From: Octopus bimaculoides
Taxonomy: Eukaryota
DNA length: 63,531 nucleotides
NCBI RefSeq assembly: GCF_001194135.2
Contig: NC_068984.1
Span: 79,611,234 to 79,674,764, forward strand
Reading direction: 5' to 3'
Part shown: positions 1 to 63,531 of the stretch, piece by piece
How positions within the stretch are numbered: position 1 is the first letter of the stretch
Layout: each line of letters opens with the position of its first letter
Notes under the pieces: model-generated
Told to the model about the DNA's origin: nothing
The model's input: the letters and a program-made list of their open reading frames with translations, nothing else
Databases searched by the model: none
Program-made: the position numbers and the translations under genes

Positions 1-210
1 ACTTCAATTTATTTAAGTAATGCGAGCATTACCTTAAATGCAATATGAAGAGCAATCTTCAGCTGCACGAAAATGCAGAAAATTACTGTAGAAAAGACAT
101 ATTATAAATGTGGCAACATTTCAAATCCAAGTGGGAGAGAGAGTACATAAAAATCCAAATGTGAGGAAGAATACATAAGTCCATCTTGACATAGCCGAGT
201 CTATCAGTAT

Positions 211-366
211 ACTTTCTAAAGTGGTTGGCATTAGGAAGGGCATCCAGCCATAGAAACCAAGCCAAAACAGACTATGGAACCTGATGTGGCCCCTGGCCTT
301 GCCAGTTACTGTTAAGCCATCCAACCCATGCCAGCATGGAAAACAGACGTTAAATATTGATGATGG
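211..366 (+). mobile_element. RTE-LINE-type 3' tail repeat (AGGAAGGGCATCCAG core, (GAT)n tail)
   Basis: gtggttggcattaggaagggcatccagccatagaaac...catgccagcatggaaaacagacgttaaa-gatgat; the same tail is joined to RTE ORF ends at 16925-17762 and 61225-62657. Confidence 0.75.
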
Positions 367-544
367 AGGCATATTGTAACTTCTCTTATTTCTCTTTGGA
401 TATTAACAGTGTAAATAAAATGAAAGGACTTCAATTAGGAGGCAGAAAAGAAGAAAAAAATGTATAAAACAGGTCATAAGTCAAATTAAAACTGTAACAG
501 TATTGGTTTGTACGGATAAAAATCGATATAGAATTCTTTTATGT

Positions 545-598
545 CCGTCTGTCTGTCTGCATATCTATTTATCTATCAGCACATCTATCTATTTGTAA

Positions 599-642
<44 letters not shown>

Positions 643-690
643 GTCTGTCTATCTGTCTGTCTATCCCTCTGTTGATCTAGTTAGCTAGCT

Positions 691-723
<33 letters not shown>

Positions 724-845
724 GTTATATGTTTATATATATATATATTTGCATCTATCTATCTATCTATTTACCTCTGTCTGTCTGTCTCTCTCTCGCT
801 ATCTCCCCCCCCTCTCTCTCTTTCCCTCCCTCTATCTGTCTGTCC
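545..845. repeat. Compound microsatellite (ATCT)n/(GTCT)n/(CA)n/(TA)n/(CT)n
   Basis: Direct inspection. Confidence 0.9.
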
Positions 846-1281
846 GTATGTTTGTTTTAAATCACTGAGTTTATCATTAGAACATCTATAGATCAATAAA
901 ATTTACTTTCACATTGCTAGATAATTAATTCTCCTTTCTCAGAACTCATTTCTCCATGATGTTGTTATGTCTTGGTAGGTTTTATGTTTTTGTCATTGTA
1001 TTGTTTCATACACTGGTTTTATAGTTCATTTTAACTTCCAGATTTTATTATGTTCTTAACTTATTTCGCAGTAATTTTTTTATGTATGATGAGGATGTAA
1101 AACAGGGCAATACCTATACACTTCTTAGACTCCCTTAGACTAGTGAAGATTTATGATTCTCAAACAGTGCACAATGAATTTTTTTAAAATTTAATTTAAA
1201 ATATAATCTAAGACTTCAGTAATCTATACATTTCTCTTGCAAAACATGTCATCAATAGTTTTGTTATACAAATATAAGAAC

Positions 1282-1575
1282 AAGCGTGACTGTGTGGTAA
1301 GAAGCTTGCCTTCTAACCACATGGTTCCAGGTTCAGTCTCACTGCATGGTACCTTGAGCAAGTGTCTTCTATTCTAACTTCTGACTGACCAATACTTTGT
1401 GAGTTGGTAGATGGAAACTGAAAGAAGCCCTTTATATATAATGTGTGTGTGTGTGTGTGCTTGTCTTCCACCATCGCTTGACAACCGGTGTTGGTGTGTT
1501 TATGTTCCAGTAACTTAGAAGGTTAGCAAAAAAAAAAAAAAGTACTAGAGTCGATTTGTTTGACTCAAATTATTC
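1282..1575 (+). mobile_element. tRNA-derived SINE, family A (internal microsatellite)
   Basis: A-box-like tgtgtggtaagaag, B-box-like ggttcagtctc, body ttggtagatggaaactgaaagaagccc, internal (TG)n; many copies in the window. Confidence 0.8.
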
Positions 1576-1649
1576 AAGGGACAGAAACTAGTCCACAGAT
1601 GTTGTTTTGCACTGGATAGGAGTGCTGAGCTCCCTGTTTGAAAATATAA

Positions 1650-1762
1650 CGACACAGATAGTGTATCGTATAAGCTAGCTAGAAATGATGTGTCTTGGGA
1701 CTAAAACAACAGTAACATCGTCCCTTTCGGGACAGCCACATTATGTTGGCAAATAGCCATTA
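1650..1762 (+). mobile_element. Right half of the palindromic MITE seen intact at 50029-50254
   Basis: agctagaaatgatgtgtcttgggactaaaacaacagtaac...gccacattatgttggcaaatagcc aligns by eye with the right arm 50168-50251. Confidence 0.6.
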
Positions 1763-1769
1763 CTTTATA

Positions 1770-1820
<51 letters not shown>

Positions 1821-2901
1821 GTCAGATGGGACCTTGATGACTGCTATAAAGTAGGAAAGTATACTAATCCTTATATATTTAATACTCAATATTTCATATA
1901 TTCAATAAGACATTCAATACTTCATTTCATTTTACTATTTATATTATATATTCCATATTCTATATCCCACATTAATTTTATAAGAATATAAATAAAACAT
2001 AAAAAACGGACAGAGTTGGAACTCTTTTAAGTAATATATTCCTCTATACACTATCATAAAACCCCTTTTTTTATTTTTTATTTTTATTTTCATATATATA
2101 TACACACGCACACACACATAAAATAACAAAGGCAGCTATACACAATATAAAACTAAAAAGGAAAAAATTCAGTTGTCACTAATTGTGAGTGAGGGTGCAG
2201 AGTAGTATTTACATTGCTAGAAATAAGAGTTAAAATCCATTAGAGCTGCAAAAAAGTACATGTCTACACACTGACAGTGAGATCACCATACTAGAATTCT
2301 AGTATTGCTTGAAATTAAAGCTCTTCAGTGATGACTACCCCATTGCTGAATGGTTTGTCCAAATCCTGGCTGTCAGTATATAGTTTTTACTGTAAGAATC
2401 AATGACTGATTCAGCAAAATGGTAATGGGAAAAAATTATAAAATAACAAGGGTGGCTATAATCAATATATACACATTCACATATGAAAACAACACTGATT
2501 AGTTTTGTGTCATATATTGTTTGATGATATATAAAATAGATACACACTCACAAATGCACACACATTTAGATATGTATGTATATGGGTTTTTATCTTTCTT
2601 CAAAAGTGCCTAAATCCTTACAAAATGTTTCATTGTTTTGGAAAAATATAGTCTTTGTTAAAGTTCTTTTCTGAAAGACAATTAAAAAAATAATTCTTCT
2701 CAATATATTTGAGCATATAAAGTAGTTTATTCAGAGCATCTTTCCAATGCTTTTAAAATAAATTGTAGAAAAAGGTGCCTCGTGGAAATATAATCAAATT
2801 TTACAGCAAAATATATAACATTTTGCCATCTTTTAAAATTTTTTTGTTATTTTTTTAAAGGTCTTTTGGTTTTAGATTTTTCTAATGTTTATATATATAT
2901 A

Positions 2902-3332
2902 NNNNNNNNNNNNNNNNNNNNNNNNNNNNNNNNNNNNNNNNNNNNNNNNNNNNNNNNNNNNNNNNNNNNNNNNNNNNNNNNNNNNNNNNNNNNNNNNNNN
3001 NNNNNNNNNNNNNNNNNNNNNNNNNNNNNNNNNNNNNNNNNNNNNNNNNNNNNNNNNNNNNNNNNNNNNNNNNNNNNNNNNNNNNNNNNNNNNNNNNNNN
3101 NNNNNNNNNNNNNNNNNNNNNNNNNNNNNNNNNNNNNNNNNNNNNNNNNNNNNNNNNNNNNNNNNNNNNNNNNNNNNNNNNNNNNNNNNNNNNNNNNNNN
3201 NNNNNNNNNNNNNNNNNNNNNNNNNNNNNNNNNNNNNNNNNNNNNNNNNNNNNNNNNNNNNNNNNNNNNNNNNNNNNNNNNNNNNNNNNNNNNNNNNNNN
3301 NNNNNNNNNNNNNNNNNNNNNNNNNNNNNNNN

Positions 3333-3333
<1 letters not shown>
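2902..3333. other. Assembly gap. Further gaps: 8870-9372, 11993-12120, 19652-19754, 24309-25036, 30986-31450, 36104-36394, 45240-45823, 60897-60904
   Basis: N runs, mostly flanked by (TA)n/(GA)n/(CA)n. Confidence 0.98.
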
Positions 3334-3370
<37 letters not shown>

Positions 3371-3477
3371 TCTGTGTGTGTGTGTGTGTATTAATTATGT
3401 ATACACGCGTTTACATCTATTTATTTTATATCCATTTAAAAAAATTCTTTCACATATTTCCTTATCGTTTTTTGCAG

Positions 3478-3665
3478 AATGGAAATGAAACATTTAATAA
3501 AGGACATATTATGAATGCAGCTTTTAAAGAAGCCTTAAAACTCTTCACATTTCATTGTTGTATATTCCATGATGTTGATCTCATTCCTGAAGACGACCGG
3601 AATATGTACTCCTGTCCAGAATACCCTCGGCATTTATCTGTTGCTATTGACGAAATGGAATACAG
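3478..3665 (+). CDS. B4GALT: Internal coding exon of a GT7 beta-1,4-galactosyltransferase / beta-1,4-N-acetylgalactosaminyltransferase (bre-4-like) gene
   Basis: Acceptor ttttttgcag|AAT and donor TACAG|gtaagt; 188 nt, phase 0 to phase 2. Encodes NGNETFNKGHIMNAAFKEALKLFTFHCCIFHDVDLIPEDDRNMYSCPEYPRHLSVAIDEMEY(R), matching the GT7 motifs FN(R/K)xxLxNxGFxEA, FHDVD (DxD), D..N.Y.C and PRH.SVA.D. The symbol is family-level; the paralog cannot be resolved from one exon. Confidence 0.95.
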
Positions 3666-4304
3666 GTAAGTTTGTTGTTTAGCACTTTATCACAATTTAA
3701 TTACAAGCTATAAGATTTCCAAAGTCTTGGCTTTATAATTCATGGTGTAGGTGTTGAAAACGCTTTTGTTTCTTTTTCCAATTCTTTTACAGGTGTTATT
3801 GAACAGATTTTGTAATATGTTATCTATACAATTTCAGAATGTAATATTTTGTTAATAATATTTGGCCATCTATTGAGAAATTTGTGTCTCAAAATGAACA
3901 TGTATATATATATATAGAAAATCTGTGTGTATTCATAAATGTATATGTGTGTGAGTTTATATATATATATAGAGAGAGAGACAGACTCACAGGTATGCAT
4001 GTATGGGGGTATTCATTTCTTGGGATATATTGTTGGCAAGGAATTTTGTGCATAATAATGTAATCTGCTGCATCTCATACAACAATGGAAAAGTATTGAC
4101 AAGGCTATAGAGAAAAACGGTGAAATATTTTGAAGCTATTTGTTCCTAAAACAGAATAAGTCCACAACAAAATTATGTGTACATTAGTTAATTACAAAAT
4201 TAATCAAATTTATATGTATGTGTTTGTGTGTGTGCATATGTATACATGTATGTGTTCCTGCATATGTGTGTGTTTATATTTCTATATATTATTCATTTGA
4301 GGTT

Positions 4305-4732
4305 GTTGAGGCAAGTGAAATTGAAGCCGAACTAAATTTGATGACTGACACCCATGCCAATGTCGTCTCCTTCATTGGACATGAAACTCAGCTTGCAAAG
4401 ACCTCTTGGGGCAAGCGAAAGCGAAATCGTGATGGTACCTGTGCCAGCATCGCCTTTCTGGCACTTGTGCGGGTGGCACATAAAATACACATTTTTGAGC
4501 GTGGCCGTTGCCAGTACCGCCTGACTGGCCTTCGTGCCGGTGGCACATAAAAGCACCCACTACACTCTCGGAGTAGTTGGCGTTAGGAAGGGCATACAGC
4601 TGTAGAAACTCTGGCAAATCAGATTGGAGCCTCGTGTAGCCATCTGGTTACACCAGTCCTCAGTCAAATTGTCCAACCCATGCTAGCATGGAAAGCAGAT
4701 GTTAAACGATGATGATGATGATGATGATGATG

Positions 4733-4735
<3 letters not shown>
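4305..4735 (+). mobile_element. RTE LINE 3' UTR/tail fragment
   Basis: Reverse complement of 16940-17510; repeated gtggcacataaaa motifs, AGGAAGGGCA core, (GAT)n tail. Confidence 0.85.
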
Positions 4736-4782
<47 letters not shown>

Positions 4783-4825
4783 CTGCATGTGCGTGTGTAT
4801 GTGTGTGGTTTATATATATATATAT

Positions 4826-5035
4826 CATCATTTCATGTCCGTTTTCCATGCTAGCATAGGTTGGATGGCTTGACAGGAATTGGCAAGGCCAGGCCCACTC
4901 CAGGTTCCATAATCTGTTTTAGCATGGTTTTTCTACAGCTGGATGTTCTTCCTAATGTCAATCACTTTACAAAGTGTACTGGGTGCTTTTTGTGTGGCAC
5001 TATGTTACCAGTGTTTTTTTATATGGCACCTTGCT
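4826..5035 (-). mobile_element. RTE-type 3' tail repeat
   Basis: ttccatgctagcataggttggatgg...ttctacagctggatgttcttcctaatg is the antisense of the tail family. Confidence 0.75.
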
Positions 5036-5887
5036 TTTAGGGTGGTGTTGGGTTTTCTTGAGTGCAGCAATGCACAACATATTTCATAAATCAGCAGAAA
5101 ATTGCAAAAGTGACTCATAAACATTGTTTCATAAGTGCTGTGCATATAATTCTCAGATTTTGAATCACTTGACTAATTTTTTGCTGAAGATAAAATGAAA
5201 AATCATATGCTGGTATATGGAAGTTCTATTTTCCCTGTTTGTTCTCCCAAACCCTTAATTATGTGTGCACACACACATGCACACACCCATGAGTGAAAGT
5301 GGCTGCCAACGCATTTGATAGGAGTTACATACACAATTTGATAACAGTTTGAAGCAACTTAGACTTTTGTAAGCTTCTAAAATGATCCTATCTTGTGAGT
5401 TGAAGGTAATTTCTAAAATTACAGCTCTAAATGAAACATTGCTATGCAGGTTGTTATAACACAATAAATAAAGATGAAATTTCGATGGACTATTTTTAAC
5501 AGCAAAATGAATATAAATACATGTCAGAGACATAACAGAATGATCTAGAAATTTAGAGACTCACTACATCAAAACAATTAATAACTTTGATAATTTTATA
5601 CAGAGTGATGTAAAGTTTTGATGAAATTAGACAACAAATTTAATTAATTAGAACTGAAGCCATAAAATTTTGAAACAGGTGAAATTAATCAACTTTAATC
5701 ATAAACACACTGGCCTACTCAGTAATAATAGAGTTATAAAAAAAGCAGGAAAAAAGAAACTATATTATTGATCTAGGTCTGAGTGCTGGTTCTTTCTCAC
5801 ATGTTGGTCACCTTTTGAAGAATACATTTGTTTTCAGTATGTTTTGGAGTTTCTGACAAAGTAATTCTTAGTAGAAAAATATCATTA

Positions 5888-6155
5888 GGATGATGATGAT
5901 GATCATCATAATTTAACGTCTGTTTTCCATGTTGGCATGGGTTGGATACCTTGACAAGAGCTGGCAAGGGCAGGGGCCACACCAGGCTCTACAGTCTATT
6001 TTGGCTTGGTTTCTATGGTTGGATGTCCTTCCTAATGCTAACCTCTTCACAGAGTGTGCTGGTTGCTTTGGTACCTTCATCATAGCTTTTTATGTGATAT
6101 ATCACTGGTACTTTTTATGTGGCACAAGTACCAATGCGTTTTACGTGGCACCTTG
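5888..6155 (-). mobile_element. RTE-type 3' tail repeat
   Basis: (ATC/GAT) tract, then tttaacgtctgttttccatgttggcatgggttgga...ggatgtccttcctaatgc. Confidence 0.75.
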
Positions 6156-6269
6156 GTTTTAGTATATCAATCCTGTTGTGGTAGGCATGTCCTCTTGAGT
6201 ACAGCAATGCACAATATGTCTATGTCCTTTGTCATTTTCATTTCCAGAATAGTTCTCTTTTCATTACTG

Positions 6270-7340
6270 TTGCACTCTCAGAAAGGGTACTCTCAGGCAA
6301 CTTATTCATGATTTCCAAAGTTTCCATTATTCTCTTACTGAGAAAACCAGTTGTAAAATTTCTTTCTATCTCCTGCAGATCTTCAATATATAAAGTCTCC
6401 TGATGGCCATTTTGCAATCTCTCTTTATTGTCTGACTCAAAGATGTATTGATGATGGCTACTGCTACATTTTCTTCATCAAATTCCATGAAATCTTTGCA
6501 AGCTTCTGAACATAGCCTCTTCATGCAGTCCTTGGCCTTTGTTTCAGCCTGCTTTCTCATTATTTATGACCTTCATGTAGTAGTTTTTCAAAACATTCTT
6601 CATAGTTTATCATTGCCATTTCTTTCTACAACAAGTTGTTTAAAAGTGCACCAAAGAAAATAGGTAATCACATGAGAAATTACTCTGTCATCCCTGAGCC
6701 AAAATAAGGAAGAGGTTTTCAGTAACAAGTAAACTACTTTGACACCAATGTAGGTTTGAAAAGTATTGAGATTCTGAAGATGGCCTGCAACAATATTAAT
6801 CACCAACAATGTCTTAGACACAAGATTGTTTCCTTCACTATATCTTGAATGATGAATAAAAATATGAAACACACTATTATGTTAAAATTTTTATTTCTAT
6901 TTCAAGTCATCTTGTTTGATTTTTAAATCACAGGCAAATGTATTTTTCTGTTTCTCTTTTTGGTTGCGGCAGTTCTGAATGATAAACTAGCATAAGCTTC
7001 AGCTTGCAGTCTTCTGAAGCATTACAACCAAGTAGAAGTGTTAAATGGTCTTTTCCAACCTTGAACTCAGGAGTGTATTTTCTTCCCATGCAATGAGTGC
7101 TGATGGCATTCTTTACCAGAAAAAAAGCAAGTTGGGTGTGTGTGTGTATTGGTGGAGTAGCTGCTATGTTTGATGATACTCTTAAGAGCCTGGAAAATTA
7201 CTTTGATGCCTAAGTATCTGCACATACAGCTACCCCAGGACGTATGAATGCTGTCTTCTATGTTATGTTGTTGTTTGAATATATCAAACAACCTCTGAGA
7301 GTTGCGAATGGTTCTAGATTATTTCTTTCTTGCATGCGTC
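6270..7340 (-). mobile_element. Degenerate Tigger/pogo (TcMar) transposase remnant
   Basis: Minus-strand translations PEFKVGKDHLTLLLGCNASEDCKLKLMLVYHSE (cf. PGFKAAKDRLTLLLGGNASGDFKLKPLLVYHSE), NNLVSKTLLVINIVAGH...VKVVYL..KTSSL (cf. KILLLLDNAPGH..VKVVFLPPNTTSL) and KRLCSEACKDF; multiple stops and frameshifts. Confidence 0.8.
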
Positions 7341-7479
7341 TGAAGATGATCTTTGTCTCTCTCATTGTATTACCTTCCCTTAATATCCTCCACCTTTTCC
7401 TCACAAATACTTCTTAATAGTGGGTGCCATTTTCCTCCCTTTCTTTCTCTGTTTTATTTCTGTCTTACAAGTTACATGG

Positions 7480-7672
7480 CAACCTCTTTAGTGCCAGTGG
7501 ATCGAAAGCATAGCACCTTGTACATTCTGTAAAGTGCTTTGCATCAAGAAGGACATTGAGGTGTAGAATGCCAAATATGGCATTGAGCTCAGTGCAGTCC
7601 TGCAACATGCTAGATCCCTGTCAAATCATCCTACCTATGCAAACACAGAAAACAGATGTTAAATGATGATGT
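7480..7672 (+). mobile_element. Diverged RTE-type 3' tail repeat
   Basis: aagaaggacattgag...tcaaatcatcctacctatgc...cagatgttaaatgatgatg. Confidence 0.55.
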
Positions 7673-8824
7673 CATGGTGTGTTTTGTTTTCCATTTATAC
7701 AGCAAAATATTTCTTCCCATTCAAAGTCTAACTTCAGACTAAAAATCAAAAGAGCATCTAAGTGCTCACTTGACCTGCTGAAAATAGCATCTAGATTTCT
7801 CTCAAATCATACCTTACCATCTTAAACAACGACAGGGTGCATTAAATAATGAAGTTCAAGGTACTGCTATAATGTAGTTCAAGATGCAGTATTATCATAG
7901 CTGGCATGCCTTAACAATAATGACAATGATATAACCCTTTAAAAGCACATCAAAAGAATTACAAAGTCATATATGTTATGAAACCTGAATGTAATTTCTG
8001 GTGTTACCAATCAGCTTTAATTATTTCCTAAAAATTGAAATTGCCACCACATACACAAACTTAGTCCTATTTAGCTAACTCTCCTATTGCCATCATTACA
8101 GCATGCAGTCTTCAAAATAATTTTAATCTACCCTGATCATTACATAAATCCCAAAGTCAAGCAAACATTACACTATGGCATGTGAGATTTAGTCCAAGAT
8201 TAAGTGTAACACTAGAGGACTCAGAAATGGTCAAGTAGTTAAGATGGCCACTTAGTAATCAAAACTCTGGATTCACTCTCGTTGCATGAGATTTTCGGCA
8301 AGCGGCTTTTATCATAACCTTTGGCTGTTCCAAGTTTTGTGAGTGAAACTGAGTTGACAAAAATTGTATGATGGCTTTGGATGGATTGTACCTGTAATTC
8401 AAAGGTCAGGTGCATTATGCTAATTTGATCAGAGAATTATGTTTGGGGTACGGGTAGTGTTATAGTAACGATGCTCAGCACCCAAGGTCAAACACATTTC
8501 CTGAAATGTTTTGATTATTTGGTTTGTGACTCATTACCTAATTACTTACTGTGACTCATTACCTACTAATTAATTACTGGCATTACATGGACCTAAAATA
8601 AAGTCACAATGAAACATCTCTATTATAACTTTTAAGCATGCTTACATTGTGCTCCAAAAACTGCCACCTTTTTTCTCACTTCCTGCTATGCCTTTGGGTA
8701 CCTGTGGAATATTTGGTCACTTACATATTAACTAATTTAAGAAGGCAGCTCTCTGATCAAATAGTTGAATCCTCATTACTGAAATCAGTGGAGGATCCAC
8801 AATATAATGTGTATATACATATAC

Positions 8825-8855
<31 letters not shown>

Positions 8856-9372
8856 CATATATATATATANNNNNNNNNNNNNNNNNNNNNNNNNNNNNNN
8901 NNNNNNNNNNNNNNNNNNNNNNNNNNNNNNNNNNNNNNNNNNNNNNNNNNNNNNNNNNNNNNNNNNNNNNNNNNNNNNNNNNNNNNNNNNNNNNNNNNNN
9001 NNNNNNNNNNNNNNNNNNNNNNNNNNNNNNNNNNNNNNNNNNNNNNNNNNNNNNNNNNNNNNNNNNNNNNNNNNNNNNNNNNNNNNNNNNNNNNNNNNNN
9101 NNNNNNNNNNNNNNNNNNNNNNNNNNNNNNNNNNNNNNNNNNNNNNNNNNNNNNNNNNNNNNNNNNNNNNNNNNNNNNNNNNNNNNNNNNNNNNNNNNNN
9201 NNNNNNNNNNNNNNNNNNNNNNNNNNNNNNNNNNNNNNNNNNNNNNNNNNNNNNNNNNNNNNNNNNNNNNNNNNNNNNNNNNNNNNNNNNNNNNNNNNNN
9301 NNNNNNNNNNNNNNNNNNNNNNNNNNNNNNNNNNNNNNNNNNNNNNNNNNNNNNNNNNNNNNNNNNNNNNNN

Positions 9373-9424
<52 letters not shown>

Positions 9425-9699
9425 GAGTAGATGTAAGGACAAGTAAGTTAGTCAAGTCGATATGCAAAAAACACTCCTCTATCTGGTCAAATTTAAATCT
9501 CTTGAACACTATGAAGTATATTCTATACAGAGAATACCTGTCTCTAATCTATCTATCTATCTGTCTGTCTGTCTGTCTGTCTGTCTATCCATCCATACTC
9601 CAGAGTATTGATGTTATTGCCGAAATTAGCCATGAGTCAGTTTCGATTGCACAGGCCTATTGTCAAAGACATACCAGGAGATGTGTGATGATTTGCTGT

Positions 9700-10005
9700 A
9701 TGTGATAAGATCCGTCAAGCTAAGTGAAATCGTCTTCCACATATACAGGCTTTCCCTTTGAGGTGTTGGTGCTGCATTAAGGCACCCATGCCGGTGCTGC
9801 ATAAATGCACCCATGCAAGTGGCCCATAAAAAGCACCCAGCACACTCTGTTAAGTGGTTGGCATTAGGAAGGGCCTCCAGCCATAGAAACCATGCCACAA
9901 CAGACAGTCTAGAGTCTGGACAGTTCCATGCTAGCCAGCTCCATGTCAAACTGTCCAACCTATGCCAGCATGGACAGCAGATATGTTAAACGATGATGAT
10001 GGTGA
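9700..10005 (+). mobile_element. RTE-type 3' tail repeat
   Basis: gatccgtcaagctaagtgaaatcg...aagtggttggcattaggaagggcctccagccatagaaac...gttaaacgatgatgatg. Confidence 0.75.
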
Positions 10006-10325
10006 TGATATCAGCTGTTATAATCCTGTCTATTTTAAGATAGTTAAGTACTGATATTTCTTGTGGGTCAAGTTACTATGTTGCAGTTTCTTTGTCAGAG
10101 AGTTACTTGTATATGTGATAGCTCTATGTAATTCTAAGAACAACTGAAATTACATTTGGTGCAATATAAAATCTACAGAAACAATTTAGGCCTTATTTTG
10201 TTTGGTATTTTGTTTCCATTTTTAAACAATATCTCACACATAGAGATAAAGCTTTGCTCTGTCCACAAAACACCATTGTAAGCTTTCAAAAAGATTAACT
10301 CGGAATTCTCATATTTCTTTCTCAC

Positions 10326-10356
<31 letters not shown>

Positions 10357-11318
10357 GTCTCCCCTTCTCTCTATCTCTCCCACTCTCACTTCTCTTTCTT
10401 ACTTAGTATTCCTCCCCTTCTCACATGCTGTAACACACAAAAATCCATCAGTTGTTGTAGATTCCGAATTATCTTCTGCTCAGCTTGTTCTGACTTCTCA
10501 ACCATGTTATCCTTCATGGCATAGAACAATGTTTGAAAGAATGCATAATTTCCTAGGTTATTATGTGAGCTTCTTCGTTGATTTCACCATCGCAGTAAAT
10601 TGCATATGAAGCACAGGTCGCATGTTATGGACTGTGGCAAAATCAGCAGCAGCGGCAGCTGCTCCAGTGTTAGTAGTGGTGTTGGTGGTAAATAATAAAA
10701 TGCTTCTTTCTCCTTATCTTTCATCCTGCCAATTTTGTGGTATTCTATGCACTTGTCTAAATTGCACTGCTGTTGCGGTGCATCTGTACCAATGCATGTC
10801 AAGGGAACAGTTATAATATTTACTATAAGATGGCATTTATTACAAAGTATCTATTTGTTTATCTAATGTGCATGTGCATTGATGTCTTTGTATTTGTGCA
10901 TGCATATCCATGCATCTATATGCATTTGAATATTTGAGTGCATACATTGTGTGTGTGTGTGTGCACATGCATATGTGTAATATGCACATGTGCTTTTGTT
11001 TTACATGATTTATTTTAGTGTTTTTATGATTTATAATTCTTTTTGTTCCCTTTGCACTTAAGTATTATTTTGTATACTTAACATATCTAAACATGTGTGT
11101 GTGGATCTATAAATCATGGTTGTGTGGTGAGGAAGTTTGCTTTGCAGCTTAAGGTCTCAGGTTCACTACCACTGCATGAAACCTTGGACAGTTGTCTTTT
11201 GCTATAGTCTTGAGGTGAGCAAATATATATATATATATATAGTATTAATAATGATAAGGAGAATGGAAATTTTTCACATCCATAATTTTATTTAGCTGTT
11301 ATTTACAGCATTTTTTTC

Positions 11319-11406
11319 AAGACCTACATATGTTTCGACCGCAGTGACTGCACACTGTTGGATATGCAACCTAGCATCATGGCAGGTGCAGTTTCATTAG
11401 GGTCCT
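11319..11406 (-). ncRNA. Degenerate type I hammerhead-ribozyme-like motif (Penelope-type)
   Basis: Minus strand: AGGACC-CTAATGA-AACTGCA..TGCGGTC-GAA-ACATATGT-A-GGTCTT. Stem I AGGACC/GGTCTT, core CUGAUGA with G5>A, stem II, GAA, palindromic stem III, GUA cleavage triplet. Confidence 0.5.
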
Positions 11407-12194
11407 CACCCGCTTCTGTTTCAGAGTGAAACTGAAAGAATTAACAAACTGAGTGAATAAAGTATTTAGTGTGAAGTAGTATTATTTAGTGTGAGAGTAC
11501 TGCTATCAAGAGGAATCTTGACCCAGTGTTCACCTTTACTAAATGTGGTAGCAACACAAAACATGGTCCTGAAAATAGGTCAAAGCTGGATTGAATGTTT
11601 ATGTAGATTTATCATTAATATTAAAAGTTCATTATTTCACTAATTTCAAAGAGTATATATTTCAGTGCAGTGGTATTATATTATGTTTGATTTGGTTTTT
11701 GGTTCTTGCTTTCTCAATTGTTAATGTAATCAGTGACCAAATCAACTTACTTAGGCTAGTGTTATTTTTTTGTCCCTATAACTAAAAGAATTTTCCAGGT
11801 TAGTTATTCTCTGTTTGATAAAACATGAGTTAGAACCTATATAGAAATATTCTTTGTATTCTGAGGAACCTTTGCGCCTGTAAACAACATTTTTAGTTTT
11901 ACATGCACACGCGCGCGCGCACACACACACACACAGACACACACTAACACACACGCACACACACACACACTCACACACACACACACACACACNNNNNNNN
12001 NNNNNNNNNNNNNNNNNNNNNNNNNNNNNNNNNNNNNNNNNNNNNNNNNNNNNNNNNNNNNNNNNNNNNNNNNNNNNNNNNNNNNNNNNNNNNNNNNNNN
12101 NNNNNNNNNNNNNNNNNNNNATATATATATATATAAGAGGGATGACCACTAAGTAGACATCCCTTTTGCTAGAAGAAGACCACCTACGGTCTGA

Positions 12195-12500
12195 CCACTA
12201 AGTTTGGTAGATGGAAACTGAAAGAAACCTGTCATATATGTGTGTGTGTGTCTGTCTGTAGTATTTGTCCCTCCCAACATCACTTGAAGCCCATCATATA
12301 TGTGTATATGTTTGTGTGTCTGACAACTGATGCTTGACAACTGATGCTGGTGTGTTTACATCCCCGAAACTTAGCGATTTGGCAAAAAAGACCAATAGAA
12401 TAAGTACTAGGCTTACAAAGAATAAGTCCTGGGAGTGATTTGCTCAACTAAAAGCAGTGCTCCAGCTTGGCTGCAGTCAAATGATTGAGACAAATAAAAG
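12195..12500 (+). mobile_element. SINE family A (5'-truncated)
   Basis: ttggtagatggaaactgaaagaaacc...gaataagtactaggcttacaaagaataagtcctggg...cagtcaaatgattgagacaa. Confidence 0.8.
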
Positions 12501-12800
12501 AATATATGTATGTTATATATGTGTGCATTTACATTTTATTACACAATGCTTAGTTCACTTTGGCACTCCTACATTGATCATTAAATTCAATTAGCTTACA
12601 GATGTTATAATTATCGTTCTTCAAAATTTCTATAGCATTTTTTCTGTGAAAATATTATTTTAGCTCTGTAGTTGCATTTGTCATTTAACCTCAGATCAAG
12701 CCTGAACAAGTAGACTTAGGACAGAGGAAATTCCAGAACGTTCCTTTTCATTCTTTATAGGTTTCTAGGATTATGGTATTTAATGTGCCTTTCCCTTTCT

Positions 12801-12985
12801 TTAACCCTTTAGCATTTAAACAAGCTATATCTGGCCTCTCACACCTACCCTACAAAGTCATTTTAAAGATAAAGAATCACAGCATCAAGATCTCAAGACT
12901 ATGAGATTATTCAGGATTAATTCAAAACAATGTGAAAAATAAATATTACATTTGATGGAGTATTATCTGAATGTGAAAGGTTTAA
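12801..12985. mobile_element. piggyBac-like MITE (TTAA target, CCCTTTAGCAT terminus)
   Basis: TTAA|CCCTTTAGCATTTAAAC at the left end, degenerate gaatgtgaaaggt|TTAA at the right; internal similarity to 41628-41842. Confidence 0.6.
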
Positions 12986-13539
12986 AATGATTCGGTGTGA
13001 TTTGAAGGTAAATTAAGGTGCTATTTCTTACAGGTTTTGTGACAGTGTAAAATATTCTCTTATTAAGGAATATTATGGTGAAAGCTTTTGAGCTGCAACC
13101 ATTACCAGCCCATATTTTTGTATATCAGGAGCTATAGCATCCATGATATCAGAAATTACATTGCTTTTTAAATCCAGAACTACATTGCATTTATTTATTT
13201 AAGATGGTTGAGTGTTATATGAAGATTTGGTTTATGTTTTGAGAAGGTTCAGTGAGCATATGAAGGCCACCTTCTTGGTTCATTATACCACTTCCATATT
13301 TTTAATAGAAATCTTATAAAAACTATTCATTTTATTAGTTGTTGTTAGGCTTTTAGGTAAACCACTGTCAGATGTCATAGATATACTCTAATGAAAGTTT
13401 CTAATAATAGTTTTACTGTCAGGTAAATAAGCAAGTAATCACAATGTGTGCATTCAGCAGGAGTTTACCACCTAAGAATATTTTATATATCTGCACATTT
13501 TTCTGTTTCTTTGATTGCAAATGGACAGTTTGTGTCTTA

Positions 13540-13790
13540 TATCGAAAGTCTTAAAGCAATATTTGTTTTTGTGTCCACATTTCGACAAACTCTTGCATTT
13601 TGTTGACTAGTTTATAAATTTGTATCTAGTTATATTTTTCTTACCTAGCAAAGTTCACCATATCTCTGGGCATTTCTTGTATAAGCTTTTGCAGATTCAA
13701 TGACAGTCCATTTATTTTCTATGTTATTTTTTGCCATCTTCTTTCTAATAACCGAATATGTTTTGACAAAGCCATCACATTCTACATGCA
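13540..13790 (-). mobile_element. Penelope-like element, degenerate GIY-YIG endonuclease C-terminus
   Basis: Minus frame: KMAKNNIENKWTVIESAKAYTRNAQRYGELC*...KSLSKCGHKNKYCFKTF resembles the PLE C-terminus I.W.IL..A..Y....KRC.LC..EK...ELISKCRH.NK; contains stops. Confidence 0.6.
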
Positions 13791-13937
13791 TATATTTACA
13801 AAGGTGCTGCTATGTTGTATGTTACAGCTTTTAAGTCTACATTTTCTGTTCTGTGAAGCTTACATAGCTTATAACTTCCCTTTCTTTATTTTGTTTCCTC
13901 TCATTTTAGTGTGATATAATTATATGTGTGGATCTCC

Positions 13938-14022
<85 letters not shown>

Positions 14023-14070
14023 TGTATTCATATGTATATGCATCTAAACATGTATATGTATGTTAATATG

Positions 14071-14133
<63 letters not shown>

Positions 14134-14137
14134 TTAT

Positions 14138-14369
14138 GGCGGCGAGCTGGCAGAACTGTTAGCACACTGGGCGAAATGCTTGGCGGTATTTCGTCTGCTT
14201 GCTACGTTCTGAGTTCAAATTCCGCCGAGGTCGACTTTGCCTTTCATCCTTTCGGGGTCGATTAAATAAGTACCAGTTACGCACTGGGGTCGATATAATC
14301 GATTTAATCCGTTTGTCTGTCCTTGTTTGTCCCCTCTGTGTGTAGCCCCTTGTGGGTACTAAAGAAATA

Positions 14370-14370
<1 letters not shown>
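14138..14370 (+). mobile_element. tRNA-derived SINE family B (Nin/Deu-like central domain), apparently young copy
   Basis: ggcggcgagctggcagaactgttagc...gagttcaaattccgcc...gcctttcatcctttcggggtcgattaaataagtaccagtt; CpGs retained. Confidence 0.85.
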
Positions 14371-14410
<40 letters not shown>

Positions 14411-14707
14411 TCTCTCCCTCTCATACACACACATCCAAACACTCTCACATATATAATACACATACATGCACACATGTATGTATTCATTGCTCATTCATTT
14501 TTACATCCATTTTTTCATGCCACCATGGGTTAGAGAAATACATTATTGTGGTAGTATTTTACAGCTAGATAAGCTTCCTCTTGCAAAACGTTATGTTTTT
14601 CAAGAAATAGATCTCTTATTCCGTATTCTTCAAAAGGTGCAAAGTCAGCAAACAATCCGCTGATAGAAAGAAATGACTGCCCTGCCTATAACTAAGCAAT
14701 GTGTATA

Positions 14708-14763
<56 letters not shown>

Positions 14764-15674
14764 ACATAGGTATTGTTTTTTGAAAAAACATAAATCTGAA
14801 GAAGCACACTCTAAAAAGTAGAGGAGTCTTTATTTTTTCCTGGTGAAGGCCGGTTTATGGAAGTTGATAGCTGTCAGGTGAGGGAGATAATCCCTTATTG
14901 TTTACCCTCATAGGTGAATGATGGCGGTACAGCTGGAAGTTGATAGCCGTTAGCAAAGGGAGATAATCCCCTTGTTTACATTTGCCTTTCTACCGAGACT
15001 TCTCCCTTCCATATTTTAAAGAGGTCTTGAGACCAACAGGTCTTGGGGGTCTTACAACAACAACAACATCAGTGACTAAGTTACCTATTGACCATATCAG
15101 AACCAATCTTTTCTGAAATGTGGATCCCCAAAGTATAAATGCTCAGCTCCAGTTTCCATTCCTTGAAAGATGCTGATTGGCATTCACATATTTCCTTCTG
15201 TGTAAGTCACAAAGCTAAAAGAGAAATCTTTCCTCACATAAAGAACTCAACTTACTTCCATTCTTTTTAAGAAGCTAAGTGTTAGATCACTTTTTGGATA
15301 GGCTGCAAGTCTGAGAGAGGAATCTTTCCCTAATTGTGGAACTGGACTTAGAGCAAGAAGCCAATAAATATCAATTTCCTCAAATGGTTGTTGCAAGTTA
15401 GCCCCAAATCTGTTCAAACATGATTAGTTTCTTTATTTCTTTTTAGAAATATCACACCCTAAACTAAACAAGCTAATGTGTCCTTCCATTTTCTTTTTAA
15501 TGGCAGTATAGTTTAGTGGAGGGAGATTTGGGTGCTAGTTTTAGCTGTTGGTTATCTCATACTAAGACTGCTAGATGAACTCATCAAGCGCTAAATATCT
15601 TGATTACAGACCTATGTTTGTGGCACCTCTACAATATTTGGCTTCATTTTTTTTTATTTACTATATTTACCAGG

Positions 15675-16098
15675 TGTAGGCATAGCTGTGTGGTAAGAAG
15701 CTTGTTTCCCAACCACATAGTTCTGGGTTCAGTTCCACTGTGTGGCACCTTGTTCAAGTGTCTTCTATAGCCTTGGGCTGACCAAAGCTTTGTGAGTGTA
15801 TTTGATAGATAGAAACTTAAAGTAGCCTGTCATACATGTGTGTGTGTGAGTGTGTGTGTGTGTGTGCGTGTGTGTGTGTGTGTCTGTGTCTGTCCTCCGC
15901 CTCTATCACCATTTGACAACTGATGTTGGTGTGTCTACATCCCTGTAACTTAGTGGTTCAGCAAAGGAGGCCGATAGAATACGTACTAGGATTACAAAGA
16001 ATAAGTCCTGGGGTCGATTTGTTCAACTAAAACCCCTTAATGGGGTCTCTAGTGTGGCCACATTCAAATGACTGAAACAAGTAAAAGAATAAAAGAAT
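15675..16098 (+). mobile_element. SINE family A, full length
   Basis: tRNA-like head gctgtgtggtaagaagcttg, internal (TG)n, 3' end gactgaaacaagtaaaagaataaaagaa. Confidence 0.85.
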
Positions 16099-16924
16099 AG
16101 CCATTTTGAAATCAAAATATGAAACATTTTCATAGCCTGTCTAATAGAGCTTATAAGGGTTAAGCATATCCATTCAGATTTGGGTCATTGCTTGGCATAC
16201 TAATTGGAAATATTAAGTGTTTCTAATATTTATAATTAATATGAGCTGAATTATGTCACAGCTGACAAAAAAAATAATAAAATTTCCTCTTGTTCTTACA
16301 CATGATTATAAATCTCTTTCAGGCAATTTACAGGCTTCCAATTTGTTGTCTCTTTCTTTTTTTTTTTAATGTAAAAAGTGAATTAGTCAAATGTGAAAGA
16401 ATTAAAAAAAGAAAAAAAAAAAAAAAAAAAAAAAAAAGTTTGACTCAAGCAAAATTGCTGTTCACTTAATTTTCTAGCTCTGTTCTTCATTGAGTGTTTA
16501 TCAGATATAATTTGAAATCAGAAGATGCAATTCAGAATACTAGCAAAGTTTACTAAATACTATGAAGTCCAGTCTTTCATCATTGCTGACAAGTCCTTAA
16601 TAATGTATGTGCTTAAACACCTGTTTGCCAATTTGTTTCTCTGTTTTACTGTATACAGAATATTGTATGTACGCATCTTTTGATTTTAGATGACAACTCT
16701 CTGTGTATTAAATTTTTCCATATCTTTGAGCAGGTGAATCACCTGATGCAAGTACTACCTCACTTATAAAATTCATTATATATATGTATGTGTGTGTGTG
16801 TGTAAACAGTATAATATACATACTGTATCTTACACATACACATATACATTTATATGTGTGTGTGTTTATTTGGCAAAAAAAAAAAATGATAAATAAAATG
16901 ACCACCCGAAAGTACAACGTATAT

Positions 16925-17762
16925 CATCATCATGATCATCATCGTTTAACATCTGCTTTCCATGCTAGCATGGGTTGGACAATTTGACTGAGGACTGGAG
17001 AACCAGATGGCTACACCAAGCTCCAATCTTATTTGGCAGAGTTTCTACAGCTGGATGCCCTTCCTAACGCCAGCCACTCCGAGAGTGTAGTGGGTGCTTT
17101 TACGTGCCACTGGCACGAAGGCCAGCCAGGCGGTACTGGCAACGGCCATGCTCAAAATGGTGTATTTTACGTGCCGCCTGCACAGGAGCCAGTCCAGCGG
17201 TACTGGCAATGACCTCGCTCGAATGTCTTTTCATGTGCCAGGAAGGTGATGCTGGTAATGATCACACTCAAATGGTGCTATTTACATGCCACTGGCACGG
17301 AAGCCAGACAGCTGCTCTGGCAACGATCACACTCGGACGGTGCTCTTAGCGCTCCACTAGTACAAGTGCCATCACGATTTCGCTTTCACTTGCCCCAACA
17401 GGTCTTCGTAAGCCGCGTTTAGTGTCCAATGAACGAGACGTAGGCATGGGTGCCAGTTGTCGAATTTAGTTCGATTTCAATTTCAATTTCACTTGCCTCA
17501 ACAGGTCTTTGCAGGCGGAGTTTAGTGTCCAACAAAGGAAAGGTATGCATAAGTGGGCTGGCTACACCCCTGGCAGAGGCCTTGGATTATGGTCTCGCTT
17601 GGCTTGCCGGGTCTTCTCACGCACAGCATATTTCCAAAGGTCTCGGTCACAAGTCATTGCCTCGGTGAGGCCAAATGTTCGAAGGTCGTGCTTCACCACC
17701 TCATCCCAGGTTTTCCTGGATCTACCTCTTCCACAGGTTCCCTCAACCGCTAGGGTGTGGCA
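16925..17762 (-). mobile_element. 5'-truncated RTE LINE: ORF C-terminus, 3' UTR and (GAT)n tail
   Basis: Minus ORF AVEGTCGRGRSRKTWDEVVKHDLRTFGLTEAMTCDRDLWKYAVREK is the RTE C-terminal GRPRKTW motif; continues without break into the tail family. Confidence 0.9.
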
Positions 17763-17783
17763 CTCTATATATGTATATATATG

Positions 17784-17849
<66 letters not shown>

Positions 17850-18767
17850 AAGGTGAATTTATGGAATGAAGTTCCATAAATCCCATCAATTTTATTAAAA
17901 ATGGAGGAGACAAGTTGTTAAAATTTATAAGAAGTTTAATTCTAGCAGTCCATCATTTCATACAGAGATATGATAATTTAAATTCATGATTGAATTAAAT
18001 TAATTAAATATCAACTTACTCTTCAGTGCAGGAAGGAAAGAAACCATAATGCAAGGAACTTAAAAAGAAATATAGCAGAAAAAATTGGATCTAGGAGAGT
18101 CATATTGGTATCCGTATGAGATATTGAACCATAACTAACAGTTATGAAGATGTAAGTAAAGAGGTATCAGAGACGTTCACTCTATAGATGAGTATGGAAA
18201 TTAGAATTATAGTTCCATATAAGTAACATAGTGCCAATAAGTAGTAGAAATGTCCAATGAGAAAACAATACCAAGTTAAAATTAAAATTAAAACTAACCG
18301 TTCAAATCTGTATATAGTATAATGTATTTTTTTTTAAAAATCTATACAGAAGAATGAGGTTAGTGTGAGGAAGTAGTATATGAAAAGGTAATACTAGATA
18401 GTTAACGTAAACAAATGGTGTAAAATAGAGGAATGAGAATGAGTTAAAGAGAGATGATGGATATAAAGGAGTCATGTTTGCATACAGTGTCATATTAGGT
18501 AACATGTATTAATAATAAAAGAGAAAAATAAGTACAAACAGAAAAGCAATTGTTAATATTACAATTAAAGTAGGATGTACTTGCTGTGTTTATAAAGATG
18601 AAAAAGTGAATTTAAAAATTGAAGTTAAGTAGACCAAAATAAATGTAGGGGGAGATAAATGAGCAGAGAAAGAGATGAGTAAAAAAACATAAAACTTTGA
18701 ATAGGGATGTGTTGGTTATACAGAAGGTGTATTTTAGTATATATATAAAAAAAAAAATTATTACAGA

Positions 18768-19075
18768 GCGAGATCGTTGCCAGTGCCGCTGGACTGGCTC
18801 TTGTGCGGGTGGCACATAAAATACACCATTTTGAGCATGGCCGTTGCCAGTACCGCCTGACTAACCTTTGTGCGGGTGGCACGTAAAAGCACCCACTCCA
18901 CTCTCGGAATGGTTGGCGTTAGGAAGAGCATCCAGCTGTAGAAACTCTGCCAAATCAGATTGGAGCTTGGTGTAGCCATCTGGTTTCACCAGTCCTCAGT
19001 CAAATCGTCCAACCCATGCTAGCATGGAAAGTGGACGTTAAACGATGATGATGACGATGATGATGATGATGATGA
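18768..19075 (+). mobile_element. RTE 3' UTR/tail fragment
   Basis: gagcgagatcgttgccagtgcc...aggaagagcatccagctgtagaaac...gttaaacgatgatgatg. Confidence 0.85.
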
Positions 19076-19615
19076 GGTAATAATCCAGCTTAGTATTATG
19101 TGAGAAGGATATGGAATGACAGTATGGTCATCATGGTATTCGAATTCTAAGGATGCTGTGCCAGTATAAATATAAGAAAAGACTATGAGTAGAAGGTTAC
19201 ACATAAGTGTACAAAAATTTACACATAATATAGAAGAAATATAATCTAATAAGGAGAAGAGTGTGTTTATGTTTAGTCATACGTGTGTAGAGGTATATTT
19301 ACACAGGAGTATATGGATACAGGAATTTGTGTAGATATATGATTAAGGTATACATATAAAAACTATTAATATATCCATACAGGTGCAACAAAAAGGGGCA
19401 CACACATATACATATAAATGCACACACACAATAAATTTTATATATATGTATGCGAACATACATATATATGCAGATACACATGTTCATATTTATATATGTC
19501 TGTACCTAAATATGTATAAATTTACACATGTAGGTACATATAAGATCAATACCTAGATATGCATACATGGATGTAGACATGTAGATCACCTTAAAGTCGT
19601 ACATGTGCATACATA

Positions 19616-19651
<36 letters not shown>

Positions 19652-19994
19652 NNNNNNNNNNNNNNNNNNNNNNNNNNNNNNNNNNNNNNNNNNNNNNNNN
19701 NNNNNNNNNNNNNNNNNNNNNNNNNNNNNNNNNNNNNNNNNNNNNNNNNNNNNNGGAGACAAGGAGAAAAACACGGAGAAAAAAAATTGAATAGTGTTCA
19801 GTCAACGGTCAATCATAATAATGGCCGATCATAACAATGACTGACCGGAAGTTAGAAATTCTTATTTCAGGAGAGCTAAGAAAGGGGGAGATAACAAACG
19901 GTGATCGGGAACGAGGGGCTGTGTGTGGGAGGTAGAATGCTGGTGATCTTGACGTATGTAGTGTGAAAATGGGGAAGGGAGAAAGGGAGAAAGG

Positions 19995-20038
<44 letters not shown>

Positions 20039-20329
20039 TACACACACAGGCACATGTGCGCATGTATGCAGTCCACCATCATCATGAATGCTTTTCCATC
20101 TTTTCCATTGGCTGGATGAGATATTTTCATGCAGCCTCTATTATTGGGTCTCCTACCAGTACCAACCATTTATTTCCAAATAGGGTACTGCACTGTTCTT
20201 CACATATCAAACTGGAATGTATTGTTTATGAAAAAGAAAGAAAGCATTGCTGCTGCTCAAGTGTTGTTAATGTGAAGACATGCAAATGGACACATACATA
20301 CATGCATACATACATAGGCAGATCGATAA

Positions 20330-20362
<33 letters not shown>

Positions 20363-20649
20363 AGAACATTTTTATGAACAAATATTGAAGTGTCGAGTGA
20401 GTTGGTATTTTAGAAATGAAAGAAATCTCAAACATCTGTAGGGGTATTTTATTCGGTCCTCTCATATGTTTTCACAGCTATTCTCCTGCATTCAAGATTT
20501 CCTTAAATTCCAAAATAATGATGCATGTAGATATGACTCTGAATATGTTGAAATTCCATTGACTAATATATTTACCTATACACAATTATACAACCTCTGA
20601 TATATATGTGTGTATGTGTGTGTGTGTTTATATATATATATATATGATG

Positions 20650-21022
20650 GATTATTTCATTGTGAATGACAAAAGGGCTTTCAGTAAAATGAGGTAGCAA
20701 TCAGCTTCTATGGACACGAATGTGTAACTTGAGGCCTGGTGGTGCCTTGCAAACCTTTTGACGAATGGAAAAACTTGAGGACTCAGTTTGCTTGAGTGCT
20801 TGTGGATCATTTACTCTGTGTTCTCTTGAGTGGATGGTAAGACCTGCTTTGCTTCATGCTACAAAACCAAACGATAAGTAAGGTTTCACTTTAGTGGAGC
20901 AGCATTTTGCCAGTGTGCCTTCAAGCTTGCATGAGGTCAATCCCGATGTTGGAGTCAACTTTGCTCAAAATCTTTGAACTAAGGAGAAACAGAACTGGCA
21001 CCAAGTCCTGCATTCTGATGCT
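20650..21022 (-). mobile_element. Possible LINE (RTE-like) ORF C-terminus with degenerate C2H2-like motifs
   Basis: Minus frame ..CRTWCQFCFSLVQRF*..*SKAGLTIHSREH...QKVCKAPPGLKLHIRVHRS*. Confidence 0.4.
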
Positions 21023-22097
21023 TTTTGTTTTCCCATATAATATCTATGCCACAATGGGATTTTGTACAGTTTTCACTGACCAAATTTCATTTGCAAGCCA
21101 TTGGACAAACCAAGGATGTAGTAGAAGAAACTTGCCCAAAATACCATGCTGTGAAATTGAACTCCAAACCTTGTAGTTGTAAAGTAACCTTGTAAACCAC
21201 AAAGTACAGAAACTGAAAACAGTAAAAGAATAACAAGTATTTGTGTGTGTATGTATTTATGTATACACACACATGTATATACACTTTAAAACACTCATTG
21301 CAAAATGCTTTAAAGATATATGCTGGAAACCAACAACTTCGAAGTTAATTTTTTTTTTTTGTTTTTACTATATTTTATAGTCTTAAGATGAGCTTTTACT
21401 AGATTTTGGCATTTCTCCAACTGCTTTTGGATTTATTCAAGAAAACCTATTAGCTGTTGCACATATCTTAAGGGCTTAATGCATAATATTTCTGCTATTT
21501 AATGTAGGATCAAGGCAGCTGGGTTTTAAAACATTTTGTTGTTCTTCTTCAAAGTAATTGTTTTCTTCTGTACTCCCACCCACCAGCTTTTCTCCCTAAA
21601 AGAAAACAACATTGTATTCTGATCCATCTGCTGCCTATGCCTAAGCTTCACTTTATGTAGGGTGAAGTATGATCAGTCTTTTTATATGTACCTGATTATG
21701 TGGGTGTCTTCTCAAAGTCTGGCACATATCACCATTTCACAGCGATGTTTAGTTTTATCTTAATGCAAGGAAAATTCATGATAGCTAAATTGTAATGTTT
21801 GTATATGTCTTTGTTCCTTTTTGTTTTATTTTTTCTGTCTTTTTTCTTTAAATGTGTTTCTTTTTAATATATGGTCTCTTATTTTTAATTCTCTTTCTTG
21901 TTAAGATTATTTATATTTGCTGAGAAAAATCTTTAAATATTAAATTAGGAAGTTATTAAAAATTGTGAAAATTACAAAATAATTTGCAAATTTAATAACA
22001 ATATATGTACACATACACACACATGCACATATATGTATACATATATGCACACACACACATACACACACACATAAACCCCAGCATATACATAATATGT

Positions 22098-22523
22098 GCC
22101 TAAGAAGCTTGCTTTGCAACCATGTGTATTCAGGTTCAGTTCCATTGCACAGCAACTTGGGCAAGTGTCTTGTACTATAGCCCTGGACAGACCAATGCCT
22201 TGTGAGTGAATTTAGTAGATGGAAACTGTGGTGAAGCCCATTGTGTGTGTGTGTGCACATGCTAGTGCCCCTCCCCCCACACTGCTTGACAACTGGTGTC
22301 AGTTTGTTTACATCCCTGTAACTATAGCAGTTCAGCAAAAGAGGTCTGATGGAATAAGTAACAGACTTGTGTGGAAAGTAGTTTGCTTACCAACCACATG
22401 GTTCTGGGTTCAGTTCCACTGTGTGGTACCTTGGGCAAGTGTCTTCTTCTGTAGCCTTGGGCCAACCAAAGTCTTGTGAGTGGATTTGGTAGACGGAAAT
22501 GCAAAAGAAGCCTGTTGTGTGTA

Positions 22524-22566
<43 letters not shown>

Positions 22567-22790
22567 ATGTATACACATATGTTTGTGTATCTGTGTTTGT
22601 CTCCCCAGCATCGCTTGACAACCGATGCGGTGTGTTTACGTCCCTGTAACTTAGCGGTTCAGCAAAAGAGACCAATAGATTAAGTACAAGGCTTACAAAG
22701 AATAAGTTCTAGGGGTCGATTTGCTCGCCTAAAGGTGGTGCTCCAGCATGGCCGCAGTCAATTGACCGAAACAAGTAAAGGAATAAAAAA
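22098..22790 (+). mobile_element. Two tandem SINE family A copies (22098-22365 and 22370-22790)
   Basis: Two heads (aagaagcttgctttgcaacc; gtagtttgcttaccaacc), each with the family body and internal microsatellite. Confidence 0.8.
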
Positions 22791-23104
22791 AACATGATAT
22801 TTACCATGTGAACTATGATGCGAAAGATATGGTATGTAATTTATTTTTGTGCAGGGGTTCCTTGAGACATGTAATTTATTTTAAGGGTTACACAAGGGTA
22901 AAAAGGTTGAGAAACACTTCTTCAACCTCTCATCACTTGGCGTTTTCCTAAGATGCCTTGCACTGGGATTGAACCTAAAACCATGCATTTGCGAGGTGAA
23001 CATTTTAACCACACAACTTGCATCTACTTCACTGAATATTTCCAGCATCTCAATGACTATCGCTGATGGGCAAGCTATTTTCCTTTACTTTCATATCTTC
23101 AATG

Positions 23105-23520
23105 ATAATTTTAATTGTATATTCTTTTATTCTTTTATTTGTTTCAGTTGTTTGACTGTGGCCATGCTGGAGCACCGCCTTTAGTCGAACAAATCGACCC
23201 CATGACTTATTCTTTGTAAGCCTACTATTTATCCTATCGGTCTCTTTTGCCAAACCGCTAAGTTACGGGAAGGTAAACACACCAACATTGGTTGTCAAGT
23301 GATGGAGGGGTGACAAGCACAGTCACACAAACATACACACACAGACACACACACACACACACACATGATGGGCTACTTTCAGTTTCCATCTACCAGATCC
23401 ACTCACAAGGCTTTGGTCGACCCGAGGCTATAGTAGAAGACACTTACTCAAGGTGCCCCACAGTGGAACTCAACCTGGAAGCATGTGGTTGGTAAGCCAG
23501 CTACTTACCACACAGCTACT
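23105..23520 (-). mobile_element. SINE family A, antisense copy
   Basis: ttcttttatttgtttcagtt...gtggccatgctggagcaccgcctttagtcg...ggttggtaagccagctacttaccacacagc is the reverse complement of the family. Confidence 0.85.
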
Positions 23521-23924
23521 CTTGTACCTGTAGCTATTAATTTCAATAGAGTGTCTCTGTAATTCTTCATCTTGAGGTATTCCCTCTCTTATTCCCCTGT
23601 ATTCCCTTCATTCAGTGACCTTTCAAAGCCGTATTTCCATGCTTCCTTCTTCTTGGCATCAGTGAGAACACGGGCACTGCTTTAAGCATGCACACACGCA
23701 CACACTAACAAGATAACAAAAGTGAAACTACTTGTAATTTCAGCTTAGTTTAGGTTCCAAAGGTGTCCCCGCTATGATAAACACATCTTTCTATTTTCCG
23801 GGCATAGTGTATCTAGAGTTACACTAGCCAATATATTTGGCTTTTCTAAACAACAGAAATGTATAGTTGAAGAGAAATTTGTCATTTTCTTCTTAGCATT
23901 TTGAGTTATAGTGTAAAGGCTCTT

Positions 23925-24290
23925 ACCAACCACATGGTCCCGGGTTCAGTCCCACTACGTGGCATCTTGGGCAAGTGTCTTCTACTATAGCCTCGGGCCG
24001 ACCAAAGCCTTGTGAGTGGATTTGGTAGACGGAAACTGAAAGAAGCCCGTCATATATATGTATATATATATATGTATGTGTGTTTGTGTTTGTCCCCCCC
24101 AACATCGCTTGACAACCGATGCTGGTGTGTTTATGTCCCCGTAACTTAGTGGTTCGGCAAAAGAGATCGATAGAATAAGTACTAGGCTTCCAAAGAATAA
24201 GTCCTGGGGTCGATTTGCTCGACTAAAAGCGGTGCTCCAGCATGGCCACAGTCAAAAGACTGAAACAAGTAAAAGAGTAAAAGAGTAATA
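23925..24290 (+). mobile_element. SINE family A, low divergence, 5' end clipped
   Basis: ttaccaaccacatggtcccgggttcagtccc...gactgaaacaagtaaaagagtaaaagag. Confidence 0.85.
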
Positions 24291-25289
24291 TATATATATA
24301 AATATATANNNNNNNNNNNNNNNNNNNNNNNNNNNNNNNNNNNNNNNNNNNNNNNNNNNNNNNNNNNNNNNNNNNNNNNNNNNNNNNNNNNNNNNNNNNN
24401 NNNNNNNNNNNNNNNNNNNNNNNNNNNNNNNNNNNNNNNNNNNNNNNNNNNNNNNNNNNNNNNNNNNNNNNNNNNNNNNNNNNNNNNNNNNNNNNNNNNN
24501 NNNNNNNNNNNNNNNNNNNNNNNNNNNNNNNNNNNNNNNNNNNNNNNNNNNNNNNNNNNNNNNNNNNNNNNNNNNNNNNNNNNNNNNNNNNNNNNNNNNN
24601 NNNNNNNNNNNNNNNNNNNNNNNNNNNNNNNNNNNNNNNNNNNNNNNNNNNNNNNNNNNNNNNNNNNNNNNNNNNNNNNNNNNNNNNNNNNNNNNNNNNN
24701 NNNNNNNNNNNNNNNNNNNNNNNNNNNNNNNNNNNNNNNNNNNNNNNNNNNNNNNNNNNNNNNNNNNNNNNNNNNNNNNNNNNNNNNNNNNNNNNNNNNN
24801 NNNNNNNNNNNNNNNNNNNNNNNNNNNNNNNNNNNNNNNNNNNNNNNNNNNNNNNNNNNNNNNNNNNNNNNNNNNNNNNNNNNNNNNNNNNNNNNNNNNN
24901 NNNNNNNNNNNNNNNNNNNNNNNNNNNNNNNNNNNNNNNNNNNNNNNNNNNNNNNNNNNNNNNNNNNNNNNNNNNNNNNNNNNNNNNNNNNNNNNNNNNN
25001 NNNNNNNNNNNNNNNNNNNNNNNNNNNNNNNNNNNTATGTGTGTATATATATATGTATGTGTGTATATATATATATGTATGTGTATATATATATATGTAT
25101 GTGTATATATATATATGTATGTGCATATATATATATATGTATATATATATGTATATATTTGTATGTATATATATATATATATACATGTATGTGTATATAT
25201 ATATGTATGTGTATATATATATGTATGTATATATGTATGTATGTGTATATATATATGTATGTGTACATATATATATATGTATATATATG

Positions 25290-25338
<49 letters not shown>

Positions 25339-26609
25339 TTATATTCATTTTTTTTCAATTTGAACAATTGAAAAAATATATAAACTCCAGCACTACATTT
25401 GCATCATTTTCATTAATTAATATATACTTTTTCTGTTTTTTTTTTTTCAAATTCTATTACCAGATCTTTCATATATTAATTTGAATTTATTATAATGATG
25501 CTTCTCTGTAATCATGATTCTTTTTATTAAGACTGAATGTTCTTGTTTAATCTCAAGACAGCTATGGTTAAACAAAACTCTGATCAAAAGTATTCCAGAT
25601 TTGGCCATCTCACCTTTATTTTCTAGGCATTGTGTACTGTGGACTACATTATTCAATGTGTCTTTTCCTTTAGTCAAAATTCCTAGTTGTGATTTGGGAC
25701 AGATTTGATTCACAGTCGTAGCAAGTCAAGCAATCACACAGTTGTACCTCCATTCACTCATTCAGTAGAATATTAGAGAGATGTATATATTTAATTGAAT
25801 TAACACCAGTGTGTTACTGGTATCTATTTTTGTTGACCCTAAAATTATGAACAATTTATTCAATCCAGGTTAACTTTAAACTTGGAACATAGAAACATAA
25901 AAGTAAAAAAAAAGAAATCCTCAAAAAACTGTAAAAAACATAATTCTTATCTCTCTGAATTGTCTTCCTCTTCCTTTCCTGATGTTTAACCCTAGGTCAG
26001 TGCTGTTTGAGAAGACCTATGATTCAGTAGTGTAGATCTGTGACTACATTATATAATGTGATTTTTTTTTCTGAGTTTTTAACTGTTAGAATATAACCTG
26101 AAGTTGATTTAGGTGTTATTTTTTGTAGATCAGTCAACTATGTAAACAGTTCTCTTCTGTGAAATAAAAACAAAAGATGCAAATTCAGAATTTATGGAGG
26201 AGAGATGTAGTTAACTGATGGAACCCTGATATATTTTTGGTACATATCTTATTGGTACCTTTTATTGGATAATTACATCTATGGGTGCCAGGTCTGTTGA
26301 CATTGCCAGTAATACAACTTGGCAAGTCATGATCCTAGCCAATGACCTTACATAGGTTCCTCTACATAGTCTCATGTGAGTGTTGGTTTGATCAGCGGAT
26401 TACTCTTCGATTGACAAAACACTTCCACCATAACCATAAACTGGGTTGCTGTTGGGTGCTATTTTTGGCCAAATGGCAACCCATGTTTGGCCCAGGATGT
26501 CTTGTTTTCTTATTTTCTGCTGCTAAACTCTTATCTAGAGGCTATTTCCCTGTCTGTCACCTGGGAACTTGCCAGATATAAGGTCAGTCTCTCTCTCTCT
26601 CTCTCTCTT

Positions 26610-26731
<122 letters not shown>

Positions 26732-26884
26732 CCTGGAAGCAGCTCATGTTTAGTTCTGCATAATCTTTCCATATTTGCTGTCTATCCTTATGTTTACTTA
26801 CTTCTTATGGATCTAGTGAGTTCTTCTCTCACACACCCAACTTGACCAGGTGTCATATTTTATTGGAACCAACGAACTGCATTC

Positions 26885-27394
26885 AATGGGGTGTTTGGGT
26901 TAAATTTGACAGTTTGCATCAAAGGTAAAGAAAACACAATATCCCATCCAAAAAATAAAAGTATCTTAAAATATCAAAAAATGTCAATGAAATTATGGCT
27001 GGGAGATAACAGTTTACCCAAAGGCCCTGTTCAAAGATGTGAGATTGAGTTCTGATGTGGAGGTACAGTCAGAATGCTTGCTGGCCATGGCTTTGTAGTC
27101 TCCATTGCAGCTGTCCTTCTCATGTCTTACAGCTTTTACAGTGTTCACAGAACATTAAGTAGCAGTCATGATGTTGGCATTTTGATACCTAGTGTGAATC
27201 ATCATGATACAGGCAACTCTTTTCCAATATTTAGATTGGTTCCAGCCCTCTATGTGAGCTAACTTTTTCTCAACTACAACTTTAATGTTTATGCTCTCCA
27301 ATGCTGTTGAATGTTCAATACTTCAAGCTGTTCCTGAAAATAGAGAATGAAAAAGAAAAAAAAAACCTGTCAAATTTAGCCTGAACATCCTGTA
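26885..27394 (-). mobile_element. Internally deleted Tc1/mariner-superfamily element (~510 bp) with 28-bp TIRs
   Basis: Left aatggggtgtttgggttaaatttgacag vs reverse complement of right end tacaggatgttcaggctaaatttgacag (22/28). Internal minus frame ACIMMIHTRYQNANIMTAT*CSVNTVKAVRHE looks like a transposase N-terminal HTH. Confidence 0.6.
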
Positions 27395-28009
27395 GTCCTA
27401 AGTCCTATACCTATTTTCCTCTCTTGTTATATAATAATTTATAAGATAACTACTAAGCTACTTTTATATGTGAACTCCATTTCTTCCAGCTCAATATGTT
27501 CTCAATTCATATACTGCCAAAGTCAACCTGAAAGCAGGGTTGATAAAATAAGTACTAGCTGAGAAGTGGGGTTGATGTAATCCTCTGAAAATTGCTGATC
27601 TTGCGCAGAAAATTAGAAAGAATTTCATGCAAACTTTAGCCGTATATAAACACATTGTTATTATTCCTAATTTGGAAAACAGAAATAATTTAACCTGCCT
27701 TTTTCTCTTACATGACTACATGGTCAACAACCTCTTCATAATAACCGTAGAACTCTGTGTAATACACTTTTTAACTAAAATCTAGATTAAATTTAAGGCT
27801 ATCATGTTGCAAAGAGTAGAAAAAATACGTAATAACGTAATGAAACATTATTATATTTCAGACTATTTCATTATTTTTTCATATGCTTTATATAAAATCA
27901 AATAAAAATCTAACACATTATAGTATATCTAGTCTTGCAGTAGTTGTGCAATATTGTGTTATACATGGTATTATAACAAGACACTTTATTTCACGTCGTT
28001 CCAGTTCAC

Positions 28010-28205
28010 TCATCTGTAGAAATGAGTTGTGACGTCACTGGTGCCAAGCTGTATTGGCCCTTCCCTCTGATAAAATCAATGGCATGGTGAAAAGAGGCTG
28101 GTATGCATGGGCGACTGCTGGTCTTCCATAAAAAAGACCTGTCCAGACTTGTGCCTGAGAGGGTAACTTTCTAGGTGCAATCCCATGGTTATTCATGACT
28201 GATAC
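28010..28205 (+). mobile_element. SINE family C fragment
   Basis: ccagttcactcatctgtagaaatgagttg...cactggtgccaagctgtatt matches 39570-39720. Confidence 0.6.
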
Positions 28206-28319
28206 AATTTAGACATCAGAAGCGATGTATGTTATACATGGTAGTGAAGTGGCTGTGTATTATACTTTGCAGCATATTATATGTGGTAGTGTACTGTGCA
28301 TATGGTTCAAAATTGTACA

Positions 28320-28425
28320 AAAATATAAAAAATAGGGACAGGTGAGGAAACAGGTGAGTTTGATGCTCAGGAAAAAGGGAAAGAGTCTTTGACATCTTGA
28401 GCTTATGGTCTTCTACAGAAAGGAA
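28320..28425 (-). mobile_element. Diverged Penelope-type terminal repeat (homolog of 56545-56672)
   Basis: ggacaggtg...gatgctcaggaa...gtctttgacatcttgagctt..gtcttctacagaaagg aligns with 56575-56668. Confidence 0.5.
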
Positions 28426-30280
28426 TGAGAGAAGAAAACAGATAGAGAGAGGAAAAAAGAGGAGAGAGAAAACACCATGTCTGGATTAATGGCTGCACTT
28501 TGTTGAATTGACCAGAAGGATGTGATCAGAGAGAAAAGTGGCAAGGGGTAGAACAGTGATCTGGCTAAAGTGTGTGTATGTGTGTTCAACCATGTCTGTG
28601 TGTGGGCAAATATGTGAATGAGTATGAAGATTGAGTGAACGTGTGTATGTATGGGAATATGTGTGTCTATGCATCTGAATAAACATGTATGTACATGTGT
28701 GTAGGGAGATGTGTGCTCCATGTATTTGTATGTGTGTGGAAGTGTATGAGACAGTCTAATGTACATGTGCATTAGGTTATTAGATGTGTGTGTGTGCAGA
28801 TACATGTGTGTAGCAGTTAATGCATGCATGTATATTGTGTGTGAGTAGCATGTGTGCATACCTTTGTATTCTTGTGTATACACAGTCTTTTGTGGTATTT
28901 AATACAGGCAGTACTAAAAAGCATTATAAGATTTTATAATACATTATAAGATTTTAAAGATAGTTTAGGTCCTCATATTGAGATGTGCATAATTCATGGT
29001 AGCATGGACTTTTATGGTAAATTATTGATTAATCTCATTTCCTGGTATTGCTTAACGTTTTTCTTCAAAATTAATAGCTACATGCGTGGCTGTGTAGTTA
29101 AGAAGTTTGCTTCTCAAACAAATAGTTTGAGGTTCACTTCCACAGCATGGCATCTTAGGCATGTGTCTCCTATTACAGTCTCAGGTTGACCAAAGACTTG
29201 TGTGTGGATTTCGCAGAGAGAAACTAAAAGAAGCCTATCATATATATCTATATATGGTTATGTATGTTTATGTCTGAGCCTATATTTATGTCTCCTTCTT
29301 TAGACATTGCAAGGTTGTTGCAAATGAATGCCATTCCTTTCCAATAGGTCTCAAACACATGTCTGGCCATGGGGAAATACTATATTCCCTTACTTGGAAA
29401 CAAGTAAAGGCTGGCAACAGGAAGGGCATCCAGCCATAGAAAACCTACCTCAGTAAACTCTATCCAATCCACGCAAGAATGGAAAAGTGGATGTTAAAAC
29501 TATGATGATGATGGCGATGATAATGATGATTTTCATAAAGTAATTTACCAAACAATAGCTGCTGAGGGCCAAGAAACCAGAAATGATTGGAGTTATATCT
29601 CTTACTTATGCCATCAGAAAATAATATTAATTAACTACACCTAATGTTTTTACCCTAATTACAGTATTTAACCTGATGGTAGTTATTTCTGATGTTTAAT
29701 TAATTGTAAAATGAAACTGTGAATAAATGAAACCCACTCGTTGTATGAATCAGTTCCAGTACTTATTTCCAGCTCATTCCAAAGTACAATTTTTGCAATT
29801 ATCCTTGCAACTGACTGAGCATTAGAGAAGTATGCTAGTCACAAAATTTTCCTGTAAAACAATTTCTATCTATATGGGAAGGATCCTGGTGAAACGGTGC
29901 CTGTCAGTAATTAGGTATTGATTACCGTTGCTTGTGTGCTCATCTGTGTTTCATAGAAAACAATTACACATGGTAAACCAGTAAGTGTCCACTTGAAGGA
30001 ACAATCATATTGGAAACCAAAGTGATATCCAAATGAGCATAATACCATGTAATAAAACTTAATTGTATTTTATATACATATATACATACAATACATATCA
30101 AAATACACATATATGTATATATGTCTGTGTATATATGTGCATATATATGCATCTATGTATGTATATGCATATATGTTTGTATATATATATATATGTACAT
30201 ATATATGCATCTATGTATGCATATGCATATATGTTTGTATATATATATGTACACACACATATATATCATCATCATGTATG

Positions 30281-30331
<51 letters not shown>

Positions 30332-30633
30332 TATAAGTATGTATGTATATATGTTTACCTGTACACACACACACACACACAGGCACACATACTCTCTCAC
30401 ATATGTATGCATACACTCACATTCACATGTATGTGGTTTCATATAAAGGCTGCAGATGAGGGACAGGGAAAGAGAGAGAGAGAGAGAGAAACAGTGCATA
30501 TGTGTGCACATGTGTGTAATGATGTAAGAATAGTCTTAAAAGATCAAAAAATATAGCAAAAATTAAAGAAGAAACTATATATATATATATATATGTATAT
30601 ATATGTATGTATATATGTATGTATGTATGTATG

Positions 30634-30667
<34 letters not shown>

Positions 30668-30936
30668 TATGGTTTTATAAATAAAAGCAAGTTAAGTGAA
30701 AGTTGCTTTGGATGCAAGAAGAAAGAAAGGAAGAATGAATGAATAATGTGGGAAAGAACATTCTGAAGATTTGGAAAGAAAATGCATAATGAAAGAAAGG
30801 AAGGAAATGAAAGAGAGACAGAATGCTGTATGCATGTGTGTGTATATATATGTGTGTGTACCTACGTATGTTTATACGTGTGTATGTATGTTTGTATTTA
30901 TTTATTTATTTATGTATGTGTGTGTGTGTATGTGTT

Positions 30937-30985
<49 letters not shown>

Positions 30986-31460
30986 NNNNNNNNNNNNNNN
31001 NNNNNNNNNNNNNNNNNNNNNNNNNNNNNNNNNNNNNNNNNNNNNNNNNNNNNNNNNNNNNNNNNNNNNNNNNNNNNNNNNNNNNNNNNNNNNNNNNNNN
31101 NNNNNNNNNNNNNNNNNNNNNNNNNNNNNNNNNNNNNNNNNNNNNNNNNNNNNNNNNNNNNNNNNNNNNNNNNNNNNNNNNNNNNNNNNNNNNNNNNNNN
31201 NNNNNNNNNNNNNNNNNNNNNNNNNNNNNNNNNNNNNNNNNNNNNNNNNNNNNNNNNNNNNNNNNNNNNNNNNNNNNNNNNNNNNNNNNNNNNNNNNNNN
31301 NNNNNNNNNNNNNNNNNNNNNNNNNNNNNNNNNNNNNNNNNNNNNNNNNNNNNNNNNNNNNNNNNNNNNNNNNNNNNNNNNNNNNNNNNNNNNNNNNNNN
31401 NNNNNNNNNNNNNNNNNNNNNNNNNNNNNNNNNNNNNNNNNNNNNNNNNNATATATATGC

Positions 31461-31518
<58 letters not shown>

Positions 31519-33119
31519 GTTTGTGTAATGTGTGTTTATATGTGCATGTGAGTGTGTGTATGTGTGATCATGCATGTGTATATACTTCGCTGGGTGTATA
31601 TAGTCAGTTGATTATGTTTTATTGGTTTAGAGTGATGTGATATGTGTGTATACGTGTGGAACTGAATTTTATAGTGTTGCTTCTTTTTCTGCGTCTGTGC
31701 AATTGTTTATATGTGAGACTCCATAAAATGTTTCTATGTGTGTGCATGTGAGTGTATGCGTACATGTAATTATGTGTGTGTTTGTGTAATAGTCAGTGTT
31801 TCAAGCAGTCGTGTAATTATATTACGCGTGTGTTTGTAGATAAGAGTAATTGTTCATGCATATATAATTAAGTATGAGGCTGCATGTAGGTGTGTTGGTG
31901 TGCGTTTGAGTGTGTGTATGTGTGCATGTTTTGGTCTATGTGTGTATGTCTTTGACTTAATTCTGATGTAAAAATCTTAAATTAAGGATATTAAAAATTG
32001 TGCTAATGAAAGACAAAATTAAACAAAAAAAACTGTAATGAGAAGAGAAAATTTCCTCATCATCTTCGACATCAGCATCATCATTTGCATTTTTTCAAAA
32101 CTCACACAACCCCCATCATCTTGCTCATCATAGTCATCGTGATCGTCATCACCACCATCACTGTTGTCGGCATCATCATCATCTTCATCATTATCATCAC
32201 CATAATCATCCTTCATCATCATCATCACGATTGTTTCTTAAGGGTCAGTCTTATACAATGACAGTAGTTGTGAGAGTATTGTATCAATTCTTTCTGTGAA
32301 AGGTGGTATTTACCATCTCCTGAATAATTGATGTCCCCTTGTATGGTGATATGTCTACTTGTATCTTTTTTGCATTTAAAACTCTGTATGGTGAATATTT
32401 CCTCATTTCATTCAACTCTATATTACAAATGTTAAATGTATTTGGTGGGCCTAGATATTTTCATGAATATGTTGCTCCAGTTCTAGGTACTTAAACAATA
32501 ACCTTAATTTGACATCAGCACTTGGTCCTTCTGAATATTTATCATAATTTATTATGTTACAAAAATTTTGTTATCAGGTTAGTTTTTCAGTGATAAATTG
32601 GTTTTGTCTTTCTCTGCTCTGCGGTCAAATACCCATCTTTGTTAACTTTACATATCACCCTTTAAAAACTGATAAAAGAAAAATTTACAAATCCAAGAAA
32701 TGGATTCACAGAACTCTAAGAATATAAGACCAGATTCCTTGTAATGTCTATCTTAGCTGTTTGTGTTCAAATGCTCCTGAGGCCCATGTTGGTGGTAAGC
32801 TTAATCTGTCAGCTCAGCTGGTTTAACACCACCAAATGATCTGTGTAGACCTTTAACAGTATCATACACAGTTGCAAAACTTGGTAATCTTATTGAATTT
32901 TTCAGTGGTGAATTCATGTAGTTTTTAGAGCATTGGATAGAATTCTGAAGAATACTATGGAGCAAAGGCCATTGACTATGTTTTGCCATTGCTTTTAACT
33001 CTGGACATATTTTTTCTCTCCCAGAACTTTTTGGTTTGAAATTGTTATTGATGCTTCTGTAACTTTGCTTATTTCTATGTGTGGGTGTTGGTTCTACACA
33101 CACCAGTTTTTACCTCTGA

Positions 33120-33380
33120 GATGGTAAAGGTAAAAGTTACGTTCTGGAGTCATGCTGACCCATAAGGGCTGGTTTCCCGGTTTCCATGGCATATAAATTC
33201 CCTACTTGGATGGTTCACAGGTCCATCACATGATCACTCATTTTTGCCAGCTGAGTGGAGTGGAGCAGTGTAAAATGAAGTGTTTTGCTCAAGAACACAT
33301 AGCGTTGTCCAATCCAAGAATCGAAACTATGATCTTATGATCATGAGTCTAACATCCTAACCACTAAGCCATGTGGCTCT
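33120..33380 (-). mobile_element. tRNA-derived SINE family C (antisense)
   Basis: Ends ctaaccactaagccatgtg (reverse complement of the tRNA-like head); aggtaaaggtaaa is the antisense tail. Confidence 0.65.
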
Positions 33381-34442
33381 GCACCTCTGAGAAGGAGCGA
33401 TCCACATTAGTCTGGCCTCTATCCATTGATCTTCCCAGCATGGGTACCTCTGCATCACGAGCTTGTGCTCTACTGGCATAGCTCTCAGGGTCATCGAGAC
33501 ATACAAGCCACCACATCACTACAAGGACTGGACCTTGTGGATTGGATAGAATGCCTCATTGTATTTGTTGTGACTCTGTGCATTCCAAGTTCAAATGCCA
33601 CAAGGGTCAATATTGCTTTTCCATCCTTTTGAGGTCAATAAAAAAAGCACCAATCACCTGCAGTATGTCAGACCAGACATACTTTGTGGTAGTTGTTCTA
33701 GTTGTTTGCGTTCTGAATTTAAATCCCACCTTGGTATACTTTGATAGTAGACTTAATGTGTCACTTGATTTAGCAACACTGCCTGGCAATGCAGAGGGTT
33801 GTATGAAATAATTGGATATAGTATTTAGTTTGGATTTAGAAGTGTAAGAGACATTATGGGTAATGTCAGTGTAAGATTAACCATTAAGCAAAATAAGTAC
33901 GTGCTTAGGGCATCCAGGGAAGGGGGCATAACAGAAATGTTAGATGGTTTATGGCACAAAAGAAATCACTTTAAACTTGCTAAAATAATATTTGAAGTGG
34001 TTTATATGATCGTAAATATAATTTTGAAGTGTTCATTGTATCATAGAAAAGATCGATCAAAGACTTTGCAATTAAAAAAAAACGTAGAAGAAAACCTTTC
34101 AAATATAAGTAAAGTGGAAGTATATAAAAATAAACATTATTTTACATCTTAACTGTTAGTTTTGTTTCACTTTGAAAAATGAAGATATATTTTATGGTGT
34201 ATTATTGTTTATATTTTGAATCACACACAAACACACGCACACACTCACACAAGCACTCACATGCACACACACACACACACACACACTCACACAAGCACTC
34301 ACATGCACACACACACACACACACACACAATCTTTTAAGTGCTTAGGGCTTCTATAGTTCTCTATCCAGTCCTGGGTAATGGGAGTTGGTAAGATTAGTA
34401 TTTCACATTGTTGTTATCTTAGTTGATCAAGCAGATCTATGA

Positions 34443-34704
34443 TCAAAGGTTTGAGAAGACCTGTCAGGGCTAAGTGAAATTGTAGTTAGCCCTGACAGGT
34501 CTTCTCAAACCTTTGAAATTGTAGTTGTGGCCAATGCCAGTGTCATGTAACTGCTACCCATTACACTCTTGGAGTGGTTGGTCTTAGGAAGGGCATCCAG
34601 TGGTAGAAACCATACCAAATCGGATTGGAACCCGGTGCAGCCCTCCAGCCTACTAGTTTTAGTCAAACCGTCTAACCCATGCCTGGGTGGAAAGCAGACG
34701 CTAA

Positions 34705-34742
<38 letters not shown>

Positions 34743-34745
34743 TGA
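34443..34745 (+). mobile_element. RTE 3' tail repeat beginning with a 74-nt perfect fold-back
   Basis: Tail core aggaagggcatccagtggtagaaac and (GAT)n; 31-bp arms at 34443-34473 and 34486-34516. Confidence 0.8.
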
Positions 34746-34797
34746 GTGAAATAAAAAATAAGAATTTTCAAAGAAGTATTTATAAATGATCATCAAC

Positions 34798-35056
34798 ACT
34801 GGAGACAAATACTGCAAAAGGGGATGAAGGAAGTGGAAGAAAGACAAGAACTCACCACCAAAGAAAATTGCACTCAATGGAAGGTAAAGCCAGTAGTGCC
34901 AGCAGACAGCTCCTTCAAATGCAGTTGTTGTGTGCATGACTGCCCCTCCCATGTGGGCCTGTACAACCACAACAGATGCTGTGCCACCATCAGCAGCTGA
35001 CGTGATTTCTTTGGTTGCAGATCCATGGCTTCTTGAGACCGAAGGATGCCTACTAC
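34798..35056 (+). mobile_element. RTE/BovB-like LINE 3' end
   Basis: WRQILQKGMKEVEERQE...FKCSCCVHDCPSHVGLYNHNRCC* followed by atccatgg..ttgagaccgaaggatgcctactact. Confidence 0.7.
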
Positions 35057-35174
35057 TATGTATCGGTAGAATTATCTTTTTAACATTGAATAACTGTGGG
35101 AGTCTGCCAGGATAAAATAGTAAACAAAGTGGTCCATAGGTAAAAAAAGGTTGAGAACTAAGGCCCTAAGCCAT

Positions 35175-35545
35175 GCTCCTCCACAGAGAAATGCATAGAC
35201 TGGGTGTATACAAGGGATAACTAGTAATGTGTGAAAGACAACAAGGCTGCTCTAGTACGGACAATATGAGGATGCATTTCCTATGGAAATATGATGGGAA
35301 GGAATGTAAAGAAGTGCTAAAAAATCTAAGTGGAAGGAAGCTGTAGAAGAGGTTGACTGGAACAGACCAAGGAAGAAACGAACAGATGTGATTTGATGAA
35401 GGATGATGATCTTGATTTACTGAAGCTTATGAAGGAGATGATGAGTAACCACAAGTGGTGAGAGGCTGTGTTGGAGTAGAACTACTTAGCTTATGTAAAC
35501 ATTTAAATGTGGATGTAAAAATAATGATGATGGTGATGATCACAT
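35175..35545 (+). mobile_element. Highly diverged RTE 3' end
   Basis: gtggaaggaagctgtagaagaggttgactggaacagaccaaggaagaaac resembles the VEG.CGRGRPRKTW segment; ends in a (GAT)n-like tail. Confidence 0.5.
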
Positions 35546-36394
35546 TGTTATCACTGCGACTACTACTGTTATCATCAACATTTTATCCATAGATGTAATA
35601 CATTGAACACTTTCCAAGCATATTATATGTAAGAAATAACAACCTATATACACAAACACCTGCATCTATAGATTACTGTATTTGGATAAATGATTATATC
35701 TATATTTCAACAACTCAATTCCGAAATTTGCACATATACATGTAGAAATGAATTTTTCAAGACAAGGAAACAAACAACAACGAAAAAAAAAAAAAACCAA
35801 AAACCAACTCCACCAACAAAAAAAAAAGCAAAGACAAAACTACAACAATAAAAAATAAAAACCCAGAAAAAATTCCAGTCCATAAGCAAACAGCAAAAAG
35901 AAATCCTATCCCAGTTTTTCCATATATATTGCATTGTAATTGGCAAACAAAAACCAAACTAAAAATATGGTCAGGTAAAAAACAACAATTTGAATAAACA
36001 ACCAATAATGCGAAAGATAAATTTACCAAATTGATTTCCATAAATTCTTTTCTCTTTCTAATTTGTTTCTTTTCCTAAAAGAGAAAATTCCTTTCCTGGC
36101 TAGNNNNNNNNNNNNNNNNNNNNNNNNNNNNNNNNNNNNNNNNNNNNNNNNNNNNNNNNNNNNNNNNNNNNNNNNNNNNNNNNNNNNNNNNNNNNNNNNN
36201 NNNNNNNNNNNNNNNNNNNNNNNNNNNNNNNNNNNNNNNNNNNNNNNNNNNNNNNNNNNNNNNNNNNNNNNNNNNNNNNNNNNNNNNNNNNNNNNNNNNN
36301 NNNNNNNNNNNNNNNNNNNNNNNNNNNNNNNNNNNNNNNNNNNNNNNNNNNNNNNNNNNNNNNNNNNNNNNNNNNNNNNNNNNNNNNNNNNNNN

Positions 36395-36428
<34 letters not shown>

Positions 36429-36467
36429 TGTATAGATACATATCCAATATCCAGATGTATGCATGTT

Positions 36468-36499
<32 letters not shown>

Positions 36500-36888
36500 T
36501 ATAAAAATATATATAAACATACATATGTGTGTGTGTATATATATACATATATACACACATACATACATGTGTGATTTTATAAATATGTGTAACACTGCTT
36601 CATGCATGTGTGGTCTCTTTCTCTCTCTTTCTCTGTATACAACCGGAGAGATAGAGTGTGTGAGAGTTTTTTGTTCCACATGTTGTCAAAACTGTAGAAA
36701 CAGCAGATGAGTTGATGACAGCGAAATGTCAACAAACATTACCTTTCATATCTGATGTTTTTCATGCAGAGAGCAACACACCCATACATGCATGCATATA
36801 TAGATAAAGATAGATATGAACATGTACTCTCTACTGTTCTATAACTTAGAGTGTGCTTCTTTTTCGGATTTATGATTTACTGACAATA

Positions 36889-36930
<42 letters not shown>

Positions 36931-36939
36931 AGGAATAGG

Positions 36940-37305
36940 TGTATGGTAAGTAGTTTGCTTACTGACCACATGGTTCCAGGTTCAGTGCCACTGTATGGCA
37001 CTTTGGGCAAGTGTTTTCTATTATAGCCTTGGGGGGTGACCAAACCTTGTGAGTGGATTTCGTAGACAGAAACTGAAAGAAGCCTGTCGTATGTGTGTAT
37101 GTATATGTATATGTTTGTGTGCCTGCATTAGTGCCCCCACCTTCGCTTGACAACCGATGTTGGTGTGTTTAGGTTCCCGTAACTTAGCAGTCTGGCAAAA
37201 GGAACTGATAGAATAAGTACTAGGCTTACCCTGGGGTCAAATTGTTTGACTTAAGGCGGTGCTCCAGCATGGCCACAGTCAAATAACTGAAACAAATAAA
37301 AGAAT
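36940..37305 (+). mobile_element. SINE family A
   Basis: ggtgtatggtaagtagtttgcttactgaccacatgg...cagtcaaataactgaaacaaataaaagaa. Confidence 0.85.
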
Positions 37306-37326
37306 ATATATATATATACATATATA

Positions 37327-37702
37327 CTAGCAGCTAAACCCGGTTTCACCCGGCCTGTTTGGATGATGTGGCTGTGATCGCTTTCGATTAGGCATAAACT
37401 ATAACAGCGTTTCTAAACCTTATCATTTCGGGTCCCCTGTTTCGATTGGAGCCTCTAGCTGTACGAAGATTTCATCACCCCACCCCTGTCAGAAATTGGC
37501 TTCAGGACTTGTGAAGAAAGAATTTGTACGTAGTCTGTTTCTGAGAGCTATTTTATTGAACGTCTGTATAATCATTAATACATTTATTTAATTATGAACA
37601 TAGAAAGAAATTATACATTAATCCCAATTTTTGTAAGCAGTTGTATTCGTAAAAATTTTATTTGCAGAGAGCAGAAATTGAAAGATATATGAAATGGACG
37701 TG

Positions 37703-37752
<50 letters not shown>

Positions 37753-38305
37753 AGAGAGAAAGAGGGTGAGAAAGAGAGATAGAGTGAATGAGTGAAGTTG
37801 TGTGTCATTGACTTACGTTGGCTGGCATGACAAGCACAAAGCTTTTGAGGCGGCAGATGACTGGGGTGATATTAGAAGATGTGAAGAAATGCCATCTTTT
37901 CAGTGGAGCGCTTCTTTGTAGGCAATGTTTCTCGTTTTCCCTTCTGATGCACAAATGCATAGATATTGTGGTCTGCCAACACGGGAGCATCCAACGTAAT
38001 GTTGACCGTGGGAGAACACTTGCTCTATGAGATTTAAACAAACCATTTGCAATAATTGACTATGTGCCTTATTTATTGCCATTGCAAAGGAGAGTTTGGT
38101 AGGAAATTGAAGCCGCTTAAACTCGTAGATCATATCAGAGAGAGGGAGGGACATTGGAGTTATAAGAACATCATGACCAGCAGCCGGGCCATTCAAGATG
38201 GTTGCCTGTAGAACACGGGAGTATAAATTTTGATTATCATGTGAGTGCCATTACACATTATTGGAGCATCCAAATTCTGCAGCAGCATGATGGGCACTCC
38301 TCCTT
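37327..38305 (-). mobile_element. Helitron 3' portion: PIF1-type helicase C-terminus and 3' terminus (hairpin + CTAG)
   Basis: Minus frames GVPIMLLQNLDAPIMCNGTH and GHDVLITPMSLPLSDMIYEFKRLQFPTKLSFAMAINKAHSQLLQMVCLNLIEQVFSHGQHYVGCSRVG...KTRNIAYKEAL match RepHel helicase motifs (FP..L.FAMTINKSQGQ, FSHGQLYVA.SRV). The minus strand ends ggccgggtgaaaccgggtttagctgCTAG|T next to (TA)n. Confidence 0.88.
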
Positions 38306-39460
38306 AGAACTTTCCAGGAAATAATTACTCCCCTCCTCGGAACATTCCAGGAAGTAATTCGTCCCACTCCTCGGAACTTTCCAGGAAGTAATTCCTCCCA
38401 TTCCTTCCCTTCCTTGGAACTTTCCAGGAAGTAACTACTACCCTTCCTCACCCTCTTAGGAACTTACCAGGAAGTAGCTCATCCACGGATCTTTCCAGGA
38501 AGTCCTCGGAACTTTCCGGGAATTCATCAGAATTTCCAGGAAGTCCTACCATCGGAACTTTAGAGGAAGTAGCTCATCATCGGAAGCCCTCAGAATCCTC
38601 CAAGAAGCCCAATCCCCGGAACGTTCCAGGAAGTAGCTCTTCCGAGGATCTTTCCAGGAAACCCACGGAACTTTCCAGGAAGACCCATCCTCGGAACTTT
38701 CCAGACAGTAGCTCATACTTTGATCTTTCCAGGAAGTCACATCATCGGAACTTTCCGCGAAGGAGCTCACACTCGGAGCTTTCTAGGAAGTTCCATCCTC
38801 GGATCTTTCCAGGAAATCCTCAGAACTTTCCAGGAAGCCCCATCCGCGGAAATTTCTAGGAAGTAACTCACTGTCGGATCTTTCCCGGAAATCCTCGGAA
38901 CTTTCCAGGAAGTAGCTCATCAGATGTTTCCAGGAAATCCTCAGACCTCTCCAGGATGTCCCCCTCGGAACTTTCCAGGAAGTAACTCACCTTCGGATCT
39001 TTCCAGGAAATCATCGGAACTTTCCAGGAAGTTCCATCCTCAGATCTTTCCATGAAATAATCGGAGTTATCCAGGAAGCTCCACCCTCGGAACTTCCCAA
39101 GAAGCTCCATCCTAGGATCTTTCCATGAAATCCTTGGAACTTTCAAGGAAACCCCATCCTTGGAACCTTCCACGAAATTCCATCCTAGGATCTTTCCAGG
39201 AAATCCTCGGAACTTTCCAGAAAGTAACTCACCCTCGGATCTTTCCAGAAATCCCTTGGAACTTTCCAGAAAGTTCCATCATCGGATCTTTCCACGAAAT
39301 CCAGGAACTTTCCAGGAAGTAACTACCCTGTGATCTTTCCAGAAAATCCTTAGAACTTTCCAGGAAGACCCTTCATCGGAACTTTCCAGGCAGTAGCTCA
39401 CTCTCGGATCTTTCCAGGAAGTCCTCGAAATTTTCTTGGTAGTCCCATCCTCGGAACTTT
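38306..39460. repeat. Degenerate tandem satellite; 20-45 bp units with core CGGA(A/T)CTTTCCAGGAA
   Basis: Roughly 45 units by eye. GGAAC-type units (~27-30 bp) often alternate with GGATC-type units (~20 bp). About 21 exact TTCCAGGAA counted manually. Confidence 0.95.
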
Positions 39461-39467
39461 ATAATTA

Positions 39468-39720
39468 AGGCACATGGCTCAGTGGTTAGAGTGTTAGGCT
39501 CACAATCAGTGAGTTTAATTCCTGGACCAGGCTGTGTATTGTGTTCTTGATCATGATACTTTATTTCACATTGCTCCAGTTCACCTAGCTGTAAAAATGT
39601 GTCGCAGCGTCACTGGTGCCAAGCTGTATTCTTTTTGCCTTTCCCTTGGACAATATAGGTAGTGTGAGGAGGGGCAGCTGGTATGCATGAGCAACTTCTG
39701 GTCTTTCATAAACAACCCAA
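39468..39720 (+). mobile_element. tRNA-derived SINE family C
   Basis: ggcacatggctcagtggttagagtg (A-box), gagtttaattcctgg (B-box-like), body shared with 28010-28205. Confidence 0.75.
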
Positions 39721-39793
39721 TATTCGACAATTTTTTTAGTGAATACATGGTGATTGCTTATAAGCTTTAAGTTTATAGATATTATCATTTTCG

Positions 39794-39870
<77 letters not shown>

Positions 39871-39873
<3 letters not shown>

Positions 39874-41083
39874 CAGATTGAGTCAAGAGACTTTCATATT
39901 TCAAGCATTAATTTATAGTTTATACAAGTTACCTACAAAGTGTTTATTCATCAGAATATATTCCATCATATTCTGTTGTCTGTTGCCATCATTCTGCCAG
40001 AAGCTCAATTCCATGCTTAAACCATTTGGTTGGTTTAGAGGCAAAATACATCCGGCACCTGTTTTCAACCTCATCCACATTACTGAACCTTTGTCTGTGC
40101 AAGAATTGAGTCATAGCTTGGAAAAGGTAGTAGTCTGGTGGTGCAAGATCTGGACTGTAGGAAGGGTGAGGCAGCACTTCCAGTCCCTCAAGTTCCTTAA
40201 GTTTGCATTTGGTCATGCTGGCAGTATGTGCTGGGGCATTATCATGCTATAGGAGTGTGCATCTTTGATTAACCAATGCTGGGTAGCAGGGTTTCAAAGC
40301 ATCATATACTCACTCCAGTTGTGGAGTATAAAGGTTTACATTCACAACATGACCACCTGGAATAAGTTCAAAGTGCAACAACATCACCTTGAAAATCCAC
40401 CAAACACACAACATGACTTTCTATTCAAACTGCCCTTGCTTGACAACAGATTTTGAAGCTTGACCAAGATGAAGCCACTGATTTCTGTTATCACGATTAC
40501 AAAAATACATCCATTTTCCATCTCCAGCTATAAAACAGGCATTTCAAAGATTTGCCCTCCGTTGTTTGCAAATGTTCATATATTGTTGAGCTTACTTATT
40601 TGTAGCTTCATGAGGAGCTTTTTGACAGTGTCTGTGTACAAGGCTGAGTTTACAGAGGTGTCAATTAATGAAGCTTTCTGAAGGACCAAGTTCTGCCAAC
40701 AGTGTATGAGAGCTTGTGTTTGGCTATTGTTCAGCCATTTCAAGCAAGACCTCTCTGACCTTGGTTTCTTTGAGGTTGGTGTCACCTTCTTTGAAATATC
40801 TGAACCAGCTTTGTGCCACGTGTTTGTTGACAGTCCCTAGGCCTTCCACATCATTAATTTCTTTTGCTGCTGCCCTTGCAGTCAGTCCTTTATTCCACAG
40901 ATAGCATAAAGTGGGTCTAATTGCAGTTTTTTTTTCATCACTCATTATCAAAGCTGTAAAATAAAGAATAAACAATTCAGCAGTGATTGAACAAATTGTT
41001 TCAAATTAATGATATAACATGGAGATACAAGTTGCCAAAAATCATCAGTAATAATCTGAAAAAACTTTTGTCTCAAATTGGTA
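39871..41083 (-). mobile_element. Near full-length inactive mariner transposon (~1.21 kb)
   Basis: Minus: HTH region (TARAAAKEINDVEG..TV..HVAQSWFRYFKEGD), AGDGKW, KVMLCVWW, HDNAPAH, PHPSYSPDLAPPDYYLF. Degenerate TIRs caccagattgagtcaagagactttc vs taccaatttgagacaaaagtttttt. In-frame stops and an internal deletion. Confidence 0.92.
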
Positions 41084-41284
41084 TGTATGTATGTATGTAT
41101 ATGTGTGTGCGTGCACACACACACACACACACACACAAATCACACATGCATTAAGAAATACACAGACTACATAGAACTTATGTGATGTAATACAAAGTAT
41201 TGCCAGTGAAAGTGGGGATTTTAGAAGTAGACTGATGATCTTTTTACCCTTTTATGTTCAGGCTATTTCTAGCATTCCAAACAA

Positions 41285-41472
41285 CAATGTGGCACATAAA
41301 AAGCACCCACTACACACTCGGAGTAGTTGGTGTTTGGAAGGGCATCCAGCTGTAGAAACATTGCCAGATCAAATTGCAGTCTGGTGCAGCCGCTGGTTTT
41401 CAGACCTCAGTCAAACCGTCTAACCCATGCCAGTATGGAAAAACGGACGTTAAACGATATGATGATGATGAA
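41285..41472 (+). mobile_element. RTE-type 3' tail repeat
   Basis: gtggcacataaaaagcacccactacactcggagtagttgg...cggacgttaaacgatatgatgatg. Confidence 0.85.
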
Positions 41473-41627
41473 TGCAGTGGCTCTCATGACCGCTGTTGTT
41501 GTTGCTGATTGAATCCAGGTTAGATCCAAGGAGATCTATGAGCAAATGCATTATAACTGTGACCATTTGACCATTTCCCATGTTCAATGCATCTTCTTTA
41601 TTTTAAAGAAAGACATTAGTGTATGAA

Positions 41628-41842
41628 TTAACCCTTTAGCATTTAAACAGGCCATATTGCACTTGTTTTATGTTCAAACTGACAAGATCTGGTGTCTTAC
41701 ACTAAACCTCCAATATCATTCTAAAAATTAACTGTTACCCCATCAAAATCTCAAAGCTACAAGATAATGCATGATTAACTCTAAACAATGTGAATGAATA
41801 AGCATTACTGCTGACAGAGTGATATGGATGCTAAAGGGTTAA
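41628..41842. mobile_element. piggyBac-like MITE with TTAA TSD
   Basis: TTAA|CCCTTTAGCAT ... ATGCTAAAGGG|TTAA; perfect 11-bp TIR. Confidence 0.85.
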
Positions 41843-42899
41843 AGCAGATTTGGCTGCTGTTTCCCTTGACTTCAGTCGCTCGTGTTATTTCAACTGGGTC
41901 AAGACAAACTGTTACATTATTTCTTTTTATCTTAGATGCACAAATTATAAAACTAAGGAAGCTGATATTCTCTTTTATTGTTTCCAGAACAATGAAAATT
42001 AAAACAGGTTCAGATTAGTGAATATAAGTATTTCTTGACATTTTGGATGGATAGATAGAGATGGTAGAATGGTGTATGCTAAGCTTACATTGTTTCTAAT
42101 AAATATACACTTTTATCTTAATTTTTCTGTTGGTGAGCATGTAGAGGAGACTGAACTCTCTATTTTTCATATTTTTTTGATCCACCACACATTGTCCACT
42201 CATTTTCCAGACAAAGAAGAAATTACTAATTATCAAAATACCAGTGTGACTACACAATTATGATGTGTATACTAACATACAGTAACACTAGCTGTAATAT
42301 TTTGCCCCAGAGAAATTTCTCAAAAATACTTGTATTAAAAACACTGGGCTTCACTCAGAACACTGGTGTTTCAACCTGATTTGGTCTCCTCAATGACAAA
42401 TACCCTAGACATTCTAAGCTAAGTTGAAAAAAGCTTTTCCATTATAGAAATCATTAAATGAGAATTTTACTGATTTGTGAAAAAGCTATCCAGCCTAGAA
42501 TTAAATTAACATACACTTTTGAAATAGCCTTAGATTAACATGCTCAATGTGTATACACATATTTTGTATGCAAACCAGTATTAAGTACAACATACAATGG
42601 TACTCTCTGTAATATTTCATTTCAGTGAAACGTCTCAAAAAGACTTTCATATCAAAAACATAAGGTATTGTTCATAATACTAGTGGAGGATTATCAGACA
42701 AGATGTTTTAACCTGATTTGGTTTCTTCAATGAGGAAATGCTGCAAGTTGTTAACTATTTCTTGTTGACTCAGACTTAAATAGAACTGGATGGGTCAGCC
42801 CTAATTTACATAATAGTAACACAAGTGTTAGCGATGTGTTAACTGAAATAGAGTGTAATTTTTACCTTATATATCTCGAATACTGCATAGTTCATTCAT

Positions 42900-43900
42900 T
42901 TCTTTAAAATGATGAATATGATGATGAGTAAGATATCTACTGTAGATAATCTTTTGTTTAGTGGGGGTCTTTCATACCCAGGGAATCTATGCTGTATCTT
43001 TTTTAGTGACCATATATTTGAAATCTATTGCTTCTATTGTCTCTACCTTTCCTTGTTTCTTTATTCCAATTCTTCAGTCACCTGGTATTTCAATATCAAT
43101 TATTTTAGTTTTCTCAATGTTTTTTTTATCCACAACAGCAATTCAAGTCTTCATATTCCATAGTTTATGACAGCACTGGATGGCAAAAGTCTGAAAGGGT
43201 TTTGATGTCTTGTTACAATTACACTAGAATGGTGGTGTTTATACCATTTCTCTCTGTCTTTTCTAAAATATATTTGTTACATGATTCGAATGACATGATC
43301 CATGAAATATTGTCATCCCTTGTTAGTTAATGTATCACATTCACTTATCAAATGTTGCATATTATTCACCATTTATCTATGCATTCTACAGAAGTAAGAC
43401 TCAGGAATTCTGTCAATATGGAATGTGAGGTAGTCTGTTCTCAAAGCCTGTTCATGTGTTACAAAGATTTGTGCTTCAGTATCAAACTTCAGGTCAAATT
43501 ATTTATTTTTTATTCGTGACAATGATTTATCCACATCTACACATTAATTCTCTCCTGTTTCATGGAAAAAAATCTTCATTTTTTTGTCTTTTTATGCCTT
43601 CTCTCTCTTGCTCATTATTTTTTGTTTAAATACATCTTCTTAACTCTTCTGGTGCTATATGTTTTTCACGCTTAGCTATTTCAACATTTCTATTTTCTTC
43701 CAACAGTAGTTCTACAACCATTTCTTAAATAACATGCTATACCACTTTTCTTTGCTTTCTATATATTTCTCTCGCCATTTTTCACAGAGTATGTGGTTCC
43801 AACAGATATCCTTTTTAGAGTGTGAAGCTCCATAACATGGTCTTTGCTTTTACAAATTTCCTTTACCTAAAAGATAGAAACAAAATCAAAATTTATCTGA
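42900..43900 (-). mobile_element. R4/Dong-like non-LTR retrotransposon remnant (post-RT region, CCHC knuckle, RLE endonuclease)
   Basis: Minus frames YGASHSKKD (cf. GALHPKSDVDRLY), DLKFDTEAQIFVTHEQALRTDYLTFHIDR..CRMH...QHLISECDTL (cf. ETEALI.AAQEQALRTN...CR.C...H..S.C..L) and VVDKKNIEKTKIIDIEIPGD. Confidence 0.75.
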
Positions 43901-43979
43901 CTTCATTCCCTTTTAGCATTCATCTTCTATGTCTTAAAACTTATATGACATTGTGTTAGAGTCCAAATTTATATTCAAC

Positions 43980-44185
43980 ATCATCATCGTCATCATCATC
44001 GTTTAACGTCCGCTTTCCATGCTAGCATGGGTTGGATGATTTGACTGAGGACTGGTGAACCAGATGGCTACACCAGGCTCCAATCTGATTTGGCAGAGTT
44101 TCTACAGCTGGATGCCCTTCCTAACGCCAACCACTCAGAGAGTGTAGTGGGTGCTTTTACGTGCCACCAGCACAAAGGCCAGTCA
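43980..44185 (-). mobile_element. RTE-type 3' tail repeat, low divergence
   Basis: catcatcgtttaacgtccgctttccatgctagcatggg...gggtgcttttacgtgccacc. Confidence 0.88.
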
Positions 44186-45202
44186 TTCAGCTTTAATTTA
44201 ATTTCATATTTTAACCTGCTAAAATATTCTGTTCTTCAAACATTTTATTTTTCATGTTAGCACTCTTTATTTGTTTACACCTACCAAAGTGTTTATAACA
44301 AAGCATGGGCAACATTTTTTTGAGAAGCAGACCACATAAGAAATATCATCAGGTGGACTGCACTACTAAAAAAATTCAAAGTAATTTTTCGTTTGGTATG
44401 CCATTTAGAAAGTCCTGTGGGTCGTAGTTTTCCCAGGACTGGCTTATAACCTTTTGTAACAAGTTTATTTTTGCCATTCTCTGTTTCTCTTTGATGCTTA
44501 TGCATATTTAGTTCTTGTAACAGTTTTTACTATGAGATTATGAAGAGAAGCTGCTAGCTTTGCTTAAAGCTTCACCATTCCTGGAGAAGCAGACAGCTGT
44601 GAGTAGTTCACAAGAGGGGGTTCTGTGCAGCAGAACTAATTCACAGAAAGAGAGTAGAGTGGGGGATTAGAGAGGGATAGCAAGAGGAGAGAGAGGGCGA
44701 AGAAGAGAGAGAGAGGAGGAGGGAGAGAGAGAGATAGTGAAATCAACTCCAGTACTTGTCTAGTACATTATTGATTGCTGCCAGAATGATAAAAGGCAAA
44801 GCTAACCTTGGCAGTATTTGAAAAAGAAATACAACATATTCTACCTGACTCGTTCACAATTCTGTCAATTTGCCTATATCTTTCTTCTGTATCTATCTAT
44901 CTATTTTAATAACTGTACATCTTGCAATCCTGCATTAATAATTCTATCTAATCAGCAAATGATCCTTTATACCTTTACTCCATTGGCAATATATCCTGGC
45001 TATCTACTTATCAATTCTTTTATTGGTTCCACTCATTGGACTTCAGCCATAATGGAACACTATCTTCAAACGTTTTTAATCGATTATATCAAACCCAGTA
45101 GTTTGCCTTTCATCCTTCCACAGTTTGCTAAAATAATTATCAGGGCTAAGTTCACCTGAGCAGAAAGGGGTGTAGCTAAATATCAAAAAGTAACTTTCCT
45201 AA

Positions 45203-45239
<37 letters not shown>

Positions 45240-45823
45240 NNNNNNNNNNNNNNNNNNNNNNNNNNNNNNNNNNNNNNNNNNNNNNNNNNNNNNNNNNNNN
45301 NNNNNNNNNNNNNNNNNNNNNNNNNNNNNNNNNNNNNNNNNNNNNNNNNNNNNNNNNNNNNNNNNNNNNNNNNNNNNNNNNNNNNNNNNNNNNNNNNNNN
45401 NNNNNNNNNNNNNNNNNNNNNNNNNNNNNNNNNNNNNNNNNNNNNNNNNNNNNNNNNNNNNNNNNNNNNNNNNNNNNNNNNNNNNNNNNNNNNNNNNNNN
45501 NNNNNNNNNNNNNNNNNNNNNNNNNNNNNNNNNNNNNNNNNNNNNNNNNNNNNNNNNNNNNNNNNNNNNNNNNNNNNNNNNNNNNNNNNNNNNNNNNNNN
45601 NNNNNNNNNNNNNNNNNNNNNNNNNNNNNNNNNNNNNNNNNNNNNNNNNNNNNNNNNNNNNNNNNNNNNNNNNNNNNNNNNNNNNNNNNNNNNNNNNNNN
45701 NNNNNNNNNNNNNNNNNNNNNNNNNNNNNNNNNNNNNNNNNNNNNNNNNNNNNNNNNNNNNNNNNNNNNNNNNNNNNNNNNNNNNNNNNNNNNNNNNNNN
45801 NNNNNNNNNNNNNNNNNNNNNNN

Positions 45824-45867
<44 letters not shown>

Positions 45868-46077
45868 TTCTAATTTAATGTTCTGGGTTCAAATCTTGTT
45901 GAGGTGAATTTTTGTCTTTCATCACTTCAACATTGACAAAATAAAGTACCAGTTATGTTCTAGGGTTAGTGGTATCAACTGACCCCATTACCTTAAAGCT
46001 GTTGGCTTAGTGCCTAGAACAGAAGTCATATCATTAGCACATTATTATTATTAAACATATTATTAGCATATTATTAG

Positions 46078-46475
46078 TGGCTGTGTGGTAAGTAGCTTGC
46101 TTACAAACCACATAGTTCCGGGTTCAATCCCACTGCGTGGCACCTTGGGCAAGTGTCTTCTACTATAGCCTTGGGCCGACCAAAGCCTTGTGAGTGGATT
46201 TGGTAGACGGAAACTGAAAGAAACCCATCGCATGCATGTATATATATATATATATATATGTACGTGTGTGTGTGTCTGTGTTTGTCCCCCCAACATCGCT
46301 TGGCAACCAATGATGGTGTGTTTACATCCCCGTAACTTAGCGGTTCAGCAAAAGGGACCAATAGAATAAGTACTAGGCTTACAAAGAATAAGTCCTGGGG
46401 TTGATTTGCCCGGCTAAAGGTGGTGCTCCAGCAAGGCCACAGTCAAATGACTGAAACAAGTAAAAGAGTAAAAGA
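46078..46475 (+). mobile_element. SINE family A, full length
   Basis: tggctgtgtggtaagtagcttgcttacaaaccacatagttccgggttcaatccc...gactgaaacaagtaaaagagtaaaagag. Confidence 0.88.
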
Positions 46476-46864
46476 GTATATTATTAGTATGACAAAATGC
46501 TTAGTGACCTCTCTTGCACTTTTGTACATGATGAGCTCAAATCCTGCTGAGTTTGATTTGCCTTTCATCCTCTTGGTGGTCGGACTTGTGCCAAAATAAG
46601 GAAGGATTACTGCTATTGTTATTGTTATTATTGAAGACATTACATATTATCCAATATTGTGTTGCTGTAGATTGAAGATATTGTGCATACAGGGGGTCTG
46701 CACTGTCTGTCAAGTCACAACAAGGACCTCAGACAGACAGTACTTTATGCAGTACTAAAAACAATCAATTTTTTGCAATATGCCAAGGTTGTAGGATATT
46801 TCTAAAGTGTCCAGATGTTTCTTTCAGGCTGGGTGGTACTGAACCCGATGTTCCGATGACTACA

Positions 46865-46895
<31 letters not shown>

Positions 46896-47135
46896 TAACA
46901 ACTTCTTTGAATTCTGTTTCCATTTCTTGCTGAGTGTCTTCCTAACACCTAGGACAGAGAAACATACCGTATACATTGATAGGCCATTAAAATAAACACA
47001 CCAGATTGTTCATTCACAGAGTCATATGCAAGAGAAAAAGGGGAAGACATAGAGAAAAAAGAAAAAAATTAAAAATAGAAAAGTAAACAAATAAAATAAG
47101 GGGGGGGGGTAAATTCACAGCAACAATGCTCTTCT

Positions 47136-47253
47136 CAATACATGTGACATACTAGTTAAGACAATACATGTGATGTACCAATTAAGACAATTCATGTGAC
47201 GTACCTGTTAAGACAATATGTGTGACCTACCAGTGAAGACAATACATGTGACT
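47136..47253. repeat. 26-bp minisatellite, about 4.5 copies (CAATACATGTGACGTACCAGTTAAGA)
   Basis: Direct inspection of tandem units. Confidence 0.85.
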
Positions 47254-47269
47254 ATTATTATTATTATTA

Positions 47270-47315
<46 letters not shown>

Positions 47316-47345
47316 CATTATCATCATCATCATCATTATTAGTTA

Positions 47346-47795
47346 AGGCGGCAAATTGGCAGAATTGCTAGCACACTGGGTGAAACACTTAGCAGTGTTT
47401 TGTCTGCCGCTACGTTCTGAGTTCAAATTCTGCTGAGGTCGGCATTGTCTTTCATTCTTTTGGGGTTGATAAATTAATTACCTGTTGAGTACTGGGGTCG
47501 ATGAAAGTGACTATCCCCCCTCCCCCAAATTTCAGGCTTTGTGCCTGTAATAGAAAGAATTATCATTATTATTAGTTAAGGTGGCAAACTGGCAGAATTG
47601 TTAACACACTGGGTAAAATGTTTAGCAGTATTTCATCTGTCGCTATGTTCTGAGTTCAAATTCTGCCAAGGTCGACTTTGTCTTTCATCCCTTCAGGATT
47701 AATAAATTAAGTACTAGTGAAAAACTGGGTCAATGTAATCGACTAGCCTCCTCCCCAAGCATTTCAGGCCTTGTACCTTTAGTAAAAAAAGAATA
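47346..47795 (+). mobile_element. Two head-to-tail SINE family B copies with (ATT)n tails
   Basis: aaggcggcaaattggcagaattg and aaggtggcaaactggcagaattg heads; gagttcaaattc B-box; Nin/Deu-like domain. Confidence 0.85.
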
Positions 47796-47796
47796 C

Positions 47797-47864
<68 letters not shown>

Positions 47865-47868
<4 letters not shown>

Positions 47869-48226
47869 TTCTGCTTTAGCGAAGGCGGAGGTATTGTTTT
47901 CAGTCATGTTTGTTTATTTGTCCATGGACAAGATATCTCAAGAACCGCTGGATGGATTCAGATGAAACTTTCAGGGATGTTTGGCCTCATGACTGGCACG
48001 AACTGATTAAATTTTGGGATCGATCTGGTGCTGGACAAGGATTCTGGATTATTTTTCCATTTTTTAAAATTTAATTTTTGAGAGTGGTTGGGTTCATTTT
48101 TAATATTCTCATTTGTGAGAGCTGTTGAGTTTATTTCAGATATTCTCATTTTAAAGATCATCTCTGGCTAATCATTGAGAGGACATTGGTGTTGCCTTGG
48201 TGGAGGTTTGCCCTCTCAGTGCTCTT
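47865..48226 (+). mobile_element. Helentron-associated (HINE/DINE-like) non-autonomous element
   Basis: Begins ttacttctgc..gaaggcggagg-ttgttttc-(gttt), core gatatctcaagaaccgctggatggatt..gatgaaacttt, ends ccttggtggaggtttgccctctcagtgctctt inside a T-rich target; recalled HINE architecture. Confidence 0.55.
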
Positions 48227-49026
48227 ATTATTATTAGTATTATTAGTGTCTCTATACTTACAAAAATGATGATAGTTTCCATTAATTATAGAGAATGGCA
48301 TATAGTCTTTTCACAATAGTATGTGAAATCATTAACATATTTCTTACCTAATGACTTTGCAATTTCTGTTTAATAGCGAAATATATTTCAAGTAAGATAT
48401 TACATTTTATGCTAAAACATTACCAATAACTCATAACTGTCAACTGCGAAAACATTGGTGACAGCAATAAATAAATACTCAGACACAGCATTTTAATAAT
48501 AACATGTTTTATTGGCCTACTTTATAGTTTAATGATGGTTATAAAAATATAATTAAAAATGATGTAACTATATTTACAAAAATATTACAAAATTAGTTAC
48601 AAAACATTAAAAGGTTTACAGGTAATAATTATCATTTCAAAAGTTCTTTTATCATAATATTAATAGTAAGAACTCTGATTTTCATGAAGACTTTCTTGTT
48701 TTTCATTGTTATTTATCAGTATATTATGTTTAACTTTTTTGTTTCTTGTCTTATTTAAAGCAACGTAAAACTTTTCACGGCTAAAACATTGGCAGACAGC
48801 CTCCTGATTCCAATCTTTTTCATCAGCATGAAGAGCAAACAAAAACACATTCCTAGTTATATGTGGATAAACTCTTATGCCTCTCTCTCCCCCCTCCTCC
48901 TCCTCCTTCTCCTCTTCTTCTTCTTCAACACTAAGGGAAGTAATTCAAATAGAATAATATGGTAACGGTGATAGCAGAAGTGTTGATGGTGACATTGGCG
49001 TTCATAATGGCATATGGAAGAAAGAT

Positions 49027-49071
<45 letters not shown>

Positions 49072-50028
49072 AATAGTAGGGTTAATCAAGAGATAGACAG
49101 AGAGGAAACAAAAGAAAAGGAGAAGGAGTGAAAGTGAGAAAGTAAAACAGAGGATTCACAGATAGGAGAGCCTGATTAAGAGAGGTGGTTAAGGTAAACA
49201 TGCAAGAGAAAGTGGATGAAAGTAATATAAAAATTTGAGCACAAAAAGAGCGGGGGAGATGGAAGAATATAAAGATGAAGCAAAGTTTGTGACATCACTG
49301 ATCTTAATTAATCTCACATTTTCCCCCTCCCCTCCCTGCACCTATGTAACTGATGTGTTTTTAGAATACCCAGCTTAGTGTGGGAAGTTACTATACTTTG
49401 TTCACTATAACTATTGGTTCAAATTTACTCATACAAACTTTTCACTGAAAGGAAAATAAGGATGGAATATAGCATATTAAAATTTATTGAAGCTTTACCA
49501 ATGTAGCTGTATGATAGTTGAATATTATAACCAAACTAGCTGGCCCCGTGCCATCCAAAATAATGGCTAATTGTAGTATTTTATATATAAATAAGGCATA
49601 TAATAATCACAGATACAAATATTCACATACTTCCCTTGTACATGCACACACATATACTGACACAGAGTTGAAATGCTGTTTGATTTTTCTTTTCGGCATT
49701 GAATGTTCACCATTCCACTTCCAGTTTGATATCACCCCTTCCTTTCTCATTCATATGCTGTGATGGACAAAAACACAAGAGTATTATTATAGTAGATTAT
49801 GTCTTTCATTTCATTCTATAGTCAACATTTACTGGTTGACGTACAGGGTAAAATAATAGATTACAACTCACAAGGTACAACTGGTGATAAATGTATAACA
49901 AGAGCTATCGTTTTCAGAGGTGTTATCACCTAGGGATGCTCATTCAATCCTATCTGGACTTTTATATCATCAAAAGAAGCTAAATCTTTCAAGCAAAATA
50001 TAGTTTAAAACGAAACTATATATCTCAT

Positions 50029-50254
50029 GTAAAGGTTATTTGACAACCTAATGTGGCAGTCCCTGTTGGGACGAATGCTACTGTTCTTTAGACCCAGGAG
50101 ACATCTTCTCCAGCTGGTTATATAACACACAATCTGTATCCAAATGCTACTGTTGTGTCATATAGTCAGCTGGAAATGATGCCTCCTGGGGTTAAACAAC
50201 AGTAGTATTCATCCCAACAGGGATTGCCACATTAGGTTGGCAAATAACCTTTAC
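50029..50254. mobile_element. Palindromic MITE with ~85-bp TIRs, probable TA TSD
   Basis: TA-aaggttatttgacaacctaatgtggcagtccctgttgggacgaatgctactgtt...cagctg mirrors cagctg...aacagtagtattcatcccaacagggattgccacattaggttggcaaataacctt-TA. Confidence 0.85.
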
Positions 50255-50419
50255 TTTAAAGTACTGCTACTGAATATCTCTTGTAAAGAGATTTAGGAAC
50301 AATAATGTTTCTATTTAAATATCTTATGGTTTTCCATAATATTCCAGTCACCTTACAGTTTTCAACACAACCATGGTATTTCCAAAAGTACTGCTACATT
50401 CAATGCCCCTGTGGCAGGG

Positions 50420-50632
50420 TAGTGAGATGTCAAAATTATTACCATGTAGGACAAAATGCTTTGTAGCATTTCTTCTGACTTAACGATCTGAGTTTAAATT
50501 TCACCAAAGTCAACTTTGTCTTTCGTCCTTTTGGGATCAATAAAATAAGTTTCAGTTGAACACCAAGGACAATGTAATTGACTAGTATCTCCCCATGACT
50601 TTTCAGGTCTTATGCCTATAATAGAAAAGATT
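50420..50632 (+). mobile_element. Diverged SINE family B
   Basis: gagtttaaatttc...gtctttcgtccttttgggatcaataaaataag...tgcctataatagaaaagattatt. Confidence 0.7.
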
Positions 50633-50639
50633 ATTGAGT

Positions 50640-50996
50640 TGACTCAGGTTTGGTCTTCTTCCTGGTGGGATTTATGTGGGTAGTGGGTTACTACCTGCAA
50701 CCTTTAGTATCCACAAGTTTTCAATAGTCTTTCAAGTGCTTAGAACCCCACCGAATAATCTTTCCTCTCTCTAAGAGGCAAACTTTCTGTAGAAGCTCTG
50801 TGGGACATTCTATTTGAATATCCTTCAACCATTTGTTTACATCTTGACTTACAATTCCTAAGGCACCAATAATTATAGGCACAACCTTTACAGTTTCCAT
50901 ACTCCTAATTCTTGCAATTTCAAGTTTTAAAGTATTGTATTTTTTTTGGTTTTGTTTTTTGTCCTCTTTCTTTGTGATCCTGGAATCAAATGGACG
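50640..50996 (-). mobile_element. R4/Dong-like RLE C-terminal fragment
   Basis: Minus: PFDSRITKKED...KYNTLKLEIARIRSMETVKVVPIIIGALGIVSQDVNKWLKDIQIECPTELLQKVCLL. Confidence 0.75.
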
Positions 50997-51045
50997 AAAG
51001 GCTCCTCCTCCTCCTCCTCCTCCCCTCCCCTCTTCCTTCTTATTA

Positions 51046-51250
51046 TAAGGTAGTGGATGTGTAGAATTGTTTCTGTATCAGAAAAAATGCTTAATGGCAT
51101 TTCTTCCAGCTCTATGTTCTGAGTTCAAATACAGCTGAAGTCAGATCTGCTGTTCATCGTTTCAAGTTAGATAAAACTAAGTATCAGTTGATGTAAATGA
51201 CTTGTCCACTCTTCCTAAAATTGCTGGCCTTGTGCCAAAAGTTGAAACAA
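51046..51250 (+). mobile_element. Diverged SINE family B
   Basis: gttctgagttcaaatac...gataaaactaagtatcagttg...gctggccttgtgccaaaagttgaaacaattatt. Confidence 0.65.
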
Positions 51251-51255
51251 TTATT

Positions 51256-51468
51256 ACTATCAATATTATTGTTATTATTATTGTTCAGTAGTTTTATTTT
51301 TATAACGAGCTTTCACTTCACTACCGAGCGCAGCTCTGTGCGCCTTGGGTATGTGCTGTGGTTTGCTGTGGTGCTCTTATGTTTACTGTATTGAAAGTGT
51401 TTTGCGTAGAATGTGTGCAGTACCTAGTAGTGCAATTTTCTGTATGTTATATATATTTGTAAGTCCTG

Positions 51469-51470
<2 letters not shown>
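51256..51470 (-). mobile_element. R4/Dong-like 3' terminus with 3' UTR and (AAT)n tail
   Basis: Minus: PGLTNIYNIQKIALLGTAHILRKTLSIQ*, a short UTR, then aataataac; (ATT)n-type tracts on both sides. Confidence 0.8.
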
Positions 51471-51530
<60 letters not shown>

Positions 51531-51534
51531 GAGT

Positions 51535-51925
51535 GAGAGAGCAGTGCATGCCATCAAAGTGACACTGGAGTAAAATATACGAAGCCCAGTATACCCATCA
51601 TGACTACCTGTCTGATAAGGGTACCAGAGGCACATGCATTTCAACTATATGTGCATGACATAGTCATCTCATATCAAGATAAACAGCACATGACCTTACA
51701 GGTGGGGGCCCAGTTAGAATTTTCTTCAGGTCAAGCAGCCCATCCTGCTTAAAAGGTCCTTGAATAAGGGTTGTTTAAGGATGATGAACAAAACACCCAT
51801 GTTTCCAAAGCTGAATTATCCAAACCTCAAAGAATTCCTCTCAACACATGACTATGATACTCTCCAACTACTTCTGCTCATGATCAGAGATGCACATATC
51901 GTCAGCCACTAAGGGACATGCTCAA
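51535..51925 (-). mobile_element. Unclassified SINE-like repeat with (AAT)n tail
   Basis: Minus strand begins ttgagcatgtcccttagtggctgacgatatgtgc and ends ctctctcactcaataataat. Confidence 0.5.
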
Positions 51926-51994
51926 GCAACTGACATGTAAACCTGTGGTATTGAGCAGAATACCTGTTGTAGCCCCTGGTACTGCATCAGGGCA

Positions 51995-52049
<55 letters not shown>

Positions 52050-52079
52050 ATTATTATTATTATTATTAACATTATTATT

Positions 52080-52517
52080 ATATGGAAAGTGTCAGCTGTC
52101 CACAGCCAGTAGACTAAGTGACACTTGATTACTGGTCATGCTTCAAGAACGCTGTGAAGAATTCTTGCAGTTCCAAGCAATGTTGATCTTTTTTAGGTGT
52201 TCTTACCGTCACACTTGCACCAATCTTTTTTCAGCCATGTTGGTAGTTGAGTGCTGATACTTCTAAATGCACCAATTACTATTGGTATCATGTCTTCTCT
52301 CTTCATTGACCACAACCTTCATATTTCCCACTTCAAATCATCATTGTTGTTTATTTTTTCTTCTTCTTTCACATTGATCCTGTTGTCACTGGGGCATGCT
52401 ATGTCGATTATCACACATTTTCTTTCTTTTTTATTCACCACAACAATGTCTGGTTTCCGATGTCTGGTTGGGTGATCGAAGTGGATAATTGCACTCCACA
52501 GGATTTTGCAATTTCAA
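52080..52517 (-). mobile_element. R4/Dong-like RLE endonuclease fragment
   Basis: Minus: HRKPDIVVVNKKERKCVIIDIACPSDNRINVKEEEKI...LKWEI*RLWSMK..IPIVIGAF (PD..D RLE motif). Confidence 0.8.
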
Positions 52518-52556
52518 TTATCATCATCATCATCATCATCATCATCATTATTATTA

Positions 52557-52614
<58 letters not shown>

Positions 52615-52627
52615 CATCATCATCACT

Positions 52628-53810
52628 AAGGTGGTGAGGTACCATGATCGTTAGCACACTGGGTAAAATGCTTTGCAGTATTTCATCAATCCTCGCATTC
52701 TGAGTTCAAATCTACCATGGTCAACTTTGCCTTTTATCCTTTTGTGGGGTCAATAAAATAAGTACCAGTTAAACATGGGTTGATGTAATCAACTCATCCC
52801 CTCCACCAAAATTTCTGTCTCATGGTAAAATTAAAACCACCATTATTATTATTACTTAAGGTGGTTAGCTGGCATAGTAGGCAAAATGCTTAGCAGCATT
52901 TTGTCTGTCTTTAATTCTGCGTTCAAATTCTGCCATGGTTGACTTTGTCTTTCATCTTTTTGAGGTTGATAAAATAAGAAGCAGTTGAAGACTGAGGTTG
53001 ATGTGATTGAATTACTCCTTCCCCAGAAAAAACTTTCAGTCTTGTGCCAGAATTTGAAACCATTATTACTGCTATTATTATTTTTATTGCTTTTTTCCTC
53101 AGGATGGTTGTTATAACCTGGCCACTTATTTTTGCTTTGATTGCAGGTTACAACTTGTCAACTTCCCATTGCCTTTTTGCCATTCATTTTAGTCAATCAA
53201 ATCCCAGCGTAACCATTGTAGTATTTTAATTGTTCTCAATAAGTAAACTCATTACAATAGAACTCACTCACAATCTATTCTGATATTTTCTATCCATTTT
53301 GCAATATTGTCCATCACTGTCTCTAACGCTCTTACAATTAATAGTATGATAGCCTCCTCCTCCTCCTCCTCCTCCTCCTCCTCCAGGCAACAGCCTGACA
53401 GAATTGTTAGCATGCTGCACAAAAAATGCTTTGTAGCATTTCAGCTGTCTTTAGGGTTCTGAGTTCAAATTCCACTTGGGGTTGACAATGCCTTTACATC
53501 CTTTTGGGATCGATAAAATAAGTACCAGTTGAGCACTGAGGTCAATGTAATCGACTAGTCCCCTCCCACAAAACTTCAGGCCTTGTGCCTATAGTAGAAC
53601 AGATTATTATTATTATTGAGCTGGCAGAATCGTTAGCTTACCAGCATTTCGTCCGTCTTTGCGTTCTGTGTTCAAATTCCACCGAGGTCGACTTTGCCTT
53701 TCATCCTTTCGGGGTGGATAAATTAAGTACCAGTTTGCCTACTGGGGTCGATCTAATCGACTGGGCTCCTCCCCCGAAATTTCGGGCCTTGTGCCTAGAG
53801 TAGAAAAGAT
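52628..53810 (+). mobile_element. Four SINE family B copies (52628-52840, 52858-53065, 53385-53605, 53617-53810)
   Basis: Each has a gagttcaaatt-like B-box, the gcctttcatcctt..gggg..gataaa..aagtaccagtt domain and an (ATT)n tail. Confidence 0.85.
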
Positions 53811-54153
53811 TATTATTATTATTATTATTATTAATATTATTATTATTATTATTATTAATAATAATATTAATAATAATAATAATGATAATGATAATAATTT
53901 GTACAATCAAATAACAATAGATATTTCAGATAACTCAGTACAAGATGTACAAAATCTTTTCAGACCTGTTCTTTTCTTGAATATTTCTTTCTTCTCATCT
54001 TTTTGGTGCAATATACTTGAGGTTTTTTTTTATACAATAAATAGCAAATAGTATGCAAGCATATATATCTATGTATGCGCTTGCTTCTGAGCATGTGTGT
54101 ATGTGTGTTTCAGGAAAAGAAAGTGAGGAGAAAGCGATTGGATGGGAGGGAGA

Positions 54154-54237
<84 letters not shown>

Positions 54238-54767
54238 GAGAGAGAAAGTGAGTGAGAGAGGAAAGAACGGAAAATATCTATTGTTATATCACTTTGCTTT
54301 TGGTAAAAAGGAGAAAAAAAAACTAGAAAGATAATGTATACATTTGGTATGGCTATCTCTAATCTAGTTCTTCATGTATATGTCTGTGATTATATCTGTT
54401 CTGATGGTAGATAGTATGTTCAATTTTGTGCGCTTGTGTCAATATATATAACAGAATTTTTATAGAATTATTTCATATTTACGGAAACATATTTAGCTGG
54501 CTTCTAACAATTTAGCAAGTTTGAAAAATAGTAAAAATATCTGTCAAGAATTTTGTAGATTCTTAACCCCTGGCATGTAAATATTTCTGAAATTTTTCAC
54601 TTTTTTTTTGTTTACTTTTTTTGATAGAGTGAACTAGCATTTATCAGAATTTTTATTATTTATTTATTTATTGTTAATCTGTTGTGAATCTCATTGCTAT
54701 TTATATTCTAACTCTTTACTTAAGAACCAGAATACTCTTGGTGGTAATATCATAGAACGTTATAAAA

Positions 54768-55575
54768 GCAGCAAGCTGGCTGAACTGTTAGCGTGCCAGG
54801 CAAAATGTTTAGCAGTATTCCGTCCGCTTGTACGTTCTGAGTTTAAATTCCGCTGAGGTCAACTTTACTTTTATCCTTTCAGGGTCGGTAAAATAAGTAC
54901 CAGTTAAACACTGGGGTTGGTGTAACTGACTTAACCCCTTCCCCCGAAATTGCTGGATTTGTGCTAAAATCTGAAAGCAATATCCTAGAACATTATAAAG
55001 GCAGCGAGCTGGTACAATCATTAACATGTCAAGCAAAATGCTTATCAACATTTTGTCCATCTTTACATTCTGAGTTCAAATTCCACCAAGGCCAGCTTTG
55101 CTTTTCATCCTCTCGGGGTCAATAAAATAAGTAGCAATTGAGCACTGGAGTCGATGTAATCGACTTACCCCCTCCCCCAAACTTGTTGGCCTTATGCCAA
55201 AATTTGAAATGAATATTAAACAACACTATAAAATCACAACGGGCGGATTTGGTTGTATATCAATCAAAATGCTTAGAGCATTTCTTCTAACACATTACAT
55301 TCTGAGTTGAAATCCTGTTGAGATTGACTTCCCTTTTCATCCTTTTGGGGGCCGGTAAAACAAGTATCAGTTGAGCACTAGGGTCGATGTAATTGGCTTA
55401 CTCTTTTCTCCTGAAATTGCTGGTCTTGTCCCAAAATTTGAAACCATTATTATACAACAGTATGAAGACAGCAAGCTGGCAGAATCATTAGCACGCTGGA
55501 CAAAATGCTTTGTGGAATTTTGTCCATCTTTACACTCTGAGTTCAAATTCCACCAAGGTTGACTTTGCCTTTACA
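54768..55575 (+). mobile_element. Four head-to-tail SINE family B copies (~235 bp period; last one truncated)
   Basis: Heads at ~54768, 54998, 55238 and 55468. Confidence 0.85.
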
Positions 55576-56364
55576 ATTTAAAAAAATTCAGAAAAAAATT
55601 AAAACTAAGCATAACTCAGCAGAATTTATTGGAAAACATTGGCAAACAAATGAAGCTTTATTAGAAACATCAGAACACTTCCACATGGAATCCATTGGGA
55701 TTGACTGATCTCAACTTTAATAGATGCAACAAATTGTGGAAGTTGTGAAGATAAACTATGAATACCCAACATATATAACTATGCTGTCTGTTGTTTCCAG
55801 TTGAAATACCATAATATCATTCAAGAAGTAATGAAATTTTGATAGAAATTTCACTTAAAATATGAACACTTTACAATGACTAGTGACAAACTGTTGGTTA
55901 TATATATGTGTGTGTATGTGTGCGTATGTGTGTGCGTATGTGCACACTTTCTATTGAATAAGAAGTCATATAGAAGCATCCTCATTTGTTCACAGGCCAT
56001 TTTGAAGTAGTGATAATGATAATGATGGTGATCCATATATAATAGAAAAGAAGACAGATTCTTGATTTTTTTAAAAACCAACTCTGCTTTCAAAATGGGT
56101 AGACCCGTTGCTAAGTGGCAGTTGGTGATACCAAGTTCAAATGAGAAAGTAAGATAATCCCAAGACACTAGAATTCTCCAGAATTGACATACCATTAAAG
56201 AAAAGTAGAGTCTGGTTATCAGAAAACAAGAAAACATCTGTGCACATATTTTTGCCTTGTTAATTGTCATCAGCACAGCAGTTGTCCTAGCCTTACTCTA
56301 CCTTCAGAAGACGAGACTCTTAGATATATATACAATGGAATAGAATACATTCATAGCATAAGGT

Positions 56365-56915
56365 GAAGGCATGGCTGTGTGGTAAAAAGCTTGCTTCTCA
56401 ACCACAGGGTTCTGGGTTCAGTCCCACTGTGTGGCACCTTGGACAAGTGTCTCCTATAGCCCCAGGCTGACCAAAGTCTTGTGAGTGGATTTGGTAGACG
56501 GAAAGTGAAAGAAGCTTGTCTCATATATATACATATATATATATAGTAGAATATACAAATAATAACAGACGAGGACAGGTGGTGCAAATAACAAAAGTAT
56601 ATATTAGTATGACGCTCGGGAATACGGAAAGTCTTTGACGTTTCGAGCTACGCTCTTCAACAGAAAGAATACATATATATATATATATATATATATATGC
56701 GTGTGTGTGTCTGTGTTTGTCTCCCCTCCCACTACTTGACAATTGGTGCTGGTGTGTTTACATCCTGATAACATAGTGGCTTGGAAAATGATTGATAGAA
56801 TAAGTACCAGACTTTAAAGTAATCGAGTTGATACATTCAATTAAATATTCTTCAAGGCAGGGCCCCAGCATGGCTGCAGTCAAATGACTGAAACATGTAA
56901 AAGATAAAAGATAAG
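56365..56915 (+). mobile_element. SINE family A carrying a Penelope-type terminal fragment in its internal (TA)n (56545-56672)
   Basis: SINE head and tail intact; the foreign segment agaatatacaaataataacagacgagg...cagaaagaatac lies inside the microsatellite. Confidence 0.8.
56632..56668 (-). ncRNA. Minimal type I hammerhead-ribozyme-like motif (dimer-type, PLE-associated)
   Basis: Minus: TCTTT-CTGTTGA-A-GAGC-GTA-GCTC-GAA-ACGT-C-AAAGA. 5-bp stem I, 4-bp stem II, palindromic ACGT stem III, GUC triplet; core differs from CUGANGA at A6>U. Confidence 0.6.
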
Positions 56916-57894
56916 GAATTTGTACAAATGGAATGAACGTGATCTAAAAGAAATAATTTAGAGACCAATGGCATTTATTTGAACAACGAAGACAAATAAA
57001 CTTATATTAAATAACATACTTGATAACATGTCCACTTGTTTTTAGACAATCAGACAGTCCATTCCATAATGACATTTTAATTTTGGAGAAATTCTTGCTT
57101 CTTGGGATTTTCTCCCCTTTTCACTTGAAGCTGGAACCAACTGCTTCTGAGCAATTGGTGTAACCTCTCTGGAACTAGAGATGTTTTCAATAAATCAAGA
57201 ATTCATCTTGCATACTATTTTGTATATTTGTGAGTCTGTGTCTGTATGTACATATATATATGTATATTTATATATGTATATATATGTATGTATGTATAAT
57301 GTGATAATATTAGCAAGTAAACAAGCAGCTAAATAATAATGAAAATGATGTTTACACATACTTGGGTGAATGTGTATGTGTGATTGACTGTTAGTGTGTT
57401 TATGTACACATCCATACACACTCATACAATGTTTAAATATTAATAAAATTTAAAAAAAATTAGAAAAACAACAGAAACCACAAACTAACAAGCAAACAAT
57501 ATTTTCTAAGTAGGATAATAAATATTGACTTTATGTTTTCCTTTTAATCATAATAAATAAATTGAATTTATTCAAAAGCAGGAACTACACTGACGAGTCT
57601 TCAATAAAAGACATGGCTATCATATATGAATAAAAACACCAATATTGCTTTGATCTTAATACAGCAATCTCACCAATAAGATTGAGAGGAATATGTATCA
57701 AAGGGGAATAACTACATAAAGATTTTGATCTGAGGGCCAGAGATTAAAAAGACTCTGATATCGTAAACATTATAGAATTATAATGGCCATGGCGCCACAG
57801 ACACTTCATTAGATTCATAATCTATTTTGAGGCTCCAAAGAGATGTTTATATATTATCTTGTATTTTATTGAAATGGTTTATGTTTTGTGGCTG

Positions 57895-58445
57895 CAGCGT
57901 GTTTTCAGTATTCTGTTGCAATGACTGAGCTATGTTGTGCTGTGAGTTTTCTCTTGTAGAGACTCTGTTGAGTTGTGTTGTCAGTGATTTGTTGTAGTGA
58001 TTGCTTTGTGCTGCGAGTATTCTGTTCTAGAGACTGTGTTGTGCCGTCAGCTTTCTGTTGTAGTGACTGTGTTATGTTGTGTTGTGAATGATGGTGTTGT
58101 GTTTTGTTGTTAGTATTTTGTTGCTGTGACTCTGTTGTGTAATAAGTATTCCGTTGCTGTGACTGTGTTGTGTTGTCACTATTTTGTTGTAGTGATTGTT
58201 GTGTGCTGTGAGCATTCTGTTGTAGTGACTATGTTACATTGTGTTGTGAATATTCTGTTGTTGGGACTGTGTTGTGCTGTCACTATTTTGTTGTGGGGGC
58301 CATGTCCTGATGTGTTGTGAGTATTCTGTTAAAGTGATTGTGTTATGTTGTATTATGAATATTCTGTTTTAACAACACTGTTGTGTTTAGATGTCAGTAT
58401 TTTATAGTTGTGACTCTATTGTGTTGTGAGTAATCATGTTGTAAT
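57895..58445. repeat. Degenerate GT-rich minisatellite, ~33-40 bp unit (GTGAGTATTCTGTTGTAGTGACTGTGTTGTGCT), about 15 copies
   Basis: Recurrent agtattctgttg..gtgactgtgttgtg by inspection. Confidence 0.8.
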
Positions 58446-59059
58446 GCCAGTTAAGTATCTTAATACTTTTTAGTGTGCATGTGCGTATTATTGTTGTTGT
58501 TGATATTGTTTATTCCCAACAGAGATGTCACAGCATCATCAGCTTTCTAACCATCCACCATTCCATCTATTTTATTCAAACATGGCATGTTTGATATGTA
58601 ATTCTATTCCTAAGGTAGCAAGATTCAATTTGAGGAAAATTTGACAGCTTTTTCTTATCGATCAAATGAAGATGTAGAAAAGATGTTTTCATCCATTGGC
58701 ATTGTGTGCCCTGTATGCTCCACACCTGTACCACACAATCAATAGGTGTACCTTTTATGGTTCATGGGTGCACCACAAATTCCTGAGGCAACAAATGAGC
58801 AAATGTGCTGGGATTTAGGAAAACTCAAGTGTTCTACTTTCTGAAGTGTCTTATTTTCTCCACCTTGTACTTAAGGGTGCCCCCTGTCACCTCATTTCCA
58901 CCATTCTTTCTCCCTTTCCTGCTCAAGTAGCCATGTATCTCCTCTACAGCAAGACATTTGTTCCTTCCAACACTTATACTTTAGCCTCACAACACCTAGA
59001 ACAAAGTTATGTCTCTCAATTCTGCACCCCACCCACTCCATCAAGGGGTCTTGTTTTGC

Positions 59060-59280
59060 AAGTTACTTAGGTGACCTCACTAGTGCTGGTGCCATGGATA
59101 AAGTACCAGTGGCTGGTGTCAGGAAGGGCATCCAGTCTTAGAAATCGTTCCAACACTGACATTGGAACCTAACACAGCCCTATAGCTAGTCCAATCCTAT
59201 CAAACTGTTCAACTTATACTAGCATGGAATATGAATGTAAAATAATAATGATGATGATGATGAAGATGATGATGATGATA
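59060..59280 (+). mobile_element. Diverged RTE-type 3' tail repeat
   Basis: ggtgtcaggaagggcatccagtc..agaaa...actagcatggaatatgaatgtaaaataataatgatgatg. Confidence 0.7.
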
Positions 59281-59682
59281 TATCTTGTGAACATGCAATG
59301 TGGATAGACAATATTGAGAGTGCCAACTCTGACCAAAACCTATAAATATATTAGTCATTAAATATAAAATGCAAATGATTTTCCATTCATTATAAAAATG
59401 CCAATTTAGTACATGGAGTTGTGTGCATAATTCAGAAAATGGTTACTATTTTGATGTTGGACATGCACAATATCCGTTGCCTTTGAAGTTCAATATATTT
59501 ACTAAGTCTAACAATATTAATCACATACCATCAGTTCAGCTCCATCACTCAAAAATAACAACAACAACAACAACAACAAAATGCTTTTCAGTGAAAGCAG
59601 GAATTAAACTGCTTCTGTAAATATTATTACTGAATGGAATTGTTAGCATGTGTGTTTTAATTGCATGTGCATTTACATGATA

Positions 59683-59722
<40 letters not shown>

Positions 59723-60269
59723 TGTGTGAGTTTGTGTATATGCATGTATTTGTGTATGTGTGTGTGGTTTTGTGTGCTTTGCCTCAGTTGTTTGAACTAA
59801 TTTTAGGACAAAATATTTTATTTTAATATTAATGTTTTAAACAGTAATATTCAAGATATATATATAATATACATATAATTTATATATATATATACATAGA
59901 TATATATACACACACACAAATATATATTATATATATAATATATATATAATATGTATATTATAAATATATATATTATATATATATAATATATATATGTTAT
60001 ATATATATTATATATATATGTTATATATATATACAATATATATATATAAATGTATGCATGTATGTATGTGTATGTAAGAGAATGTAAATATGACCAGAAA
60101 AATATAGTGTGTGCATGTGTGTATTTGTATAAATATATAAATGCCAATATGGAAATATAAATATGTGTATTTATATATGTTTATTTACATATATTTTATT
60201 ACAAACATACAGCCCATTCAGCATTTTCTATTCCTGTCCGTGTATTTGCCATTATCATCGTCATCATCA

Positions 60270-60870
60270 TCATTGATGTGGCCACCTCCAGCGCCACCTC
60301 CAGCATCAATTTTATTATTTTACATCCGTCTTTCTGTGTCTGCATGGGTTAAATGAGTCTTCTTCAGTACTGCAGTTCACTACTTGTTGCAGTTCTTTGT
60401 TATCCTTCACGAAGCACAGCCTCTTGGGATCAGTTTTTACAAGTTAAAGCCCATTTCTTATTTAGTCTTTCTCTATCTGTATTACAGGTTTCCTCCACTT
60501 GGATGTGACTGGCTCTTCATTACTTAATTCTCATACTCTATATATACCACATATCTGTTCTAGCTCCTTCTCTCCTCCAGGTTACATCTGACTCCTCTTA
60601 GATTTACATTTTTCTCTCAACTTCTTTGCACTCTGTTTTTCATGTGGATATCTATCAGAGAAAACACGGTTCCTCTTTTACTGTCTTTGTACATCCTCCA
60701 TATTCAAAGCTCATATTTTCAACATCACATTTTGTACACAAACATCACACATTTTTACCTTTCATTCAGACAGGAAATTTGTTTGTAGACAATACCAGAA
60801 ATAATTCTCTGAACTTTTCCCACCATTTTCTTTCTCTAGCCACTGATACTATACTATCAGAAAACCATCT
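60270..60870 (-). mobile_element. Highly diverged RTE-like 3' region
   Basis: (CAT)n-like antisense tail at ~60255-60275, tttacatccgtctttc..gcatgggtt terminus, purine-rich ORF-like minus strand. Confidence 0.45.
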
Positions 60871-61224
60871 TCCGATGTTATATCCCCCCCCCCCCNNNNN
60901 NNNNNGGGGAATATGAGGTACTCATCAACTTGCAGACACTGTATTCCATTGATTAATCTGTTTATTTTATAACCAAAATGACAATAAAGACAATATACAG
61001 ACACTTATGACATACCATGTCATATCGACAATTAAGATTTCAAATTTAAAGGACATCTAGCAATTGGGGAAGGGACAAAATCTTACAGCTGTTTCAGCCT
61101 AGTGTTGGCATGCTCCATTCTATCTATATAGCTCCAGTATGTTGGAGTAATTAGTAGATGAAAATGATGTAATGGGGGTACATATATTATATATAAATAT
61201 ATATATATGTATTATATATATAGA

Positions 61225-62657
61225 TATATATATATATGCAAAGTCGTCTCAACCCAATGTAACATAGTGTTGGGACAATGTAGTTGACAGGGCCATTAGG
61301 GAAAAGTAACAGGCATGGAAGGACTGGAAGAATGGTGGTAGCAGGGAATTGCATCAGATTGCCAGAAGGGAAGCTAGGAGACAGGTTTACTTACCCAGAG
61401 GGAAGCAGATAAGAAAAATTTGCTAATGTTCTGCATTGTGAGGACCAAATACTTGAAGTGTTTCATGCTGCAAGACAGTGTGTGAGAGAAAATCACGATG
61501 TCATAGAAGAGAAATGTGTCTGCATGGATGATGGCTCACTTGAATTTAATGAGGCTGCAAACAGAAAGACTTGGAGACACCACTATGAAAGGTTGCTAAA
61601 TGAAGAAAATGAATGGGAGAAAGAGAGTCTACCGAATGCCCACCCAACAAATGGACAAGCTATCTGAATTGACAGTACCTTGATAGATAAAGAAGTTAAG
61701 GATATAAAGACGGAAAGCCCCTGGCCCATCAGGAATCACCATAGAGATACTTAAAATATCTGGCAGTGTTGGCTATAGTCTAGTCATCCGTATAGTCAAT
61801 TAGGTGATACAGAAAGAGTCATACCCAGTGAGTAGTGTACCAGCACCATAGTCAACTGCTACAAAGGTAAAGGTAATGCATTAGATACAAATAATTACAG
61901 AGGTATCAGGTTGTTGGATCAGGTAATGAAAGACATGGAGTGGGTCATAGCCCAACTAATTAGGGAGAGAGTCAGTTTAGATGAGATGCAGTTTGGGTTT
62001 GTGCCAGGGAAAAGCACCACTGATGTTATATTTCTGGTATGACAGCTGCAAGAAAAATACCTAACCAAAGATAAACCTCTGTACCTGGCTTTTGTTGACA
62101 TGGAGAAAGCCTTTGACAGGGTCCTCCAATCCTTTATCTGGTGGTCAATACAGAAACAGTAAGGTGAGGAGGGTTGGCAATGAGTACAGTGAAAAATTCT
62201 GGGTAGGGGTTCACCAAGGATCAGTTCTCAGCCCCCTCTTATTCATCATAGTCCTTTAGGCAATAACAGAGGAATTCTAGACAGGATACCCCTGGGAGCT
62301 TCTCTATGCTGATGCTCTAATAGCTGAGTCATTACCAGAACTAGAGGAGAAGTTTCAGGTGTTGAAGCAAGGTCTAGAACCGAAGGACATTAGAGTCAAC
62401 CTAGCAAAACAAAAGTCTTAATAATTAGGAAGGCAGACAAATCACAAATCTCTTCAGGTAGATGGCCCTGCTCGATCTGTAGAAAAGGCATAGGTAGAAA
62501 CTCCATATGATGTACCCAGTGTAAGATATGGACACATAAGAGGTGCAGCAATATCAAAGGAAGGCTAACTGGGAAGATAATTTTTGTGTGGACAGTCAAA
62601 TTGTCCAACCCATGCCAGCATGGAAAACGGACGTTAAACAATGATGATGGTGATGAT
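61225..62657 (+). mobile_element. Degenerate RTE LINE: RT domain with internal deletions, joined to its 3' tail
   Basis: CYKGKGNALDTNNYRGIRLLDQVMK...LDEMQFGFVPGKSTTDVIFL..LQEKYLTKDKPLYLAFVDMEKAFDRV; GVHQGSVLSPLLF; ELLYAD; stops and frameshifts; tail gtcaaattgtccaacccatgccagcatgg...gatgatg. Confidence 0.93.
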
Positions 62658-62659
62658 GC

Positions 62660-62796
62660 ATGTGGTAAGTAGCTTGCTTACCAACCACATAGTTCTGTGT
62701 TCAGTCCCACTGCGTGGCACCTTGGGCAAGTGTCTTTTACTATAGCCTTGTGAGTGGATTTGGTAGACGGAAACTGAAAGAAGCCTGTTGTGTATA

Positions 62797-62851
<55 letters not shown>

Positions 62852-63080
62852 ATGTGTGTGTGTTTGTGTGTCTGTGTTTGTCCCCCAACATCACTTGACA
62901 ACCGATGCTGGTGTGCTTATGTTCCCGTAACTTAGCAGTTTGGCAAAGAGACTGATAGAATAAGTACTAGGCTTCCAAAGAATAAGTCCTGGGGTCGATT
63001 TGCTCAACTAAAGGCGGTGCTCCAGCATGGCTGCAGTCAAATGGCTGAAACAAGTATAAAAGAGAAAAAGAGAAAAAAGA
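62660..63080 (+). mobile_element. SINE family A
   Basis: tgtggtaagtagcttgcttaccaacc...ggctgaaacaagtataaaagag. Confidence 0.88.
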
Positions 63081-63215
63081 GAGTATGTGTGTGTGTGTGT
63101 GTGTGTATGCGTGTATGTATATATGTATTTATACATACATATATATTTATACACACTCAGACATATACATACACATATACATATATATATACACACACAT
63201 ATACACACACATATA

Positions 63216-63531
63216 TCCCTTATCTGGTGGTCAATGAGGAAACTTGGGATAGAAGAATGGCTAGTGAGAGCTGTGCGAGCCATGTACAGAGATGCGGCCA
63301 GTAAGGTGAGGGTTGGAAATGAGTACAGCAATGAATTCCGGGTAGAGGTAGGGGTCCACCAAGGTTCCGTCCTCAGCCCCCTATTATTTACCATAGTCCT
63401 CCAGGCAATCACAGAGGAGTTCAAGACAGGTTGCCCCTGGGAGCTCCTCTATGCTGATGACCTTGCCCTAATTGCGGAGTCACTATCAGAACTAGAGGAG
63501 AAGTTTCAGGTGTGGAAGCAAGGTCTAGAAT
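63216..63531 (+). mobile_element. 5'-truncated, apparently young RTE LINE; RT frame open to the window end
   Basis: SLIWWSMRKLGIEEWLVRAVRAMYRDAASKVRVGNEYSNEFRVEVGVHQGSVLSPLLFTIVLQAITEEFKTGCPWELLYADDLALIAESLSELEEKFQVWKQGLE; no stop in 105 codons; YADD intact. Confidence 0.93.

What the first reader, a model, noticed from the sequence alone, without database searches (positions are those of the whole stretch)
38306..39460. Helitron-linked satellite that is a dense array of STAT-type GAS sites
Seen: ~1.15 kb made of units with core GGA(A/T)CTTTCCAGGAA. About 21 exact TTCCAGGAA plus other TTCN3GAA variants (TTCCGGGAA, TTCCCGGAA, TTCTAGGAA, TTCCATGAA), spaced about 20-45 bp. Units are longer (33-43 bp) at the Helitron-proximal end and often alternate ~28/~20 bp distally. 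Known: TTCN3GAA (TTCYNRGAA) is the STAT consensus, STATs bind tandem sites cooperatively, and Helitrons have spread clustered TF sites in other animals (heat-shock elements in Caenorhabditis, MSL sites in Drosophila miranda). Inference: a mobile, expandable JAK/STAT-responsive enhancer or TF-sink cassette inside a glycosyltransferase intron, potentially wiring many loci into an immune or stress regulon. Function is untested; the motif match could be incidental to a palindromic satellite.
Basis: partly seen in the sequence, partly recalled or inferred. Interest (0 to 1): 0.8.

Follow-up and report, generated by a model that had tools for sequence, protein, structure and literature searches.

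The report
Octopus minisatellite beside a Helitron remnant
A 1.16-kb run of about 44 short repeats lies against the tail of a decayed Helitron transposon in an octopus-like genome; each repeat carries a GGAA/TTCC palindrome that fits a STAT site but fits several other factors' sites equally well, so it is most likely an ordinary repeat array, not a demonstrated immune enhancer.

Summary
Window 38297-39460 is a tandem array of about 44 monomers with 21 exact TTCCAGGAA and 31 TTCN3GAA, about 80 times the density in the rest of the window. The monomers fall into three classes of 28, 21 and 26 bp, in irregular order, with four longer units (33-43 bp) at the left edge.

The left neighbour (37327-38296, minus strand) is the 3' kilobase of a canonical Helitron. 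It has a Pif1 helicase C-terminus, a 3' hairpin and a CTAG|T end, and is 86% identical to an Octopus sinensis RepHel Helitron. That intact relative has no array, and the array shows no similarity to Helitron sequence.

The block 37327-39794 could be one chimeric Helitron insertion (A|TC...CTAG|T, flanked by TA microsatellite). I could not corroborate this.

The 14-15-bp core is conserved 2.3 times better than the spacers, but the GAS half-sites are not significantly better conserved than the rest of the core. A GAS-breaking variant has spread through four neighbouring units. The core equally matches ETS, NFAT, HSF-dimer, relaxed kB and BCL6-like consensuses.

I found no other copies, although no octopus genome was searchable. 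STAT function is untested and is not favoured by any test I could run. Interest is modest.

The parts
38297..39460 (.). Tandem array (minisatellite / satDNA-like) of about 44 monomers. The conserved core is GGA(A/T)CTTTCCAGGAA and the spacers vary. There are three monomer classes: A 28 bp (spacer GTARCTCACCCTC), B 21 bp (core GGATC..., spacer ATCCTC) and C 26 bp (spacer GYYCCATCCTC). Their order is xxxxABbCxABCACACBCABcBcABCBCCBCCBABCbaBCAB. Both ends are cut mid-unit.
38306..38458 (.). Four longer edge units (33, 34, 43 and 43 bp). Their spacers are class-A-like with extra CCTTCC-type pyrimidine runs. This is the degenerate left edge of the array.
37327..38296 (-). The 3'-terminal ~970 bp of a canonical Helitron, 5'-truncated at the array border. 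It contains the Pif1-type helicase C-terminus (about 38296-37900, one frameshift and one stop), a 3' UTR with (CA)n at 37705-37752, a small hairpin CCGG...CCGG at 37339-37354, and the terminus CTAG at 37330-37327 followed by T.
   Evidence: Pfam PF21530. Best protein hits are O. bimaculoides 79% and O. sinensis 74%. DNA is 86% identical to O. sinensis L001 10408-11562, with homology stopping at both ends. The L001 element has Helitron_like_N 1.3e-38 and PIF1 6e-36. Hairpin.
39468..39712 (+). Copy of a SINE-like repeat with a tRNA-like head (GGCACATGGCTCAGTGGTTAGAG), starting 7 bp after the array's right end. It is antisense to the Helitron piece.
   Evidence: Two other partial copies lie in the window at 27977-28135 and 33236-33378. 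ARAGORN finds no intact tRNA.
39713..39794 (-). An 82-nt unique segment. Read on the minus strand it begins TCGAAAATGATAATATC... directly after an A of the flanking microsatellite. It is a candidate Helitron 5' terminus and is uncorroborated.
   Evidence: Direct reading. No homologue in L001.
37304..37326 (.). Left flank: (AT)7AC(AT)3A microsatellite. It is the tail of a SINE copy (36895-37326) into which the Helitron 3' end is inserted.
39795..39874 (.). Right flank: (TACA)6(TA)21CACACACC microsatellite. Joined to the left flank it would give one continuous TA/TACA microsatellite, which could be the empty site.

Best explanation
This is a non-coding minisatellite (a short satDNA-like array) in TE-rich DNA of an octopus-like genome. 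A 21-28-bp monomer built around a triple GGAA/TTCC palindrome (GGAA-CT-TTCC-A-GGAA) was amplified in place, probably by replication slippage or unequal exchange. It diversified into three spacer-length classes and then decayed: 8% divergence in the core, 18% in the spacers, with CpG-biased transitions.

The array is physically joined to the last ~1 kb of a canonical Helitron and may sit inside a 2.47-kb chimeric Helitron-bounded block. It is not part of the standard Helitron sequence.

The STAT-type sites are a by-product of the palindromic core. The array may be bound opportunistically by any GGAA-reading factor, but nothing here indicates a dedicated JAK/STAT enhancer or sink.

Shown: the anatomy, the junctions, the Helitron identity, the conservation pattern and the motif ambiguity. 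Inferred: the mode of expansion, neutrality, and the cause of the core's better conservation. That cause could be homogenisation or gene conversion anchored on the repeated palindrome, or binding of an unknown box protein.
For: Tandem structure, classes and degenerate edges.

No coding signal: no Pfam hit; no protein relatives; the one hit in 1.84 billion representatives is a spurious FN3-repeat protein.

Helitron identity and exact junctions. The intact O. sinensis relative lacks any array motif. Array versus Helitron local alignment scores fall inside the shuffle range.

Whole-core conservation, not GAS-specific: positions 2-15 are 86-98% conserved, including GGA outside the GAS and the free central N. 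Within classes, core mismatch is 7.9% and spacer 18.5% (p=1.6e-5). GAS half-sites are 5.2% against 9.7% for the other core positions (p=0.085). Anchoring bias does not explain the core/spacer gap (0 of 900 simulations).

The GAS-breaking variant TTCCAGAAA is found in 4 units at 39215-39337, across classes A, B and C.

The unit-junction CpG decays 4.8 times faster by transitions than other C/G positions (p=3e-4), as expected for germline-methylated, unprotected DNA.

Motif ambiguity: ETS CAGGAAGT x13, TGGAAA x28, GAANNTTC x22, relaxed kB x17, BCL6-like x19.
Against: The core is conserved 2.3 times better than the spacers, and across all three monomer classes. That is the pattern expected of a protein-binding box, and strict neutrality does not predict it.

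The array's CpG o/e (0.60) is twice the window average (0.30). This could mean younger age, or it could mean partial protection from methylation.

TTCCAGGAA is a high-quality vertebrate GAS (PMC3907443), and octopus tissues express JAK-STAT pathway genes (PMC6522055).

A third of neighbouring sites are 21 bp apart, i.e. two helical turns.

Genome-wide copy number, chromatin state and binding are all unknown.
Confidence: 0.62

Rival explanations
1. Structural rival, compatible with neutrality. The array is internal cargo of one chimeric non-autonomous Helitron spanning 39794 to 37327 on the minus strand (2,468 bp). The order would be: 5' TC terminus, 82 nt unique sequence, antisense SINE, array, helicase C-terminus with 3' UTR, hairpin, CTAG. 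This element would have inserted at A|T inside the TA-rich tail microsatellite of a SINE. If it transposed in this form, the array could be dispersed by Helitron transposition.
For: On the minus strand the block reads A|TC...CTAG|T. Both flanks are TA/TACA microsatellite, and when joined they form one continuous repeat. The left flank is the tail of SINE 36895-37326, and other copies of that SINE carry similar (AT)n/(TGTA)n tails. Non-autonomous Helitrons commonly carry unrelated internal DNA (general knowledge). Mollusc Helentron derivatives carry satDNA-like arrays (PMC7492417).
Against: The 82-nt candidate 5' segment has no homologue in the O. sinensis Helitron locus (global and local alignment equal to the shuffle mean). 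The 'TC' rests on one base that could belong to the microsatellite instead. TA-type microsatellites occur about every 3 kb in this window, so one on the right flank is not rare. No second copy was found.
Confidence: 0.35
2. The array is a JAK/STAT-responsive enhancer or STAT sink: tandem GAS sites bind STAT dimers or tetramers cooperatively and confer immune or stress inducibility on the host gene and, through Helitron spread, on many loci.
For: 31 TTCN3GAA, of which 25 fit TTCYNRGAA. The exact TTCCAGGAA is a human STAT5 ChIP site (PMC3907443). JAK-STAT pathway transcripts are present in Octopus maya (PMC6522055). The core is better conserved than the spacers. Helitrons have spread HSE clusters in Caenorhabditis (PMC6927752).
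Against: The half-sites are not significantly better conserved than non-GAS core positions. GGA at positions 2-3 and the free central base are as conserved as TTC/GAA. A GAS-killing G-to-A change spread through 4 adjacent units. 11 of 42 units have lost the site. The motif is equally an ETS, NFAT, HSF-dimer, kB-like or BCL6-like site. Spacings of 21, 26 and 28 bp put successive sites on different helical faces. There is no evidence of mobility or of other copies. CpG decay suggests germline methylation.
Confidence: 0.07
3. The conserved 15-bp box is the binding site of some other protein: an ETS-family factor (CAGGAAGT), a Rel/NFAT-type factor (GGAACTTTCC, TGGAAA), HSF, or a satellite-specific 'box' protein. 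The array would then act as a multi-site enhancer, silencer or chromatin nucleation element independent of STAT.
For: Conservation extends over the whole GGA(A/T)CTTTCCAGGAA box and into the following G(T). CAGGAAGT occurs 13 times, against 0.02 per kb in the rest of the window. GGAA repeat arrays are known to work as ETS-dependent enhancers in human cells with EWS-FLI1 (from memory, not checked here).
Against: There is no binding, accessibility or expression data. The class B core changes GGAAC to GGATC and loses the G of GT, so no single candidate motif is kept in all classes. The array is old and decaying (TRF 62-81% matches).
Confidence: 0.15
4. The Helitron adjacency is a rearrangement accident. 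The array and the Helitron 3' fragment were brought together by deletion or NHEJ in a TE pile-up and have no historical link.
For: Both ends of the array are cut mid-unit: mid-spacer on the left and mid-core on the right. The Helitron is cut inside its helicase ORF. The neighbourhood is a mosaic of SINEs, a mariner remnant and microsatellites. The intact Helitron has no array.
Against: The matching TA microsatellite flanks and the A|TC...CTAG|T configuration of the larger block are somewhat unlikely if the pieces were assembled at random.
Confidence: 0.45

Closest known systems
Cg_HINE: non-autonomous Helentron elements carrying satDNA-like central repeats in the oyster Crassostrea gigas (PMC7492417)
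   Same: A mollusc. A short tandem array is physically tied to a rolling-circle (Helitron-superfamily) element. There is a microsatellite in the element's flank, and the arrays are short and interspersed in euchromatic DNA.
   Different: The element here is a canonical Helitron (3' CTAG, hairpin, A|T site), not a Helentron. No subterminal inverted repeats or 3' palindrome of HINE type were found. The monomers are 21-28 bp. About 1 kb of helicase-coding and 3' UTR sequence separates the array from the 3' end. Multi-copy status is unknown.
Helitron-acquired heat-shock-element clusters in Caenorhabditis (PMC6927752)
   Same: Dense, repetitive clusters of a TF consensus associated with Helitrons.
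   Different: In Caenorhabditis, HSF-1 binding, many copies and expression effects were shown. Here there is one locus, no binding data, and the motif is not specific to one factor. The intact related Helitron lacks the array.
GAS elements (TTCN3GAA) bound by STAT dimers or tetramers; TE-borne STAT sites such as MER41 LTRs in primates (the latter from memory)
   Same: The core TTCCAGGAA is an exact GAS and a reported STAT5 site (PMC3907443). The sites are clustered.
   Different: Known GAS enhancers have 1-4 sites, and the TE examples are dispersed single or double sites. No GAS minisatellite is known to me. No evidence of binding or inducibility here.
Satellite DNAs with a conserved protein-binding box in otherwise variable monomers (e.g. 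the CENP-B box in alpha satellite; from memory), and GGAA microsatellite enhancers
   Same: A conserved short box and variable remainder. GGAA/TTCC content.
   Different: The array is only 1.16 kb and is not known to be centromeric or abundant. The binding protein is unknown.

Membership tests
Canonical Helitron (the flanking element 37327-38296) | RepHel-type protein homology (Pif1-family helicase; Rep in full copies) | tested here: met
   Pfam Pif1_2B above the gathering score. 59 Pif1-like hits, best from Octopus at 74-79%. The 86%-identical O. sinensis copy has Helitron_like_N at 1.3e-38 and PIF1 at 6e-36.
Canonical Helitron (the flanking element 37327-38296) | 3' terminus CTRR with a subterminal hairpin, followed by host T | tested here: met
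   The window reads ...CCGGGTGAAACCGGGTTTAGCTGCTAG|T and L001 reads ...GGTGCTAA|T. Homology stops exactly there. The hairpin is small, a 4-5 bp stem.
Canonical Helitron (as a complete, mobilisable unit containing the array) | 5' terminus TC preceded by host A, upstream of the cargo | tested here: inconclusive
   There is a candidate A|TC at 39794-39793 next to a matching TA microsatellite. It has no homology to L001, and its reading depends on one ambiguous base.
Canonical Helitron (as a complete, mobilisable unit containing the array) | Multiple genomic copies sharing both termini and the cargo | not testable with these tools
   No cephalopod genome collection is available. Indirect searches were empty.
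HINE / Helentron-borne satDNA (Cg_HINE type) | 5' and 3' subterminal inverted repeats, 5' complementary IR and a 3' palindrome flanking a central tandem array | tested here: not met
   The inverted-repeat scan of 37200-39900 returned only microsatellite self-matches. The linked element has Helitron1-type ends. Features as defined in PMC7492417.
Minisatellite / satDNA-like tandem array | Head-to-tail monomers with variants, and more divergent edges | tested here: met
   TRF. Unit segmentation shows three classes, long degenerate units at the left edge and degenerate units at the right edge.
Minisatellite / satDNA-like tandem array | Regular higher-order repeat | tested here: not met
   TRF periods of 73-75 reach only 70-81% matches. 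The class order is irregular. There is no dominant long-range period in the autocorrelation.
STAT-responsive GAS enhancer | TTCN3GAA consensus present | tested here: met
   31 sites, of which 25 fit TTCYNRGAA.
STAT-responsive GAS enhancer | Constraint specifically on the TTC/GAA half-sites relative to the neighbouring bases | tested here: inconclusive
   5.2% vs 9.7% mismatch, p=0.085. Non-GAS positions 2-3 and the central N are equally conserved. A GAS-breaking variant has spread.
STAT-responsive GAS enhancer | Motif specificity: the sequence points to STAT rather than to other factors | tested here: not met
   ETS, NFAT-type, HSF-dimer, relaxed kB and BCL6-like consensuses are enriched to a similar degree.
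STAT-responsive GAS enhancer | STAT occupancy, inducible accessibility, reporter activity | not testable with these tools
   Needs wet-lab or epigenomic data.

The most novel reading that the evidence does not exclude
The array is cargo of a still-recognisable chimeric Helitron (A|TC at 39794 ... CTAG|T at 37327) that exists in many copies in octopod genomes. Its conserved GGAA/TTCC box would be occupied by a signal-dependent factor (STAT, Rel/NFAT or ETS). Helitron transposition would then have seeded multi-site inducible enhancers across loci. That would be a cephalopod counterpart of the Caenorhabditis Helitron-HSE network, but delivered as an expandable minisatellite.
Probability: 0.05. 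Interest if true: 0.7.

Novelty: new member of a known kind. Interest (0 to 1): 0.28.

Why it matters
If the array were shown to be multi-copy Helitron cargo and bound by a signalling factor, it would be a second animal example of rolling-circle transposons distributing clustered response elements. It would be the first in a mollusc, and the site number could grow or shrink by repeat slippage.

As it stands, it mainly adds one more case to a known theme in molluscs: short satDNA-like arrays are physically tied to Helitron-superfamily elements. It also illustrates why a consensus match inside a palindromic repeat is weak evidence for a particular transcription factor.

Tried and rejected
1. Array derived from Helitron internal sequence. 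I noticed a YFLESS (array frame) versus EFLNS (helicase) resemblance near the break. Local alignment of the proximal units and the consensus against the O. sinensis Helitron scored within the shuffle range, and the direct alignment shows no homology beyond GCCCATCATG. Rejected.

2. Coding repeat (the three classes sum to 75 bp, i.e. 25 codons). No Pfam hit. No homologues for the 101-aa ORF. The 155-aa frame gave only a spurious FN3-repeat protein in 1.84 billion representatives. Rejected.

3. Other copies by DNA pattern. The metagenome scan returned three unrelated GC-rich contigs with short 11-12-bp (GGAACTTTCCA)n runs. The prokaryote genome scan returned none. Uninformative for octopus.

4. 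Helitron 5' end to the right of the array. There is no L001 homology apart from a 39-nt piece, which turned out to be the tail of the SINE family. The 82-nt candidate aligned to L001 no better than shuffles.

5. HINE-type subterminal inverted repeats: none.

6. Unusual single-strand DNA structure: weak, z=-2.05.

7. Rfam and tRNA scans of 36.5-41.5 kb gave only sub-threshold microsatellite 'miRNA' artefacts and no tRNA.

8. A roughly 242-bp super-repeat suggested by recurring spacer variants is not supported by autocorrelation.

9. Host gene. Among stop-free stretches of 70 aa or more I saw no glycosyltransferase-like exon. Not pursued further, so the 'glycosyltransferase intron' statement remains unverified.

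10. I ran no further search on the junction ORF. One search had already shown that array-like ORFs are absent from that collection.
Full report
**1. The observation**

Reading window 37600-40200 and counting motifs confirm the finding's description. Positions 38306-39460 contain 21 exact TTCCAGGAA, and there are none elsewhere in the 63,531-bp window. The density is 26.8 per kb, against 0.34-0.36 per kb in the rest of the window and 0.29 sites expected in base-shuffled versions of the array. TRF calls the array at 38300-39460 with periods 21, 26, 47 and 73-75.

Anchoring on the 15-mer GGAACTTTCCAGGAA gives 42 units plus a few degenerate ones. The first four units are 33, 34, 43 and 43 bp. The rest fall into three classes:
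- A: 28 bp, spacer GTARCTCACCCTC
- B: 21 bp, core GGATC..., spacer ATCCTC
- C: 26 bp, spacer GYYCCATCCTC

Their order is irregular: xxxxABbCxABCACACBCABcBcABCBCCBCCBABCbaBCAB. A+B+C adds up to 75 bp, which explains TRF's 73-75 period, but there is no strict higher-order repeat. The enrichment is therefore real. It reflects one motif-bearing monomer copied about 44 times, not about 30 independent occurrences.

**2. The surroundings**

Left flank. The minus strand of 37327-38296 encodes the C-terminal ~135 residues of a Pif1-type helicase, with one frameshift. It passes Pfam's threshold for the Pif1 2B domain. Its best protein relatives are Octopus bimaculoides (79%) and O. sinensis (74%) 'ATP-dependent DNA helicase' fragments. 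These best hits are also why I call the source genome octopus-like.

The O. sinensis locus (L001, contig VCDQ01012807.1) aligns to window 37304-38295 at 85-86% DNA identity. Upstream it carries Helitron_like_N (1.3e-38) and PIF1 (6e-36), so it is a bona fide RepHel Helitron.

At the 3' end both copies read ...CCGGGTGAAACC(G/A)GG(T/C)TTAG(C/G)TGCTA(G/A)|T, and homology stops there. This is the canonical CTRR terminus with a small subterminal hairpin, placed at window 37327.

At the other end, homology starts at GCCCATCATG (about 38296). Upstream of that point the window has array and L001 has more helicase gene. So the Helitron copy is cut inside its helicase ORF exactly at the array border, and the array is cut mid-spacer.

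L001 contains no TTCCAGGAA or CTTTCCAGGAA at all. Neither the proximal long units nor the consensus align to the L001 Helitron better than shuffled controls. The array is therefore not part of the standard Helitron and is not derived from it.

Right flank. The array ends mid-core (GGAACTTT|ATAATTA). Seven bases later a SINE-like repeat begins (39468-39712, tRNA-like head). Two other partial copies of it lie in the window. After it come 82 nt of unique sequence, a (TACA)6(TA)21 microsatellite (39795-39874), and a mariner remnant (39990-40980, minus strand; Pfam Transposase_1, HTH_48). No further Helitron sequence lies to the right.

**3. A possible larger unit**

The Helitron 3' end is inserted in the (AT)n tail of another SINE copy (36895-37326). 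On the right, the unique 82 nt end in ...TTTTCGA|TACATACA.... On the Helitron strand the block 39794 to 37327 therefore reads A|TC......CTAG|T. The two flanks joined would make one continuous TA/TACA microsatellite.

These are the minimal marks of a single Helitron insertion of 2,468 bp. Its interior would be the 82 nt, an antisense SINE, the array and the helicase tail.

I could not corroborate this. The 82 nt have no counterpart in L001, and their alignment scores equal the shuffle mean. The 'TC' depends on assigning one A to the element rather than to the microsatellite. TA-type microsatellites occur about every 3 kb in this window. I put the reading at roughly one in three. It bears on whether the array could ever have been mobile, not on whether it is functional.

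**4. Is the GAS motif what is conserved?**

Across the 42 units, core positions 2-15 are 86-98% conserved, apart from the class-diagnostic A/T at position 4. This includes GGA at positions 2-3, which lies outside the GAS, and the free central base of the N3.

Within length classes, mismatch to the class consensus is as follows:

| Positions | Mismatch | Comparison |
|---|---|---|
| Core | 7.9% | vs spacers: Fisher p=1.6e-5 |
| Spacers | 18.5% | |
| Six TTC/GAA half-site positions | 5.2% | vs other core: p=0.085 |
| Other core positions | 9.7% | |

Simulated arrays with uniform divergence, run through the same anchoring procedure, never gave a spacer/core ratio as large as observed (0 of 900 simulations). 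The conserved box is therefore not an artefact of how I defined the units. One caveat applies: variants are shared by descent, so the p-values are optimistic.

Eleven of the 42 units have lost TTCN3GAA. Four of these carry the same G-to-A change (TTCCAGAAA) in neighbouring units of all three classes (39215-39337). A GAS-destroying variant has therefore been propagated, which argues against purifying selection on GAS integrity.

**5. Motif specificity**

The core is GGAA-CT-TTCC-A-GGAA, and many factor families read GGAA/TTCC. The counts by simple consensus are:

| Consensus | Count in array |
|---|---|
| STAT TTCN3GAA | 31 |
| NFAT-type TGGAAA | 28 |
| HSF dimer GAANNTTC | 22 |
| BCL6-like TTCCTNGAAAG | 19 |
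| Relaxed kB GGRRNNYYCC | 17 |
| ETS MGGAAGT | 16 |
| ETS CAGGAAGT | 13 |
| Strict kB GGGRNWYYCC | 0 |

All the non-zero counts are enriched by one to three orders of magnitude over the rest of the window. TTCCAGGAA is indeed a reported human STAT5 site (PMC3907443), and JAK-STAT pathway transcripts are reported in Octopus maya white body (PMC6522055). STAT binding is therefore chemically plausible, but the sequence does not single STAT out. Centre-to-centre spacings of 21, 26 and 28 bp place successive sites on different faces of the helix.

**6. State of the DNA**

The CpG formed at each unit junction (..CTC|GGA..) is kept in 24 of 42 units. Transitions at these two positions are 4.8 times as frequent as at the other C/G positions of the core (p=3e-4). 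That is the signature of germline cytosine methylation.

CpG observed/expected is 0.30 for the whole window, 0.60 for the array (0.68 for its consensus) and 0.59 for the Helitron piece. The array and the Helitron piece are thus less decayed than their surroundings. The simplest reading is a younger age, though partial protection from methylation is not excluded.

Single-strand folding is only weakly better than shuffles (z=-2.05).

**7. Search for other copies**

The indirect routes gave nothing useful:
- Protein search with a 101-aa array ORF: no hits.
- Exhaustive HMMER search with a 155-aa frame: one spurious FN3-repeat protein.
- Two-unit DNA pattern against metagenome contigs: three unrelated GC-rich contigs with short 11-12-bp (GGAACTTTCCA)n runs.
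- The same pattern against prokaryote genomes: no matches.

Copy number in the source genome therefore remains unknown. This is the main gap in the analysis.

**8. Interpretation**

The best-supported account is an ordinary, fairly old minisatellite built on a GGAA/TTCC palindromic box. It expanded in place by slippage or unequal exchange (inferred), and it is joined to the 3' kilobase of a canonical Helitron in a TE pile-up.

The box is better conserved than the spacers, which is the one feature that hints at something more. The cause could be homogenisation anchored on the repeated palindrome, or binding of a protein. STAT is one candidate among several.

The idea that the array is cargo of a mobilisable Helitron is undecided, at about one in three for the structural reading. 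The intact relative lacks the array and no second copy was found.

**9. Comparison with known systems**

The nearest described phenomenon is the carriage of satDNA-like arrays by non-autonomous Helentrons (Cg_HINE) in the oyster (PMC7492417). The present case does not meet the HINE definition: it has no subterminal inverted repeats and the ends are Helitron1-type.

The Caenorhabditis Helitron-HSE system (PMC6927752) is the functional precedent. None of its defining evidence (TF occupancy, many copies, expression effects) is available here.

I therefore file the finding as a new member of a known kind: a tandem array associated with a Helitron-superfamily element in a mollusc. Interest is modest.

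Noticed in passing
window 37304-37326 and 39795-39874: The 2,468-bp block holding the Helitron tail, array and SINE is bracketed by TA/TACA microsatellite on both sides. On the minus strand it reads A|TC...CTAG|T. This may be one chimeric Helitron insertion into the tail of SINE 36895-37326.
   Followed up: partly
window 39215, 39243, 39264, 39337: The same GAS-breaking variant TTCCAGAAA occurs in four neighbouring units belonging to all three monomer classes. This suggests local spread of a variant by conversion or duplication within the array.
   Followed up: partly
L002 9859-9891 and 10584-10634; L003 1745-1777; L004 4298-4400: Unrelated metagenome contigs (L002 is 57% GC) carry short tandem runs of an 11-12-bp unit, GGAACTTTCCA / TTCCTGGAAAG. 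Two of them lie just after a (CAACTG)n-type repeat. The same palindromic 11-mer has become a microsatellite in other organisms.
   Followed up: no
window 39990-40980 (minus strand): Decayed mariner-type transposase: Pfam Transposase_1 at 5e-13, HTH_48 at 7.5e-08, and a weak DDE_3 match below Pfam's threshold, with several stops.
   Followed up: partly
window 39468-39712, 27977-28135, 33236-33378; L001 7107-7145: A SINE-like family with a tRNA-like head (GGCACATGGCTYAGTGGTTAG) and a conserved tail (GGCTGGTATGCATGRGCRACTGCTGGTCTTCCATAAA). A 39-nt tail fragment also sits about 260 bp upstream of the first Helitron ORF in the O. sinensis locus, in the same relative orientation to the Helitron as in the window.
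   Followed up: partly
window 1265-1532, 15662-15988, 22101-22687, 23123-23532, 23922-24300, 36895-37326, 46076-46476, 56361-56807, 62661-63178: About ten copies of a second, abundant SINE family. It ends ...CAGTCAAATGACTGAAACAAGTAAAAGARTA, and several copies carry TA-rich microsatellite tails. It is also present in O. sinensis L001 at 15175-15666.
   Followed up: partly
window 57911-58385: Another minisatellite with periods of 33 and 66-71 bp (TGTTGTG...ATTCTGTTGTAGTGAC), 65-76% matches.
   Followed up: no
window 47331-47807 and 53435-53823: Two roughly 2-copy tandem duplications (233 bp and 206 bp) of SINE-like sequence, bracketed by (TAT)n/(ATT)n microsatellites.
   Followed up: no
window 2902-3332, 8870-9372, 11993-12120, 19652-19754, 24309-25035, 30986-31450, 36104-36394, 45240-45823, 60896-60905: Nine runs of N (assembly gaps). 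The window comes from a draft scaffold, so repeat lengths near the gaps, and possibly array lengths in general, may be under-assembled.
   Followed up: no
whole window: CpG observed/expected is 0.30 while GpC is 1.01, at 35.6% GC. This is strong CpG depletion, consistent with heavy germline methylation of the region.
   Followed up: no
window 61413-61664 and 63060-63530 (plus strand); 50724-51077 and 17565-17858 (minus strand): Stop-free stretches that look like LINE reverse-transcriptase or ORF2 fragments by eye. They were not scanned. Among stretches of 70 aa or more I saw no glycosyltransferase-like exon.
   Followed up: no
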